A stretch of DNA of 64,000 nucleotides. Origin: an uncultured Anaerolineaceae bacterium. GTDB lineage: Bacteria > Chloroflexota > Anaerolineae > Anaerolineales > Villigracilaceae. Every line of letters starts with the position of its first letter. Position 1 is the stretch's first letter. The notes beneath the pieces were generated by a model. It did not search any database, was not told where the DNA came from, and saw only the letters and a list, made by a program, of their open reading frames with translations. Positions 1 to 64,000 of the stretch are shown in pieces. The position numbers and the translations under genes are program-made. The DNA is taken from the NCBI GenBank assembly GCA_964581545.1, contig CAZOOX010000001.1, positions 440 to 64,439 of the forward strand, given 5' to 3'.

Positions 1-176
1 ATCGCCAAAGAGACTTTTCTTTTTTCTGTTAGAATTTCACAAGATAGAAAAAAGAGTGGGGACACACGAAAATTTGGGCTTGATACCCTTTAATGGGAAA
101 TGGCTCACGAGTAGATAATTTTTCGGGTAGGGAAGCAAGTTTGGGTCAAGTTTGTCCCGATTTCCACATCCTTCTC

Positions 177-344
177 TTCTCAGGCTTTCGTTTGTATAGT
201 ATAATTTTTCACGTTGTGAAAGTTAGAGCTTTCCCTTTTACATTAAAGTCGAGGAGTGTGTACCATAAGCTTGGTATGCGAAAGCTGATTGCACTTATAT
301 TTTTGAAAAACCTCGGCTGAGTTTGTCTTTCAGTCGATTTTTTG
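177..344 (+). promoter_or_regulatory. candidate rpsU-infA leader: promoter-like TTCTCA-17nt-TATAAT (177-182/200-205) plus intrinsic terminator (313-344) directly upstream of the rpsU RBS
   Basis: -35/-10 hexamers with 17-nt spacer. Long-range pair AGCTTTC/GAAAGCT and hairpin TACCA-TAAGCT-TGGTA. Stem TCGGCTGA/TCAGTCGA followed by TTTTTT only ~20 nt before AAGGAGG of rpsU. Confidence 0.4.
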
Positions 345-378
345 TTTAATTATCCTTCTTTAGAAGGAGGTGAATATT

Positions 379-570
379 GTGGCTGTAGTAAAATTACGTT
401 CGAATGAATCTCAAGAACAACTTTTGAAGCGTTTTCGTAAAAGTGTTGTTAAGAGTGGCGTTTTAGGTACTGTACGTGATAAACGCTGGTTTGTCTCTCG
501 CACAGAGCAACGACGTCTGGAAAAGAAAAAAGCAATTCGTCGTCTTAAACGCAAACGACGAAGTTACTAA
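379..570 (+). CDS. rpsU: 30S ribosomal protein bS21
   Basis: Translation AVVKLRSNESQEQLLKRFRKSV..KKKAIRRLKRKRR is typical S21. GTG at 379 lies 8 nt after AAGGAGG (364-370), so it is preferred to the track start at 370. Confidence 0.9.
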   Translation: MAVVKLRSNESQEQLLKRFRKSVVKSGVLGTVRDKRWFVSRTEQRRLEKKKAIRRLKRKRRSY

Positions 571-586
571 ACATTGGATATAACCT

Positions 587-829
587 ATGGCGAAAACTGA
601 AGATAAGATTAAATTAGAAGGTACTGTGATCGAGGCTCTGCCAGGAACACAATTTCGAGTAGAGTTAGAAAACGGTCATGAAGTGCTGGCTTATTTATCT
701 GGCAAGATGCGAAAGTATTACATTCGTATTTTGTTAGGGGATAAGGTGCAGGTTGAAATGTCACCTTATGATCTTTCTCGCGGACGGATCACTTACCGTT
801 ATAAGAAAGGTCGCCCACGCCCTCAATAG
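587..829 (+). CDS. infA: translation initiation factor IF-1
   Basis: 80 aa with S1-like IF-1 sequence [66 protein letters not shown]. Confidence 0.95.
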
Positions 830-870
830 GGATATTTTCTTTTTCGTTATCTATAGTATAAAATGCGTAA

Positions 871-899
871 AACCCCGCCAATTTTGGCGGGGTTTTTTC
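871..899 (+). terminator. intrinsic terminator after infA
   Basis: AACCCCGCC-AATTTT-GGCGGGGTT followed by a T-run. Confidence 0.8.
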
Positions 900-922
900 T
901 TGGACCAACATTTATATCTGTG

Positions 923-1207
923 CTAGAAAGAGTAAGCGAAGAAACCGCTTCTTTCTTTGACTTTCTAGCTACCTGACACTTTGCTAAAAATAGCGCTCGT
1001 TGGTTGAGTAGGCGATGCTTGCCCGCCCCGCAGTCTTTTGGCGGGGTCGCCGTATCGAAACCACCAGTACAAACAAAACTGTCAGGTGGCTAGTTTGACT
1101 TTTATAGGATTTTTGCTTCCTGCGCTCTAGCTGGATTTGCAATCCAGCGATTCTCTCACGAAGACGGGGATTGCAAATCCCCTTTGAGCCCTTAAACTCT
1201 TAGAGCG
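923..1207. repeat. cluster of nested imperfect palindromes (intergenic structured element)
   Basis: CTAGAAAG/CTTTCTAG (923/961). 13-bp long-range pair TAGCTACCTGACA/TGTCAGGTGGCTA (967/1081). CGCTCTA/TAGAGCG (1123/1201) enclosing hairpins GCTGGATTTGCAATCCAGC and GGGGATTGCAAATCCCC. Confidence 0.5.
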
Positions 1208-1220
1208 AAGATTCTATTTT

Positions 1221-1264
1221 AAAAAAAACAGGTCATGCGTTTTTTAGCATGACCTGTTTTGATT
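1221..1264. terminator. bidirectional intrinsic terminator (ends nifJ on the minus strand)
   Basis: A-run, AACAGGTCATGC-loop-GCATGACCTGTT, T-run. Lies 16 nt from the nifJ stop. Confidence 0.8.
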
Positions 1265-1279
1265 CAGGGGGAGAAAAAT

Positions 1280-4846
<3,567 letters not shown>

Positions 4847-4862
4847 AACGATACTCCTTTAT

Positions 4863-5003
4863 TTTATTCTTCTCTGAATACCCCGTAGCTTGCTACGAGG
4901 GTTCCGAGCATTAAGAAAAATCTGTACCCGTAGGGGCAAAATTCCGTAATACCCCGTCCGCTTGCGGCGGGGATAGGAATTTTGAAGATTTTTCAAATTT
5001 ATT
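4863..5003 (+). repeat. 141-bp double-hairpin repeat element, copy A (identical to copy C)
   Basis: 141/141 nt identical to 38509-38649. Two hairpins, ACCCCGTAG-CTTG-CTACGAGGGT and CCCCGTCCG-CTTG-CGGCGGGG. Starts 6 nt upstream of the nifJ RBS, antisense to nifJ. Confidence 0.9.
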
Positions 5004-5024
5004 CAGTGTGCACTGTGCACACTG
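5004..5024. promoter_or_regulatory. perfect 10-1-10 palindrome, candidate operator
   Basis: CAGTGTGCAC-T-GTGCACACTG in the nifJ / NUDIX intergenic region, abutting repeat copy A. Confidence 0.35.
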
Positions 5025-5155
5025 CAAGATTAGAAAAATAAATTAATCACCATATAGTGTATTCTTTTGCGCCATATTTAGGAAGTTACCTATGGCTAAA
5101 AAACACTTGCGACTTGTCATAGTTTAGTCGAAGGTGATTAACAGAACTTTATCAA

Positions 5156-5698
5156 CTATTTCAGATAGGGATGCAAGTGTGGACGTGCCATCAGTAAAGC
5201 TGCCAGCGTTTTCGCATCTGGCATTTGGCCTGCTTCCGCTATGGCCAGAGCCTCTGCGACGGGAATTTTCTCCACATCCAGAAATTCGTCTGCATCAGGA
5301 GTCAGGGGGTTATCATATAGGTCCGTTGCTAAAAAGACAGTCATCAACTCAGTTGAATAACCGGGGGCGAGGTAAAATTTTCCCAATTCGACAAGTTTTT
5401 TGGCTGCCATGCCTGTTTCTTCTCGCAGCTCTCGTCCTGCACAATGAGCAGGGTCTTCGTCAGGAGCGTCTAGCGTTCCAGCGGGGAGTTCGAGCAAGTC
5501 CTCAACTGCGGCATGGCGATATTGTCGTACGAGCAGCAAATTTCCATCATTATCAATAGCCAGGATAACAACAGAACCATGATGTTCGACGATGTCAAAT
5601 TTAGTTATCCGCCCGTCGGGGGTTCGCAAATTATCTCGTCGAATAGTAAATACTCGCCCCTTAAAAATTTTTTCTGAACTAAGTAGTTTGAATTTCAT
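5156..5698 (-). CDS. NUDIX hydrolase (ADP-ribose pyrophosphatase-like)
   Basis: Nudix box GTLDAPDEDPAHCAGRELREETG. ATG at 5698 has GGAG upstream, so the track start at 5722 is less likely. Confidence 0.85.
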   Translation of the reverse strand: MKFKLLSSEKIFKGRVFTIRRDNLRTPDGRITKFDIVEHHGSVVILAIDNDGNLLLVRQYRHAAVEDLLELPAGTLDAPDEDPAHCAGRELREETGMAAKKLVELGKFYLAPGYSTELMTVFLATDLYDNPLTPDADEFLDVEKIPVAEALAIAEAGQMPDAKTLAALLMARPHLHPYLK

Positions 5699-5773
5699 AT
5701 AAAGCTCCAGACATAGAAACACCCAAGAAAAGAAAAGTTCTTCTCTTGGGTGTTTTGCTAGGTAAGATCGGGA

Positions 5774-6493
5774 TTAGTCTATCTGTAACACAGTACCAGC
5801 CGCAACATTATTTGGATCGGCAATATTATTTCTACTTACAATTGCAGCTGGGTCAACATCGCCAAAGAAACAGGCTATGCCGTAAACGTTCGTGTTTGAA
5901 GGGACAGTATATGATACTGGGTGTGCATGTAGCGCACGGGCAGATGGGAATGCTGCTCCGCTTTGGGGAATACTAAGTGTTAGCCCGGGTTGAAGACTCT
6001 GTGCCTGTGTTGAAGAAAGATTATTTAGAGCTAATAGTTCTGAAGGGTCAATATTAAAACGGCGAGCAATACAATAAGGGAACTCTCCCTTTTTAAGCGT
6101 ATAGCTGGCAGGTCTCCCAACCACCGCTGTGGGCGGAGCAGTCGTTGCAGTTGGTGTAGCTGTTGGGTCTACAGGAGCTTCGGAAGCCGGGGTTACTGTA
6201 ACGCCTTCAGGCACCGCAGTTGGGTCTTCAGTTGCAGGGGGGGCATCGCCGCCTACACCTGCAGCAAGAGCTGTTGCTGTTTGATTATTTGCTGCGGCTG
6301 TTTGTGCACCAAGTTCAACAAGGTCATCCATATTTTCAGAGGGAAGGGGCTCAGCAAAGCCAGTACCTTCGATAATCGGAGTTGCTAAACTTTCGTCAAT
6401 CGGAGCGTATGAACGTTCACAACTGCTAAGGGCTAACGTTGTAATGACCATAGCGATAATGAGAATTAATCTCGTTTTTTTCTGTGCATTCAT
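5774..6493 (-). CDS. secreted lipoprotein with two C-terminal LysM domains
   Basis: Lipobox LALSSC, a Pro/Thr/Ala linker, and two LysM-like repeats (YTLKKGEFPYCIARRFNIDPSELLALNNL.., YTVPSNTNVYGIACFFGDVDPAAIVSRNNI..). ATG at 6493 has AGGAGA upstream. Confidence 0.8.
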   Translation of the reverse strand: MNAQKKTRLILIIAMVITTLALSSCERSYAPIDESLATPIIEGTGFAEPLPSENMDDLVELGAQTAAANNQTATALAAGVGGDAPPATEDPTAVPEGVTVTPASEAPVDPTATPTATTAPPTAVVGRPASYTLKKGEFPYCIARRFNIDPSELLALNNLSSTQAQSLQPGLTLSIPQSGAAFPSARALHAHPVSYTVPSNTNVYGIACFFGDVDPAAIVSRNNIADPNNVAAGTVLQID

Positions 6494-6626
6494 TGCCTTT
6501 CTCCTCTGGATAAATACACCTTCTTTCTCTTTAGAACAGGTGTTTTCCTCGCTTGATAGTAGCACAACACAATACCCCCGTCAAGTTGCCCTAAAGGGGG
6601 GATGAAGCGTTAAAAAGAGCGTGTTT

Positions 6627-8630
6627 TTATGGGGAACAACCCAATTCTTCTCGCATATTCTGGGCGATATTTTCGCCCTTTATATTGCCTATTTCTGCTT
6701 CTGCGCGTGCCCATAATTGACATAAGCCTTTACGCAATCGCGGCTCTTTTTGAATGGCTGTTTTCGATAGATTTTCTGCTCGTTCCAAATTTTCTGTATA
6801 AGCATAGCCTTCAATAAAGGGCAGCCACTCAAAAGCATCAACTGGATGATAAGCTTGCGCTTCTGCTTCATCGCCTAAACGCACAACTTCTTCCCAATCC
6901 CCTTGTTGGCGGGCTAGCTCGGCTTTGGTGGAGTAATAGCACCATTTATGGGCAGGCTCTTTGCCAAATAGTGATGCGGGGATGTCCGGACTCTCCACAT
7001 CAGCCAAAATTCGGGAAGGGTCAGAAAGGTAAATTGCGTCGGTCAGGAAATCATCTTCTTTTTTATAAGTGTGGGCGTTTGCGTAAACCGAATCCAGAAC
7101 ACGCAGACAGCCATTTTTAGGTGCATAAATAACGATAGCCGCAGAAGTGTTTCCTTCAAATTGCACCGTGCGATAAGGCACTCTAATGAGTGTGTCCCTT
7201 TCCAATGAGGGCAGGGTATAGCCGCCAAGCCTTTTCTCTGTATTCACAAAAGCATAAGGCAGTAGATCACCAGCCTGATAATCGGGCGCATAGATCCAAT
7301 TCAGAGGGGCGGTCATGGCTTGGTCGCTTTCGTATACCATCGGCAACTCATGCGTGATAAGGGCTGTGCCTTCCTTCATTGCAGGGATGCGCCAAGTGAG
7401 TTGCCAGGCTAAATTCTTTTGTCGTTCCCAGTCGCGGCGGAATTCGTTTGCATAGAAGAACTGCTGCCCAATGGCCAGCGCAAGGAGTCCACTCAAAATC
7501 AGATTTCGCCATTTTTCATTCTTTATTAGAAGCTCTATCAGACCTGCCACGAGTAATGCTGAAGCGAACATAATAGAGATGGTTAGGCGATCAAAGGTAT
7601 TTCCGATCTTTAGTGGCAAGCCTGCCAAAAAGGAGGGAATACGACCCAGAAAAATACCAACAAAACCGATAAAAATGGCTTGTCTTGCCCAGAGATACTT
7701 ATTGGCGTTAGATTCCAGGAGCAGGTTTTGACGGTAGATGATGAAGAGGGCAAATGCTAATATAACGAGACCCAGCCCAAGGATCGAGGTCGGCGCGGTT
7801 GGTGAATCCAAAAAATGGGGGATGAATTGAGTCCAGATCATCCAGAGGGATTTATAGAGCAAATCCCAAATCCCCATGAGAAGCTCGGCGAATACGCTCG
7901 TGTTTGAACCTGATGCCACGCTATAAGAATCGTACCCGCCTCGAGTGTAATAATAGACGAGCCAGCCTGCGTTTGCCAGCCAGAGCGTGAGATAGGGTAG
8001 CCATCGTTTTGCCGTCTCTTTCACCCGCATCCAGAATTTTGGCACTGTTTCGCCAAGCATGAAAAAGATGAAAAGGGCGCGTAATGGTTCAATGCTGACG
8101 AAGTATTCGGTGGGGAAAAGCCCCCAATACATGAGCAGGAGCGCGAGCGCTGTTTTTTGCCATTTACGAGTGTGAATAGCTTGCGCCGTTAGCCCAAAAG
8201 AGAGCAAATAGGCGATGAGTGAAACCCATTCCTGATTGATATGCGTGAGCGCGACCCATTGCTGGCTGTAGCCGGGATAAAGGAGAAAGAGCAGGCTAAC
8301 GGCGAGATTTTGGGCTTTGTTTTTCTCCCAAATCTGGTTGAGTGCCCACCACGTCGTTAGCGCGCTGAAAAAACGGATAACCAGCCCAAATATCTGCCAG
8401 ACAAAGGGGATGGGTGGAATGATGCTTGTTGTGAGTACAAATATTGGCGCAATAAAAGGACGGAAGGGCGCAAAGGCGGGGATAAATTCAGCGGGGCCAA
8501 GAAAATTGCCGATCCAGGCGAAGGCCCAGTCATCCCAATGAAAACCGACCCAGGGAGTGAGAAGACCGTAGGCTAGAAGAGTCAGGAGAGCAAAGAGAGC
8601 GGGGATAGATTTTTGGGTGAATTTTGGCAT
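6627..8630 (-). CDS. polytopic membrane protein, GT-C (ArnT/PMT-like) glycosyltransferase fold suspected, soluble C-terminal domain
   Basis: About 12 hydrophobic segments followed by a roughly 250-aa hydrophilic tail. The family assignment rests on architecture only. Confidence 0.55.
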   Translation of the reverse strand: MPKFTQKSIPALFALLTLLAYGLLTPWVGFHWDDWAFAWIGNFLGPAEFIPAFAPFRPFIAPIFVLTTSIIPPIPFVWQIFGLVIRFFSALTTWWALNQIWEKNKAQNLAVSLLFLLYPGYSQQWVALTHINQEWVSLIAYLLSFGLTAQAIHTRKWQKTALALLLMYWGLFPTEYFVSIEPLRALFIFFMLGETVPKFWMRVKETAKRWLPYLTLWLANAGWLVYYYTRGGYDSYSVASGSNTSVFAELLMGIWDLLYKSLWMIWTQFIPHFLDSPTAPTSILGLGLVILAFALFIIYRQNLLLESNANKYLWARQAIFIGFVGIFLGRIPSFLAGLPLKIGNTFDRLTISIMFASALLVAGLIELLIKNEKWRNLILSGLLALAIGQQFFYANEFRRDWERQKNLAWQLTWRIPAMKEGTALITHELPMVYESDQAMTAPLNWIYAPDYQAGDLLPYAFVNTEKRLGGYTLPSLERDTLIRVPYRTVQFEGNTSAAIVIYAPKNGCLRVLDSVYANAHTYKKEDDFLTDAIYLSDPSRILADVESPDIPASLFGKEPAHKWCYYSTKAELARQQGDWEEVVRLGDEAEAQAYHPVDAFEWLPFIEGYAYTENLERAENLSKTAIQKEPRLRKGLCQLWARAEAEIGNIKGENIAQNMREELGCSP

Positions 8631-8685
8631 GGTAAGCAAAAGTCTAATATCGAATGTTTCTAAACTTTTCAATTATACTTGCCTT

Positions 8686-9423
8686 ATGGCTTATCCTGTC
8701 CCTGCAAAAGAAATTCGACGAGAAATTGTGATCGGTGGCTCGCGCTTTATCGCGACGCTGGCACCTGCTTTTAGTGTGGATGAAGCGAAAGCGTTTGTCG
8801 CGCGGATGAAGAGCGAATTTGATGACGCGTCTCATAATGTCCCTGCATTTTTGATCGGGGGCGGGAACTCTGTCACGGCGCACGCATCGGATGATGGAGA
8901 ACCATCAGGAACGGCGGGGAGACCGGCTCTGGCTGTCTTGCGCGGAAGCGAATTAGGCGATATAGTGCTGGTCGTGACGCGTTATTTTGGCGGTACAAAA
9001 TTAGGGACCGGTGGATTGGTGAGGGCATATACCCAAGCCGCTCAGGCGGTCGTTTCGGATGTCCCGCGTGCAGAAAAGGTTAAGGCACATACAGTCATGC
9101 TCGCTGCGCCATATTCTTTGCTGGAACGCATTCGTCTTTTGGCCGCCGAGCATGAAGGCGAAATTTTGGATGAAGATTTTGCGGCGGATGTGACCATGAC
9201 AATCCGATTTAAAGTTGAGAAATTGAATTCTTTTGAAGAGGCTATCTCAGAGCTTTCTGCGGGAAAATTGGCTATTGAGATCATGGAAACCTCTGAGATT
9301 TTATTATGCGAAGCAGAATACCCAGTAGCTTGCTACGGGGTTCCACGCTCTAGCAAAACCCGATCCGAAGGGGAAAAATTCCGTAATACCCCGTCAGCTT
9401 GCTGCGGGGATAGGAATTTTTAG
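8686..9423 (+). CDS. yigZ: YigZ/IMPACT family protein (UPF0029) with repeat-encoded C-terminal extension
   Basis: IGGSRFIATLAPAFSVDEAKAFV..HNVPAFLIG..DDGEPSGTAGRPAL. The last ~41 codons and the stop lie inside repeat copy B. Confidence 0.8.
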   Translation: MAYPVPAKEIRREIVIGGSRFIATLAPAFSVDEAKAFVARMKSEFDDASHNVPAFLIGGGNSVTAHASDDGEPSGTAGRPALAVLRGSELGDIVLVVTRYFGGTKLGTGGLVRAYTQAAQAVVSDVPRAEKVKAHTVMLAAPYSLLERIRLLAAEHEGEILDEDFAADVTMTIRFKVEKLNSFEEAISELSAGKLAIEIMETSEILLCEAEYPVACYGVPRSSKTRSEGEKFRNTPSACCGDRNF

Positions 9424-9440
9424 GGTTTTGCAAATTTATT
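9299..9440 (+). repeat. double-hairpin repeat element, diverged copy B
   Basis: Same length and architecture as copies A and C. Hairpin 2 carries a compensatory C-G to A-T pair change (CCG/CGG to CAG/CTG), and both CTTG loops are retained. Confidence 0.8.
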
Positions 9441-9467
9441 GAAGTTAGATTGAGAAAGGAAGAAAAA

Positions 9468-10088
9468 ATGTTTAAATTATTCAAGAAAAAACAAGATAAA
9501 TTCATTTTGTTACTTATTGAGCAAGCATCGCTAAGCTATAAGGGTGTTGAAGCTTTGCAAGAGTATATGGAAACACATGACCACGATCTGGCTGAAAAGT
9601 TGACACGCATAGAGAAAGAAGCTGATGAGGTAAGACGTATTTTGATTGATGAATTGAATCGCTCTTTTGTTACGCCAATTGATCGCGAAGATATTTTTGC
9701 GCTTTCACGCTCAATTGATGATGTGGTTGATTATGCTTATAGCACGGTTAGTGAAATGGATGTGTTAAATGTGGAGCCGACGACCTTTATGACGCGGATG
9801 ACCTCGCTGCTGAAGGATTCTACTTATGAGTTATATATGGCAATGCAACGCTTGGAAGAACATCCTGCTGTAGCTGCTGAACATTCTCAGAGAGCCAAAG
9901 GCTTGGAATCTCGTATAGAAAGAGTTTATCGTGAAGCGATTGCTGATATTTTTAGCGGTCCGGAAGATGTGCATCATGTTTTTGAGATGCTCAAGCGAAG
10001 AGAAGTGTTGCGCCACCTTAGCAACGCAGCCGACCGTGTGGATGAAGCAGCAAATTTGATCGCCGATATTGTCGTCAAGACAAGCTAG
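9468..10088 (+). CDS. DUF47 / PhoU-like phosphate transport regulator
   Basis: About 205 aa, helical, immediately upstream of a PiT transporter (the classic pairing). AAGGAAG RBS before the ATG at 9468. Confidence 0.75.
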   Translation: MFKLFKKKQDKFILLLIEQASLSYKGVEALQEYMETHDHDLAEKLTRIEKEADEVRRILIDELNRSFVTPIDREDIFALSRSIDDVVDYAYSTVSEMDVLNVEPTTFMTRMTSLLKDSTYELYMAMQRLEEHPAVAAEHSQRAKGLESRIERVYREAIADIFSGPEDVHHVFEMLKRREVLRHLSNAADRVDEAANLIADIVVKTS

Positions 10089-10098
10089 GGAGCATGTT

Positions 10099-11091
10099 AT
10101 GTTAACAATGCCTCCTATTCTCATCGTGATGATCGTTTTGTCGATCATCTTCGACTTCTTAAATGGTGTTCATGATTCGAGCAATATCGTCGCAACGATG
10201 ATCGCTTCGCGTGCTTTTAGCCCCCGTGCGGCCTTGGGGATCACTGCTATTGCGCATTTTGTTGCACCATTTATTTTTGGTGTGGCGGTTGCGACAACTA
10301 TAGGGCATGAAGTTGTGGCAGCAGAAGCGATTACGCTCAACGTGCTTATTGCTGCTTTGGCAAGCGCCATTATCTGGAATCTGCTAACCTGGTTTTTGGG
10401 CATCCCAAGCAGCTCATCACACGCGCTAATTGGTGGGATGATCGGTGCAGTAGGAATCGGTGCAGGTCTGGATGCGATCGAATTGCGAGGGCTGGAGAAA
10501 ATCCTTCTAGCTCTTTTCATCTCGCCTATCATCGGGTTGATCCTCGGTCATTTTTTTACTAAATTGGTGTTCTTTTTAGCGCGTAATGCTACCCCAAAAA
10601 TCAATACTTTCTTCAAGCGTTCTCAAATTGTCTCGGCAATTGCGCTTTCGCTTAGTCATGGTACGAATGACGCTCAAAAAACAATGGGCATTATCACTTT
10701 GGGTTTAGTTGTTGCGGGCGTTATCCCCAGCTTTGAAGTCCCCCTGTGGGTTGTCACTGTTAGCGCGGCTGCAATAGCATTGGGCACAGCTTTGGGTGGG
10801 TGGAAGCTGATAAAAACACTGGGGTCTAAATTCTACAAGATCCGCCCGGTACATGGCTTTAGCTCTCAATTTACTTCCGCCTTTGTCATTCTTGGCGCCT
10901 CATTAGTTGGTGGCCCGGTTAGCACGACACAAGTTGTTAGCTCAGCGATTATGGGGGTTGGTTCGGCAGATCGTGTCAAAATGGTGCGCTGGGGCGTGGC
11001 AAAAGAGATCATGGTCGCTTGGCTGATCACGATCCCTGCAACTGCCGCAGTTGCAGCAGGGGTTTACTGGCTCATCGAAAGATTTTTATAA
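10099..11091 (+). CDS. inorganic phosphate transporter, PiT family
   Basis: FDFLNGVHDSSNIVATMIASRA and LSHGTNDAQKTMGII, the duplicated PiT signature. Confidence 0.9.
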   Translation: MLTMPPILIVMIVLSIIFDFLNGVHDSSNIVATMIASRAFSPRAALGITAIAHFVAPFIFGVAVATTIGHEVVAAEAITLNVLIAALASAIIWNLLTWFLGIPSSSSHALIGGMIGAVGIGAGLDAIELRGLEKILLALFISPIIGLILGHFFTKLVFFLARNATPKINTFFKRSQIVSAIALSLSHGTNDAQKTMGIITLGLVVAGVIPSFEVPLWVVTVSAAAIALGTALGGWKLIKTLGSKFYKIRPVHGFSSQFTSAFVILGASLVGGPVSTTQVVSSAIMGVGSADRVKMVRWGVAKEIMVAWLITIPATAAVAAGVYWLIERFL

Positions 11092-11179
11092 GCTGGATAA
11101 AAAGCCGCGCCAAACTTGTTTTGGGCTTGACACCATCAAATAACTTCTTCCTGAAAAACGAAAGTTTACGGTTAAAAGA

Positions 11180-11210
11180 ATGAGACCGCCAAATTTGACG
11201 GTCTCTTGCT
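11180..11210. terminator. weak bidirectional terminator hairpin
   Basis: GAGACCG-loop-CGGTCTC between convergent genes, with a poor T-run. Confidence 0.4.
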
Positions 11211-11228
11211 TAATTAGATACTTTCTTA

Positions 11229-12167
11229 CTAGTCAACTACATCCGGGCAGTTATTTACGAATGTATAGGTTGGGTAGTAGATTTTATCAGGCTTAGAAAC
11301 CAACACCTGTACTGAACGTGGTGCAGGCCCGGCTCCTTTGTACAGCGTCCAGTCAGTTGAGATGGTTTGTGAGCCAGCTTCTTCAAAGAAAAGGGTCTCT
11401 TTAAGTGTGTGGTAACCATCGCTATGGAGGAATTGTGCTACAACGGTCATTCTTCCACTAACGGTAATGGTCGCGCTAATAATCCAGTGAACATTCGTAG
11501 GGCAGCCAAAATCAGGTTCTCTGTCCAGCGAATAGACTACAGAGGTGATACCAATCTCTTTCTTTATATCATCTGGATCGGTAGCGGCAACATTTGCAGA
11601 AATAGGGACGTCGTATTGGCCAACACCAAATATATAACCTGAAGGAGATTTGAATTTCCACTCGCCGCCATAATTTCCTGCTGTGTCTGGTGCAAGCAAC
11701 TGGATGGGGAAGTTCATTATCTGTCCTGGAGGGATGTCTTCAAAAAACTCATACTCAAAAGCGCTGCCCATGCGGTCACCTCCCCAATATATGAGTTTAT
11801 ATCCTTTATGCCATGTGCAAGTCCCATCGTTTCTGATAGACCAGCTTTTGGTAAAGTATTGCCCTATTTCTACTACCGTCCCATCGGGGATGGTTTCACC
11901 TACATAGGTGGCAACAAGGCATCCTTCTGGTGCAACGTCGGGGATAGGGGTTTCTGTGGGTGTTGGGGTAAAAGTAGGCGTTACCTCTTCTACATTTTCA
12001 ACTGGCTCGGGGGTGGCAGTCTTTTCTGCTTGTTGAGTAAAGCGTGCTTCAACAGTTTGAGCGGCGGATGTTGCGACCATTGCCAACTCTTCTTCTGAGG
12101 GAGTGCCTCCACATGCGCTGATGATGAGACTCAGGGCGAAGCCAAGAGTTAGTATTTTCTTTTTCAT
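11229..12167 (-). CDS. secreted lipoprotein with NBR1-FW-like Ig-fold domain
   Basis: Lipobox LIISACGG. Domain CLVATYVGETIPDGTVVEIGQYFTKSWSIRNDGTCTW..LLAPDTAGNYGGEWKF. Paralog of 12340..13245. Confidence 0.7.
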   Translation of the reverse strand: MKKKILTLGFALSLIISACGGTPSEEELAMVATSAAQTVEARFTQQAEKTATPEPVENVEEVTPTFTPTPTETPIPDVAPEGCLVATYVGETIPDGTVVEIGQYFTKSWSIRNDGTCTWHKGYKLIYWGGDRMGSAFEYEFFEDIPPGQIMNFPIQLLAPDTAGNYGGEWKFKSPSGYIFGVGQYDVPISANVAATDPDDIKKEIGITSVVYSLDREPDFGCPTNVHWIISATITVSGRMTVVAQFLHSDGYHTLKETLFFEEAGSQTISTDWTLYKGAGPAPRSVQVLVSKPDKIYYPTYTFVNNCPDVVD

Positions 12168-12339
12168 ATCTTTTTCCTTTGCCAGAATAGTTGTTTTTGG
12201 TCTGGCGGAGGCTATTATACTGATTTTTCTTGTGCTGTATAGTCTACGAAAGTCAGCGTTTAAGGGGAAAATGCCAAAACTCTCGATGAAACTTCTTTAA
12301 CGGTAGCAAGCCAAATTTGGGTGCGGAGCGGGTATCTTT

Positions 12340-13245
12340 TTAGGGGCAGCTAAAAGATGCTGATCCAAATTCCTGATGGTTTGGGTCGTCAATATATAGA
12401 TATGCGGTGAAGTTTCCTGCATGGGGGCATGCTGTCCAAAGAGTGGCGGCTTCTTTTGTCTCGCTGGATGCAAAATCAAGTTCTTCTGTGGCAGTAGTTA
12501 GGTCAGACTGCCCCGCTTCTCGAAGGATCCAATAATATTCCACTTTTCCTGCTTTGCTTGTTGTTACTTTTGCAGAGAGTGCGATGCCATGCCCGACAAT
12601 GTGGAATGCGTCCATATTATTAACGCTGGTGACTGCAAAATCGCCGCTTTTTACCTTTATCTGTACATAAACTTTGGCAAAAAGTATATTTTTGTTGTTG
12701 CGAATTTGCCACCTGCCTGTATAAGTGCCACTTGTAGCAGGCGCGGTTAGGTTGACAGAAATATCTACGGTATCTCCGGGGGCTACGCTGCCGAGCATAG
12801 ATTGAGGAGATGCGCCGCTCATTTGATTGCCGCTAACAAAGACGAGATCGTAATCAGATGTCCATGTACAGGTACCAATATTTTTAACACGCCATGTTTT
12901 TGTGAAGCTTTCTCCAGGTGGAAAAACGGTTTCATCTGGAACGGTAACGTCGGTTATAAATTTGGCCTTATTGCAGAGGTCTTCTGTGGGAGTCAGTGTT
13001 GGTAAAGTAGAGGTAGGGGGAAGGAGCGTGGGAGGGCTGAGTGTTGGCGCTGTGCTGCCAGAGTCTTGTGTTGGGGCATTGTTTGCGAGAGCAACTTCTG
13101 TTAGTTGTACTGCTGCTGTTTGTGCTGCTGCCGTAAAAACGATATTGGGGTCATTCGCTCGTGTTTCTTCAGTTGGGAGCGTGCAGGCGAAAATGATCAG
13201 TGTGCTGATGATAAGAAGGATAAAAAGTTTTGCTTTTTTCGACAT
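12340..13245 (-). CDS. secreted lipoprotein with NBR1-FW-like Ig-fold domain (tandem paralog)
   Basis: Lipobox LIIFACTL. CNKAKFITDVTVPDETVFPPGESFTKTWRVKNIGTCTW..LTAPATSGTYTGRWQI. Confidence 0.7.
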   Translation of the reverse strand: MSKKAKLFILLIISTLIIFACTLPTEETRANDPNIVFTAAAQTAAVQLTEVALANNAPTQDSGSTAPTLSPPTLLPPTSTLPTLTPTEDLCNKAKFITDVTVPDETVFPPGESFTKTWRVKNIGTCTWTSDYDLVFVSGNQMSGASPQSMLGSVAPGDTVDISVNLTAPATSGTYTGRWQIRNNKNILFAKVYVQIKVKSGDFAVTSVNNMDAFHIVGHGIALSAKVTTSKAGKVEYYWILREAGQSDLTTATEELDFASSETKEAATLWTACPHAGNFTAYLYIDDPNHQEFGSASFSCP

Positions 13246-13346
13246 GAGAACCTCCTGTTCTTTGATGAAGATGCGTAATTGTACATCATCAAAGAAAGCT
13301 GAAAAAGGTTGTTTTGTTGCCAGGTAGTTCGTAAAAGATATTTAAC

Positions 13347-13379
13347 AAAAAAAGACGCTCCGAAAGAGCGCCTTTTTTC
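13347..13379 (-). terminator. intrinsic terminator after the ABC ATPase gene
   Basis: A-run, GACGCTC-CGAAA-GAGCGCC, T-run. Lies 18 nt downstream of the stop at 13397. Confidence 0.7.
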
Positions 13380-13396
13380 TTTGCTTCTTGTATTTT

Positions 13397-14929
13397 TTAG
13401 ACAACCGCTTCAGGACGTGCCCCAGCCATCCACAAGCCGAGTTGCTCGCGGGTGGTGTCTTTGGCTTTTACGATAGTTACAATTTCGCCGCGGAACATAA
13501 TGGCGATACGATCTGAGAGTGAGAGAATTTCGTCCAATTCAGCGGAGACGACGACAACGCCCACACCTTCGTCACGCATTTTTACGATTTCTTTGTGGAT
13601 ATATTCGATGGAGCCAACGTCAAGTCCGCGTGTTGGCTGATTGGCGATTAAGACCTTGATGGGGCGGCTGAACTCACGTCCCACGATCACTTTTTGTTGA
13701 TTTCCGCCAGATAGTGTGGATGCGGAAACTTTGGGTCCCGGTGCCCGAACATCGAAGCGTAAAATAACCTCGAGTGCGTTCTCAAGAATGGCTTGGTCGT
13801 TGCGCACCATCATTTGCTCGGCAAAAGGCTCTTGATAATAGGTGTTTAGCACCATATTATCGGCAAGATCATAAGGCAGCACCAACCCATGTTTGTGGCG
13901 GTCTTCGGGGATATGTGCCATCCCATTTTCAACAAGGTATCGTGGATTGTCAAAGGGGATTTCTTTGCCTGAAAGAAGTACTCTCCCAGAATCTACATCG
14001 CGCAAGCCTGTGAATGCTTCAACTAATTCTGTCTGACCATTGCCTTGAATGCCTGCGATACCTAAGATCTCACCTGCACGAACTTCAAAAGAGACATCTT
14101 GAACAACTTCTATATCGCGCTCATCCTTAATTCGAAGATGTGCAACTTCAAAAACTACATCTTTGGGTTTTGCGGGAGCTTTTTCAACTTCGAGAAGAAC
14201 ATCTCGCCCAACCATCATTGTGGCGAGACCTTGTTGGTCAGTTTCTGCGGGTGATGTATGCCCCACAACCTTTCCACGTCGCATCACAGTGACGCGGTCA
14301 GCGACGTTTAGAATTTCTTTAAGCTTGTGCGTGATGAAAATAATAGAAACGCCTTGTTCAGTGAGTTGTCGCATGACAACAAAAAGGTCTTCAGCTTCTT
14401 GCGGAGTGAGTACGGCCGTAGGCTCATCAAGAACAAGGATATTTGCCTTACGATAGAGTGCTTTCAAAATTTCAACACGCTGTTGTACACCAACGGGGAG
14501 ATCTTCGACGATGGCATCGGGGTCTACTTCGAGGCCGTAAGCTTCGGAAATTTCTAAAATCTCTTTACGAGCACGGCTCAGATCAAGGCTGGTGCCTTTA
14601 GTTACTTCTGAGCCAAGGATCATATTTTCGGTCACGCTAAAGACGGGGACAAGCATGAAATGCTGATGCACCATACCGATGCCGTAGTTGATCGCATCGC
14701 TAGGTCCGTTAATCTCAACCAACTTGCTATCAACGAAGAATTCACCTTCATCCTGAGCATAAAGTCCATAAACAACATTCATCAGGGTGCTTTTTCCGGC
14801 ACCATTCTCTCCTAGCAGGGCGTGAATTTCACCTTTGCGGAGAGAGAAGCTAACATTGTCGTTAGCGAGAACGCCGGGAAATCTTTTCGTGACGTTGCGA
14901 ATTTCGAGAGCGAGATTTTCTTCGGTCAT
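13397..14929 (-). CDS. ABC transporter ATP-binding protein with duplicated ABC domains (CUT2 / BMP-nucleoside-sugar type)
   Basis: 510 aa. Walker A GENGAGKST, signatures LPVGVQQRVEI and LSGGNQQKV, Walker B ILVLDEPT. Confidence 0.9.
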   Translation of the reverse strand: MTEENLALEIRNVTKRFPGVLANDNVSFSLRKGEIHALLGENGAGKSTLMNVVYGLYAQDEGEFFVDSKLVEINGPSDAINYGIGMVHQHFMLVPVFSVTENMILGSEVTKGTSLDLSRARKEILEISEAYGLEVDPDAIVEDLPVGVQQRVEILKALYRKANILVLDEPTAVLTPQEAEDLFVVMRQLTEQGVSIIFITHKLKEILNVADRVTVMRRGKVVGHTSPAETDQQGLATMMVGRDVLLEVEKAPAKPKDVVFEVAHLRIKDERDIEVVQDVSFEVRAGEILGIAGIQGNGQTELVEAFTGLRDVDSGRVLLSGKEIPFDNPRYLVENGMAHIPEDRHKHGLVLPYDLADNMVLNTYYQEPFAEQMMVRNDQAILENALEVILRFDVRAPGPKVSASTLSGGNQQKVIVGREFSRPIKVLIANQPTRGLDVGSIEYIHKEIVKMRDEGVGVVVVSAELDEILSLSDRIAIMFRGEIVTIVKAKDTTREQLGLWMAGARPEAVV

Positions 14930-14932
14930 GGC

Positions 14933-15958
14933 TTACTCCTTCTCGTAGGGGACGCCATCTGCGGCGGGGACACGGGTGCGCCCAATAAAGCCAGATAAGA
15001 CGACAATGGTCAAAACATAAGGCAGCATCCCAATAAATTGATGTGCTATCTTAATATCAGCAAATTGAAGTTGGGTTTGCATGGCGTTCGCAAAACCAAA
15101 AAGAAGTGCTGCTCCCCATGCACCAAGAGGAGTAAATTTACCAAAAAGCATTACCGCCAGAGCCACAAAACCACGTCCGTTCGTCATGGCTCGTTCAAAG
15201 GAGCCGACGGCTTCCAAGGTCAGGAAGGCACCAGCCAAGCCCGCAATTGCGCCACCAACTATCACATTTACGTAGCGGACTTTGAAGACATTCACCCCAA
15301 GCGTATCTGCTGCACGGGGATGTTCGCCAACGGCACGGGTTCGCAAGCCCCATTTTGTATAAAAAAGGACATAGTGAACAACGATGACCAAAATGAAGGT
15401 CGCGTAAGTGATAGGCGGGTTATTGAAAAACGCTGGCCCGATGATAGGAATATCAGCAAGGGGGCCAAGGGGGATGGGTTGCATTTTCCCTTCAGTGGTG
15501 AGCCCGACTTGATAGAAATATCCTGTTAGACCGAGTGCGAGAATGTTGATAACTGTCCCGCCGATGATCTGATCCATTTTCAGGGTTACGGACATATAGG
15601 CGAGTAGCAAGCCCATGAGCGCACCGGTGAGAATAGCCGCGATAACGGCGATAAGGAGGTTGCCCGTCCAGACGTTGACAAGAAATCCGACAAAGGCGCC
15701 GAGGAGCATTTGTCCCTCGATCCCGATGTTGATCACTGCGGAGCGTTCTCCCAACAATCCGCATAATGCTCCCAAAACAAGCGGGGTGGACTGTCGAATG
15801 GTCGAAGCAAGAACAGCTTCTGTGATCTGGGAATTAAGGAAATATTGCCAAATGGTGATCCCGATTACAGCTACGGTGATAAAAATGGTAAAACCCCATT
15901 GCTTCAGAAATTGCTGCGAAGGGGAAAGGGGGGTGGGGAGGTTAGTTGTATTTTGCAT
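14933..15958 (-). CDS. ABC transporter permease (BMP/CUT2 family)
   Basis: Polytopic protein adjacent to the ATPase. ATG at 15958 is preceded by GGGAG and lies 10 nt after the upstream stop. Confidence 0.85.
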   Translation of the reverse strand: MQNTTNLPTPLSPSQQFLKQWGFTIFITVAVIGITIWQYFLNSQITEAVLASTIRQSTPLVLGALCGLLGERSAVINIGIEGQMLLGAFVGFLVNVWTGNLLIAVIAAILTGALMGLLLAYMSVTLKMDQIIGGTVINILALGLTGYFYQVGLTTEGKMQPIPLGPLADIPIIGPAFFNNPPITYATFILVIVVHYVLFYTKWGLRTRAVGEHPRAADTLGVNVFKVRYVNVIVGGAIAGLAGAFLTLEAVGSFERAMTNGRGFVALAVMLFGKFTPLGAWGAALLFGFANAMQTQLQFADIKIAHQFIGMLPYVLTIVVLSGFIGRTRVPAADGVPYEKE

Positions 15959-15968
15959 ATGAGGCTCC

Positions 15969-17084
15969 CTATTGTTGTCCCCAACCGCTGAGGGTGACTT
16001 TTTCGCCACTATCAGCTTTGGTACGGAGTAATTTGCGGATGATCATATCGGCGGTGACAAAGAAAAGCATTAGAGCCTGGATGACATCGGTGATCTCTTT
16101 GGCTACGCCTGCATCGAATTGCATGGTACTGGCGCCAGCTTTCATTGCCCCGATCAAAATGGCAGCGGGGATAATACCAATGGGGTGCGTTTTACCAAGC
16201 AGCGCGATCGTGATACCGTCAAAACCGAGACCTGTGTTGAAACCGGGTTGATAACGCCCAACGATACCTTGTGTCTCAACCGCACCACCAATACCTGCCA
16301 GAATACCGCTGATAACCATGGTAAGGATAACGGTTGCTGCAACCTTCATGCCGGCATATTTGGCAGCATGAGGGCTAAGGCCTACGGTGCGTATCTCAAA
16401 TCCTAGCGTGGTACGCCAGAGTAGCCACCAAACAATAATAGCGGCAAGAACTGCTAACAAAAAGCCGACCGGTATTTCTCCCAAAGTCGGGATACGGGCA
16501 CTGTCCAAAATTTCTGGGGTACGAGCAACAATATTGCCATTGGATGTGTCCTTGAAGGGACCATCGGCAAAATAGTCGGTCATATTGATGGCAACATAGT
16601 TAAGCATGATGGTCGTGATGACTTCATGTGCCCCCGTATAGGCTTTAAGTGCACCGGGGATGGCTGCAAATGCGGCTCCTGCGGCTGCGCCGATCAGCAG
16701 AGCGAGTGTTGCGTGCAGGAAGGGCGGCAAGCCTTCGATCATGAAGCCGGCTGCAGCAGAAGCCAATGCGCCAAAGAGCAATTGTCCTTGTGCGCCGATA
16801 TTGAAAAGCCCGGCCTTAAAAGCAAATGCGACTGCCAGCCCGCTAAAGATAAGCGGTGTGGCTTTTGCAAGGGTGCGGCCAAAAGCTTTCATGTTGCCAA
16901 AAGAGCCATCTATGAGCGCAACATATGCTTTGAGTGGTTCTGCTCCGGACACAGCGAGAATGATCGCACCGATGACAAGAGCCAAAAGCACGGCTGCCAA
17001 AGGAACTGCGATAACTCGCCAGGCAGCACCTAACCAATCAGTTATTGATCGGCTGCCCTCTTTGGGAGTTCGTTGTTCATCCAT
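15969..17084 (-). CDS. ABC transporter permease (BMP/CUT2 family)
   Basis: 371-aa polytopic paralog of the neighbouring permease. Confidence 0.85.
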   Translation of the reverse strand: MDEQRTPKEGSRSITDWLGAAWRVIAVPLAAVLLALVIGAIILAVSGAEPLKAYVALIDGSFGNMKAFGRTLAKATPLIFSGLAVAFAFKAGLFNIGAQGQLLFGALASAAAGFMIEGLPPFLHATLALLIGAAAGAAFAAIPGALKAYTGAHEVITTIMLNYVAINMTDYFADGPFKDTSNGNIVARTPEILDSARIPTLGEIPVGFLLAVLAAIIVWWLLWRTTLGFEIRTVGLSPHAAKYAGMKVAATVILTMVISGILAGIGGAVETQGIVGRYQPGFNTGLGFDGITIALLGKTHPIGIIPAAILIGAMKAGASTMQFDAGVAKEITDVIQALMLFFVTADMIIRKLLRTKADSGEKVTLSGWGQQ

Positions 17085-17163
17085 ATAAATTTACCTTCTT
17101 CAATGGTGGAATACTCGAAGCTGAATTTTACCGTGCTTTAGAAGGGGCGTAAAGCATGGTAGG

Positions 17164-17302
17164 GAACAAGCAGCAATTCCAAATTTGGATGAGTTTGCGA
17201 GGAGGGTGCACTTCCGACGAAGCAATCTCCCTGTAATGAGACCGCTTCGTCGCAAGCGCATGCTCCTCGCGGAGTCATATTTAGAATTGCTGGAGAACAA
17301 GC
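17164..17302. repeat. long imperfect palindromic element flanked by GAACAAGC direct repeats (MITE-like)
   Basis: Outer arms CAGCAATTCCAAAT / ATTTAGAATTGCTG, inner arms GCGAGGAG / CTCCTCGC and CGACGAAGC / GCTTCGTCG. GAACAAGC occurs at 17164-17171 and 17295-17302. Confidence 0.5.
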
Positions 17303-17322
17303 TGGTGAGTTGCAATGTGTTT

Positions 17323-18084
17323 CTAAGCTTTCGCAACAGGATTACTTAATGCTCCCAAACCTTCAATATCTACTTCTACTATGTCGCCCTCAGCTAGCGC
17401 GCCGACACCGGCCGGGGTGCCAGTATAGATCAGGTCGCCGGGTTCGAGGGTCATGACCGATGAGATGAAGGCGATAATGGTGCCTACGCTGAAAACCATA
17501 TCACGTGTGGATGCCATTTGGCGCATTTGCCCATTAACACGGCAAGTGACGACGGCATCGGCCGGGTCGAAGTCGGTATCTATCCATGGGCCAAAAGGGG
17601 CGAAAGTGTCGAAGCCTTTGCCACGTGTCCATAAACGATCAGCACGTTGGAGGTCACGGGCGGTTACATCGTTCCCAATGCTGTAGCCCAGAATATATTC
17701 TTTCGCATCTTCGGCGATGATATTTCGTCCGCGTTTGCCGATCACGACAACCAGTTCTGCTTCATGCTCTACTTGCTGGGATTGATGGGGCAGGATAATT
17801 GTATCGTTCGGATTGAGCAACGCAGAAGGCGGTTTGTGGAAAATAAGCGGTAGCTCAGGTACTTCAGCGTTATGCTCTTTGGCGTGGGCAGCATAATTTC
17901 GCCCAACGCAAAGGATTTTGCTGGGTTGAGATGGGGCGAGCAGTTTTGCTTCAGCGAGAGGGGTGGTGGCATCTAAGCGGCGAAATTCGCCAAAAAGGTC
18001 GCCTTCTATGTCGCCGATTTTGTCATCAAGCAACCAGCCGTAACGAGGAGATTTCTCTTCTGTTTGGTAGCGTAAAAAACGCAT
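17323..18084 (-). CDS. fumarylacetoacetate hydrolase family protein
   Basis: VGRNYAAHAKEHN..EAELVVVIGK..GYSIGNDVTARDLQ..KGFDTFAPFGPW. GGAGG lies 8 nt before the ATG at 18084. Confidence 0.85.
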   Translation of the reverse strand: MRFLRYQTEEKSPRYGWLLDDKIGDIEGDLFGEFRRLDATTPLAEAKLLAPSQPSKILCVGRNYAAHAKEHNAEVPELPLIFHKPPSALLNPNDTIILPHQSQQVEHEAELVVVIGKRGRNIIAEDAKEYILGYSIGNDVTARDLQRADRLWTRGKGFDTFAPFGPWIDTDFDPADAVVTCRVNGQMRQMASTRDMVFSVGTIIAFISSVMTLEPGDLIYTGTPAGVGALAEGDIVEVDIEGLGALSNPVAKA

Positions 18085-18268
18085 GGGGGTGTCCTCCAAA
18101 ATGATTGAGATTGTCCCTAGAGTTTAACACAAAGTCGTGTATAATATGCCCCGCACGAGGGCGCTTACCCTTTGCATTCTGAACGGATGCTTGAGTATAC
18201 GCTACGCCAGTAGTATAAAAAGTTTTGTTCCTGAAAACTTACTGGTTTCTCAAGTGCAAGTTTTGCAA

Positions 18269-18342
18269 GGGCGCTTAGCTCAGTTGGTTAGAGCACCTCG
18301 TTTACACCGAGGGGGTCGGGGGTTCGAGTCCCTCAGCGCCCA
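18269..18342 (+). tRNA. tRNA-Val (anticodon TAC)
   Basis: Hand-folded cloverleaf. Acceptor GGGCGCT/AGCGCCC, D arm GCTC..GAGC, anticodon arm CCTCG-TTTACAC-CGAGG, T arm GGGGG-TTCGAGT-CCCTC. 74 nt, CCA not encoded. Confidence 0.9.
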
Positions 18343-18348
18343 TGAAAA

Positions 18349-18373
18349 AGTCAACCGAAAGGTTGGCTTTTTG
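18349..18373 (+). terminator. intrinsic terminator after tRNA-Val
   Basis: AGTCAACC-GAAA-GGTTGGCT followed by TTTT. Confidence 0.7.
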
Positions 18374-18529
18374 TATTAACAATGATTATGGCGTTCGAGT
18401 GCTACGTGGTCAGTGCCTAAACGCATATAAAAACACTCTGGATTTTGCTGAAGTGTTTTTATCGAAACTATGTAAACCTTCTAGGGTTTTACTAGGTAGA
18501 AAATCATTCATTTATTTAGGAGAATAACA

Positions 18530-18697
18530 ATGAAACTCAATTTACCCAAGAAATCTACTTTTTATATTTCAGTTGTACTCGCCGTGCTTGGTCTACTAGG
18601 CTTTTACGGTGTAGCCTTCCTCTCTGGATTTGCTTTCTATCTTTTGCTTGCAGGCTATGGTGTTTTGGTTGCCGGCTTGTTCCTTAAAGGTTTTTAG
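18530..18697 (+). CDS. small (55 aa) two-TM membrane protein, below the ORF-track cutoff
   Basis: AGGAG lies 7 nt before the ATG. Translation MKLNLPKKSTFYISVVLAVLGLLGFYGVAFLSGFAFYLLLAGYGVLVAGLFLKGF. A strong terminator follows. Confidence 0.5.
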   Translation: MKLNLPKKSTFYISVVLAVLGLLGFYGVAFLSGFAFYLLLAGYGVLVAGLFLKGF

Positions 18698-18721
18698 CCT
18701 ACGCCTAATTATCGCATATAT

Positions 18722-18753
18722 CAAAACGCCCCTGAAAATTCAGGGGCGTTTTG
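18722..18753. terminator. bidirectional intrinsic terminator
   Basis: AACGCCCCTGA-AAAT-TCAGGGGCGTT with flanking A and T runs, between convergent genes. Confidence 0.8.
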
Positions 18754-18767
18754 CGTTAATCTTGTGC

Positions 18768-19292
18768 CTACGCTAATACCGCCCCTTCAAGTCTTAATAA
18801 CCATTTCTTCACATCCAACCCTCCACCATAACCGCGCAACTTTCCATCTGCCCCTAAAACGCGATGACAGGGGATCACCAAAGGCATCGGGTTTGTTGCC
18901 TCAGCACGCCCAACGGCTCGTGCCCCACTTGGGCGCCCAATTTGTGCAGCGATTTCGCCATAAGTGCTTGTGTGTCCATAGGGGATAGCAAAAGTTGCCA
19001 GCAAAGCCTCGCGTTGAAAGGAGCGCATCATCGACCAATCAATGGCAATTGTAAAGCGCCGGCGTTCACCGTCCAGATATTCACGCAATTGGTTGTCTGT
19101 GTGCGTTAACCGGCGCGGATTATTTTCAAGAGGTGTTTTGATGCGCCGCGAGAGATTTTTCAGGAATTCGGCTTCACTTTTCTCCCAATCAACGGCAACC
19201 AATCCCCGTTCCGAGCAGGCAACCCAGATATTGCCAATGGGCGTATCGTTTACTTTGCCAAAATAAATCGTAGGTTTTGGGGAACGCGTCAT
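18768..19292 (-). CDS. ogt: methylated-DNA--protein-cysteine methyltransferase
   Basis: Active-site motif IPCHRV plus YGEIA..G.P.AARAVG-like region. Confidence 0.9.
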   Translation of the reverse strand: MTRSPKPTIYFGKVNDTPIGNIWVACSERGLVAVDWEKSEAEFLKNLSRRIKTPLENNPRRLTHTDNQLREYLDGERRRFTIAIDWSMMRSFQREALLATFAIPYGHTSTYGEIAAQIGRPSGARAVGRAEATNPMPLVIPCHRVLGADGKLRGYGGGLDVKKWLLRLEGAVLA

Positions 19293-19528
19293 AGAAATCT
19301 CCTCTTTCTTTCACCTTATTGTAGCTTTTTGCCCTCTAAAATCAATACCCAGCCTTCATAAACCTTACATTTCCGATAACTATAGGCTCTCCGTAGGGTA
19401 ATCGTAGGGTAAGCGTCAAGTAGGCATTATGACCTCGTGTTAATATATAGGCAGTAAGAAGTGATTTCTCTTCTCCTCCTTTCAAAAGAGAGCCAGGGTC
19501 GGCGTCCTTGGCTCTCTCGATTCTAGCT

Positions 19529-19562
19529 AACCTTGCGAAATTCTTGCAAGGTTCTTTTTTTT
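19529..19562 (+). terminator. intrinsic terminator of an unannotated plus-strand transcript upstream of the prephenate dehydrogenase gene
   Basis: AACCTTGC-loop-GCAAGGTT, then C and eight T. Overlaps a TTGCAA..TATAAT promoter-like pair for the downstream gene. Confidence 0.65.
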
Positions 19563-19605
19563 GCGGGGTATAATTTCCGAAAAAGACCTGAAGGAAGGAT
19601 TTTCC

Positions 19606-20589
19606 ATGACCATACAAATTTCTATCATCGGTTTGGGGCAGATCGGTGCCTCTATCGGCTTGGCGCTTTCCGAGCATAAAAACCTCCTGATCATTGGGCA
19701 CGACAAAAATTTAAATACGGCAAAAGCTGCCGAAAAAATGGGTGCTCTTCATAAAGTAGATCGCAATTTGCCCAGCTCTGTGAAAGGTGCAGATATTATC
19801 GTTCTTGCCCTGCCTTTTGGAGAGATTCAGGAAACAATAGGCTATATCAAAAAAGACCTAAAAGCGGATGTAGTAATTCTGGATACTGCTCCTGGCAAGA
19901 ATGCTACCAGCAAATGGATGCAGGATGAATTACCAGCGGGACGCTCGTATATTGGGCTTGCTCCCGTTATAAATCCTGCTTATCTCGACGAGGCAGATCG
20001 GGGCGTTGATTCTGCTCGTGTAGATCTTTTCCACAAAGCTGTCACGATGATCGCAGCACCTCCTTCTGCGCCTAGCGAGGCTTTTCAACTTGCCACCGAT
20101 TTTGTCCAGTTGCTCGGTTCTCAACCCCTCTTTGCCGATCTCGCCGAAGTGGATGGCGTGATGGCTTCTGTGCATCTGCTTCCTCAGCTGACAGCTGTAG
20201 CTTTGCTCAATGCAACGGTAGATGCTCCGGGGTGGGGGGAAGCACGAAAAATTGCGGGGCAGCTTTATGCTCAAATAACGGCATCAAGCCCAAAAGCAGA
20301 GCGTACCCTTTCTTTATCCGCTGAAGCTTTGGCAAATGGAGAAAGCACTATCCGCGCTTTGGATGGGATGATCGCATCTCTCGAGGAAATCAAAGAGAGT
20401 GTTGAAGCTGGCAACAAGGAAGCTTTGGATGAAGTGTTGGAGCGTGCCGAAGAAGGACGTGCTGTATGGCTTGGCGAGCGACGATCTGCTGATTGGCTAT
20501 TAAAAGATGAGAAGCCAAAGACCCCGATTGAAATAGCTGGTATTTCTGAACGCTTATTTGGTTTTAGGCAGAAAAAGCCGCGCAACTAA
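19606..20589 (+). CDS. prephenate/arogenate dehydrogenase family protein
   Basis: N-terminal Rossmann ISIIGLGQIGASIGLAL, with length and layout of the TyrA family. ATG at 19606 is preceded by AAGGAAGG. Confidence 0.7.
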   Translation: MTIQISIIGLGQIGASIGLALSEHKNLLIIGHDKNLNTAKAAEKMGALHKVDRNLPSSVKGADIIVLALPFGEIQETIGYIKKDLKADVVILDTAPGKNATSKWMQDELPAGRSYIGLAPVINPAYLDEADRGVDSARVDLFHKAVTMIAAPPSAPSEAFQLATDFVQLLGSQPLFADLAEVDGVMASVHLLPQLTAVALLNATVDAPGWGEARKIAGQLYAQITASSPKAERTLSLSAEALANGESTIRALDGMIASLEEIKESVEAGNKEALDEVLERAEEGRAVWLGERRSADWLLKDEKPKTPIEIAGISERLFGFRQKKPRN

Positions 20590-20828
20590 TGCCTTTTTTC
20601 TGCTATATGGTCGAATGTGCTGACGAAAGCTTTTATACAGGCTGGTCAACAGACCCTGAACGCCGTGTAACAGTGCATAATGCAGGTAGGGGGGCAAAAT
20701 ATACACGAATGCGCCGCCCCGTGAAATTGATCTATGTAGAAGAGTTGCCAGATAAAAGTAGTGCCATGAAAAGAGAAATAGAGATCAAGAAGCTCTCTCG
20801 AAAAAGAAAAGAGGCATTGGTTAAATAA
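20589..20828 (+). CDS. GIY-YIG nuclease superfamily protein (UPF0213-like)
   Basis: FFCYMVECADESFYTGWSTDPERRVTVHN.G.GAKYTR..RPVKLIYVEE. Start overlaps the upstream stop. Confidence 0.85.
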   Translation: MPFFCYMVECADESFYTGWSTDPERRVTVHNAGRGAKYTRMRRPVKLIYVEELPDKSSAMKREIEIKKLSRKRKEALVK

Positions 20829-21071
20829 CTCATGTTACGCAGTAGCACTTTAAATTGAGACGTTCCGCCCCCCTGCTCATCGCTTCGCTCGGGCGTCCCC
20901 CCATTTTGCAAGCAAAATAGGGGGACAAGATACAACAGAGTGTTTTTTTAGAGAGAATTACGTCTTCTCCCCTAAATTCCACGCTTTTGGAATTTGGGGG
21001 AGATGCCCGATAGGGCAGAGGGGGCAAATAGCACGTATAAATATCATATCTGCGTAACATGAGTAACATCA
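20829..21071. mobile_element. non-autonomous MITE: 14-bp terminal inverted repeats and 9-bp target-site duplication
   Basis: TIRs CTCATGTTACGCAG (20829-20842) / CTGCGTAACATGAG (21050-21063). Direct repeat GTTAAATAA at 20820-20828 and 21072-21080. Internal G/C hairpins and no coding capacity. Confidence 0.75.
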
Positions 21072-21077
21072 GTTAAA

Positions 21078-21116
21078 TAAAAAAAGCCGAGTGTTTTAGC
21101 CAACACTCGGCTTTTG
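21078..21116. terminator. bidirectional intrinsic terminator
   Basis: A-run, AGCCGAGTGTT-loop-AACACTCGGCT, T-run. Confidence 0.75.
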
Positions 21117-21124
21117 CTTTGGAT

Positions 21125-21676
21125 TTATTCCGTAAACAAAGGGATATGGTCTAAAGAGATGATGTGTTTCCACTCTTCTTGATTTCCTTCTGTTAAGATA
21201 GCCGTTTCTGCGACAACTTCTGCTTTTGCTTTTCCCATAAGTTGGTGCATCCCTTTTAGGGTTGAGCCAGTGCTGATAACATCATCAATGAGAATTACTT
21301 TTTTGTTTTTGATGAGATCGCTGTCTTTTTCGTCGAGAATTAATGTTTGCGGTGCTCCTGTCGTGATGGAGAGCGTTTTTGCGATAGTTGCATCACCCAT
21401 ATAAAGCTTATAGTTTTTTCTCAAGACAGCGTAGGGCTTTCCTGTTACGACAGAGAGTGCATAGGCAACAGGAATTGATTTCGCTTCGGGGGTGATGATC
21501 ACATCATATTCAAGCGTTTCAAGTTTCTTTGCAAGTGCTTTTGCACAAGCTTCGACAAGTTCGGTATCGCCAAGAATATTCAGAACAGCAATTTTTAGAC
21601 CAGGTTTGATCTCAAAGAGAGGCAGCTCTCTTTTTAGTCCTGCAATTTCAATGGGGTGAGTTGGATTAGAAGACAT
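21125..21676 (-). CDS. type I phosphoribosyltransferase (Apt/Xpt-like purine PRT)
   Basis: PRPP-binding motif VILIDDVISTGSTL. ATG at 21676 lies 5 nt after GGAGGA. Confidence 0.75.
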   Translation of the reverse strand: MSSNPTHPIEIAGLKRELPLFEIKPGLKIAVLNILGDTELVEACAKALAKKLETLEYDVIITPEAKSIPVAYALSVVTGKPYAVLRKNYKLYMGDATIAKTLSITTGAPQTLILDEKDSDLIKNKKVILIDDVISTGSTLKGMHQLMGKAKAEVVAETAILTEGNQEEWKHIISLDHIPLFTE

Positions 21677-21753
21677 AATTTCCTCCAAAAGGGTTTTAAA
21701 CGTGGGTAGTTTATCATATTTTGACTTTTCTACCGTACATCTATGAGTTCAAG

Positions 21754-22055
21754 GTGCAGATTTCCAGTCCGAATGGACTTCGTACAACTAGCACGGTCGG
21801 TTTACCGCCGTGCGGAGCGAATAAGCAACACAAATGTGTTTGAAAAGAGCGAATTTTATGTGAATTTCACCCGCACGGGGATGAATCCACCGTGCTACCC
21901 TTGCGAAGCCCGCTCAAGCGGACTAAGAAATAATGATAACAGCAAAAATATTTGTAACAGAAAACTTTTGTCTACGTTTTGCGGACGCTGCATGGATAGA
22001 ATAAGCATGATAGAAAAACTACTGGGTGCAGTGGGATAGGGGAGGGAAGCTGCAC
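21754..22055 (+). ncRNA. candidate structured RNA of unknown class (~300 nt)
   Basis: Ends can pair (GTGCAGATTTCC / GGAAGCTGCAC). Two hairpins use the same GCACGG/CCGTGC stem (21791-21813, 21873-21895), with further hairpins AGTCC-GAAT-GGACT and AACACA-AA-TGTGTT. A terminator follows. The overlapping 98-aa ORF is Cys/Arg-rich and lacks an RBS. Confidence 0.35.
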
Positions 22056-22071
22056 AAAAGAAAGTTCAAGG

Positions 22072-22109
22072 ATCGGCAGTAATCAGGGAGAGAGCTACTG
22101 CCGATTTTT
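22072..22109 (+). terminator. intrinsic terminator following the candidate RNA
   Basis: ATCGGCAGTA-14 nt loop-TACTGCCGAT followed by TTTT. Confidence 0.6.
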
Positions 22110-22227
22110 GAATCCTGGAGCAAAGCCCTAAAATCTACCAAAACCTACATTGACCCTTAAAAAACTCCTTGATAAACTCATCAAACATAACTTTATGTAG
22201 AATTTTAGATAAAAAAGGGCTTGTTTA

Positions 22228-22863
22228 ATGATAAAAAACCTTGCGGAAGAGTGGCTAACCCTGAGCGATGTTTCGACAATACTCGGTATGCACCCTAGCA
22301 CGGTACGTACATGGGCAGATCAGGGAATTCTGCCGGTTTACCGCACTCAGGGCGGGCATCGTCGTTTTCTTAAAAAGGAAATTGATCTGTGGGTGCAGAC
22401 CTCCCGCCAAAAAAAGGAAGTAAAGCCTGAAAACGCCTTGCGAGATGTTCTTAGACAGATCCGTTTCAAAATAGGGGAAAACCAACTCGAATCAGAAAAA
22501 TGGTATCAAAAACTAGATGACGAGGCTCGTCTAAAATATCGAATGAGCGGCAAGAACCTTATGCAGAGCCTTGCCAGCTATCTTGGCACAGAAGGTGAAG
22601 ACGCGATTGCAGAATCTCGTTCTTTGGGCTATGAATATGCCTCGCGAGGGCGCAGATATGGGTTGAGCCTTATTGACGCAACTTGCGCTTTTCTTTTCTT
22701 TAGAAATGCGCTTCTCGAAGCAATGATCGCTATTTATCTTGATGCACGTATTTCCGATACAGAATCCTGGGGAGATATGCTTTCACGCATCCATGCTTTT
22801 ACTGACCAAACCATGCTCTCATTGATGGAAACCTATGAAGCATTTCAAAATAATAATTGCTAG
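22228..22863 (+). CDS. MerR/excisionase-type HTH DNA-binding protein with helical C-terminal domain
   Basis: N-terminus LTLSDVSTILGMHPSTVRTWADQGILPVYRTQGGHRRFLKKEIDLW. Confidence 0.7.
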   Translation: MIKNLAEEWLTLSDVSTILGMHPSTVRTWADQGILPVYRTQGGHRRFLKKEIDLWVQTSRQKKEVKPENALRDVLRQIRFKIGENQLESEKWYQKLDDEARLKYRMSGKNLMQSLASYLGTEGEDAIAESRSLGYEYASRGRRYGLSLIDATCAFLFFRNALLEAMIAIYLDARISDTESWGDMLSRIHAFTDQTMLSLMETYEAFQNNNC

Positions 22864-22868
22864 ATCTA

Positions 22869-23012
22869 ATGAAAATTGAGAAGAAAACTCCTTCCCGTGA
22901 GTATCCACCTTTTTATGAAAAAATAATTCCTGTTATATTGATTATTTTGATTCTTGTTATAACAGGAGTTCTAATTACCGCATTTGGAGTCGCGTTAGGA
23001 CTTGTTGGCTAA
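22869..23012 (+). CDS. small (47 aa) single-TM protein, below the ORF-track cutoff
   Basis: ATG lies 6 nt after the upstream stop. Translation MKIEKKTPSREYPPFYEKIIPVILIILILVITGVLITAFGVALGLVG. Confidence 0.4.
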   Translation: MKIEKKTPSREYPPFYEKIIPVILIILILVITGVLITAFGVALGLVG

Positions 23013-23073
23013 GATCATCTTCTGAAACAGGGAATTTCAGGAGATGATTTCTTTTTACCCTTTGGAGAATTTA

Positions 23074-23790
23074 ATGTTACTTAACACCGCTATTCCTTTA
23101 TTGTCAAGTTTGATCAGTTTTATTTTCGCATTCTTTGTCATAAAACGTTATTTTGAGCGCAAAGGCGCTCATCTCTTACTCTGGGGCTTAGGCACGATAT
23201 TCTATGGTATTGGGGGATTCTGTGAATTTTATTATGGTGCTTTTGGTTGGAATGAAATCGTTTTTAGGATGTGGTATCTCTTTGGCGCGATCCTTGTCGC
23301 CGCCTGGTTGGGGCAGGGTACCGTTTATTTACTTGCCAACCGAAAATGGGCAAATACCCTTATGATTATTTTGAGCGTAGCCTCGATCTATGCTCTTTTT
23401 CGGATACTCACTGCCCAACTTGACCCCAGCTTGATGATCGGTGAAGGACATACCGGTGCAGAGTTAAGTGGTCATGCTATTCTTACTGACGGTGTGCGCG
23501 TACTAACACCTTTCTTCAATATTTACGGCACGGCTACGCTCGTTGGTGGCGCTGGCTATTCAGCATGGATATTCTGGCGGAAACGTGTTTTACTCCATCG
23601 CAGCATTGGGAATATCCTCATCGCCACAGGTGCATTACTCCCTGCCTTTGGCGGAATTTTTAGTCGTTTACAATTCCCAGGTGCGCTCTATTTAGGTGAG
23701 TTTTTTGGCGTGATTTTTCTTTTCATTGGCTTCCAGCGTGCCATTACGCCAATGGCAGAGAAAGTAGTCGAAGGCGAAGCAATGGCATAA
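23074..23790 (+). CDS. integral membrane protein, unknown function
   Basis: About 7 hydrophobic segments. GGAGA lies 7 nt before the ATG at 23074 (the track start at 23044 abuts its RBS). Confidence 0.6.
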   Translation: MLLNTAIPLLSSLISFIFAFFVIKRYFERKGAHLLLWGLGTIFYGIGGFCEFYYGAFGWNEIVFRMWYLFGAILVAAWLGQGTVYLLANRKWANTLMIILSVASIYALFRILTAQLDPSLMIGEGHTGAELSGHAILTDGVRVLTPFFNIYGTATLVGGAGYSAWIFWRKRVLLHRSIGNILIATGALLPAFGGIFSRLQFPGALYLGEFFGVIFLFIGFQRAITPMAEKVVEGEAMA

Positions 23791-23877
23791 AAAAATATGA
23801 TCTTGATCCCCGTTCACACAGAACGGGGATTTTTGGATTAACGGGTATAATCAACCTATCCCAAAATTGGAGTAAAA

Positions 23878-24369
23878 ATGTCTTTGCTTAATCTGCCTTT
23901 CCTGCTTGAAACCCGCCGTAATCATGCTCTTGAGCACGCTACGTTAAAAATCCTTTCGCCAAAATATCCTGCCGTGCCAATGGGTGGACACTCGAACCCG
24001 ACCGGCTATTTCATTATCGGAGATGTGGATGTGGATGATCTCCGCGCTGCGGCGGATGAGGCTCTCGAACGTTTACGCGCCGGAGAAAGCGATCTCGCCA
24101 TTCATCCCGGTTGCGGGACAAACTACGCGACATCGGGCTTGCTTGCTGGTTCTCTAGCTTGGTTCGGGCTAAAGGGCAATGGTGCATGGCATAAAAAACT
24201 GTGGAGGATCCCCTTCATTTTGCCTTTGGTGCTACTTGTTTGGGGGTTGAGCAAACCGCTGGGTCCCAAGTTGCAAGCCAAGGTCACGACCGAGCCGAAG
24301 GTCGGAGCGATGGAAATTGTCTCGGTGGAGAAAGTCCGCCCAGCGCTGCATCGCATTATTACTCGATAG
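23878..24369 (+). CDS. conserved hypothetical protein (RRNHALEHAT motif, C-terminal TM segments)
   Basis: 163-aa ORF with GGAG upstream and coding-like composition. Confidence 0.6.
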   Translation: MSLLNLPFLLETRRNHALEHATLKILSPKYPAVPMGGHSNPTGYFIIGDVDVDDLRAAADEALERLRAGESDLAIHPGCGTNYATSGLLAGSLAWFGLKGNGAWHKKLWRIPFILPLVLLVWGLSKPLGPKLQAKVTTEPKVGAMEIVSVEKVRPALHRIITR

Positions 24370-24373
24370 TCCC

Positions 24374-25348
24374 ATGACCAAGAAGACCCTACGCATCCTT
24401 TTTATCTACGGAAATGATGAATTTGCCCTCGCACGCCGACTAAAAAAAGTTCAGCAGCGTGTAGATAAAGATGGGATGAATACCACCCAGCTCGAAGCGC
24501 GCACAATGAGAAAAGAAGAGCTAAATACGGCGGTCAATGCCATGCCATTTTTAGCCGAACGCAGATTGGTTTTTCTGGAGAAACCATCGGGGGAATATAG
24601 GGGAAAAAATCAGCGAAATGACTTTGTCTCTTTCTTGGAGAGTATCCCTGAGACAACAGTTTTGGTACTCTTTGAAGAAATGGATGAGAAAAAAGCCGCT
24701 AAAAATTGGCTGGTAAAATGGGCGCAAGAGGCAAAAGAGATCGCGCGTGCTGAAGCTTTTATGCTCCCCAAAGCCTGGCAAACCGCCGATTGGGTTGCGC
24801 GCATTCAAAAAGAAGCGAAGTCGCAGGGCGGAGAGATCGAAAACCAGGCAGCCGCACGTTTGGCAGAAATGACGGGGACGAATACACGTCAGGCAGCACA
24901 AGAGATCACAAAGCTGCTCACCTATGCTAATTTTTCTCGCCTGATCACACTCGCGGATGTGGAATTATTAAGCGTAAATACCGCGCAAGGAGATATTTTT
25001 GAACTGGTTGACGCGCTGGGTAATGGTCGGGGAAAAGATGCCCAAGCAATGCTGCACCAATTGCTTGATGAACAAGATGCTTTCTCTATTTTCGGGATGG
25101 TCGTTCGCCAGTTCAGGCTTTTGTTATTAGCACGCGAAGTGATCGATAATCGAGGCAATGTACAAGCGGAGTTAAAGCAACATCCCTTTGTGGCTAAAAA
25201 ACTGACTGCACAAGCGCGCCACTTTTCAATATCCACGCTTGAAGCAATCTACAAACAATTGCTGGTAATAGACGAAGAAGCAAAAACGGGCAAAACGGCT
25301 CTTGATCTCTCTTTGGATATGTTAGTCGTGGAGTTGGCTGGGGGATAA
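24374..25348 (+). CDS. holA: DNA polymerase III delta subunit
   Basis: 324 aa. Starts LRILFIYGNDEFAL.., with a HolA-like helical C-terminal half (..IFELVDALG.G....A...L..LL). Confidence 0.75.
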   Translation: MTKKTLRILFIYGNDEFALARRLKKVQQRVDKDGMNTTQLEARTMRKEELNTAVNAMPFLAERRLVFLEKPSGEYRGKNQRNDFVSFLESIPETTVLVLFEEMDEKKAAKNWLVKWAQEAKEIARAEAFMLPKAWQTADWVARIQKEAKSQGGEIENQAAARLAEMTGTNTRQAAQEITKLLTYANFSRLITLADVELLSVNTAQGDIFELVDALGNGRGKDAQAMLHQLLDEQDAFSIFGMVVRQFRLLLLAREVIDNRGNVQAELKQHPFVAKKLTAQARHFSISTLEAIYKQLLVIDEEAKTGKTALDLSLDMLVVELAGG

Positions 25349-25371
25349 TTTTAGAAGAATGAAAATCGAAA

Positions 25372-25406
25372 TCCCCATCCTTATTAGAAAGATGGGGACT
25401 TTTTTT
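25372..25406 (+). terminator. intrinsic terminator after holA
   Basis: TCCCCATC-loop-GATGGGGA, then C and TTTTTTT. Confidence 0.75.
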
Positions 25407-25413
25407 ATGATCG

Positions 25414-26049
25414 CTAAGGATTCTTCTCTTGCCAATCGTAATTTTCTCTTAGCACTTTTGCTGGAACGCCCCCAAGCATTGCTATATCTACGTCAAATTT
25501 ACTCGTCACGACACTGCCCATTGCCACCAGAACATCATTTCCGATCACAGAGCCGGGGGCAAAACGCACTGCACTGCCAAGATAGCAGTTCTTGCCGATA
25601 GAAATATCGCGGTCAATAATGCCTGCGCCGTGAGTCCAAAACTGAGAGGAAAACCCCGCGACCCATGAGCCAGCACCCAGCGTAAATGCACCCGCCACAT
25701 CGATATAATGCTGGGAGGTAATTAGCGTTTTTTCTGCAATGAGCAAATTTCGGGCGTAGTTCGCATCGGCGTATTCGGGGCGTATTGTCCAGTATCCACA
25801 GGAAAAAGTATTTCTATAGCCAATCGAGGCCCCTTCGCCGATCTTCATGCTCATTGGCCCTGTAAAAAGATTTCCCCAGCCAATTTTGCAAGCGGCAATC
25901 TCCGCTTTGTCTACCGCGATAATCGTTCCAAAGCCTATTTTCGCCCCTTTAATTTTGTAGCCTAAAATAAATTTGTAGGCAAAAACGCGCAAAAAATTAA
26001 GGGGCAAAATGCTGATAACAACAGCGAGGGCAAGCTTTAGTTTTCTCAT
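25414..26049 (-). CDS. hexapeptide-repeat (left-handed beta-helix) acyl/acetyltransferase with N-terminal TM anchor
   Basis: Repeats IGKNCYLGSAVRFAPGSVIGNDVLVAMGSVV. Confidence 0.75.
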   Translation of the reverse strand: MRKLKLALAVVISILPLNFLRVFAYKFILGYKIKGAKIGFGTIIAVDKAEIAACKIGWGNLFTGPMSMKIGEGASIGYRNTFSCGYWTIRPEYADANYARNLLIAEKTLITSQHYIDVAGAFTLGAGSWVAGFSSQFWTHGAGIIDRDISIGKNCYLGSAVRFAPGSVIGNDVLVAMGSVVTSKFDVDIAMLGGVPAKVLRENYDWQEKNP

Positions 26050-26366
26050 TTGAGATCATCTCGCAGTGGATAAAAAATGTCCAAAATTTCACAGTCTGTT
26101 AATGCCCGCCCACTGTGTTTCACATTTGCGGGGATCAGCGCAACAGTCCCTTTTTCAAGTTGACGTTTTTCGCCATCTAATGTCATTTCAAATTTTCCCG
26201 TTATGACAACCGAGATCTGTTCTTGCGGGTGCGCATGTTCGGGCAATTCTGCGTTCTTTTCAATGCGCCAAAAAGATGTGGTCATATTTTCTGTGTGAGC
26301 GAATTTCCCGTGAAAGCCAGGCACCATTTCATTTTCTTTTAGTGTAGAAAGATCAACAAAAGCCAT
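26046..26366 (-). CDS. cupin domain protein
   Basis: 106 aa with cupin motifs LPEHAHPQEQISVVITG and ALIPANVKHSG. 4-nt overlap with the downstream gene. Confidence 0.8.
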   Translation of the reverse strand: MAFVDLSTLKENEMVPGFHGKFAHTENMTTSFWRIEKNAELPEHAHPQEQISVVITGKFEMTLDGEKRQLEKGTVALIPANVKHSGRALTDCEILDIFYPLRDDLK

Positions 26367-26563
26367 CTTTTTCTCCTTATATTTTGCTTTAGAATCCCCC
26401 CCATTCTAAACCATAAGGGGGACTCTCATTAAAATTTGTTTTATCATTTTGCTTCGCATTCCGATTTCCTCTATATAAAATGGTGTTTTTATAGGCTTTT
26501 CCCTTGCCCTCTGTGTACTCTGTGGTAAAACTGGAAGAGCAAATAATAAACTTGGAGGCTACA

Positions 26564-27481
26564 ATGAATTTACCAGAATATGCTTATTTCAAAAACAAAA
26601 TTGTCCCCTACTCAGAAGCAAAAGTGGGCGTGCTGACCCATGCTTTAAATTATGGAACGGGGGTTTTTGGCGGGGTGCGAGCCTATAAAAATGATGACGA
26701 CGGAAAGCTCTATCTTTTCCGCCCTTACGATCATTACAAACGTTTTTTGAACTCTTGCAAGATGATGCTGATGGATTTTGATGAAACGCCCAAGAGCATG
26801 ACGCAGCATACGATTGATTTGATCCGGAAAAGCGGTTTCACGGAAGATGTTTATATCCGTCCTTTGGCTTATAAATCTTCTGAGATGATCGGGGTGAAAT
26901 TGCACGATGTAGAGTCTGAGTTTACGATCGTGGCTTTACCTTTCGGAAAATATGTCTCGAATGATACGAACGCCCATGTGACCATTTCTTCATGGCGACG
27001 ATTGGATGATAATGTGATCCCCGCGCGCGGGAAGATCAGCGGCGCGTATGCGAATTCTGCTTTTATCAAGACTGATGCGATTCGCTCTGGTTTTGACGAG
27101 GCGCTCGTTTTGACGCAAGCCGGGCATCTCTCGGAGGGCAGCGCTGAAAATATCTTTATGGTGCGCGATGGTGTTTTATATACACCCGCTGTTTATGAAA
27201 ATATTCTTGAAGGGATCACGCGCCGCTCTGTAATGGAGCTTGCCGCTAAAGAATTAGGTATGGAAGTGGTCGAACGTCCGATTGATCGTACAGAAATTTA
27301 TATTTGCGATGAATTTTTTATGACAGGAACAGCCGCACAAGTAACTGCAATTACGCAGGTAGATCATCGCCCTGTTGGCGATGGTGTGATGGGACCCGTT
27401 TCATCGAAGCTGCGTGAGTTATTCTTTGATATTGTGCGCGGGAAGAATCCCAAATATAAAGATTGGAATGTGGAAATTTAG
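26564..27481 (+). CDS. ilvE: branched-chain amino acid aminotransferase (fold type IV)
   Basis: VGVLTHALNYGTGVFGGVRAY.., GAYANSAFIKTDA, SAENIFMV..G.LYTP, EGITRRSV. GGAGG lies before the ATG at 26564. Confidence 0.9.
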   Translation: MNLPEYAYFKNKIVPYSEAKVGVLTHALNYGTGVFGGVRAYKNDDDGKLYLFRPYDHYKRFLNSCKMMLMDFDETPKSMTQHTIDLIRKSGFTEDVYIRPLAYKSSEMIGVKLHDVESEFTIVALPFGKYVSNDTNAHVTISSWRRLDDNVIPARGKISGAYANSAFIKTDAIRSGFDEALVLTQAGHLSEGSAENIFMVRDGVLYTPAVYENILEGITRRSVMELAAKELGMEVVERPIDRTEIYICDEFFMTGTAAQVTAITQVDHRPVGDGVMGPVSSKLRELFFDIVRGKNPKYKDWNVEI

Positions 27482-27507
27482 TTTGTGTTTTTTCCTGTAA
27501 GAAGAGA

Positions 27508-27540
27508 AAATCTCTGCGACTTTGGCGCAGGGATTTTTTT
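27508..27540 (+). terminator. intrinsic terminator after ilvE
   Basis: AATCTCTGCG-loop-CGCAGGGATT followed by TTTTTT. Confidence 0.7.
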
Positions 27541-27567
27541 GTTTGACAAGAAAATGAGTCGGAGACA

Positions 27568-28452
27568 CTAATTTCTATTCACCAAATAAACGCCTAAAAG
27601 GATAATTGCTCCGCCAAGCAAAGAAACCCAGGTGATTGGTTCTGCCAAGATCGCGGCGGCGACAACGACGGCAACGAGTGGCTCAAGGTATAAAAATGCG
27701 CCGACCTGTGATGCGGGGAGTGCTTGAAGGGCGTCGTACCAGGCAATATAAGCCAGTCCTGAGCAGAAGACGCCTAAAAAGACGATCCCTATCCAGCCGT
27801 TGAAGCTGAGATCGGGAATATCGCTCCAGTTACCTCCAGCAAAAAAGGCGATGGAGGAAAAGAGCCAGCCAAATACCATCACGTAGAACATCATCCGTGC
27901 GGCGGGATGTGTTTTTAGTCCACGCCGTGATAGGGCGGAGAAAATTGCCCAATTTAGGGCGCTGATCATGATCAGATAGTCGCCGGGGGTACCAAATTGA
28001 GAGGAGAAAATGCTTTTTATATCCCCGTTGCTGACAACGAGCAGCACGCCCAAAGCCGCGAGCGCGATTCCGGCACTTTGTCCCCAAGTCAATTTTTCTT
28101 TTAGGATCAGCCATCCCAGTAGCGCCATGAAAATGGGCGTTGTGGCGACGATCCAGGCTGTAGTGGAGGCTTGCGCGGTGACTAATCCTGTTGATTGAAG
28201 CCATTGATGCCAGGTTATCCCGAGAAATCCGAGCAGGGCAAAATATCCCCATTCATTTTTTGCAGGGAGGGCGAACTCTTTTCGTGCGGCGACGGCGATG
28301 CCGAGAATGATCACGCCCATCCCAAAACGCAGCCAAACGACGGTGATGGGGGATACTTCTTGCACGCCGATCTTTGTCGCGATGAAAGATGCGCCCCAAA
28401 CAATGACGGCGAAGAGAACTTCGAGATAGAGGATGGCTTTTTCTTTCTTCAT
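27568..28452 (-). CDS. EamA/DMT-family transporter
   Basis: 294 aa, ten hydrophobic segments, duplicated EamA layout. Confidence 0.85.
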   Translation of the reverse strand: MKKEKAILYLEVLFAVIVWGASFIATKIGVQEVSPITVVWLRFGMGVIILGIAVAARKEFALPAKNEWGYFALLGFLGITWHQWLQSTGLVTAQASTTAWIVATTPIFMALLGWLILKEKLTWGQSAGIALAALGVLLVVSNGDIKSIFSSQFGTPGDYLIMISALNWAIFSALSRRGLKTHPAARMMFYVMVFGWLFSSIAFFAGGNWSDIPDLSFNGWIGIVFLGVFCSGLAYIAWYDALQALPASQVGAFLYLEPLVAVVVAAAILAEPITWVSLLGGAIILLGVYLVNRN

Positions 28453-28552
28453 TTTCTTTCTTGCACCAAATGCGTAAGCGTTTTCTTAATAATTCGGAGA
28501 ATTATACTCCGCTTGCCTTCTTGCGGGTATAATAAAAGGCGGAGGATCAACT

Positions 28553-29191
28553 ATGGAAATTACCTGGTACGGACAATCTTGTTTTCGACTCACAGAGCGC
28601 GGTTCTGCCTCTGTAGTGACAGACCCCTTCGACCATAAGGTCGTTGGCTATAGTGCCCTAAAGCTTAAGTCAGATATTGTGACCGTGAGCCACGAAGCTC
28701 CTGGCCATAATTTTTTAGAAGCTGTAAAAGGATATAAACACTTACTTGATGGACCCGGTGAATATGAAATTGGCGGTGTTTTTGTAACTGCTGTGCGAAC
28801 GAACGGTAAAAAGAAAGACGATCAGCCTCGTAATACGCTTTATGTTTTTGATTATGATGGTCTCTCTGTCGCTCATCTCGGTGACCTGCGTGAGGTCCCG
28901 ACCCGTTCACAAGTAGATGCGCTCGGCGAAGTGAATATTGCTTTGGTTCCCGTTGGTGACGGTGGTGGGCTAAGTGCAGCAAAGGCAGCAGAAGCGATCG
29001 GTGTTCTAGACCCAAATATCGTTGTGCCCATGCACTATGCTACGCCAGAATCTAAATTGCCTTTTGATCCCCTGGATAAATTCCTCAAGGAAATGGGCTT
29101 GGGAACAATTGAATCGGAAGCATCTCTAAAAATTACAAAAGGAAGTTTGCCAGCAGATACACGAGTAGTTGTCCTTGAGTACCATAAATAA
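28553..29191 (+). CDS. metallo-beta-lactamase-fold hydrolase (UPF0173-like)
   Basis: MEITWYGQSCFRL..VVTDPF start and 212-aa length are typical of this family. Confidence 0.75.
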   Translation: MEITWYGQSCFRLTERGSASVVTDPFDHKVVGYSALKLKSDIVTVSHEAPGHNFLEAVKGYKHLLDGPGEYEIGGVFVTAVRTNGKKKDDQPRNTLYVFDYDGLSVAHLGDLREVPTRSQVDALGEVNIALVPVGDGGGLSAAKAAEAIGVLDPNIVVPMHYATPESKLPFDPLDKFLKEMGLGTIESEASLKITKGSLPADTRVVVLEYHK

Positions 29192-29205
29192 ATAGGAGCA
29201 ATGCT

Positions 29206-29508
29206 GTGCCCGTCAAAATTTTGATGACTTGGGATATTTCACAAGAGAACGAGCAGAAATACTTTGAGTTCGTCATTGGAGAATTTGTCCCTGGTGTGCA
29301 AAGGCTTGGGTTTCATCCCCTTGATGCGTGGGCGACCCTTTATGGTGATTATCCCCAAATTCAGGTCGGAATGATGGCCCCGGATGCCGAAAGTGCCCAA
29401 GAAGCCCTAAACTCTACTGCATGGATAGAGCTAAGAGAAAAACTCTTTGAGTATATTGACGATTTCTCGTACAAAATTGTCCCTGCGCGGAGTGGATTCC
29501 AATTTTAA
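29206..29508 (+). CDS. hypothetical protein (100 aa)
   Basis: GTG start 8 nt after AGGAG, followed by a strong terminator. Confidence 0.55.
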   Translation: MPVKILMTWDISQENEQKYFEFVIGEFVPGVQRLGFHPLDAWATLYGDYPQIQVGMMAPDAESAQEALNSTAWIELREKLFEYIDDFSYKIVPARSGFQF

Positions 29509-29528
29509 TTTAATGCCTAATATGTAGA

Positions 29529-29571
29529 AGTGGGCACAAAGTTAAAAGATACTTTGTGCCCACTTTTTTTA
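29529..29571 (+). terminator. intrinsic terminator
   Basis: AGTGGGCACAAAG-loop-CTTTGTGCCCACT followed by TTTTTTT. The track ORF 29556.. begins inside it. Confidence 0.85.
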
Positions 29572-29576
29572 GAAAA

Positions 29577-32030
29577 ATGACCGTTGAGAAAAGAAAAAAA
29601 CACTGGCCAATCTTTTTCCTTTTAGCCTGCCTTGAAGGGGGCATTGCTCTCTTTGCGCTCTTGCGCCTCCCAACTGACCCCACGAACAGCCTTCTTTTTG
29701 GCCTTTCTGCCTCGCGTTTGCTCATGGCAGCCACACTTTTGGGTGCGTTGATTTTCTTCGGATTCTTAGGGTTTTTTGCATGGCGAAAAACTGATTGGCT
29801 AGAAAAATATCTTGATCCAAACAAAGGCCCCAAACTTTATCCAGTACTAAATTATCTTTCCTTTTTTAGCGCACTTTTTGCCTCTATTGCCTTATTTTTA
29901 CTGCGTTACTACAACCCCGAAAGATTTCTCCCTTTTTTTGAGCGTGCCAAGCCTCTTGGGCTTTATATTATCGTTCTTGGGCTTCAGTTATCTTTGTGGT
30001 TGCTCTTTCTTCGTAGAGGGTTTCATCGCCGAAAAGAAAATTTTATTCCCGCAGCGATCACCTTTGCTATCTTGCTGGTTCTTTTTGTATTTGTTGCCAT
30101 CTCGCGGATTGGGTTGACGCCAGACACAGCCTATTGGAGCGAGCCAGGCATTGCTATACAAGGCTGGCAATTTGCGCTTGCCCTTATTCTCGGTTTTTTG
30201 ACCCTTTTATTATCTTTCAAGCTTTCCCTTAAAAAGAGCGACCTTATCTTCGCTCTCATGATCTGGGGCATCGCCATCGCAATTTGGTGGAGCGTTCCCA
30301 TGGATGTGCTAAAAAGCAGCTTCTACGCGCCCTTTGCCTATCCTCTCGGGAAACCTCTCCCTTATTCAGATGCAGGTTTTTACGATTACCTCTCTCAAGG
30401 TCTTCTTCTTGGTAATGGTTTTCTCGCTCAAATTCCACCTCGCCCGCTTTATATCGTCTTTTTAGCAGGATTACGTGCCCTTGTCGGCATCAATGATTAC
30501 GACAAGATCATGTTGGGGCAAACCATAGTCTATGCTCTTTTTCCTGTCGTACTCTATTTGCTCGGGAAGACTCTCCACAGCCGCGCTGCTGGCATAACGA
30601 TCGCATTTTTTGGGATATTTCGAGAATGGACGAATCTACTCGTCTCCTCACAAACGCGCGTTTCAAATAGTCGCACCACCCTCACAGATCTCCCGACCGC
30701 CCTTGTTTTGAGCTTGGTTGCCCTGGTCGTCATCTACTGGCTCAAAAAGCGTAACAATAAATCTCTACTCCCCCTCATCTCTGGCGGCCTATTCGGGATG
30801 CTTCTGCTCCTTCGTACCCAGTCGATGCTCATTCTGCCCTTTATTTTGCTGCTTGCCCTTCTTATCTTCCTCCCCAACTGGAAAAATTGGATTCGAGCCA
30901 GCATTATCTTTATTTTTGGCGTAGTCCTCAGCATATCACCCTGGCTGACGCGCAATGCCCAGTTGACAGGGAAAATCACCTTCGATGACCCAAATCAGCT
31001 CGCAGTTCTCGCAAGCCAATATAAAACAAGCGGCAATCTGGATTGGACAGAATTTGATTTTGAAAATGAAAGCCTTTCCAACTCTCTTCTCGATTTTGCG
31101 ATCCAAAACCCTGGCTACGTAGCCAATTTTATTGCAACGCATTTCCTCGCAACAGAAATTAATGGACTTCTTGCTCTACCTCATATTGAGCCTTTTCATG
31201 GCTTTCAAGAGCCTCTCAATATTTACTGGACAGCTTGGGATGGACATCTTAGTCTAGCCAATCAGTTTTTGATGATCTTCTATCTTGCCATTATTGCATT
31301 GGGCATTGGCGCATCATGGAAGAGAATGAAATGGATTGGCTTAGTTCCTCTCGCCTTTAATTTAGGTTATGCCCTCTCTAATGGCGTTGCCCGCTTCTCT
31401 GGCTGGCGTTACGACTTCCCCGCTGATTGGATCGCCTATTTCTATTTTGGGATCGGTTTTATAGAACTTTCTCTTCTACTAGCGTCTTTCTTCGGTATAA
31501 AGGCAGATAAGGGTGATAAAACCCAACAGCAGTTGCTCAATACATCCTCTTCTCCTTGGCAGTTGATTTTTGCCTCTTTCCTCTTTCTTTCAATTGGTTT
31601 CTCACCTCTTATTCTCGAAAAAAACATTCCTTCTCATTTCGAGACTCTTTCTGAAGAAGAACTTGTTGCTAAGCTTTCTTTGAATTCTGATGAAGTCGAA
31701 GCCTTTGTGGCACAAGAGAATGCTCATCTATTGATGGGACGTTTAATCTATCCACGCTTCTTTTCTCGTGGTTCCGGGATTTATTCCGCGAACCCTTGGC
31801 CTGCCTATGCAGAAGAAGACTTTGCACGAATGGGATTTGTGCTTATCAACGAGAAAAACACGCAAGTTCTTTTCCCGATTAAACATATACCTGCCGAGTT
31901 CCCTAACGGTGTGGATGTAATTCTTCTGGGCTGTCAAAAAGAAGAATATTTCGAAGCAAGGCTTATTTACACAATGGATGATGAGAAAACTCTCTTGAGT
32001 GAAAAGAATCTTCTTTCCTGCGATGAGTAA
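29577..32030 (+). CDS. large polytopic membrane protein (GT-C-like glycosyltransferase architecture suspected)
   Basis: About 817 aa with many TM segments. The ATG at 29577 is the first start after the terminator. Confidence 0.55.
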   Translation: MTVEKRKKHWPIFFLLACLEGGIALFALLRLPTDPTNSLLFGLSASRLLMAATLLGALIFFGFLGFFAWRKTDWLEKYLDPNKGPKLYPVLNYLSFFSALFASIALFLLRYYNPERFLPFFERAKPLGLYIIVLGLQLSLWLLFLRRGFHRRKENFIPAAITFAILLVLFVFVAISRIGLTPDTAYWSEPGIAIQGWQFALALILGFLTLLLSFKLSLKKSDLIFALMIWGIAIAIWWSVPMDVLKSSFYAPFAYPLGKPLPYSDAGFYDYLSQGLLLGNGFLAQIPPRPLYIVFLAGLRALVGINDYDKIMLGQTIVYALFPVVLYLLGKTLHSRAAGITIAFFGIFREWTNLLVSSQTRVSNSRTTLTDLPTALVLSLVALVVIYWLKKRNNKSLLPLISGGLFGMLLLLRTQSMLILPFILLLALLIFLPNWKNWIRASIIFIFGVVLSISPWLTRNAQLTGKITFDDPNQLAVLASQYKTSGNLDWTEFDFENESLSNSLLDFAIQNPGYVANFIATHFLATEINGLLALPHIEPFHGFQEPLNIYWTAWDGHLSLANQFLMIFYLAIIALGIGASWKRMKWIGLVPLAFNLGYALSNGVARFSGWRYDFPADWIAYFYFGIGFIELSLLLASFFGIKADKGDKTQQQLLNTSSSPWQLIFASFLFLSIGFSPLILEKNIPSHFETLSEEELVAKLSLNSDEVEAFVAQENAHLLMGRLIYPRFFSRGSGIYSANPWPAYAEEDFARMGFVLINEKNTQVLFPIKHIPAEFPNGVDVILLGCQKEEYFEARLIYTMDDEKTLLSEKNLLSCDE

Positions 32031-33123
32031 GTCTATCGCCGCAGAACTCCTAACTTGGTATCACCAAAATAAACGCACCCTTCCGTGGAGGAATCATCCT
32101 GACCCTTATGCTGTTTGGGTCTCGGAGATCATGCTCCAGCAAACGCGCGTGGACACAGTCGTCGACTATTTTATGCGGTGGATGGAGAAATTCCCGTGCA
32201 TTGAAGACTTAGCCGCTGTCGATGAACAAGATGTTTTGAACCTATGGGAAGGGCTTGGCTATTATAGCCGTGCCCGGAATTTGCATAAGGCGGCAAAACT
32301 TCTTGTAGAGAGTTCCCTCTCCCCTCGGGAGTACCCTAAAGAGTATAAAAGGGCGGGGGGTGAGGGCAGAGCGCAACTCCCGGAAGACACAAAATCTTTG
32401 CAAAAACTCCCCGGTATCGGGCGTTATACAGCCGCCGCTATCTCTTCGATGGCATTCGGGCACGATGCCGCTGCGCTGGATGGAAATATCCGTCGCGTTT
32501 ATGCGCGGGTATTTAATGTTGAAGAAGTTCTAGGAACAAGAGATGCTGAGAAAATTTTGTGGGGAATTGCCGAAGATATTTTGCCAAAGGGCGAAGCGGG
32601 TGACTATAACCAAGCTCTAATGGATTTAGGTTCAGCGATTTGTACGCCGCGTAACCCTTCTTGTGATAAATGCCCGCTCAACGAATTTTGCGAAGCCTAT
32701 CAACTTGATATTCAGGAAATGCGCCCTGTACGAAAGACAAAGAAAGCTGTGCCGCATCATGTTCATGCGGGGGCGGTGATCGTAAAAAAGGGGCGGGTTT
32801 TGCTCGCTCAACGCCCCAAAAAAGGTTTATTGGGCGGGATGTGGGAGTTTCCTAATGGGCGGATCGAAGAGAATCCTGCTCAGGAACTGGCGATTTTGAT
32901 TTGGGAGGGCTATCAAGTTAAAATCCGGGTAGGGAATCCGCTGGGGAAAGTTGACCATGCGTACACTCACTTCAAAATAACGGAATATGCTTTTCTTTGC
33001 ACGATGTCTGGATCATCCATTAAAGAGAATATGCGATGGGTTGGCTTGAAAGATCTGGATGATTACCCGATGGGAAAAGTGGATCGAGAGATAGTGAAAA
33101 TGCTAGGAGACAATGATGCCTGA
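32023..33123 (+). CDS. mutY: A/G-specific adenine DNA glycosylase with NUDIX-like C-terminal domain
   Basis: LPWR..DPY.VWVSEIMLQQTRV, GLGYYSRARNLH, LPGIGRYTAAAI, Fe-S cluster C..C..C...C (CTPRNPSCDKCPLNEFC). ATGA overlap with the upstream gene. Confidence 0.9.
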   Translation: MSKSIAAELLTWYHQNKRTLPWRNHPDPYAVWVSEIMLQQTRVDTVVDYFMRWMEKFPCIEDLAAVDEQDVLNLWEGLGYYSRARNLHKAAKLLVESSLSPREYPKEYKRAGGEGRAQLPEDTKSLQKLPGIGRYTAAAISSMAFGHDAAALDGNIRRVYARVFNVEEVLGTRDAEKILWGIAEDILPKGEAGDYNQALMDLGSAICTPRNPSCDKCPLNEFCEAYQLDIQEMRPVRKTKKAVPHHVHAGAVIVKKGRVLLAQRPKKGLLGGMWEFPNGRIEENPAQELAILIWEGYQVKIRVGNPLGKVDHAYTHFKITEYAFLCTMSGSSIKENMRWVGLKDLDDYPMGKVDREIVKMLGDNDA

Positions 33124-34726
33124 TTTGATTTTATTTAACGGAAAATTACACACTCAAGATGAAAAATATCCCAATGCGAGTGCAATCGCACTACGAGATG
33201 GGAGGATTTTTACGGTGGGAAGTGACGCTGAAATTAAAGCATTGGCAGGTGAGAAGACAGAGAGAATTGATTTGCAAGGCAAACGCGTTTTACCCGGGCT
33301 GACTGATTCTCACATCCATTTTTACGAATGGGCTTTGCTATTGCGTGGGATCATGCTCGAAGATACTCGCTCTCTGGATGAAGTACAAAAACTTGTGCAG
33401 GATGCGGTAAAAAGGCAAAAAAGCGGCTCGTGGATCATTGGACAGGGCTGGAATCAGGATAATTGGGAGGAGCCGCGAACGCCTACAAAGGCAGACCTGG
33501 ACGAAATAGCTCCTGAAAACCCCGTTATTTTGTGGCGCAAAGATCTGCATTTGGCTTTGGTCAATTCGACCGCGCTAAATTTGGCAGGGATTGACGCCAA
33601 AACACCCGACCCCGCGATGGGTGTGATCCAGCGTGATGAAAATGGCGAGCCAAATGGCTTGCTGAACGAGTTGGCAATTAATCTGGTACGCGCGGTAATG
33701 CCAATTCCCGCCAACGAAGTGACAGATGCCGCAATGCAAAAGACCATGACACGGCTTCATGCGCTTGGTATCACGGGCGTTCATGATTTTCGGATCATGG
33801 GCGGCGAGAGCGGCGCAACTGCTTTTCATGCTTTTCAGCGTTTGCATGCCAAAAAGCAACTTAAATTACGCGCTTTGGTTATGTTGCCCGGCGAGTTTGC
33901 TGAGCAAGCGGCAAAGACCGGCTTAGAAAGCGGTTTTGGTGATGATTTTTTGCGTGTTGGCGGTATCAAACTTTTTTCGGATGGGGCGTTGGGTCCGCGC
34001 ACAGCGTGGATGCTTGAGAATTTTGAAAATGAATCGCATACGGGTATGCCTCTCACGCCGATGAGCGAAATGGCAGAAAAAATCGCCCTTGCCGAAAAAT
34101 CGGGGCTGAGCACCACGATCCACGCGATTGGCGACCGTGCCCTTCGAGAGCTGTTAGATGTTTATGCAGAAATTTTGGATGGAAATATCCATGAGCAGGA
34201 TGCCCGCCCCAAACATCGGATAGAGCATGTGCAGCATAGCCACCCCGATGATTTGGCGAGACTCGCTCCTTTGGGCTTGGTTGCCTCCGTTCAACCTTTG
34301 CACCTGACCGAAGATATGGATATGGTCGATAGCGTCCTCGGCATGGGACGCGCCCGCTATACCTATGCCTTCCGTGACCTTTTGGATGCAGGCACGATCC
34401 TCGCATTTGGCTCCGATTGTCCCGTTGTCTCCCCGAATCCATTTTTAGGAATTCAAGGGGCTGTAACCCGCCAACGAGATGATGGTACACCCGCCGAAGG
34501 CTGGTTCCCTTCCCAGCGGTTAACGGTAGAAGAATCGGTTTTTGCCTATACAATGGGCGCAGCCATCGCCGCCGGGACAGATGATATACAAGGCAGCTTA
34601 TCCCCTGGCAAAGTAGCGGATTTGGTTGTTTTGGAAGATGACATTTTTGAAATCCCGCCACTGGGGATTGGGAAGACAAAGGTGAAGATGACTGTTTTTG
34701 ATGGGGAGGTTGTTTATAGAGGATGA
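33113..34726 (+). CDS. amidohydrolase family protein (Amidohydro_3 / YtcJ-like)
   Basis: 537 aa. LPGLTDSHIHF metal-binding motif near the N-terminus and HAIGDRA / GSDCPV motifs. Confidence 0.85.
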   Translation: MMPDLILFNGKLHTQDEKYPNASAIALRDGRIFTVGSDAEIKALAGEKTERIDLQGKRVLPGLTDSHIHFYEWALLLRGIMLEDTRSLDEVQKLVQDAVKRQKSGSWIIGQGWNQDNWEEPRTPTKADLDEIAPENPVILWRKDLHLALVNSTALNLAGIDAKTPDPAMGVIQRDENGEPNGLLNELAINLVRAVMPIPANEVTDAAMQKTMTRLHALGITGVHDFRIMGGESGATAFHAFQRLHAKKQLKLRALVMLPGEFAEQAAKTGLESGFGDDFLRVGGIKLFSDGALGPRTAWMLENFENESHTGMPLTPMSEMAEKIALAEKSGLSTTIHAIGDRALRELLDVYAEILDGNIHEQDARPKHRIEHVQHSHPDDLARLAPLGLVASVQPLHLTEDMDMVDSVLGMGRARYTYAFRDLLDAGTILAFGSDCPVVSPNPFLGIQGAVTRQRDDGTPAEGWFPSQRLTVEESVFAYTMGAAIAAGTDDIQGSLSPGKVADLVVLEDDIFEIPPLGIGKTKVKMTVFDGEVVYRG

Positions 34727-34750
34727 CAGCGGTTTGGGAGACCGCCACCA
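34725..34750 (+). repeat. cassette-boundary direct repeat, copy 1
   Basis: GACAGCGGTTTGGGAGACCGCCACCA. Its first two bases complete the amidohydrolase TGA stop. Confidence 0.9.
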
Positions 34751-34863
34751 ACAAATCGTAGACGGCGTGACCACCAATTACACCCTTGATCTGAATACTG
34801 GTTTGACGCAGGTTTTGGCTGACGGGACGAACACTTATCTCTACGGAAACGGGCGCATTTCCC

Positions 34864-34891
34864 AATCCCAAATCACCAATCACCAATCACC
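34864..34891 (+). repeat. 7-nt microsatellite (AATCACC x3 plus a degenerate copy) inside the RHS fragment
   Basis: AATCCCA AATCACC AATCACC AATCACC, in frame (21 nt), replacing the segment seen in cassette 2. Confidence 0.8.
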
Positions 34892-35325
34892 TGAGTATTT
34901 CCTTGGCGATGCTTTGGGGTCTGTGCGCCAATTGGCAGATCCTACGGCGGCGGTGACATTGACACAGAGCTACTCCCCCTATGGCGAGGTGGCTTTCAAT
35001 GCGGGTAGTGGATATAGCATATTTCAATACACAGGTGAAGCCAGAGATGCAAATGGGCTAACGTACTTGCGGGCGAGGTATTATGCTCCGCAGGATGGGC
35101 GGTTTATCTCGAGGGATACTTGGAATGGTGTCTATGAAAGACCATTATCACTAAATCGCTTGTGAACAGTGTTTAGCAGATGAAACATTACCTCAAAACT
35201 TTTGCTATATAACGGGAATTTGTTGTGACAGAGAAAAAGTATGTTGGGGAAAGGAGGTCCAAGAACGATTTGGGATTACTCTTTCCAATGATGAAGGGAA
35301 AGGGTGGACATGTCAAAACGCTCAT

Positions 35326-35862
35326 TTGGTCTATGACAGTCTTGCACGTATTGATGGCGTTCTGGGATTCCGTCTAAAAGCAATTGTAGGAGGAGGAACT
35401 TGGATAGTGACAGAATATGAAGGTAAAAAGGGTTATAACGCAAGAACAAGCGGAACAAACGTCGATTTTAGAACTAAAGGAGGGCAATTCATTCGCCAGA
35501 TAAACGTTTATCATGAATTTGGTCATGTACTTGATAACTCACCAGGAAAGGCAAATATATTTTCAAATGCACTTGCGACAAGACATAAATTTGAACCCAA
35601 TTTCATAAATGACGCTGGTTTTCTTGAGAAAGCTTCCTTAAAAACTCAGTTTGTTTTTGACCCTAACTACGGTACAGCCGAAGCATTGCAACATCCAGAC
35701 ACAGATACTGTAGAGCATTGGGCAGATGTCTTTGCCAACTACGTTGCAGGAAACATAAGAGGTAATATGGCAGACATGGTAAGGCTGGAAGAGTTTCAAA
35801 AAAGCCCCGGGCAATTGATGTATGATTTTGCATATTGGGCCATAACTGTTCACGCTAGATAG
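35326..35862 (+). CDS. HExxH zinc-metallopeptidase-like domain, probable displaced RHS C-terminal toxin
   Basis: HEFGH at residues 63-67 and a downstream E-H-W-A-D-V-F motif. The frame is open from 35155, 8 nt before the RHS-frame stop, and the only start candidate is TTG at 35326. Confidence 0.5.
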   Translation: MVYDSLARIDGVLGFRLKAIVGGGTWIVTEYEGKKGYNARTSGTNVDFRTKGGQFIRQINVYHEFGHVLDNSPGKANIFSNALATRHKFEPNFINDAGFLEKASLKTQFVFDPNYGTAEALQHPDTDTVEHWADVFANYVAGNIRGNMADMVRLEEFQKSPGQLMYDFAYWAITVHAR

Positions 35863-35872
35863 GAGGCAAGCA

Positions 35873-36724
35873 ATGAAACTCATACATCTTTTGATTTTCC
35901 CTGTAATTCTTCTCGGGTGTAGTTTGCATTCAACCACTTTACCTACACCTTCTTCTCCTGTGCATATTACACCAACATATTCTCTTTCGCATCCCCCCCC
36001 CGTGACGACACATCTCCCCTCTCCAGAGATAATATTGCAACCTACATTAGTGCCACAACAGGCTGAAAACGTGATGAGAGCCCTACTAATAAATGCTGAA
36101 GAAGATTGCCTTGCTCCTTGTTTTTGGGGTATTACTCCAGGACAAACATCCTTTGATGAAGCTAAACAAATATTTACCTACTTAGGATTGCATTCCGCTA
36201 TAGCATCTGCCGAGAATAATAGACAAGTGTATTACCCTAATTACAGTTTTGATAATGGTTTATCTGTTAACTTATCTGTTGTAATATACGATAACATTGT
36301 TGAAAGCGTGGAGGTGTTTATTGAACTTGAGAATTTTTCTGCGAGAGAGGCACAAGAACGGTTAGCATACTCACCTGAAGTACTAATCCACCGCTATGGC
36401 ACACCTTCAAGAGTAGAGTTTTTTATTGGGATGGTTGATACTCCTCACAGCTTGCATAGTATGGTGATGTACTTTGATACTGTAGACCTAATAGTAGAAT
36501 ATTCAAACGAAAAAGATAGTGCTGATTTTCTTGTTTGCCCTCTGACAGATCAACAGAACATTTGGGTTAGGCTTTGGTTTGGTGAGGAGCCTCTATACCC
36601 TCCTCTTCCGTTGGTTGCATTAGACGAAGCTACTTCAATGACATTGAATGAGTTTTCCAATTTGATGATGGACAATCCTGAAGATGCTTGCATTGATTTA
36701 AAACCATATTATTCAAATCATTAA
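35873..36724 (+). CDS. lipoprotein, candidate cognate immunity protein
   Basis: GGAGG lies 7 nt upstream. Lipobox ILLGCS. Starts 10 nt after the toxin-domain stop. Confidence 0.55.
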   Translation: MKLIHLLIFPVILLGCSLHSTTLPTPSSPVHITPTYSLSHPPPVTTHLPSPEIILQPTLVPQQAENVMRALLINAEEDCLAPCFWGITPGQTSFDEAKQIFTYLGLHSAIASAENNRQVYYPNYSFDNGLSVNLSVVIYDNIVESVEVFIELENFSAREAQERLAYSPEVLIHRYGTPSRVEFFIGMVDTPHSLHSMVMYFDTVDLIVEYSNEKDSADFLVCPLTDQQNIWVRLWFGEEPLYPPLPLVALDEATSMTLNEFSNLMMDNPEDACIDLKPYYSNH

Positions 36725-36796
36725 CGAGAAAAAGCTGCCTTAAAAGAAAGAGCAAATGAGTCAGCGGTCTAAGAGACTGTTACTCTAAAACTATTT

Positions 36797-36824
36797 GACA
36801 GCGGTTTGGGAGACCGCCACCAGC
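36797..36824 (+). repeat. cassette-boundary direct repeat, copy 2
   Basis: GACAGCGGTTTGGGAGACCGCCACCAGC, identical over 28 nt to copy 3. Confidence 0.9.
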
Positions 36825-38107
36825 AAAACGGCGTAAATTACACACTTGATCTCAACACTGACTTGACCCAGGTTTTGGCTGACGGAACGAACACTTATCT
36901 CTATGGAAATGGCAGAATAGCGCAAGCTGACAGCACAACAGAATACTTCCTTGGCGATGCTTTGGGGTCTGTGCGTCAGTTGACTGATCCTGCTAGTGCG
37001 GTGACTCTTACGCAGAGCTATGCGCCTTATGGAGAAGTCACGCAATCTGTTGGCACATCTCAAACCAGCTACGCTTTTACAGGCGAAACGAGAGATGAAA
37101 ATGGGTTAACATTTTTGCGGGCGCGGTATTTGGATAGCAACACAGGGCGCTTTACGCAGAGAGATCCTTCAAGGCTAGAAGCTAATCTATATTTATATGC
37201 ACAGGCAAATCCTGTCAACAGGATTGATCCTACAGGGTTATTTAGCGATAGTCAAATAGCATACAGTCTTGGTGAGCCTGAAGGAGACTTTGAATATAAT
37301 CTCAATTGGTTTGACAGACAAGGGGATGAGCGATGGGGGTTCTTGGCCTTACTCATGGATGCAGAAGATGGAGATACGATAACAGGCGTTTCGCTTGAAA
37401 AATATGGAGAGGTTTCCACATACCCGTTAGGGCAGTTGTATTCTATCGGTGGTTGCTCAATAGCTATTTTAGGCTCAGGAAGCTTCTTCATACCGGACTA
37501 TATAAGAGATTTGCCCTCCATAGCAAAACAAAAAGGCAGGTTAGATATTCCACCATGGCGCTCAGTTGTACAAAGATACCAATTGGACGGTAAAGGGAGC
37601 TACCAAGATACACATTACACTGATTTGCCTGATTTTTATGTAGCTAGTATAGGGCTTGAGCTCAATGTCAAATATGGAGGTACTATTCAGTACCTCCATA
37701 TTCAAGATCGCTTTGGGAACAATTACAATGGTGTAAATCTTGCTGCTAGTGTTGGGCTTTCACGTACGCTAAATGAGTACCAGGAAGGTTATTATTTACC
37801 TTCTAATCAAGGATTTACACGTACAAGTTCTGAAAGCGAGTTGATAAGTAAAATTACAGGAGTCTCCTTCCCCGTTTTTGGTTATGGTTTCTTAATACGA
37901 AAGGGAGGATCGGCAAACATAAATCTACGTCGTGGAGTTGTAGTCACTTATAATGAAGCTATGTGGGATTTTATAAGTTTAGGTATTGGCGGATCTTTTG
38001 TTTGGAGAGCAGAAGGTACGGGGTCGGAAGGTTGGAACCATCTTAATAAAATACGTGGCTATGATAGAGTATCTGTTATATACAGCAGACTTTATGGTAT
38101 ACGCTAA
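36806..38107 (+). CDS. orphan RHS-core tail with intact DPxGL motif fused to a ~289-aa C-terminal domain of unknown family (putative toxin)
   Basis: RHS tail ..YLYGNGRIAQ..EYFLGDALGSVRQLTDP..LRARYLDSNTGRFTQRD..ANPVNRIDPTGL (DPTGL at 37226-37240). No ATG. The frame is open from 36773 and the first start-like codon is the TTG inside the repeat. Confidence 0.7.
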   Translation: MGDRHQQNGVNYTLDLNTDLTQVLADGTNTYLYGNGRIAQADSTTEYFLGDALGSVRQLTDPASAVTLTQSYAPYGEVTQSVGTSQTSYAFTGETRDENGLTFLRARYLDSNTGRFTQRDPSRLEANLYLYAQANPVNRIDPTGLFSDSQIAYSLGEPEGDFEYNLNWFDRQGDERWGFLALLMDAEDGDTITGVSLEKYGEVSTYPLGQLYSIGGCSIAILGSGSFFIPDYIRDLPSIAKQKGRLDIPPWRSVVQRYQLDGKGSYQDTHYTDLPDFYVASIGLELNVKYGGTIQYLHIQDRFGNNYNGVNLAASVGLSRTLNEYQEGYYLPSNQGFTRTSSESELISKITGVSFPVFGYGFLIRKGGSANINLRRGVVVTYNEAMWDFISLGIGGSFVWRAEGTGSEGWNHLNKIRGYDRVSVIYSRLYGIR

Positions 38108-38191
38108 ACGAGCTTTGTCTGAAGAAATAAAATAAGATCACAAGCAGATGTCTAAGCATGAGAGCCAAAACGAAAAAAGGTAAGTAGTAAA

Positions 38192-38560
38192 ATGAAAAAT
38201 AATAAATTCTGGTTTTTTATCCTAAAAGCTCTTAAACGAAAGCGAAATAGAACAACTCTTTATTTTTTTATCTTTTTGATATTACTTGGAGGCCTCTTTG
38301 AACCTACAGGTAATATAATGACGGGTAGTTTTTTATCCGATTCGTTTGGAGCAACTGGACTTGGCGGATTATTTTTATCTTTGGGAATTCAAGTGCGTTC
38401 TGAGCTCCCATCTCCTCCTTTTGAAAACCCTGATTATATTACATACCATATGATCAGCCTTATATGGATAATTGGAGGTATCGCGGTTTTTTTTGCGTAT
38501 ATAAAACATTTATTCTTCTCTGAATACCCCGTAGCTTGCTACGAGGGTTCCGAGCATTAA
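38192..38560 (+). CDS. small polytopic membrane protein, candidate immunity protein
   Basis: 122 aa with three hydrophobic segments. The last ~17 codons and the stop lie in repeat copy C. Confidence 0.55.
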   Translation: MKNNKFWFFILKALKRKRNRTTLYFFIFLILLGGLFEPTGNIMTGSFLSDSFGATGLGGLFLSLGIQVRSELPSPPFENPDYITYHMISLIWIIGGIAVFFAYIKHLFFSEYPVACYEGSEH

Positions 38561-38649
38561 GAAAAATCTGTACCCGTAGGGGCAAAATTCCGTAATACCC
38601 CGTCCGCTTGCGGCGGGGATAGGAATTTTGAAGATTTTTCAAATTTATT
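38509..38649 (+). repeat. 141-bp double-hairpin repeat element, copy C
   Basis: Identical to 4863-5003. Confidence 0.9.
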
Positions 38650-38820
38650 TCCTTTTTTAAAGCTACATATCTGAAATGCCGCCTTGTAATTTAGTCGGAA
38701 AGGAAAAGTAACTCCCTTTCCTAACCGCGCAAAAAGTACTATGAGGCTTTATTTGCACAGATGTGATGGAAAGTCAATAAGGTAATTTGGTTACGAATGC
38801 AATTGCGCGAATTTTCCTTA

Positions 38821-38848
38821 GACAGCGGTTTGGGAGACCGCCACCAGC
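38821..38848 (+). repeat. cassette-boundary direct repeat, solo copy 3
   Basis: GACAGCGGTTTGGGAGACCGCCACCAGC followed by non-RHS sequence and the gltA terminator. Confidence 0.9.
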
Positions 38849-38854
38849 GTAAAT

Positions 38855-38893
38855 AAAAAGAGCAGACTTTGCGAAAAAATCTGCTCTTTTTAT
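38855..38893. terminator. bidirectional intrinsic terminator (ends gltA)
   Basis: AAAGAGCAGA-12 nt-TCTGCTCTTT with flanking A and T runs. Confidence 0.8.
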
Positions 38894-38911
38894 TTGTATC
38901 TTTTTCGTTAT

Positions 38912-40210
38912 TTACTTAGCTGCAATATCTTCCAACATTGCGGTTGTGAGTGATTTCGGTCGTTCAAGGGGTTGACCAAGAGCACGTGCCCAAACGTAGT
39001 TGGCGGTTACGCCGAGGGCGCGGCCAACACCGAAGAGAACGGTGTAGAAATCAACTTTGTTGATTCCATAGTGGTATTGAAGTGCACCACTGACAGCATC
39101 TACATTAGGCCAAGGATTCTTGGCTTTACCCTGTTCTTTTAGTACAGAGGGGATAACGTCATCCATAAGTTCGACGATCTTGAAAAGCTCGTCATCGGCG
39201 AAGTGTTTCTTGCCAAAGTTGAACTGTTGGGTATATCGGGGATCGGGAACGCGCAAAACAGCGTGCCCATAACCGGGGATAACGCGGCCACTATTGAGTG
39301 TATCCCAGGCATATTGGGTCAATTCTTTTTTGGTCGGTACGCCGCCAAATTCCTCTTGAATACCCATCACAAAAGCCAGGCAGTTTTGATTCGCCAAACC
39401 GTGCAAAGGACCAGCCAAGCCGTTCATTGAAGAAGAGAAGGCGTAGAAAATATCGGCGAGTGATGAGCCAACCAGGTGCATGGTGTGGGCGCTAACATTG
39501 CCTGATTCATGGTCTGCATGCAGGATGAAATAGAGGCGAGCCATATCTTCATATTTTTTATCTTTAACACCCATCATGCGGGCAAAATTTGCACCATAAT
39601 CTGCTTTGGGGTCATAGAATGGTTCGCCCTTATCGCCGTATTTCAAACGATAAATAAAGGCAGCGATAACGCCCAATTTACTGGTCAGGTACATTGCGTC
39701 GTCCAAAGCGGGTCGCCACAAAGCTTTTTTGCTCATGCCTTCAGCATAGCGTTTTGCAAATTTCGATTCCACTTGAAGGCTCAAAATGGCTTGGGAGAAA
39801 AGAGCCATCGGGTGTGTATCATTAGGCATGCCACGTAATATCTTGAAAACATGCTCTGGTACTTCACTGGCCCTTGCCCATTCTGCTTCAACTTCTAATG
39901 CCTGTTCTTCAGTAGGAAATTCGCCAACCATAAGTAAGTAATAAAGACCGCCTACATAGGGTATTTCAGCGCCTTCTGGTTTTGGCAATTTCTCCAAGAC
40001 AACAGGAAGTGTGTGTCCACGATAGCGGATGCCTTCGTTAGGGTCAACAAAAGAAATATCCGTTACAAGGGCTTTTACGCTTCGCATACCGCCATAAATT
40101 TGGCTGATGGTCACTTCACCCGCTACTTTATCGCCATTCTCTTTCAATAGTTTTGTGACACGAGTACGCCAACTCTCTAATTGTGCATCTATTTTGTTGT
40201 GTAATATCAT
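38912..40210 (-). CDS. gltA: citrate synthase
   Basis: 432 aa. LHADHE..NVS, GPLHGLANQ and PGYGHAVLR signatures. Confidence 0.9.
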   Translation of the reverse strand: MILHNKIDAQLESWRTRVTKLLKENGDKVAGEVTISQIYGGMRSVKALVTDISFVDPNEGIRYRGHTLPVVLEKLPKPEGAEIPYVGGLYYLLMVGEFPTEEQALEVEAEWARASEVPEHVFKILRGMPNDTHPMALFSQAILSLQVESKFAKRYAEGMSKKALWRPALDDAMYLTSKLGVIAAFIYRLKYGDKGEPFYDPKADYGANFARMMGVKDKKYEDMARLYFILHADHESGNVSAHTMHLVGSSLADIFYAFSSSMNGLAGPLHGLANQNCLAFVMGIQEEFGGVPTKKELTQYAWDTLNSGRVIPGYGHAVLRVPDPRYTQQFNFGKKHFADDELFKIVELMDDVIPSVLKEQGKAKNPWPNVDAVSGALQYHYGINKVDFYTVLFGVGRALGVTANYVWARALGQPLERPKSLTTAMLEDIAAK

Positions 40211-40275
40211 TTAATTCTCCTCGACTTATAAATAAAAAAACAGCCGCATCCTTTGACGACATGCGGCTATTTTTG

Positions 40276-41211
40276 TTAGAGTTCAACCAAAGCTTTAAGT
40301 TCTTCGACGCTCTTTGCAACTGCATCAGCCGATGCTTGTAAGGCAGCCATTTCTTCTTCATTCAAATCATATTCAATGACCTTTTCAACGCCATCTTTGC
40401 CAAGCATGGCAGGAACACCAAAGAAGATGCCTTCTTGCCCATATTCACCATTTAAGTATACAGCACAGGGAAGGATGAGTTTGCGGTCAGACAAAATGGC
40501 TTCAGCCATTTGTACCACAGCCATTGAAGGCGCATAGAAAGCGGAGCCGGTTTTCAACAAACCAACGATCTCGCCGCCGCCTTTGCGGGTGCGGTTTACA
40601 ATGGCTTCCAACTTATCAGCTTCAATATATTTTTCAAGCGGAACACCAGCGATATTTGAGTGGCGGGTCAGCGGAACCATCGAGTCACCATGACCACCAA
40701 GAACGAAGCAATTGATATTTTGTACACTAACACGCGTTTCCATCGCGATGAATGCGCTCATGCGAGCAGAATCCAAAACGCCAGCCTGACCAAGAACCTT
40801 ATTAGCGGGCAAGCCCGTCTTTTTCATGGTCATAAAGGTCATGGTATCGAGGGGGTTGGTCAGAACAATATAGGTTGCATTTGGCGAATACTTAATGGTC
40901 TCTTCAGCAACTGAGCCAACGATATTGGCATTCTTGAGCAAAAGGTCTTCACGGCTCATCCCGGGTTTGCGGGGCAAGCCAGCGGTGATAACGACAATAT
41001 CCGAACCTTTGGTATCCGCATAATCGTTCGTACCGGTAATTTTTGCATCTTTGCCAATAATGGGCATCGCTTCATATAGATCAAGGGCTTTACCTTGCGG
41101 CATGCCTTCCATGATGTCAACCAAAACAACATCAGCGATCTCACGTTCAGCGATCCAATGTGCAGCGGTGGAGCCGGTCATTCCGGCACCAATTACAGAA
41201 ATCTTTGCCAT
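40276..41211 (-). CDS. mdh: malate dehydrogenase (LDH-like type)
   Basis: KISVIGAGMTGSTAA.., ITAGLPRKPGMSREDLL, GGHGDSMVP. Confidence 0.9.
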   Translation of the reverse strand: MAKISVIGAGMTGSTAAHWIAEREIADVVLVDIMEGMPQGKALDLYEAMPIIGKDAKITGTNDYADTKGSDIVVITAGLPRKPGMSREDLLLKNANIVGSVAEETIKYSPNATYIVLTNPLDTMTFMTMKKTGLPANKVLGQAGVLDSARMSAFIAMETRVSVQNINCFVLGGHGDSMVPLTRHSNIAGVPLEKYIEADKLEAIVNRTRKGGGEIVGLLKTGSAFYAPSMAVVQMAEAILSDRKLILPCAVYLNGEYGQEGIFFGVPAMLGKDGVEKVIEYDLNEEEMAALQASADAVAKSVEELKALVEL

Positions 41212-41362
41212 ATCTCCTCCAATGGAAATTAAAAATTATTATACAAAAAGTAACCGTCCAATCAGTTACAAAATAGCCTGTGTAAGAATACTATATTGTG
41301 CTTTTAGCGAATAGTTTATTTTGTCATATTTTGAATATGTGAAAATGATACCAGATACTCAT

Positions 41363-41401
41363 AAAAAAAGAAGTTTTGACACAAACTTATGTCAAAACTT
41401 C
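41363..41401 (-). terminator. intrinsic terminator after trxB
   Basis: GAAGTTTTGACA-loop-TGTCAAAACTTC, with a U-run on the minus strand. Confidence 0.8.
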
Positions 41402-41416
41402 CTTGTGTTGAAAAAG

Positions 41417-42358
41417 CTACAAACCTTTTTCCTCGATATAGCGGATGGCCTGGATAGCCGCCCCCGCGCCCATTCCTGCAGATGTGATCACCTGTCTGAA
41501 ATGCGGATCAGCGACTTCGCCCGCTGCGTAAACGCCCTCGATTTGGGTTTGCATCAGCCCATCAACAACGATGTAGCCTTGATCATCGAGGGCCAATTTT
41601 CCTTCGAAAAGCTCAGTATTTGGCGTATGACCAATAAAGATGAAAACACCCTCGGTTTCGATAGCAGATTCTGCTCCGGTCTTCACGTTTTTAACTTTAA
41701 CGGTATCAACTTTCTCTCCGGTAGGGATTTCAATGAGAACCGTATCCCAGACGAAGTGAATTTTCGGGTTCTCCTCTGCGCGCTTTTTGAGAATCGACCC
41801 GGCTCTTAATTCATCCCGCCTGTGGGCGATAGTTACTTTGCTGGCATGGCGTGTCAGGTAAAGGGCTTCTTCGAGCGCACTATCTCCACCGCCGACGACG
41901 AGTACATCCATATCTCCGAAAAAGTGTCCGTCACAAGTAGCGCAGTACGATACACCGCGCCCAATCATCTCTTCTTCGCCGGGAATATCAAGCGTGACCG
42001 CTGCTGCGCCAGTCGTGATAATGAGCGTATCGGCTGTAAATTCTTCGCCATAGGTTTTGACCTTATAAGGCTTTTCAGAAAAGTCAACTTCGGTCGCTAG
42101 ATCGAAGATCACCTCTGTACCAAAGCGTTCTGCCTGCTCATGAAAAGCCTTCACCAAACCCTCGCCAGAAATGCCTTCAGGGAAGCCGGGATAATTCTCT
42201 ACAGCGTGTGTTTTTGAAACTTGCCCGCCTAGGTCCATGCCCGTTAATACAATAGGGTCAAGATTTGCCCGCGCGGCATAAAGCGCAGCCGCCAGCCCGG
42301 CAGGCCCAGAGCCAATGATAAGAATTTTTGTGTGGCGGGGTGTGCTTTCTTCTGTCAT
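41417..42358 (-). CDS. trxB: thioredoxin-disulfide reductase, NADPH-type
   Basis: IIGSGPAGLAAALYAAR, redox CATCDG, VVGGGDSALEEA, HRRDELRA. Confidence 0.9.
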   Translation of the reverse strand: MTEESTPRHTKILIIGSGPAGLAAALYAARANLDPIVLTGMDLGGQVSKTHAVENYPGFPEGISGEGLVKAFHEQAERFGTEVIFDLATEVDFSEKPYKVKTYGEEFTADTLIITTGAAAVTLDIPGEEEMIGRGVSYCATCDGHFFGDMDVLVVGGGDSALEEALYLTRHASKVTIAHRRDELRAGSILKKRAEENPKIHFVWDTVLIEIPTGEKVDTVKVKNVKTGAESAIETEGVFIFIGHTPNTELFEGKLALDDQGYIVVDGLMQTQIEGVYAAGEVADPHFRQVITSAGMGAGAAIQAIRYIEEKGL

Positions 42359-42469
42359 TTTTTCTCCTGAACGTAAAGCGTATTTCGTATTGCGTCAAGA
42401 TTTTGTTTACCAATCAAGACTTTTAATCAAAGTCATCCGGGTTCGCGATGACATTACGCAATACGCACT

Positions 42470-43438
42470 TTATAAGTTTTGCAAATACTCTCTTATCGCA
42501 ACAGCTGCTTTTGCACCATCACCTACTGCAACTGCAATCTGTGCCAGATTTTCTGAAACAACATCACCTGCAGCGAAGATGCCGGGGACAGAGGTTTTCA
42601 TATGTTTATCAGCGATGATATAGCCATAATCATCAAGGTTGACCAAACCCTCTACAAAGCTGGTATAAGGTTTATAGCCAACATAAATGAAAATTGCTGC
42701 AGCGGGAATTTCTACAAGCTCGTCCGTTTCGCGGTTTTTGACAACCAAAGATTTGACTAATTTTTCACCTTTTACTTCTGTTGCCATATGCGAGAATTTG
42801 CAAACAGTCTTTTCGTGGCTCCTAACTCTATCCTGGAGAACTTGCTCGGCAATCGAATGATCCAGGAATTCGACAAAGGTTACTTTTTTGGCATATTCGA
42901 GCAAAATTTCTGCTTCTTGTAAGCCTGAATTCCCGCAACCGATAACGACCACCTCTTCATCTTTGTAGAGAGGCCCATCGCAAGTGGCGCAATAGGAAAC
43001 ACCTTTATTATAAAATTCTGCTTCGCCGGGAATGCCGAGCTTTTTTGGCTCGCTACCTGTTGCTAAAAGAACTGTGCGACCTTGGTAGCTTTTCCCCTCG
43101 TCTGTTTCGATGGTGAAAACGCCATCTTCACCTTTTGAGATGTTTTTTACGCCGTCAAATTCTTCGAGCACTGCGCCAAAGCGTTCTGCCTGCTTCTGGA
43201 AGTTTTCCATTAGGACAGGCCCCTCAACACCTTTCGGGAAGCCCGGGTAATTCTCGATCGAATGGGTTGTTGCCGCTAAGCCGCCGCTTGCTTCTTTTTC
43301 AAGGATAAGTGTTTTCCAGCCGTCGCGCGATGAATAAATAGCGGTTGTGAAGCCAGCCGAACCCGCACCAACGATAACAACATCGTAAACTTCGCTTTCG
43401 TCAGCGGCTTCTGAATTGTCTAAATTTAATGAGAACAT
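42470..43438 (-). CDS. thioredoxin-reductase-like flavoprotein lacking the HRRxxxR NADPH motif
   Basis: VIVGAGSAGFTTAIY, CATCDG, VIGCGNSGLQEA, but FLDHSIAEQ where the paralog has HRRDELRA. Confidence 0.7.
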   Translation of the reverse strand: MFSLNLDNSEAADESEVYDVVIVGAGSAGFTTAIYSSRDGWKTLILEKEASGGLAATTHSIENYPGFPKGVEGPVLMENFQKQAERFGAVLEEFDGVKNISKGEDGVFTIETDEGKSYQGRTVLLATGSEPKKLGIPGEAEFYNKGVSYCATCDGPLYKDEEVVVIGCGNSGLQEAEILLEYAKKVTFVEFLDHSIAEQVLQDRVRSHEKTVCKFSHMATEVKGEKLVKSLVVKNRETDELVEIPAAAIFIYVGYKPYTSFVEGLVNLDDYGYIIADKHMKTSVPGIFAAGDVVSENLAQIAVAVGDGAKAAVAIREYLQNL

Positions 43439-43473
43439 TTTTTGTTTCCTCTTTCTGAAAAAATTGGAAGTAG

Positions 43474-43557
43474 CTTAGAACACCTATCCGAAAAACATTT
43501 TAGGATGCTCCCTGCGCCGAGGACGGCGGCTAGAGCAATTTTAGGATAGGTTCTTAG
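43474..43557. repeat. imperfect inverted repeat with internal direct repeat
   Basis: CTTAGAACACCTATCC ... GGATAGGTTCTTAG, with ATTTTAGGAT occurring twice inside. Confidence 0.5.
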
Positions 43558-43665
43558 TCTTTATCTAAAATTGTGTATTTTCTAAAACCTAATGGGAAGG
43601 CATTAGGCATTACGAAATAAACAATCTTTTTTCTAAGATGCGCTACGCTCAACTTCCCTTACAAA

Positions 43666-43715
43666 TAAAAAATGACCAGAGGGCAATCATGGTCTATGTT
43701 CGCTGCTCTGGTCAT
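43666..43715 (-). terminator. intrinsic terminator after groES
   Basis: Minus strand ATGACCAGAG-24 nt-CTCTGGTCAT followed by TTTTTTATTT. Confidence 0.65.
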
Positions 43716-43751
43716 CTTATAAATGGGAGAGTTCTCTCTCCTTTTGTTTAC

Positions 43752-44015
43752 CTATTTTACGATAGCGAGCAAATCGCCATCTTCCATGATGATGTGTTCA
43801 ACGCCATCTAATTTGATCTCGGTACCGGTATATTTTGGGTAAAGGACTTTTTGACCGACTTTGACCACAATTTCTTCGTCACTGCCGATTGCAATAACTT
43901 CACCGATCTGTTGTTTTTCTTTGGCGGAATCAGGCAAGATCAGGCCGCTCGCGGTTTTTGCTTCACTTTCAATGGGGCGCACGAGGACGCGTAATCCTAG
44001 AGGTTCTACATTCAT
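43752..44015 (-). CDS. groES: co-chaperonin GroES
   Basis: PLGLRVLVRPIESEAKTASGLILPDSAKEKQQIGEVIAIG. No groEL adjacent. Confidence 0.9.
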   Translation of the reverse strand: MNVEPLGLRVLVRPIESEAKTASGLILPDSAKEKQQIGEVIAIGSDEEIVVKVGQKVLYPKYTGTEIKLDGVEHIIMEDGDLLAIVK

Positions 44016-44176
44016 CTTATTCTTTCTCCTTGAATTTTATTTCTGCCCGATAACGGACATATCTTTTTAATAACGATGCTATTCTATCAGATGTCTTGGC
44101 AAGCGAAAAGTTACATGCGCTCATTCATATAAAATGCTTATATAAAGAACCTTATTATTTTTTGAAAATGTAAGGC

Positions 44177-45562
44177 TTATTTACGACTAATGCCGATATG
44201 TAGATCCGTGTTCACCGTATTTACAGCCTTATCAGTGATCTTCAATGCCTCATCTATTATAGCTATGCCCTCTGCCAGTTGCTCTTCGGTAATCACCAAT
44301 GGTGGGATGATAAAAGCTTTCTGCCAATGTATAGAGAGATATAAGCCATGCTCAAAACAATACTTTTTGAAGGCATCTATTTCTGGGCTAGAGCGATTAT
44401 AGAGCGACATCGGTTCTTTTGTTTCTTGATTTCTGACAATTTCTATAACACCGAATAGCCCGATAGAGCGGACATCACCCACAGAAGGATGTTTTTCTTT
44501 TAACTCGGATAGCATCCGAGACAAACTTGACCCGAGGCTTGCTGAGCGTTCAATTAACTTATCTTCTCGCAATACATGGATGTTTGCTAACAAGGCCGCC
44601 AAGGAAACAGGATGCGCAGTATAGGTCAGCCCTGAGTTGTAAATATATTCGTCAAAATGAGCAGCGATCTCATCTGTCATCCCGACCGCACCGAGGGGGG
44701 CGTAGGCAGATGTTAGTCCTTTTGCCATGGTAATAAGATCGGGGCGCACATCCCAATTGTCCACGGCGAACCACGCTCCCGTACGTCCGAATCCGGTCAT
44801 CACTTCATCGACGATCATCATAATATTATATTTATCACAGATCTCGCGTACGCCTTGTAAATATCCCTTTGGCGGAATAATAATGCCGTTCTTGCCTGTC
44901 ACAGGCTCAAGGATGATCGCGGCGATGGTTCCGCGCCCCTCATACATGATAATTTCTTCGAGGTGATTGAGATAATCGAGACAAAAATCTTCTTCAGAAA
45001 TATCTGGGGTTGTGCGATGAAAAGTGGAGCGATAGCGGTGGGGGTCAAGAAAATGTACAACGTTCGGCATGAGGTGTGTTTGCCACTCATGTTTGCGGGG
45101 GTCACCGGTTGCCGACATTGCGCCGGTTGTTGCCCCATGATAGGAACGGTAACGAGCAAGGATTTTTTCTTTGCCCGTGTAGGCACGTGCGAGTCTCATG
45201 GCGTTTTCGTTGGCATCTGCACCGCCTAGGGTGAAGAGAAAATGATTGATACCTTCGGGGGTAATCTCTGCCAAAGCTTTGCCTGCCAACGAGCGGATTT
45301 TTGTAGCCATGGCTGGCGCGGCGTAGGGGAGAGTGTCGAGCTGTTCTTTCATCGCATTGATGATGCGCTCGTCTCCATGACCGGCGTTGACACACATGGT
45401 CATCGAAGAAAAATCGAGATAGCGTTTGCCATCAGTATCCCAAAAGTGGACACCTTTGGCACGCACAACGGGAATCGGGTTGACTTTCTTCTGCGCAGAC
45501 CAGGTCCAGAAACCGTGTTCACGCATAAGGGGAAGAATTTTGTCGTTCTCTAGTTCAAGCAT
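44177..45562 (-). CDS. class III (omega-type) pyridoxal-phosphate aminotransferase
   Basis: SGADANENAMRLAR, IVDEVMTGFGRTG, and a conserved Lys in ITMAKGLTS. GAGG lies before the ATG at 45562 (the track start is a TTG 14 codons upstream). Confidence 0.85.
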   Translation of the reverse strand: MLELENDKILPLMREHGFWTWSAQKKVNPIPVVRAKGVHFWDTDGKRYLDFSSMTMCVNAGHGDERIINAMKEQLDTLPYAAPAMATKIRSLAGKALAEITPEGINHFLFTLGGADANENAMRLARAYTGKEKILARYRSYHGATTGAMSATGDPRKHEWQTHLMPNVVHFLDPHRYRSTFHRTTPDISEEDFCLDYLNHLEEIIMYEGRGTIAAIILEPVTGKNGIIIPPKGYLQGVREICDKYNIMMIVDEVMTGFGRTGAWFAVDNWDVRPDLITMAKGLTSAYAPLGAVGMTDEIAAHFDEYIYNSGLTYTAHPVSLAALLANIHVLREDKLIERSASLGSSLSRMLSELKEKHPSVGDVRSIGLFGVIEIVRNQETKEPMSLYNRSSPEIDAFKKYCFEHGLYLSIHWQKAFIIPPLVITEEQLAEGIAIIDEALKITDKAVNTVNTDLHIGISRK

Positions 45563-45732
45563 TTTAGCCTCGTTAATTATGAATTGAGAATGGTCAATTT
45601 CCAACTTAAAAAAGCTTCTTGTACGAGGCGAATCCTATCATAAATGCGTATGATAGGCGTCACTTTTTTTTGGTATTTATGTCTTATTGCAGGAGCTACT
45701 GCGAAGACTTTTCGGGGTTCATAAAAGGATAA

Positions 45733-45772
45733 TAAAACAGCCCCATTTTTGAAAAAATAATGGGGCTGTTAT
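45733..45772. terminator. bidirectional terminator-like hairpin
   Basis: AACAGCCCCATT-loop-AATGGGGCTGTT. Lies 270 nt downstream of the stop of the 306-aa gene. Confidence 0.6.
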
Positions 45773-46041
45773 CAAACAACTATCTTATTCGATTGTCATA
45801 TGCTTTTTTCGACTTTATGCCGCAAGCGCCTGTCTATTGATTTAGCTCGTTAGCTTTCCTGAGAGTGGCTACAGGCGGGGTTTATGGACGAAGGTGCCAG
45901 CGGTTGGAAAGGTTGGATATTTTCTATAAGGACCTCCTTTCGTTAGTTTCTACCATTATTGCTGATATTCACTCTTAAATCAAGTACCTTACAAATTTAT
46001 TTATCAGGATTTGCGAAGTTTGAGAAATTTATTATTTCAAC

Positions 46042-46962
46042 TTATGAGTGAATATCTACGAACTCATTTGTCTGTGTGATCCGAATCTCAGCTTTTGCAA
46101 AATCAGAATTCTTTGTAATCTGATCCTTGATAAAAGAGCGGGTTTCTTCTAAGTCTCCCCTAAATAATCTTTTCAGCGGCTTTCCTTTATCATCAAAAAA
46201 AGTGATTTTGTATCTGTGCGCTCTTTCTGAATAGCGGATGGGCCAATCTGGTAGAGGATCTTCTTGCTGATGTTCTCTATGTATCTTTGTAGAAGAATAA
46301 CGCGATTTCTGGCGTTCCTTTTCTACCCTTTTATCAAATTTCTTTTTTCCTTTTAGATAGCTTTTCTTTTGAGCGGTGGATAAGCTGCCCCAGATCAGTT
46401 CTCTATCTGCTTCGGACATGCGATACAGATAGTCTCTATCTTTTTTCTTTCGCAAAGAAAGCTTGTAGGTATGAGGAATATAATCAATGCCTTCGATATT
46501 CATCAAAGTGAAAAGAGAGAGTAAATTTTTTGGCGAAAAACCGTCGAGTTCTTGATATGCGCGAACATAGGCAGCCACTTGCGCTCTGCTTTTTTCATTG
46601 ACTTGCCAGAGTTCCCCTAAAGATTCGGCCATCATTTCTTGCTTTTGGGCCTTGATCTCTTCTTTTAGTTGCTTGCTTCTTGCTTGCCCTTGCAGTTTAT
46701 TCCCTGTTGCATCATAAACCGCTATCCCAAATTTCTCGATACAACTGGAGCCAACCTGTAAAATAGCCTGTGTTTCGTTATTAACGATCTCAAAATGATA
46801 GCGTAGATTTGAATGCTCACATAGCTGACAACTTTCTATCGGGAAGAGATGGTCAACAAGAACGCCTGTATGCGCCCATTCTCGCAGCGCAGTCTCGAAA
46901 TCGGATTGCTCTTTACTAAAGGGGAGAAGATTTTTTTGTGATATTTCTTGCCAAGAACTCAT
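46042..46962 (-). CDS. hypothetical protein (306 aa), N-terminal Cys-containing domain and Lys/Arg-rich centre
   Basis: CQLCEH..LRYHFEIVN..LQVGSSCIEKFG, then a K/R/E-rich segment. I recognise no family. Starts 10 nt after the upstream gene. Confidence 0.6.
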   Translation of the reverse strand: MSSWQEISQKNLLPFSKEQSDFETALREWAHTGVLVDHLFPIESCQLCEHSNLRYHFEIVNNETQAILQVGSSCIEKFGIAVYDATGNKLQGQARSKQLKEEIKAQKQEMMAESLGELWQVNEKSRAQVAAYVRAYQELDGFSPKNLLSLFTLMNIEGIDYIPHTYKLSLRKKKDRDYLYRMSEADRELIWGSLSTAQKKSYLKGKKKFDKRVEKERQKSRYSSTKIHREHQQEDPLPDWPIRYSERAHRYKITFFDDKGKPLKRLFRGDLEETRSFIKDQITKNSDFAKAEIRITQTNEFVDIHS

Positions 46963-46972
46963 TTCAAAAACC

Positions 46973-47653
46973 CTACAAATCAGCTATTTTATACAAGTTG
47001 GCACGCCCTTCTTTGCCAACTAATTTGACCACATCCGCTTTTCGGAGACAATATGCCATCTTCTGTGCCAGTGCTTTGCTGATACGTAGCTTTTCTGCCA
47101 AATCTTTTGTTGTAAATTCTTCTATGCCATCGGGGAGAAGAGAGAGCCAATCGGATGGCTCTTCAAAGCTGATTTGGTTTACGACATCCAGCAATCGACG
47201 CTCCACAGTGCCCCATCCTTTTCTGCGCCAGTTTTTGTTTTTCTTATATTCTCTGATCTCCTCTTCTTTTGTCATGATAACTTCGAGTGAAAAATTGGGA
47301 TGCGCCAGCAATTGTGGAAAGCTGACCATTTCATAGAAGAGTTCTTCAACGCGTCCTCGTTTGGGTGACTTGCGCCGCGTTCTTTTGTCATTGTCGTTTT
47401 TAGGCAATTTTACGATCCACTTCTCATGGGCAATGGGATATATCAATCGTACGCGATGAGAGCGCAATAACTTTTTCAGCTTTGCCTTAATGGAGGCAAA
47501 ACTCCCCGTCTGGATTTCGATGAGCAGATCACCTTGAACGATGTCGATGAAAAAGCCATCTACTTTGACCTCGAATTTATCCCCGGGTTGCGCAACCCAT
47601 TCTTTCAGCGATGCGTGAAGCGGTTTTTCGTTGAGTATGCCGATATTTGACAT
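46973..47653 (-). CDS. conserved hypothetical protein with PD-(D/E)xK-nuclease-like motif and C-terminal wHTH-like tail
   Basis: VDGFFIDIVQGDLLIEIQTGSF resembles the D..(D/E)-x-K/Q core seen in CoiA-like nucleases. C-terminus FTTKDLAEKLRISKALAQKMAYCLRKADVV. Confidence 0.55.
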   Translation of the reverse strand: MSNIGILNEKPLHASLKEWVAQPGDKFEVKVDGFFIDIVQGDLLIEIQTGSFASIKAKLKKLLRSHRVRLIYPIAHEKWIVKLPKNDNDKRTRRKSPKRGRVEELFYEMVSFPQLLAHPNFSLEVIMTKEEEIREYKKNKNWRRKGWGTVERRLLDVVNQISFEEPSDWLSLLPDGIEEFTTKDLAEKLRISKALAQKMAYCLRKADVVKLVGKEGRANLYKIADL

Positions 47654-47654
47654 T

Positions 47655-48215
47655 TTATTTGACTCTTTTTGCCATGATTATGTCAGGTTTTCCTATGCCA
47701 TTCGCATCCGGGATGACACCAACTATCTTGTATCCCTGTTTTTGATAGAACTCATAAGGATGTCTTTTGAGATTTTCTATCTTTGCGATCTTTTCTGAGA
47801 AGTTGGTGTACAGATCTGTATTGGATAAGCTGGTCATATTGTCTTCATCGTCTGTTCCCAGATAAATTGTCAGCCCTCCTTGCTCCTTCACCTTTTTTTC
47901 AAGATCAGCAACAAGAGCTTTCCCGATCCCCTTCCCTTGAAATTCTGGATTTACAATCAGGGGATGCAGCTCCCAGGCTTTGCCTTCGTATTCTCTAATG
48001 CCTCCGATCCATCCCAAAACCAGGCCCTCTTTGTTAACTGCTATTCGATTGATGTTTTCATCTTTTAGGGCTTCTCGAACTTCTTCCAAAGCCGAAGCTA
48101 GGTCTGGCCAGGCATTTGGCCAATGTTTTTTAAAGCCTTCAACTAATAGGACTGCTACTTGTTGGATGGCATCTTGGTTTGCTGCTTTTAGGTCAATTAT
48201 TTTCATATGGTTCAA
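47655..48215 (-). CDS. GNAT-family N-acetyltransferase (AAC(6')-like sequence features)
   Basis: ELHPLIVNPEFQGKGIGKALV (acetyl-CoA site), LGTDDE..TSL, HPYEFYQKQGY, PDANGIGKPDIIMAKR. Confidence 0.8.
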   Translation of the reverse strand: MNHMKIIDLKAANQDAIQQVAVLLVEGFKKHWPNAWPDLASALEEVREALKDENINRIAVNKEGLVLGWIGGIREYEGKAWELHPLIVNPEFQGKGIGKALVADLEKKVKEQGGLTIYLGTDDEDNMTSLSNTDLYTNFSEKIAKIENLKRHPYEFYQKQGYKIVGVIPDANGIGKPDIIMAKRVK

Positions 48216-49155
48216 TTATCCAATCCAGTTTTTCTACCTTGATCTTTGTGCTGTTCCCGGGCCAATAGAGGTGGGTGATATAGCTGGAGCCTCGTAGCGT
48301 AGATGGGTTTCGTCCGGTTGTGATGATGATATGGTTCGGTGTGTAATGAGCAAAATAATTTTCTCGGGTGCTGACTCTTCGTCCAAGCGTGGGATCCATC
48401 GCAACCCAACCAATGCCGGGCAAGTTGACATCCAGCCAGGCGTGTTGAGTATGGGCGAGTTCGGTTGTTTTATCATCCAAATAAAGAAGCCCTTCAAAAT
48501 ATCGGGCAGGGATTTTTTGCGCGCGGCTTAATGCCATCACCAGAGAGGCGTATTCTGTGCAGTCCGAGCCCATAAATCCCAGCGTGGCTTGCGCGCCCCA
48601 ATCATTTTTGTTATGAGTATAGGCAAGATTGTCGCCGGCATAATCATAAAAAGCGCGTACTTGCTCACAGGCGTTTTTTTTCTGAGATAAGTTTTGGGCG
48701 ATTGCTATGATCTGCGGATTCGCTGATTCTATATGAAGCTCAGGAGAAATATAGCCTTCTATCACTTCTCCTTCACAATCCGACAGATCATAATCGAGTT
48801 CATTGACCGAAATTTCATAATCGATCTCAACCCTGATTTGTGTGCTGGGTGGATGTGCCGAAAAATCAAACTCGGCGTATTCATTGCCATATTCGTCTGT
48901 CAGCAAGGTGTAATTTTCAGGGATGATCTTGATCGAATGCACTTCCTGATAGGGTGAAAGATCACGTATCAATGCCACCCACAAATTTTGCTGTTCAGGC
49001 TCTCCATCTCCGCGATTGACCAAAAGGATTTCCTGGTGCACATTATATTTTTGTGTTGAAGTTACTTTTGAAAAGGTTGACTTTGTGTGAGTGCGTGGCA
49101 TACAAGCCGTTAGCATCATGATAGGAATGGCAAGAAGGAAAAGGTGTTTTTTCAT
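48193..49155 (-). CDS. transglutaminase-like cysteine-protease-fold lipoprotein
   Basis: Lipobox MLTAC. Cys-His-Asp core GSDCTEYAS .. HAWLDV .. AMDPT. ATG at 49155 (the track start is a TTG). Confidence 0.75.
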   Translation of the reverse strand: MKKHLFLLAIPIMMLTACMPRTHTKSTFSKVTSTQKYNVHQEILLVNRGDGEPEQQNLWVALIRDLSPYQEVHSIKIIPENYTLLTDEYGNEYAEFDFSAHPPSTQIRVEIDYEISVNELDYDLSDCEGEVIEGYISPELHIESANPQIIAIAQNLSQKKNACEQVRAFYDYAGDNLAYTHNKNDWGAQATLGFMGSDCTEYASLVMALSRAQKIPARYFEGLLYLDDKTTELAHTQHAWLDVNLPGIGWVAMDPTLGRRVSTRENYFAHYTPNHIIITTGRNPSTLRGSSYITHLYWPGNSTKIKVEKLDWIIEPYENN

Positions 49156-49240
49156 AAGAGGATTATAGGCGAGATTTGAGATAAATTTCAAATCTCGAAA
49201 GGTCTCTGCATGTTACAATCCTTTCTCAAGGAGTACCTAA

Positions 49241-50932
49241 ATGAAAACTTCGCGACTACGTGCTCGTTATCGAAAAATCGTCACTTTTTTTGCTCGTGTA
49301 GCAGTGAATATTATCTTCTGGGATATTGTGTTATCGCGCTTGGGTTTCCGTCCCTTCGCTCGAAGAACCCGCACAGCACGTCTGACAAGATTCACAGTTC
49401 AGTTTCGAGCTTTGGCGATTGAAATGGGTGGCGTAATGATCAAAGTGGGGCAGTTTCTCTCATCACGTCAGGATGTACTCCCTCCCGAGATCGTTCAGGA
49501 ACTCTCTGGCTTACAGGACGAAGTCCCACCAGAAGATTTTTCTGCCATACGTGAAAAAGCTGAAAGAGAGCTAGGCGGCTCTTTAAGTAAGATATTTGAA
49601 TCCTTCGATTCTATCCCTTTAGCGGCGGCTTCATTGGGGCAAGTGCATCGAGCTCGTTTGCGAGCCGATGTTTCTGAGCCAAAAGAATTTCAAGAGATCG
49701 TGGTCAAGGTACAGCGTCCGCATATAAAAAAAATCATCGATGTAGATCTTTCAGCTTTGCGACGAGTGGGCGGCTGGCTAGCGCGCTATAAACCCATTCG
49801 AAAACGCGCAGATGTCCCTAGCCTTCTCGAAGAATTTGCGATGACCATTTACGAAGAGATCGACTATCTTGCAGAAGGTGAAAATATTGAAATTTTTGAA
49901 GAACATTTTGAAGATGATGCACGTGTGCATGTTCCACGAGTAGCATGGGATTTTACAACTCGACATGTGCTAACGCTGGAGGATGTCTTTGCCATCAAAA
50001 TCACGGATTATGAAGCGATCACCGCAGCCGGGATTGATAGAGCGGACGTTGCTTGTGTTTTGCTGGATACCTATCTCAAGCAGATCTTTGAAGATGGTTT
50101 TTTTCACGCTGATCCGCATCCGGGCAATCTTTTCGTTACCCCAACATCTGAGCCAGACGAAGATGGCTCCGTTGAATGGAAGCTCACCTTTATCGACTTT
50201 GGTATGGTTGGGCGCGTTCCCGACAATTTGCGTGCCGGTCTGCGTGAAATGGTTATAGCCAGCGGAACTCGCAATGCGAAGAGAATGGTGCGTGCATATC
50301 AACAGCTCGGCGTCCTTTTGCCGGGAGCCGATCTAAAAAGAATCGAAGAAGCAGAAGCGCAGGTTTTTGAACGTTTTTGGGGCAAGAGCATGAGCGAATT
50401 GCGTGAGATCAGCCTAGATGAAATGCGTGAATTTGCACATCAATTCAGAGAACTGATGTACGAGATGCCCTTCCAAATCCCCCATAATCTGCTACTTTTG
50501 GGACGTACTGTGGCCATCCTTTCCGGGATGTGTACCGGCCTTGACCCCGATTTTAATCTCTGGAATCAGCTTTCGCCTTACGCCAAAAAACTGATCAGCG
50601 AAGAAGCTACATCAAATTCGAGCGTCTGGTTAGATGAAATAGGAAACTTTGCCAAAGCGATCCTTGCGCTCCCCTCACAAACCGGCCGTGTGTTGGATAA
50701 AATGGAACAGGGGGACCTGGAAGTACATATGCCTCGTGTGGCAAAACAGATCTCATATTTAGAACGAGCAGTTTATCGTCTTACCGGCAGCCTGATCTTT
50801 GGTTCGCTATTTGTGGGTGGTGTTGTTCTTTATAATGCTGAGAGTTTATTGGTGAGTGGTCTTTTACTTGGCTCCTCCCTAATCGCTCTCTTTTGGACGA
50901 TATTTTTTGCGCGGGGGCATACTTCAAAATAA
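49241..50932 (+). CDS. ABC1/UbiB-family atypical protein kinase with C-terminal TM segments
   Basis: PLAAASLGQVHRA..VVKVQRP, HADPHPGNLFV, IDFGMVG. Confidence 0.85.
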   Translation: MKTSRLRARYRKIVTFFARVAVNIIFWDIVLSRLGFRPFARRTRTARLTRFTVQFRALAIEMGGVMIKVGQFLSSRQDVLPPEIVQELSGLQDEVPPEDFSAIREKAERELGGSLSKIFESFDSIPLAAASLGQVHRARLRADVSEPKEFQEIVVKVQRPHIKKIIDVDLSALRRVGGWLARYKPIRKRADVPSLLEEFAMTIYEEIDYLAEGENIEIFEEHFEDDARVHVPRVAWDFTTRHVLTLEDVFAIKITDYEAITAAGIDRADVACVLLDTYLKQIFEDGFFHADPHPGNLFVTPTSEPDEDGSVEWKLTFIDFGMVGRVPDNLRAGLREMVIASGTRNAKRMVRAYQQLGVLLPGADLKRIEEAEAQVFERFWGKSMSELREISLDEMREFAHQFRELMYEMPFQIPHNLLLLGRTVAILSGMCTGLDPDFNLWNQLSPYAKKLISEEATSNSSVWLDEIGNFAKAILALPSQTGRVLDKMEQGDLEVHMPRVAKQISYLERAVYRLTGSLIFGSLFVGGVVLYNAESLLVSGLLLGSSLIALFWTIFFARGHTSK

Positions 50933-50948
50933 AATAAGCCAGTTTAAA

Positions 50949-50985
50949 TAAAAACAGCTCCTGAATTTCAGGAGCTGTTTTTTGT
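50949..50985. terminator. bidirectional intrinsic terminator
   Basis: AACAGCTCCTGAAA/TTTCAGGAGCTGTT perfect palindrome with A and T runs. Confidence 0.85.
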
Positions 50986-51219
50986 CTATTTTTTCGCTTT
51001 TTCTCGCTCTTCTGTGCGTTCAATTGCAGAGTCGATCATGCTGCGCCAAGCCATCAACATTTCTTTGCGGGCTTTGCGTCTGTGTTGCACAAACTCAGGC
51101 GGGAGCAAAGATTTTATGCTCTCCCGCATTTCTTTTCTTGCAGCACGAGCATGCGCGCGAGCTTCCTCAGGGATACAATTCTCAAACGCCTTATGATAAT
51201 TCGCTTTTTCTGCCATCAT
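50986..51219 (-). CDS. hypothetical helical protein (77 aa)
   Basis: Charged helical sequence, GGAG upstream, terminator downstream. Confidence 0.5.
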   Translation of the reverse strand: MMAEKANYHKAFENCIPEEARAHARAARKEMRESIKSLLPPEFVQHRRKARKEMLMAWRSMIDSAIERTEEREKAKK

Positions 51220-51282
51220 ATTACTCCTTTAGATATTTCATTATAGCTTAAAAGAAGTGCCTTTTTCTATATGAATGTTGAA

Positions 51283-51612
51283 CTATTTCCTTCGCTGTTG
51301 CTGGATACGTTCCAAAGCCAGGTTTAATCCGATTTGAAGATATTGGATTCGCTCCTGTATTTTGGCTTGCTCGGCGCTATCCTGGCAGGATAGCAACTTT
51401 TTCTTTTCTTCTGCTATTTCGCGAAGCATATCTGCTTCGCGGGGCTTGATCCCGGCATTTTTCAAAATCGACGCAGCCACTCGAAACTCTTCGGGCGTGT
51501 TGAAATATTCGGTCAAATCAAGGCGTTCGCCTGCATTGGGGAGATCATCAAACTCCCCGCGGGCAATGGCTTCCTTAAGGATAGCTTCTACACTTTTATC
51601 AAAGACAGACAT
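51283..51612 (-). CDS. DUF1992 (DnaJC28-like) domain protein
   Basis: ILKEAIARGEFDDLPNAGERLDL..Y.. and LKNAGIKPRE match the family as I recall it. Confidence 0.7.
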   Translation of the reverse strand: MSVFDKSVEAILKEAIARGEFDDLPNAGERLDLTEYFNTPEEFRVAASILKNAGIKPREADMLREIAEEKKKLLSCQDSAEQAKIQERIQYLQIGLNLALERIQQQRRK

Positions 51613-51613
51613 C

Positions 51614-52783
51614 TCACCAATCTCTTTCCTCGCGCGTGATTACAATATTTCTTTTCTCTAGCTCGGCAATAAACTTTTCTACAGGAATATCGCGAGTAGG
51701 ACTGAGCAAGCCGCGTTTCTCAATATCGCCACGCAAGAGCATTTGTGCGCCGATGCTGGCTGTATACCCAACGGTGCGCTGCATTGCTAATAATCCGGTT
51801 TCCAGATCACGGCGGTCTATCATTTGATAAAGAATGCGTTTTCTATGCCTATCTTTTAGCCCACGCACATCGATTAGCAGACCTGCAACATCGCGTTCAT
51901 CATCAGTATATTGAATTTGTGGCTCAACTAAATCATGGACAAATTGGCGCGGTGAAACCTCCTGCCCGTTAACGATAATTGCTTCTTCTTTCAGGAAGCC
52001 TAGGTCAACTATTTTCTTCCAAAAAGCAGCGTGTCCAGGCCAGCGGAGCGAGTATCGCCCTGTGCTGATTGTTGTATCGCTAATCCCAAACACATCGAGA
52101 TATTTCACCGCATCACCGTTATAGTAGGCTTCCATTTCGCCGAGAGTGTCGAGCGAAACTTTATGCATATTCTCTGGAGAGAACATCTCGCTAGGTGTGA
52201 GATGGATGACTTCACCGTTTTTTAGCATTTTTGCAGGACGTTGATAAGCGCTGAGAACCCCTGCAAATGTCCACGAGACTTTGTAGTTGATCGGGTTATT
52301 TGCTGCGGCTGGTTCGGGTACACCTGTTCCGTAAGCATGGAGTTCATGCACCTCGTCCAATTCGCGAATTGCTTGACCGGCAAGGACCAAGTCGATGCCG
52401 GGGTCAAGACCACATTCAGGCAAAATCGATATCCCTTTAGCCTCAGCAAGTTGACCCGAGTGCGCATACTCTGGTAGGGCGTAGGAGGTTTCGACGAAGT
52501 GAATTCCGTTTTCGATGGCGAGATTCAGGATAAACATCCGAAATCCTTGTGGCAGAAGAACGATGACAGCATCTACTTTTTTCATTTGTACGGATACCGC
52601 CTCTCTGTCTCGGACATCCAGCTTGATGGGCGTTATTTTTGCGTTATCCAGCTTTTTTGCATAGTTTTGCAGAGTATTGAAATTAGCATCCGCTGCGATA
52701 ACTTTGCTAACTTCAGAACTTTTAGCAAGATCGTGGAGGGCAGCTTTGCCTTGCAATCCAACGCCAAGCAGTAGAATTTTCAT
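51614..52783 (-). CDS. saccharopine dehydrogenase-like NAD(P)-binding oxidoreductase
   Basis: MKILLLGVGLQGKAALHDL Rossmann start with GAGGAG upstream. The track ORF's 152-aa N-terminal extension is rejected. Confidence 0.8.
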   Translation of the reverse strand: MKILLLGVGLQGKAALHDLAKSSEVSKVIAADANFNTLQNYAKKLDNAKITPIKLDVRDREAVSVQMKKVDAVIVLLPQGFRMFILNLAIENGIHFVETSYALPEYAHSGQLAEAKGISILPECGLDPGIDLVLAGQAIRELDEVHELHAYGTGVPEPAAANNPINYKVSWTFAGVLSAYQRPAKMLKNGEVIHLTPSEMFSPENMHKVSLDTLGEMEAYYNGDAVKYLDVFGISDTTISTGRYSLRWPGHAAFWKKIVDLGFLKEEAIIVNGQEVSPRQFVHDLVEPQIQYTDDERDVAGLLIDVRGLKDRHRKRILYQMIDRRDLETGLLAMQRTVGYTASIGAQMLLRGDIEKRGLLSPTRDIPVEKFIAELEKRNIVITREERDW

Positions 52784-53033
52784 TTTTTCTCCTCTAAAAT
52801 ATATGTGGGAAATGCTCTTTTCTTTATACTCTTGCTTCATCTTTTTCGCAAGAGAAATAATTTTTATGGAAAATTTACAATAGCACACTCTTTTTATGTG
52901 AAGAATGTCATATAATTCAGTATTCGTGTACAAAACTTTCCTACAAATAACGCATAATGTATGAGGAGGAGCGATGCTGACCCGATGGTCATTGCATCTT
53001 GTTTTGTGCAAATCACTTTTAGAGGAGTAAGAA

Positions 53034-54185
53034 ATGTCCCGTAAATTTTTTCCTGTATTTGCTCTGTTGATCGTTTTGAGCATGGTCCTCGCCGCTTGCG
53101 GCGGTGGTGCAGCTCCTGCAGAAGAAACTGCTGCTGAAGCACCCGCAGAAGAAGTTGCTGCTGAAGCACCCACCGAAGAAGTAGCCGCAGAAGCACCTGG
53201 TGCAACTGATGGCCCTGCCCCCGCCGAGGGTGGCGCCACTTTGGCTGCTGTTCAAGAACGCGGTCATGTGATCTGTGGTGGTAACGCCAGCGTTCCTGGT
53301 TTTGGCTTCCTCGATACCGAAGGTAATTTTGCTGGCTTTGATATCGATTTCTGTAAAGCTGTTGCAGCTGCCGTGTTTGGCGATGCCGAAGCTTATGAAA
53401 TCCGCCCACTTAGCTCCCAAGAGCGTTTCACCGCTCTCCAGAGTGGCGAAATTGATGTTTTGATCCGCAATACTACTTGGACCCTTTCCCGTGACACCGA
53501 TCTTGGTGCTAACTTCACTGCTACCACTTTCTATGATGGTCAAGGCTTCATCGTCCGCATTGCTGACGGTATCTCAGTTCTTGAAGATCTCGAAGGCGGT
53601 ACCGTTTGTGTTCAAACCGGTACAACCACAGAAGCCAACTTGGCTGATGTAATGGCAGCCCGTGGCATTAGCTACGAACCTGTTGTATACGAAGATGTAG
53701 AAACTGGCTGGACCACTTATGAAGAAGGCCGCTGTGATGCCTATACCACTGATAAATCTGGTTTGGTCTCCCGCCGCACACTCTTAACTGATCCTGCAGC
53801 TCACGTGATCATGGACGAAACCATCTCCAAAGAGCCCCTCGGACCTGTTGTTCGCCATGGCGACGACCAATGGTTTGATATTGTTCAATGGACTGTATAT
53901 GCTACCTTCTTCGCAGAAGAGCATGGTATTACCACTGAAAATGCTGCTGACATGATGGCTAGCACAAATACTCCTTCAGAGAAGAAATTCTTCGGCACCG
54001 AAGGCGAACTTGGTTCCTTCCTCGGTCTTGATGCTGACTGGGCATACAATGTTGTTTCCCAAGTTGGTAACTACGAAGAAATTTATAACCGTAACCTTGG
54101 TCCTGATACTTTGACCTATATTCCCCGTGGCTTGAACAGCCTATACACAAATGGCGGCTTGCTTTACGCCCCTGCATGGCGCTAA
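53034..54185 (+). CDS. aapJ: amino-acid ABC transporter substrate-binding lipoprotein (general L-amino-acid, AapJ-like)
   Basis: Lipobox VLAACGGG, Ala/Glu/Pro linker, type-3 SBP core GFDIDFCKAVAAAVFGD..IRNTTWT.. Confidence 0.8.
   Translation: MSRKFFPVFALLIVLSMVLAACGGGAAPAEETAAEAPAEEVAAEAPTEEVAAEAPGATDGPAPAEGGATLAAVQERGHVICGGNASVPGFGFLDTEGNFAGFDIDFCKAVAAAVFGDAEAYEIRPLSSQERFTALQSGEIDVLIRNTTWTLSRDTDLGANFTATTFYDGQGFIVRIADGISVLEDLEGGTVCVQTGTTTEANLADVMAARGISYEPVVYEDVETGWTTYEEGRCDAYTTDKSGLVSRRTLLTDPAAHVIMDETISKEPLGPVVRHGDDQWFDIVQWTVYATFFAEEHGITTENAADMMASTNTPSEKKFFGTEGELGSFLGLDADWAYNVVSQVGNYEEIYNRNLGPDTLTYIPRGLNSLYTNGGLLYAPAWR
53115..53195 (+). repeat. 27-bp tandem repeat x3 encoding the P(A/T)EE(T/V)AAEA lipoprotein linker
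   Basis: Units 53115-53141, 53142-53168 and 53169-53195. Confidence 0.85.
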
Positions 54186-54396
54186 TCTGATTCTCTAAAA
54201 TACAGGGAAGGTTTTATAAAACCTTCCCTGTATTTGTAAGTTGCCTTTGCTTCTGCTTTTCTTATAATTGAAGTAGGGTGAAGGGGTAGGGCTGGGGAAA
54301 GCGAAAAAGTTTTTCCCAGCCTTTCTTTATTTATCAAGGCAAAAGCCTTGGTGGGGACTTGGTTTTACCCCAGTTATCTCTTTGGGAGTTTTTCTT

Positions 54397-55578
54397 ATGG
54401 CAAAAACAAAGTACAGCACCGAAGAGGCTATTCCTTTTTGGCGAGACGAGCGTGTCTTGCGTGTTTTGGGGCAAGTAATTTTTCTCGTTGTTGCTGTTAG
54501 CTTCTTCTACTATCTTTATAATAATATGATAACTGCCTTGGCGGCTCAAGGAATGACACCCAGTTTTGAGTTCCTGGGGCGAACCGCAGGCTTTGATATT
54601 GGGGAGAGTTTAATAGAGTATGTTCGTTCTGATACTTATGGTAAGGCTCTGATTGTTGGTATTTTGAATACAATCTATGTGAGTATCATTGGTATCTTCT
54701 TTTCTACGATATTTGGTGTTATTCTCGGCGTTGCCAGATTGTCTAAAAACTTTTTGGTTGCGAAACTTTCCAGTATCTACCTTGAAATTCTTCGCAATAT
54801 CCCTCTGTTGGTTTTGTTGGTCTTTTGGTACAGCGGTGTCTTTATTACACTACCACGTGTTAAAGAAGCGATTACATTTGGGCCTGCCTTCTTGAGCAAC
54901 CGAGGTATTGTTGTTCCTTGGGGTATTCCGACGGAAACATGGGACAGCTATTTGATGATTTTACTTTTCGCTTTCATTGTTTCCATTATTGTCTCATGGA
55001 GGCTCAAAGTCATTGGAGAACGTACAGGACGCCCGCCCCTCAGAATTCTTTGGGTGCCTCTCACATTTCTCGTTATCGCTTTCGTTGGCTGGTTTGTTTT
55101 GCCGCAATCACCTTTATCTGTGGATTACCCAGAGTTGAAAGGTTTGAACTTCACTGGTGGCTTTGTTTTCTCACCAGAATTTATGGCACTGCTTTCGGGT
55201 CTCGTGATCTATACAGCCGCATTTGTTGGAGAAATTGTTCGCGCAGGGATTATGTCTGTCTCAAAGGGACAGCATGAAGCTGCGAAAGCTTTAGGCTTAA
55301 CAGGTTTTCAAACTTTACGTTTGGTTATCTTCCCGCAGGCGATGCGCGTGATCGTCCCGCCTTTGACGAGCCAATATCTAAACTTGACCAAGAATTCCTC
55401 TCTTGCTGTAGCGATTGGCTTTCCAGATCTCTTCGCAATTGGCGGTACATCACTTAATCAGTCTGGACGAGCAGTTGAAGTAATTGCTTTGATGATGGGA
55501 CTTTACCTCCTAAGCAGTTTACTGACATCTGTATTCATGAACTGGTATAACGACAGAATTAAACTGGTGGAGCGATAA
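54397..55578 (+). CDS. aapQ: amino-acid ABC transporter permease (AapQ-like, long N-terminal extension)
   Basis: EAA-type loop GQHEAAKALGLTGFQTLRLVIFPQA. GGGAG lies before the ATG at 54397. Confidence 0.8.
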   Translation: MAKTKYSTEEAIPFWRDERVLRVLGQVIFLVVAVSFFYYLYNNMITALAAQGMTPSFEFLGRTAGFDIGESLIEYVRSDTYGKALIVGILNTIYVSIIGIFFSTIFGVILGVARLSKNFLVAKLSSIYLEILRNIPLLVLLVFWYSGVFITLPRVKEAITFGPAFLSNRGIVVPWGIPTETWDSYLMILLFAFIVSIIVSWRLKVIGERTGRPPLRILWVPLTFLVIAFVGWFVLPQSPLSVDYPELKGLNFTGGFVFSPEFMALLSGLVIYTAAFVGEIVRAGIMSVSKGQHEAAKALGLTGFQTLRLVIFPQAMRVIVPPLTSQYLNLTKNSSLAVAIGFPDLFAIGGTSLNQSGRAVEVIALMMGLYLLSSLLTSVFMNWYNDRIKLVER

Positions 55579-55580
55579 TC

Positions 55581-56780
55581 ATGACAACTTCTACAACTGA
55601 AGTCCTTGCGCCTCCCACCGAACGATATACTATATTGGGATGGCTGAAGCGTAATCTCTTTGGCTCAGTAGGCGATTCTATTCTCACAGTTCTTGCAATT
55701 TGGCTCACTTATGCGATGCTAAAACCCTCTCTTAGCTGGGGTTTTGGTGAAGCTAGCTGGAATGTAATAGCTGATAATCTTAAGCTATTCATGGTCGGGC
55801 GTTATCCTGCAGAAGAGCTTTGGCGTGTATGGGCAGTTCTATACCTGCTCGCGGCTGTGATAGGTTTTACTTGGGGAGCTTGGGTAAAGGGAAAAGAGAA
55901 AGTAGGGTATGTTCTCTTGGGCATCCCGATTTTCTTAGCCCTCTTGCCTTTTGGTAGCACAATCCGCATGATGATACTTGCTCTCGATTTGTTCGGGGTT
56001 TTGGGCATCATGCTTGGGCGTAGAGATAACCCTAAATTCAAAACTTGGTCAATTATTTCGCTCTTGCTCTATTTCCCTGTTGGTATTCTGCTGATTGGTG
56101 GGCTCACTGGTGAAGCTGGATTTTTGCCCACAGTGAAGCCGGATTTGTGGGGTGGATTGATGCTCACCATTCTCCTCGCGGTGATTGGTATCATCTTCTC
56201 TTTCCCCATCGGTGTCTCACTTGCGCTTGGGCGTCAATCTAAATTGCCGATTATTAGCTGGTTTTCTATTGGCGTGATCGAGCTTGTTCGTGGCGTTCCG
56301 CTGATTACGATCCTCTTCATGATGGATCTAATGTTGCCGCTATTCCTTCCTTCTGAAATACGAATCGAAGGTGTAATTCGCGCATTTGTGGCAATTACAT
56401 TATTTAGTGCTGCTTATATGGCAGAAAACGTGCGTGGTGGTTTGCAAGCTATTCCAAGGGGGCAATACGAAGCTGCCCATGCTTTAGGCTTAAATGGTTT
56501 CACTACAATGGCTTTTATTATTTTGCCACAGGCACTAAAGGCCGTTATTCCCATTCTTGTTAGCCAGTTCATTGGTCTCTTGAAAGACACGACCCTTGTA
56601 ATGATCCTAAGTCTCTTTGATGTCTTGGGTATTGGTAAATCAGTTTTGGGGAACCCCGAGTATGTTGGCACAGCAAAAGAAGTATATGTTTTCGTTGCAG
56701 CCCTCTTCTGGGTTTTGAGCTATGGCTTGTCTTATGCTAGCCAACGATTAGAAACATCTTTGGGCGTTGGTGAACGCTAA
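55581..56780 (+). CDS. aapM: amino-acid ABC transporter permease (AapM-like)
   Basis: [25 protein letters not shown]. Confidence 0.8.
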
Positions 56781-56791
56781 AAGGAGATATT

Positions 56792-57556
56792 ATGACCGAC
56801 AAACCAATTTATGAAGAACAAGAACCGATTATCGTTTGCCGTGACGTTCAGAAATGGTACGGTGACTTTCATGCCCTTAGAGGTATTAATATGGAAGTCC
56901 GCAAAGGCGAGGTAATTGTAATTTTCGGCCCGTCAGGTTCAGGTAAATCGACTTTCATTCGCACGATCAATCGCCTTGAAGAACATCAAGGCGGGCAGAT
57001 CATTGTAGATGGAATCGAATTAACGCATGACATTAAAAATATCGAATCTATTCGCAAGGAAACCGGAATGGTTTTCCAGCAATTTAACTTGTTTCCACAC
57101 TTGACGGTAATGCAAAATATCACTCTTGCACCGCTTCAAGTGCGCAAAGTGGAGAAGGAAGAAGCTGAGAAAACGGCTATGGAAATCCTCGAGCGGGTTG
57201 GTATTCCTGAGCAAGCGAATAAGTTCCCTGGTCAACTTTCTGGTGGTCAACAACAGCGTGTAGCCATCGCTCGAGCATTAGCGATGAAGCCCAAGATCAT
57301 GCTCTTCGATGAGCCAACTTCAGCGCTTGACCCCGAAATGATTAAAGAAGTGCTGGATGTAATGATCGAGCTAGCCAAGAGCGGTATGACCATGCTTGTG
57401 GTAACCCACGAAATGGGCTTTGCTCGCTCAGTTGCAGATACGCTATATTTCTTTGATGAAGGCCAGATCGTGGAAAGCGGCTCTCCCGAAGACATATATA
57501 ATAATCCACAGGAAGACCGTACTAAACTCTTCCTTTCACAAATTTTGCAGCACTAG
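56792..57556 (+). CDS. aapP: amino-acid ABC transporter ATP-binding protein
   Basis: [35 protein letters not shown]. Confidence 0.9.
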
Positions 57557-57570
57557 ATTTCTTGCAAATC

Positions 57571-57602
57571 AAAAAAGAGCCATCGAAAGATGGCTTTTTT
57601 GA
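57571..57602. terminator. bidirectional intrinsic terminator
   Basis: A-run, AGCCATC-GAAA-GATGGCT, T-run. Confidence 0.85.
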
Positions 57603-57617
57603 TTAAAGTAGATTTTT

Positions 57618-58097
57618 CTAAAAATCGAAATTTCCGACCCTGCCTCCATTGACCCAAACCCAATAACTCCCAGCTGGGTAGCTGCCAAGGTTGACCCGTG
57701 TGTCATAAGCGCGTAAAACCTGCGGGCAATCAAGGTCAGGCTCTACAAGAGCGTAAACATCAATATTGACTCTTTTCTCTTCATCCGGGGGATGAACATA
57801 AATACGTAACTGGTGACATGGTGTTGGCAAATATCCGCCAATATGCATGACAACTTCAGCGGGATCAGTGTCTGTAAAAAGGAGATAGATCGAACTCGTG
57901 ATCGCATTTGCGCGGTCAAGCTCACTATCGCCGGGTTGGGGCTGGTATTCGGGAGGGGCTTCTAAAGTTTCGGATACCTCTTCGACGACAAGTGTTGGCT
58001 CCAGCGTAATCTCAAAATCAGGGGTAGTGACTATCGTATTTCCACATCCCACTAGTCCGAAAGCTAAAAGAAAAATAAGCCAAAATCTCTTTTTCAT
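57618..58097 (-). CDS. lipoprotein, unknown function
   Basis: Lipobox GLVGCG. 4-nt overlap with the upstream PEP-utilising enzyme gene. Confidence 0.65.
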   Translation of the reverse strand: MKKRFWLIFLLAFGLVGCGNTIVTTPDFEITLEPTLVVEEVSETLEAPPEYQPQPGDSELDRANAITSSIYLLFTDTDPAEVVMHIGGYLPTPCHQLRIYVHPPDEEKRVNIDVYALVEPDLDCPQVLRAYDTRVNLGSYPAGSYWVWVNGGRVGNFDF

Positions 58098-60979
58098 TTT
58101 TCTTCCTCCAAAATCTCAATTGCTCCACTACTGCCATCCACTCTCACCAGCATCCCTGTTTCCAGCCTTGTTGTTGCCTCGTGTACTCCGACCACAGCCG
58201 GGATGCCGTATTCCCTTGCCACGACCGAGCCGTGTGTCATCATCCCGCCGACCTCCATGACCAGTCCGCCCGCCGCCAGAAAGAGCGGCGTCCACGCGGG
58301 GTCGGTGCCGGGACAGACGAGAATTTCGCCCACATGTAACTTTGTCTCATGCGGGTTCAGAACGATACGCACTCTCCCCTCGACCGTACCGGGGGAAACA
58401 GGATCGCCGAAGATGCCATCGGCGTTACTCACGTTGTTCGCAGCACGCATCCCCTCGAAGAAGGCTCGCCCATCGCTTAGCAGCACACGCGGCAATTGCT
58501 TACGACGCATCTCGCGTGCCCACGTCTCTCTCCGCGCGGCGATCGTCTCTCGAATTTCTTCAGGGATGTGCTTACTTCCAGCGATTTGCTCCAACTCCTG
58601 AATTTTCAGGAAGAAGAGATCGTCCTCCTTTTCGAGCAGTTCCATCTCAACGAATTTCGCTCCGCTTCTGCGCAAGCCTTGATGGATGATGCCCATCATC
58701 TGGATGGCGAAGAACTTGGGCGCTTCACGTAAACCTGCCAGGGCGCGATATCGGCGGACCGCCCATCGAACCAGACGTGATTTGAGCTTGCCACCCTTTA
58801 ATTGGCGGACTTTGCTCTCCAGACGTTTTGTTGCCATATCCGCTGCCCGAGCGCCCTTCTCGAAAACGACATCCGGTGCCAAATCGGGATCGGTGATGCT
58901 GAGATAGCTTTGCAGGGTTTGGATGATGTGCAGTGGCTCATCCCGCCAGCGTGGACGACCGATATCGATCTCGCCGAGACCGCGCATCCCATAACGGGAC
59001 ATAAAATCGGTTACGGCTTGCTGGGCGATGCTGGGGAGGGTATCCTGCTCGTAGACGGTAGCAAGTTGAAACGCGTCCGACTCGGCGAAGCGTTCCGCTG
59101 AAGCCTTATCCGCTCTAATTTTTTGCGCCGTCTCCCAGAGGAACAAATCCATTTCTGTGGTGACGTTGTTGGGCAGACCGCGCGAAATTTCGAGATAAAG
59201 CTGCGGCTCGCCGACTGCTTTGCTGAAGCGTTGCAGGATACCGAAGAAGGGCGCCATGCTGGCGACGATGGCGCTGACGCCTTGTGGAACGATCATATAG
59301 GGGAAAATGTAGCGGGCTTCGCGCCAGAGGGTGAGGGTGGTTTGGAGGTCACGCCAGATGTCACCGCTGGGCTGGCTGCGTGTGATGGTTTTAGTGACGG
59401 TCTCCTCGACGATATGGAAGAAGCGCCCGGCGCCTTTTTCGGGAGCGCGCCAGTAATGGAATACGCGCCCCCAGAAAGGAATGACGAATTTGAGGAGATT
59501 GACGACCGTGCGCAATTTTGGGCGTTGGTGGATAGGGGCAAAGGCTTTTTCATTGAAAAGGGTCTCGAAAATCTGCCCGACGGCGGGGTCGATGGATTTG
59601 ATCGCGGTGGCGTAGCCTTTGTGACCGATGGGGTGTTTGATGATCGAAGTGACGTCGATCCAGAGGCGCCCACCGGCTTCATGAAGAAAATTTTGTGTTT
59701 CGTAGGTCAGATCTTTGCCGAAAACAAGCGCGCCGCCCGAAAGGACGTGCTGCATGGTTTGTACGCCAAGTGGGGTAAGTGGTTCGAGAATCCCCTGCAC
59801 GACGTGAAAGCCGATCATGGCTTTGGTTGGGGATGTAGGGAGGTTGACTGGGATGGGGAAAAGGGATGTGATCGGGCGGGATTGGAGGATGTAGAGTTTG
59901 CCCCCCTCTGTCCTATCGGACATCTCCCCCCGAGGGGGGGAGAACTTGCTCCTTTCCCCGCCGCTTTCACTTACAGGGGAAGGCTGGGATGGGGGTAGAT
60001 ATGCCCACTCAATATCTTGGGGGAAGTTGTATTCTTTTTGGATTTGCTGACCGATCTCGGCGAGTTGCAGGATGACTTCGTCGGGGAGCGCCTGGGTATT
60101 GGCTTGGTCGGTGATCTTGGTCGTGGTGCCGCCATTGGGCTGGCTGCGGATTACAGTCGCTTTTGCGCCGAGGGTTTTGGTCCTAATTGAGAAGTGCATT
60201 GCACCTTCAAGGTGCGTTGCACTTCGGGTTGATATCGCAGGCTCCGACTGCAACGCACTCTTCGAGTGCAATGCAGTCTGGATGATGTAATTATCCGGTT
60301 CAACCTGCCCACTGACGAGGGCTTCGCCGAGGCCGAAGGTGGCATCTATAACAATTTCATCTCTTTTGCCCGTGAGCGGATTGGAAGTGAACATCACGCC
60401 TGAAACGTCGGCTTCGACCATCTTCTGCACGACGACGGAGAGACTGACATCTTCGTGCGGAATTTCGTTGCGGGCACGGTATCCGATGGCTCTCGCTGTC
60501 CAGAGGCTGCTCCAGCAAGCGACGACGGCATCCGTGAGGGCGTCCGCGCCGATGACGTTCAGGAAGGTGTCTTGTTGCCCTGCAAAGGACATGTCGGGGA
60601 GGTCTTCAGCTGTTGCCGATGAACGGACGGCGACGGGCGGGGCGCCGATCCAGCCGTAGGCGATGAAGAGGACATCGCCAAAAGCTTTTGAAACGGGAGC
60701 AAGCCCAAACTGAGAGCGTATCCGTTGGGATGCTTCTTCGAGGGCAGTCGGATCGTTGACGTCGAGATGCTCAAGAGCAGCGCGGATGGTCGTATCCAAC
60801 CCATTTTCTTCCACAAATTGACGATAAGACTCGGTGGGGATCAGAAAGCCGTTCGGGACGTTAAAACCCGCACGAGCCAGACGGGCGAGATTTGCCCCCT
60901 TCCCGCCGACTGTTTCTAGCGTGGCGTGCGATGAGTTGAGAGGAAGAAAAGGTTTGGGGAGAGATGCAGGAGTGACCAT
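58094..60979 (-). CDS. PEP-utilising enzyme with N-terminal PPDK_N ATP-grasp and extreme C-terminal swivel-His domain (rifampicin-phosphotransferase-like architecture)
   Basis: N-terminus GGKGANLARL..G..VP.GF. ..QDIEWA..KLYILQSRPIT. C-terminus GGMMTHGSVVAREYGIPAVVG. Confidence 0.75.
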   Translation of the reverse strand: MVTPASLPKPFLPLNSSHATLETVGGKGANLARLARAGFNVPNGFLIPTESYRQFVEENGLDTTIRAALEHLDVNDPTALEEASQRIRSQFGLAPVSKAFGDVLFIAYGWIGAPPVAVRSSATAEDLPDMSFAGQQDTFLNVIGADALTDAVVACWSSLWTARAIGYRARNEIPHEDVSLSVVVQKMVEADVSGVMFTSNPLTGKRDEIVIDATFGLGEALVSGQVEPDNYIIQTALHSKSALQSEPAISTRSATHLEGAMHFSIRTKTLGAKATVIRSQPNGGTTTKITDQANTQALPDEVILQLAEIGQQIQKEYNFPQDIEWAYLPPSQPSPVSESGGERSKFSPPRGEMSDRTEGGKLYILQSRPITSLFPIPVNLPTSPTKAMIGFHVVQGILEPLTPLGVQTMQHVLSGGALVFGKDLTYETQNFLHEAGGRLWIDVTSIIKHPIGHKGYATAIKSIDPAVGQIFETLFNEKAFAPIHQRPKLRTVVNLLKFVIPFWGRVFHYWRAPEKGAGRFFHIVEETVTKTITRSQPSGDIWRDLQTTLTLWREARYIFPYMIVPQGVSAIVASMAPFFGILQRFSKAVGEPQLYLEISRGLPNNVTTEMDLFLWETAQKIRADKASAERFAESDAFQLATVYEQDTLPSIAQQAVTDFMSRYGMRGLGEIDIGRPRWRDEPLHIIQTLQSYLSITDPDLAPDVVFEKGARAADMATKRLESKVRQLKGGKLKSRLVRWAVRRYRALAGLREAPKFFAIQMMGIIHQGLRRSGAKFVEMELLEKEDDLFFLKIQELEQIAGSKHIPEEIRETIAARRETWAREMRRKQLPRVLLSDGRAFFEGMRAANNVSNADGIFGDPVSPGTVEGRVRIVLNPHETKLHVGEILVCPGTDPAWTPLFLAAGGLVMEVGGMMTHGSVVAREYGIPAVVGVHEATTRLETGMLVRVDGSSGAIEILEEEK
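59897..59998 (-). repeat. in-frame G/C-hairpin repeat module inside the PEP-utilising enzyme gene, related to the right half of the MITE at 20829-21071
   Basis: The reverse complement of 59897-59929 (GGGGAGATGTCCGATAGGACAGAGGGGGGCAAA) matches 20997-21028 (GGGGAGATGCCCGATAGGGCAGAGGGGGCAAA) with 2 substitutions and 1 indel. The adjacent hairpin TCTCCCCCC-CTC-GGGGGGAGA parallels TCTCCCC..GGGGAGA in the MITE. Confidence 0.75.
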
Positions 60980-61029
60980 ATTTTTTACCAGTGATGAACG
61001 AGGATGAACAGAGATATTTTAAACACTAA

Positions 61030-61092
61030 GGGCACGAAGAGTCTCAAAGAAAAAAGCTTAAAAACTTTGTGCCCCTTTGTGTCCGTTGTGTT
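61030..61092. repeat. imperfect hairpin plus CTTTGTG-type short repeats between rtcB and the PEP-enzyme gene
   Basis: GGGCACGAAG ... CTTTGTGCCC, then CTTTGTGTCCGTTGTGTT. Confidence 0.45.
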
Positions 61093-61096
61093 TATC

Positions 61097-62548
61097 CTAA
61101 CCCTTGATAACGGCTAGCGGCTTTAGACGCGCAACCTTTCGCGCTATGGCGGCTTCGGAGACGGTCTCCACCACAGCGTTGACATCTTTGTAGGCGTCGG
61201 GGGCTTCTTCGGCGAGACCGCGCATCGAGCCAGCACGGATGTGGATGCCGCGATCGCCCAGTTCATGGCGGAGCATATCGCCGCGGAACTGCTTTTTTGC
61301 CTTCGAGCGGGACATCATCCGTCCCGCGCCGTGGCAGGATGAGCCAAAAGAGCGTGTCATGCTATCTTCGGTGCCAACCAGTACCCACGAGGATGTGCCC
61401 ATGCTGCCGGGGACGAGCACCGGTTGACCGATCTTTTGATATTCGGGCGGCAAACCGGGCGCACCGGGACCAAAGGCTCGTGTCGCTCCCTTGCGGTGGA
61501 CGCAGACCTTGACGCGCCTGCCCTGAATTTCATGCACTTCGATCTTGCCCATATTATGCGTGATGTCGTAGACCTGATGCAGATGCCAGTTTTTGGTCTT
61601 CCCGGCGAAGATCTCTTCAAAAGCACGACGGGTGGCATGTGCGAGAAGCTGCCGATTGACAAAGGCAAAATTGGCAGCACAACGCATTGCGCCGAGATAA
61701 GCTGCGCCTTCGGGCGAATCCATGGGCGCACAGACCAACTCACGATCGGGAAGCTGAATATTATAGCGATGTACCGCTCCCTGGAACTTGCGCACATAGT
61801 CGGTGCAGACCTGGTGTCCCAGCCCGCGTGAGCCGGTGTGGATTTGCACCGCGATGTGTCCTTTTTTCAATCCCATGATGGATGCAGCTTCCTCATCGAA
61901 GATATCCTGCACTACGTCCACTTCGATAAAGTGATTGCCCGCGCCCAATGACCCAAGCTGGGTTTTCCCACGTTTCTTCGCCCGGTCGCTGACCTTGCGC
62001 GGGTCTGCGCCCTTGAAGGTGCCGCTATCCTCGGTGCGCGCCAGGTCGGCTTCGGTGGCGTAACCGTTTCTCAGCGCCCATTTTGCGCCATCCTTCAACA
62101 CCTGATCCAGTTCGGGGACTGCGACCTTCACGATCCCGTCCTTCCCCACGCCGCTGGGACAGTATTGGTTCAGCCGCATCGAGAGCATTTCCAAATGCGG
62201 TTTTGCATCCTTCGCTTCGATCTGCGAGCCAAGCAAGCGCACCCCACAATTGATATCGTAGCCGATCGCTCCGGGCGAGATCACGCCCTGTGGAAACTCC
62301 GTCGCTGCCACGCCCCCAATCGGGAACCCGTAACCCTGGTGCATGTCGGGCATCACCGTCACCGCGCCGACCAGGCCGGGCAGCGTGGTCGCGTTCACCG
62401 CCTGCTCCAGCGATTTATCGGTCAGCACCTGGTCAAGCAGTTCACGGGTAGCAAATATCCGCACAGGTCCCCGCATATCGCTGCGATAGGATTGTGGGAT
62501 CTCCCACTCCGTTTCGCTGATCTGGGTTAAATCATTCAGGGTAATCAT
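61097..62548 (-). CDS. rtcB: RNA-splicing ligase RtcB
   Basis: 483 aa. [51 protein letters not shown]. Confidence 0.95.
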
Positions 62549-62635
62549 AAGTTCTCCTTTAGGAGAGAGAATAGAGATTAGAGAAAAGAGAGTCGTGAGA
62601 GCAAAAACTACTCTCTACTCCCTGCTCTCTCCTCT

Positions 62636-63037
62636 CTAAACATCGAAGACGATTTCCACTTCCAGCCCGCGCTCGCTCTCACGGATCTCGAGATTATGAA
62701 AAGTGACCGCCTTGATCTCTTTCTCCTGCGAACGCAAGGCTCCCCCTTCCATTATGCCTGATATTTTTGTGCTTTCAACTGTTAACCCCGAAAAATCGTC
62801 AAAAATAAGCCCCTCAAATTCGGACAGATAGAGTAGTTCCTCCAAAAATGCGACCAGGAGACTCTCGGCATCGTACACTTCGAGGGATAACTCCCGCCTC
62901 ACGCGTGGACCTTCACCTGCTTCCGCGTTGGCAAGCGCATACATCCCCCGAGCGGACTCTGCCAACAGCCCCAACAAGTCATCAGCCCATACACGGATGG
63001 ACCAATCCGCAGTGTGTGAAATTTCTTCAAAAGGCAT
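62636..63037 (-). CDS. archease (RtcB activator)
   Basis: MPFEEISHTADWSIRVWA.. start and ..KAVTFHNLEI.. C-terminus are typical of archease. GGAGA lies upstream of the ATG at 63037. Confidence 0.85.
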   Translation of the reverse strand: MPFEEISHTADWSIRVWADDLLGLLAESARGMYALANAEAGEGPRVRRELSLEVYDAESLLVAFLEELLYLSEFEGLIFDDFSGLTVESTKISGIMEGGALRSQEKEIKAVTFHNLEIRESERGLEVEIVFDV

Positions 63038-63052
63038 ATTTTTCTCCAAAAC

Positions 63053-63137
63053 CAACCGCCAAGACGCAGAGTGCGCAGAGCTTTTCTTAAGGTCGCCAAG
63101 ACTTTAAGACCTTGGCGTTCTTCGCGTCTTCGCGGTT
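63053..63137. repeat. long imperfect palindrome upstream of archease
   Basis: AACCGCCAAGACGC ... GCGTCTTCGCGGTT enclosing CGCCAAG-ACTTTAAGAC-CTTGGCG. Confidence 0.5.
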
Positions 63138-63276
63138 TAACTCCTTTCTACCATCTCTCCTATGTGGGTGAGCATTTGGTTTGTGGTTATAGAGATATTG
63201 TAATGGAAGATTCTTCTTGTTGAGATTCGGTGCATTTATACCCGAAAATAATTTGGGTTTATTAGATATTTCACAT

Positions 63277-63636
63277 CTAGCTTGCATAGTTGAGAAGTGT
63301 TTCAGCAAGCATGATCACCGTCCCGATAATCCCTGCTATGCCTCCTGCTTTTGCGCAGATGCGTACATCTCGAGATTGGCCAGCCTGAAAAAAGCGATTT
63401 GAAACCCAGCCAACGGATGCCCCAATCAAGACGCTGACAAGGGGACCCGAAAGGATATTGATGATAACCAGCACGGGGGTGGGGAAGATAGGCATAAGAA
63501 ACTCAAAAACATGATCCAGCAAAAAATAAGGGATATAACCTACCACGCTGATGGTAAAACCAGCAACCACACTTATCATGGCTGCTACGATTGTTATAGT
63601 CGTTCCAATAATACTTGATTCTTTGTTACTGCTCAT
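63277..63636 (-). CDS. small integral membrane protein (119 aa)
   Basis: Three or four hydrophobic segments, with an RBS-like GGAAAC upstream. Confidence 0.55.
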   Translation of the reverse strand: MSSNKESSIIGTTITIVAAMISVVAGFTISVVGYIPYFLLDHVFEFLMPIFPTPVLVIINILSGPLVSVLIGASVGWVSNRFFQAGQSRDVRICAKAGGIAGIIGTVIMLAETLLNYAS

Positions 63637-63716
63637 TTGATCGTTTCCTTATAGATTTTAGCTCTCTATACCCGAGAGTGACTTGTGTTACTTTCCGTTG
63701 GAACATATTTTAACCG

Positions 63717-64000
63717 CTATCTGGCCTTGGCAAATTTCATCATTTCGCGTAATTCTTCGCGAGTGCCGAGTACGATCAGTACCCCGCCAGGTTGAAGGAT
63801 GGTTTCAGGTCCAACGCGGGTATCAAAATCCCCTTCTTCGGTTCGACAAGCCAAGACCGTGATGCCAAGCTGATCTCGGATTTGTGTTTCTGCAACCGTT
63901 TTTCCGGCAAACTCAGAACCGGATTCGATGTGCACTTCTTCTAGTAACATTTCCAACCCGCCGACGTGAACAACGCCGTCAAGGAAATCCGCCACGCTGG
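63717..64000 (-). CDS. TrkA-C / RCK C-terminal domain protein, 5' end outside the window
   Basis: ..SEFAGKTVAETQIRDQLGITVLACRTEEG..ILQPGGVLIVLGTREEL. The reading frame is open to the window edge. Confidence 0.7.
   Translation of the reverse strand, partial: SVADFLDGVVHVGGLEMLLEEVHIESGSEFAGKTVAETQIRDQLGITVLACRTEEGDFDTRVGPETILQPGGVLIVLGTREELREMMKFAKAR

Follow-up and report, generated by a model that had tools for sequence, protein, structure and literature searches.

A repeat-bounded array of RHS toxin and immunity cassettes

Within the 64-kb window (the whole stretch of DNA analyzed), an amidohydrolase gene and gltA flank two RHS toxin/immunity cassettes bounded by copies of a short direct repeat. 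On comparative sequence evidence, we consider it fairly likely that this locus is an integrase-less, site-bounded array serving recombinase-driven exchange of RHS toxin tips. The 26-mer GACAGCGGTTTGGGAGACCGCCACCA has exact matches at positions 34725, 36797 and 38821, all on the + strand, giving site-to-site spacings of 2072 and 2024 nt; no further copies with three or fewer mismatches were found in the 64 kb, and 100 shuffles of the window yielded 0 matches (chance expectation, none). The order is site, cassette 1, site, cassette 2, site, with all three sites direct. The similar sizes of the two units look coincidental.

Site 1 (34725..34750, + strand; left arm GACAGCGG, centre TTTGGGAGA, right arm CCGCCACCA) has its first base on the G of the amidohydrolase stop codon (TGA, 34724-34726) and is read +1 to the frame of that gene; its segment AGACAGCGGTTTGGGAGACCG is the same sequence as the site that a P0268-type integrase gene overlaps at its 3´ end. 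Sites 2 (36797..36824, + strand) and 3 (38821..38848, + strand) share the same 28 nt (..CCACCAGC), and on its reverse strand site 2 was scored as a terminator-like hairpin. Site 3 is a solo terminal copy: no RHS sequence lies 3´ of it, and it is followed after 5 nt by the gltA terminator, a 20-nt inverted repeat with T-runs. The three direct copies, the 28-nt identity, the off-frame overlap with the stop codon and the solo third copy just before the terminator had been described in an initial annotation of this DNA, and all were borne out, as were the RHS core tails that it had placed after copies 1 and 2. The ~0.4 kb following these two sites is 78-83% identical between units 1 and 2, and both units match the RHS repeat-associated core domain TIGR03696 in profile searches.

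The cassette 1 tail (GLGDRHQQ...SLNRL and a stop, 34731..35165, + strand, from three-frame translations) matches only profile positions 1-52 of 76 (43 bits) and ends at 35165, short of the DPxGL cleavage motif. A toxin remnant with an HExxH motif (35155..35862, + strand) is open in a frame that differs from that of the tail, which marks it as either a detached fragment or a pseudogene. The remnant shares 41% identity with residues 217-421 of P0152, in which tail and toxin form one intact protein, and has no Pfam or PDB match. The candidate immunity gene that follows (35873..36724, + strand) has an AGGAGG 7 nt 5´ of its ATG and encodes a 283-aa predicted lipoprotein, with a signal-peptide-like N-terminus ending in Cys and no family match.

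In cassette 2, a single tail-toxin ORF (36803..38107, + strand) matches the full TIGR03696 profile (positions 1-76 of 76, 69 bits), the core tail being intact to DPTGL (~37243) and fused to a 287-aa toxin domain, to which no type was assigned. The frame is open from site 2 to the stop at 38107, has an in-frame TAA upstream at 36770, and offers no ATG or GTG start. Over 433 aa the ORF shares 59% identity with P0121, encoded directly 3´ of the integrase in locus L052, and its toxin family is also C-terminal in the full-length RHS proteins P0168 (36%) and P0124 (30%); its tail is 81% identical at the nucleotide level to that of a full-length rhs gene in L026. The candidate immunity gene (38192..38560, + strand) encodes a 122-aa membrane protein, 33% identical to the 120-aa product of the gene after P0121 in L052. 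It is followed by a non-coding 3´ end (38561..38820, + strand) whose last ~49 nt are conserved ahead of a solo site at L013; this match covers 71 nt at 90% identity, from position -49 to position +22 relative to the site. GC content is lower inside the cassettes than in the flanking genes (0.36-0.45 versus 0.45-0.53). Of the two cassettes, the first has decayed and the second remains whole, although it has no start codon.

The missing start bears on whether the tail-plus-toxin ORFs might instead be stand-alone small toxins translated in place, with the site forming part of the translation start region. Copy 1 in L003 has GGGGGAAAG followed by an in-frame ATG TAC AGC GGT, many database ORFs start a few codons 5´ of GLGDRHQQ, and most close homologs are 300-500 aa long with the tail at the N-terminus. 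The window, however, provides no usable start: the ATG at copy 1 is off-frame by one base relative to L003, and copy 2 is preceded by the in-frame TAA. A signal peptide is absent, and the ~145 shell residues are too few to form the cage seen in RHS/Tc structures. Stand-alone toxins would also leave the solo copies and the integrase link described below without explanation, and we regard this possibility as decidedly unlikely.

The amidohydrolase-gltA hot spot

The array is anchored on the left by the amidohydrolase gene (33113..34726, + strand; PF07969, E 7e-116) and on the right by the citrate synthase gene gltA (38912..40210, - strand; PF00285). The terminator beside site 3, a bidirectional hairpin common to gltA (38851..38895; 20-nt arms, 95% complementary), is the only convincing + strand terminator 3´ of the amidohydrolase gene. 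Elsewhere the window carries housekeeping genes (PFOR, ABC transporters, DNA polymerase III delta, MutY, citrate synthase, malate dehydrogenase, thioredoxin reductase, PPDK and RtcB). The 64 kb contains no RHS shell or rhs body, secretion, conjugative or recombinase gene; that RHS shell, T6SS and recombinase genes are missing had been noted in the initial annotation.

A scan of GTDB (185,579 representative genomes) returned one match only, a solo copy in another Anaerolineae MAG. Among related contigs, an amidohydrolase ortholog (83% aa identity) in L011 is followed by cassette-type genes and a site, and gltA orthologs (90-93% aa identity) in L009 and L018 are preceded by a solo site, each of the three loci having different cassettes. 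Across these orthologs, the hot spot is conserved and its cassettes turn over; an intact rhs gene that had simply decayed at this position, which would have made the array ordinary erosion, was not seen in the relatives. Because L011 differs at the position of the site 1 left arm, the consensus left arm is, on this comparison, not ancestral chromosome sequence.

Conservation and distribution of the site

Most of the extra loci in related marine Anaerolineae contigs were retrieved with an exact 20-mer, so that motif identity is by construction and other right arms are under-sampled. In these contigs every detached RHS tail starts exactly at the site, upstream of which lies unrelated sequence, often with in-frame stop codons. 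Arrays end in a solo copy. Beyond the nine solo copies lies non-RHS sequence; all nine are cut within 20-27 nt, in unrelated intergenic contexts of several genomes. The layout of a solo site and then a terminator was also found in L002 and L020, and the repeat-cassette-repeat arrangement with a terminal solo copy, noted at the outset for the window, recurs at other loci. The site is present at loci without rhs sequence (L002 and L023), and in L043 the same left arm and centre border HigBA- and VapBC-type cassettes, which are not RHS. Only a single full-length rhs gene containing the site came to light, in L026, where ..TCGTACAAC/GGTTTAGGAGACCGCCACCA at position 11926 lies in frame and reads ..SYSYN/GLGDRHQ.. 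within a 3547-aa product with a signal peptide. Among seven tail copies chosen by protein homology, not by motif, no 20-nt window is better conserved than the site (mean pairwise identity 0.97 versus 0.72 for the tail), with invariant runs of 14 and 6 nt compared to at most 5 nt elsewhere.

These observations can be set against an ordinary orphan rhs-CT/immunity array, formed by homologous recombination (C-terminal displacement) and later decayed, in which the repeat would simply represent the most conserved YD-repeat codons (G-L-G-D-R) and the solo copies deletion remnants. The repeat does encode ..SGLGDRHQ.., which belongs to a YD repeat; in more distant homologs the sequence is Y-x-Y-N-G-L-G-D-R-L, and more repeats lie upstream. 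The tails are similar enough over 0.4 kb for RecA, and cassette 1 is decayed. In L025, moreover, tandem orphan tails have a different and longer boundary and no motif. We nevertheless consider this origin unlikely given the uniform cut of nine independent solo copies, the invariance confined to the site at synonymous positions too, and the palindrome completed by non-coding left arms (below). The same sequence also borders toxin-antitoxin cassettes and is found overlapping, or just 3´ of, a recombinase gene, and 17 of the 18 tail-bearing copies recovered with the RHS-type right arm, counting those that are cut off, have no upstream rhs body.

It is very improbable that the sequence is a REP/MITE-like or IS-targeted repeat (RAYT, IS200/IS605 or an IS110 target) coincidentally beside rhs fragments. 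It can fold as a hairpin, solo copies lie between stop codons and terminators, and an IS110-family transposase gene is located ~240 nt from the L009 solo site, but that gene is present in only one of >20 loci and no RAYT or TnpA gene is nearby. In addition, the three copies in the window are all cassette borders, with none more at three mismatches, and a single match was found among the GTDB representatives; the genome-wide REP envisaged in the initial annotation as a refutation did not materialize. These comparisons mark the site as a DNA unit in its own right, neither a mere run of conserved YD-repeat codons nor a REP.

Palindrome and junctions

Some copies read TGGTGGCGGT-TTGGGAG-ACCGCCACCA and form an 11-bp stem (-12.8 kcal/mol, z = -7), in which the left arm is non-coding and completes a perfect palindrome. 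The hairpin had at first been considered a possible trivial effect of the G-L-G-D-R codons, a view contradicted by this non-coding arm and by the occurrence of the site outside RHS frames, including between toxin-antitoxin cassettes. Head-to-head pairs of the form TTTRGGAGACC-N10-11-GGTCTCCYAAA were found exactly at convergent-cassette junctions in L026 and L043. The predicted dyad architecture fits a simple tyrosine-recombinase site, and two different dyad readings of the site both fit the data.

In two contig pairs, a common upstream cassette extends to ..TTGGGAGACC(G) and is followed by different cassettes. Between L022 and L043, 675 nt ending in ..TTTGGGAGACCG match at 97.5% identity, after which an RHS tail follows in L022 and other sequence in L043. 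Between L016 and L043, the match covers 121 nt at 94% identity, ends in ..GGAGACC and gives way to the same kind of divergence. A dedicated search for a contig pair with one rhs body and two different tips gave only short fragments, and neither excised circles nor swaps were seen.

An Xer-like recombinase gene beside the site

The site lies at the 3´ end of an Xer-like tyrosine recombinase gene in five variants that are 64-100% identical (L026, 100%; L039, 90%; L052, 73%; L040-42, 70%; L043-46, 64%). The stop codon and the site are 7-8 nt apart in four of the five, and the L043-46 integrase ORF runs through the site. Four integrase-site contigs end inside or just past the site, as expected for a multi-copy repeat. 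The recombinase matches PF00589 and scores ~128 bits with the XerC/XerD/XerA models, below their cut-offs; its nearest solved structures are XerC-like, XerD and XerA. Multi-site arrays directly adjoin the integrase gene in L052 and L043, the L052 order (integrase, site, cassette, site, next tail) being the window layout beside an integrase, and in L026 an inverted site pair adjoins the recombinase gene. The in-frame rhs copy, the adjacency to the recombinase gene and the breakpoints at cassette junctions all agree with the earlier proposal that the repeat is a recombination point.

The recombinase gene is preceded by a conserved, conjugative-element-like block of ParA, VirB11-like ATPase, AAA_10 and TraG/VirD4-like genes together with 94-aa, 419-aa and ~190-aa genes. 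The site might thus be a mere ICE attachment site in an rhs tail, with the repeats as att scars, the cassettes immobile and no tip exchange. It is common for integrative elements to insert in the 3´ part of conserved genes, leaving a partial direct repeat behind, and integrase relatives at 55% identity are ordinary island integrases beside tRNA 3´ ends, without such a site. However, integration and then excision restores one site and builds no multi-cassette arrays, whereas such arrays lie directly beside the integrase gene. The joining of one upstream cassette to different downstream cassettes and the presence of the site at rhs-free loci likewise speak against a simple attachment site, which we consider rather unlikely. 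Since the site both adjoins a recombinase gene and lies in frame in an rhs gene, movement of the toxin tips probably depends on site-specific and not on homologous recombination.

Comparison with known systems

Previous work has described orphan modules of the rhs-CT/rhsI and cdiA-CT/cdiI kinds as well as the C-terminal displacement of Rhs toxins (PMC3150448, PMC3967940, PMC3482391). As in orphan rhs-CT/rhsI modules, the start-less units consist of a short rhs core piece, a polymorphic toxin domain and an immunity gene, and would be silent alternatives to the expressed tip. Unlike those modules, the array is detached and lies between housekeeping genes, its units share one fixed start nucleotide, it closes with a solo copy, and its boundary is linked to a tyrosine recombinase gene.

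The array also resembles integrons and CALINs, attC clusters lacking an integrase (PMC4889954), for which cassette insertion outside att sites is known as well (10.1101/2022.09.11.507474). Shared features are co-oriented, mostly promoterless cassettes each bounded by a recombination site, the inclusion of toxin-antitoxin cassettes, and the existence of arrays that adjoin a tyrosine recombinase gene (L052 and L043) alongside others with none nearby (the window). In contrast to integrons, the recombinase is Xer-like and not IntI (28.5 bits with TIGR02249, cut-off 265) and is co-directional with the array, with the site at its 3´ end. The site is short and conserved instead of a variable attC hairpin and lies inside a coding frame, such that insertion would give an in-frame fusion.

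In the rAID clusters of Bacteroidales and XerC/D-linked polyimmunity loci (PMC12247911, PMC3482391), a tyrosine recombinase gene is likewise followed by co-oriented short genes of interbacterial toxin systems with conserved intergenic motifs. rAID arrays, however, hold orphan immunity genes for defence, whereas the cassettes here are complete toxin tips with the end of the RHS shell, and the toxin gene itself contains the site as well; the likeness is one of layout, and the phylum is a different one. Short sites inside an ORF, with one arm conserved and the other variable, and an inverted site pair beside the recombinase gene (L026) recall shufflons and other systems that switch C-termini. In the R64 shufflon, Rci acts on sfx sites in pilV, switching C-terminal segments on a constant N-terminal part. 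The window differs in that its three sites are direct, predicting excision and integration and not inversion, and in that each cassette brings an immunity gene of its own and cassettes are scattered over remote loci. Inversion isomers were not seen.

CIMEs, which are formed or moved by ICE accretion, and integrative elements at the 3´ ends of genes (PMC5704250) offer a further parallel: att-type direct repeats flank DNA without its own recombination or transfer genes, tandem arrays share one site, and a terminal partial copy of the target gene remains. The units here are 2-kb single-function cassettes and not decayed islands, and the target is an internal, in-frame position in a toxin gene, where an integration event would alter the encoded protein.

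A proposed route for toxin-tip exchange

We infer that an Xer-like recombinase acts on the 26-28 nt direct repeat, which would be its core recombination site, and that this genome also encodes the recombinase and a partner rhs gene. Each cassette would start just 3´ of ..GGAGACC and comprise the last ~145 RHS shell codons, the toxin domain and the immunity gene; as a full-length rhs gene carries the same site in frame (..Y-N-G-L-G-D-R-H-Q..), a cassette could enter there. Recombinase supplied in trans could excise the cassette as a circle, which could integrate at the rhs site and replace the tip, or could invert the cassette where sites are inverted. The immunity genes are probably expressed in place by read-through from the amidohydrolase gene, because they have their own ribosome-binding sites and no terminator follows that gene ahead of the gltA hairpin. 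The idea of a silent cassette store exchanging with a distant rhs locus, advanced in the initial annotation, gained comparative support from the related contigs, although the window itself holds neither rhs body nor recombinase gene. By the proposed route, an rhs body would gain a new tip together with the matching immunity gene, the old tip would be displaced, and the array at the present locus would constitute a silent store of toxin tips.

Three direct repeats bracket two rhs C-terminal cassettes

The initial annotation had described a triple direct repeat between an amidohydrolase gene and the gltA terminator, and we recovered the 26-mer GACAGCGGTTTGGGAGACCGCCACCA at window positions 34725, 36797 and 38821 (sites 1, 2 and 3), all on the plus strand, with copies 2 and 3 the same over 28 nt and spacings of 2072 and 2024 nt, as claimed. 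Allowing three mismatches gave no extra copy in the 64 kb, and shuffled sequence gave zero matches. The proposed overlap with the amidohydrolase stop codon in another frame was borne out, as site 1 starts at the G of the TGA in the +1 frame. Also as annotated, sites 1 and 2 each open a ~0.4 kb end of an RHS core (hereafter tail), with 78-83% identity between the units and matches to TIGR03696 in both, whereas site 3 is a solo copy without RHS sequence, directly followed by the bidirectional gltA terminator. The claim that the 64-kb window lacks an RHS shell, a secretion gene and a recombinase likewise held; neither tblastn with the integrase of the related locus L026 nor Pfam scans of the larger ORFs, all housekeeping, detected a recombinase in the window. 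The remaining genes are housekeeping genes: PFOR, transporters, holA, mutY, gltA, mdh, trxB, PPDK and rtcB. Two adjacent minus-strand genes (41417-42358 and 42470-43438) resemble pyridine-nucleotide-disulphide oxidoreductases or thioredoxin reductases, and a 162-aa ORF at 41321-41809, overlapping the first of these on the opposite strand, is probably spurious.

The two units, each comprising a tail, a toxin and a candidate immunity gene, differ in integrity. Unit 1 is damaged: its tail stops at 35165 (..RPLSLNRL, then a stop codon), before the DPxGL motif and covering only profile positions 1-52 of 76, and the toxin ORF with an HExxH motif (35155-35862) lies in a different frame. This ORF shares 41% identity with the toxin part of P0152, an intact tail-plus-toxin protein. 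The gene after it has a good ribosome-binding site and encodes a predicted lipoprotein of 283 aa. Unit 2 is intact: its reading frame continues from the repeat past DPTGL and across a toxin domain of 287 aa to 38107, and a gene for a 122-aa membrane protein follows. The unit is start-less, as the annotation had it, with an in-frame TAA upstream at 36770 and no ATG or GTG start. The cassette 2 toxin family is also found C-terminally in the full-length proteins P0168 and P0124. Searches of Pfam, NCBIfam and PDB sequences for a toxin function returned only the HExxH motif and, in a related cassette, DUF6973.

The cassette interiors are richer in AT than their flanks. From the amidohydrolase gene to the hairpin that follows copy 3, no good-quality plus-strand terminator was found, and the immunity genes would be expressed by read-through. 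On the minus strand (36796-36822), the reverse complement of site 2 plus AATAGTTTTA scores as an intrinsic-terminator-like hairpin of 10 pairs, which could block antisense transcription into cassette 1. A two-cassette array like that of the window is present in L003, a contig from the same sample. At its copy 1 (8199-8209), GGGGGAAAG is followed by ATG TAC AGC/GGT, in frame with the tail; the window reads AGG ATG ACA GC/GGT at 34723-34731, with the ATG overlapping the amidohydrolase stop as ATGA. The window copy is one base shorter, and its ATG is therefore out of frame.

The site recurs at cassette borders in related Anaerolineae

We looked for the site in other genomes. A GTDB scan with a 22-mer across 185,579 representative genomes gave one match, in another Anaerolineae MAG. 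This is a solo copy (AGACAGCGGTTTGGGAGACCGCCACCA) with a stop codon on one side and a terminator on the other, and no RHS sequence is close to it; viral contigs gave no match. Together, the fetched homolog loci and a metagenome scan with GGTTTRGGAGACCGCCACCA yielded more than 20 distinct copies on AT-rich Anaerolineae-like contigs, along with four GC-rich chance matches. Eighteen copies open an RHS tail or break off in an apparent one, with an rhs body upstream in one of the 18, and nine are solo copies, each followed by unrelated sequence. The arrangement of a cassette between repeats, the terminal repeat being a solo copy, was seen again in L005 and L020. Nearly all of the closest tail homologs start at ..GLGDRHQQ, and the residues before this point are unrelated. 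Ahead of the sites, homology usually spans 10 nt or less, so that a conserved cassette 3' arm is not general; longer stretches were seen only between L013 and window site 3 (49 nt) and between L009 and window site 2 (30 nt).

Conservation was measured on the seven tail copies recovered through protein homology alone, which avoids the ascertainment bias of motif-selected loci. In this set the site is conserved better than any other 20-nt window (0.97 identity versus 0.72 for the tail), with invariant runs of 14 and 6 nt versus at most 5 nt elsewhere. The repeat is a discrete unit and more than a stretch of RHS codons. The site-carrying RHS subfamily has D-R-H-Q where typical relatives have D-R-L-x-Q; this change creates the CCGCCACCA arm, which suggests selection acting on the DNA.

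The constant part of the site is (T/G)ACRRCGG-TTTRGGAGA-CCG, the left arm and centre following the pattern ACAGCGGTTTGGGAGACC, and RHS-type copies continue with CCACCA(RCAAAAY). Solo copies retain 7-14 nt of this right arm. The rhs gene has the left arm TACAAC, most detached copies have TACAGC or GACAGC, and copies beside integrase genes have TACGGC or TGCGCC; a further form, TGGTGGC, is a perfect inverted repeat of the right arm. The TGGTGGC form gives an 11-bp stem of -12.8 kcal/mol (z = -7), and the window form folds at only -5.1 kcal/mol (z = -2.1). Both a 10-7-10 dyad around TTGGGAG and TTTRGGAGACCG half-sites around a 6-10 nt spacer fit the site.

Two other explanations of the repeat were rejected. 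An att site mimicking a tRNA or tmRNA 3' end (..CCGCCACCA) was considered, but ARAGORN found only a tRNA-Val at 18269 and Rfam returned nothing at the sites. A REP/RAYT, MITE or IS target does not fit three copies in 64 kb, all at cassette borders, a single match among GTDB representatives, and an IS110 element in L009 only.

Some related loci differ in content or boundary. In L005, an AbiEii-like gene and a 73-aa gene (4677-5568, minus strand) lie immediately upstream of the first site, and protein P0018 carries this 73-aa sequence as an in-frame fusion after a truncated RHS tail; this suggests that toxin-antitoxin modules are inserted into or beside cassettes. L025 (GCA_015075725.1, a 4.7-Mb Anaerolineales contig) carries four tandem rhs tails at 10127, 11958, 14520 and 16371, which read ..YTYNGLGDRL.., share ~40 nt more upstream and lack the CCACCA arm. 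This is another kind of orphan array, with a boundary of its own, and may be of the homologous-recombination type.

The site lies in frame within a full-length rhs gene

An exhaustive HMMER search showed that most close relatives of the tail are 300-500 aa proteins with the tail at the N-terminus, and that a few are full-length, including P0124 (3547 aa), which has a signal peptide and carries ..YDISYSYNGLGDRHQI.. ~150 residues ahead of the toxin. In its locus L026, from a related organism, the exact 20-mer occurs in frame at 11926 (..TCGTACAAC/GGTTTAGGAGACCGCCACCA), and the site-carrying tail of the full-length gene shares 81% nucleotide identity with the window cassette 2 tail. A query with the P0124 body end for two tips on one rhs body returned only fragments of at most 333 aa and at most 60% identity. 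In all RHS queries, however, the word-indexed protein search listed only proteins of ~330 aa or less, while the exhaustive search with the same tail also gave proteins of 2000-4100 aa; long matches missing from the word-indexed search thus do not mean that full-length genes are absent. A partner rhs gene and a recombinase are presumably present in the window's genome.

The site adjoins a Xer-like recombinase gene

L026 contains a second site, on the opposite strand and 4.2 kb from the first. A detached tail-plus-toxin gene (373 aa) begins at this second site, and a candidate immunity gene (367 aa) comes next. Just upstream, 7 nt from the site, is the end of a recombinase gene (PF00589, 293 aa). 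The recombinase reaches ~128 bits with the XerC/XerD/XerA models, whose cut-offs lie far higher, and 28.5 bits with TIGR02249, the model for integron integrases (cut-off 265). Its nearest solved structures are XerC-like 4A8E, XerD 1A0P and XerA 5HXY; the recombinase is Xer-like.

This adjacency is retained across 64-100% recombinase identity. Homologs at 90%, 73% and 70% have the site 7-8 nt past the stop codon, and in a 64% homolog the ORF reads through the site (GTGCAGACAGCGGTTTGGGAGACCG/GGCTAACG), with the same left arm and centre as the window copies. Four recombinase contigs terminate within or right after the site, as expected because the site is a repeat. In all cases with upstream sequence available, the recombinase gene is the last of a conserved block containing genes for ParA, a VirB11-like ATPase, AAA_10 and a TraG/VirD4-like protein, along with 94-aa, 419-aa and ~190-aa genes, and the block looks like a conjugative or integrative element. 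Catalysis at the site by the Xer-like recombinase would be consistent with this arrangement.

Integrase relatives at 55% identity (P0274 and P0275, in L028-L038) were rejected as users of the site; these are ordinary island integrases at island edges beside tRNA 3' ends, with att sites of the tRNA type, and this site is absent. Their islands carry type I restriction-modification, DUF499/DUF1156, SNF2-helicase and HEPN genes and therefore look like defence islands of the same Anaerolineae populations.

Cassette arrays and breakpoints beside the recombinase gene

In L052 (GCA_029935755.1), the integrase gene is followed by a site, P0121 (431 aa, with 59% identity to the protein of window cassette 2), a membrane protein of 120 aa (33% identity to that encoded by the window's 122-aa gene), a second site and the next tail. 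This is the window architecture with the recombinase gene replacing the amidohydrolase gene. The order in L043 is integrase gene, site A, a HigBA-like pair, site B, a VapBC-like pair and site C, which lies head to head with an inverted copy. On the far side of this pair are an rhs N-terminal fragment of 92 aa and a gene homologous to the one that precedes rhs in L026. The fragment (2992-3267, minus strand) comprises only the first ~92 rhs codons, with 31% identity to the P0124 N-terminus and the head-to-head pair 50 nt on (compare L026 from 2713 onward), suggesting a site-associated deletion of nearly the whole rhs gene. The corresponding pair in L026, TTTAGGAGACC-N10-GGTCTCCTAAA, lies exactly at the junction of two convergent cassettes.

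Pairs of contigs diverge at the site. L022 and L043 share 97.5% identity over 675 nt up to ..GTTTACAGC(G/A)GTTTGGGAGACCG, past which an RHS tail follows in L022 and ATAGCTAACCGG in L043. L016 and L043 share 94% identity over 121 nt up to ..GGAGACC and then split likewise. In both pairs, therefore, a single upstream cassette has different neighbours downstream, with the switch at the right edge of GGAGACC(G); this would place the start of the RHS cassette at (G)CCACCAR.., within the Arg-His codons. Such breaks are what site-specific recombination predicts; assembly chimerism at the repeat is an alternative source of the same pattern, contigs being its basis. Under site-specific recombination, cassettes would be excised as circles and integrated, or inverted, and tips (the C-terminal toxin parts) would be replaced in frame.

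A hot spot between the amidohydrolase gene and gltA

The initial annotation had suggested seeking an empty amidohydrolase-gltA junction in relatives. None was found; all fetched relatives hold cassettes or a site there. L011 has orthologous mutY and amidohydrolase genes (83% aa identity) followed by an orphan lipoprotein gene, a site and a tail, and in L009 and L018 a solo site adjoins orthologous gltA and mdh (90-96% aa identity), with different upstream sequence. The array position therefore predates these lineages, while its contents turn over. On the strand opposite the solo site in L009 (ERZ890953 NODE_4849, oriented 196-1410), ~240 nt upstream, is an IS110-family transposase gene (PF01548, PF02371), the only one among the fetched loci. 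IS110 elements are often aimed at specific repeats, and this element may target the site or be incidental.

Relation to known cassette systems

The best-supported reading is that the window holds an integrase-less array of rhs C-terminal cassettes bounded by a recombinase site, comparable to CALINs among integrons and CIMEs among integrative elements. In this reading the array would be a silent store on which a recombinase-driven system of tip exchange draws. By content, the units fit orphan rhs-CT/immunity arrays, having an rhs core fragment, a C-terminal toxin and a small downstream gene with a ribosome-binding site, but they do not fit by position, being flanked by an amidohydrolase gene and gltA with no RHS shell in 64 kb. 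The likeness to integrons is in the working: the window has three direct sites and two co-oriented cassettes, as in a CALIN, for which a nearby integrase is dispensable, and L052 and L043 have cassette arrays beside an integrase gene. The difference is that the recombinase of the window system is not IntI; related loci have the Xer-like recombinase, the window has no integrase, and the site, probably not an attC, has no GTTRRRY core and takes palindromic forms in some copies only. As in CIMEs, the window units lack integration and transfer genes and share their site with the integrase-proximal end of a conjugation-like block; mobilisation by the recombinase of a helper element would be part of this likeness.

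In-frame site placement recalls shufflons, but all window sites are direct and no recombinase is present. L026 has an inverted pair beside its recombinase gene, for which no inversion isomer was seen. XerC/D genes have been reported beside polyimmunity loci (PMC3482391). The system would also operate in the manner of an rAID cluster (PMC12247911), for which a tyrosine recombinase gene upstream of a co-oriented array with conserved intergenic motifs is typical; this layout is seen in L052 and L043, though not in the window. In our literature search, no account of an rhs reading frame containing a recombinase site was found.

A possible platform for rhs tip exchange

With somewhat less than even confidence, we propose that marine Anaerolineae possess a non-integron cassette platform in which the Xer-like recombinase of a conjugative element would act on a ~27-bp site in the rhs reading frame, at a YD repeat ~150 codons ahead of the toxin, for programmed tip exchange. 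The recombinase would plug cassettes of shell end, toxin and immunity gene in and out, with inverted sites allowing flipping; the same sites would also hold toxin-antitoxin cassettes, and would seed integrase-less stores, such as the window array, at chromosomal hot spots. With a site this short and defined, the proposal can be tested directly, and a recombinase that joins cassettes in frame could have practical use.

The current explanation for how Rhs and other polymorphic toxins diversify is homologous recombination with adjacent orphan cassettes. If the proposal is correct, a dedicated recombinase site in the rhs frame would add another mechanism, a programmable one, accounting for the movement of tips and immunity genes among loci and genomes and for the sharp boundaries of orphans. 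Cassette biology of the integron kind would also come to include a Xer-type recombinase, an understudied phylum and the in-frame swapping of protein domains.
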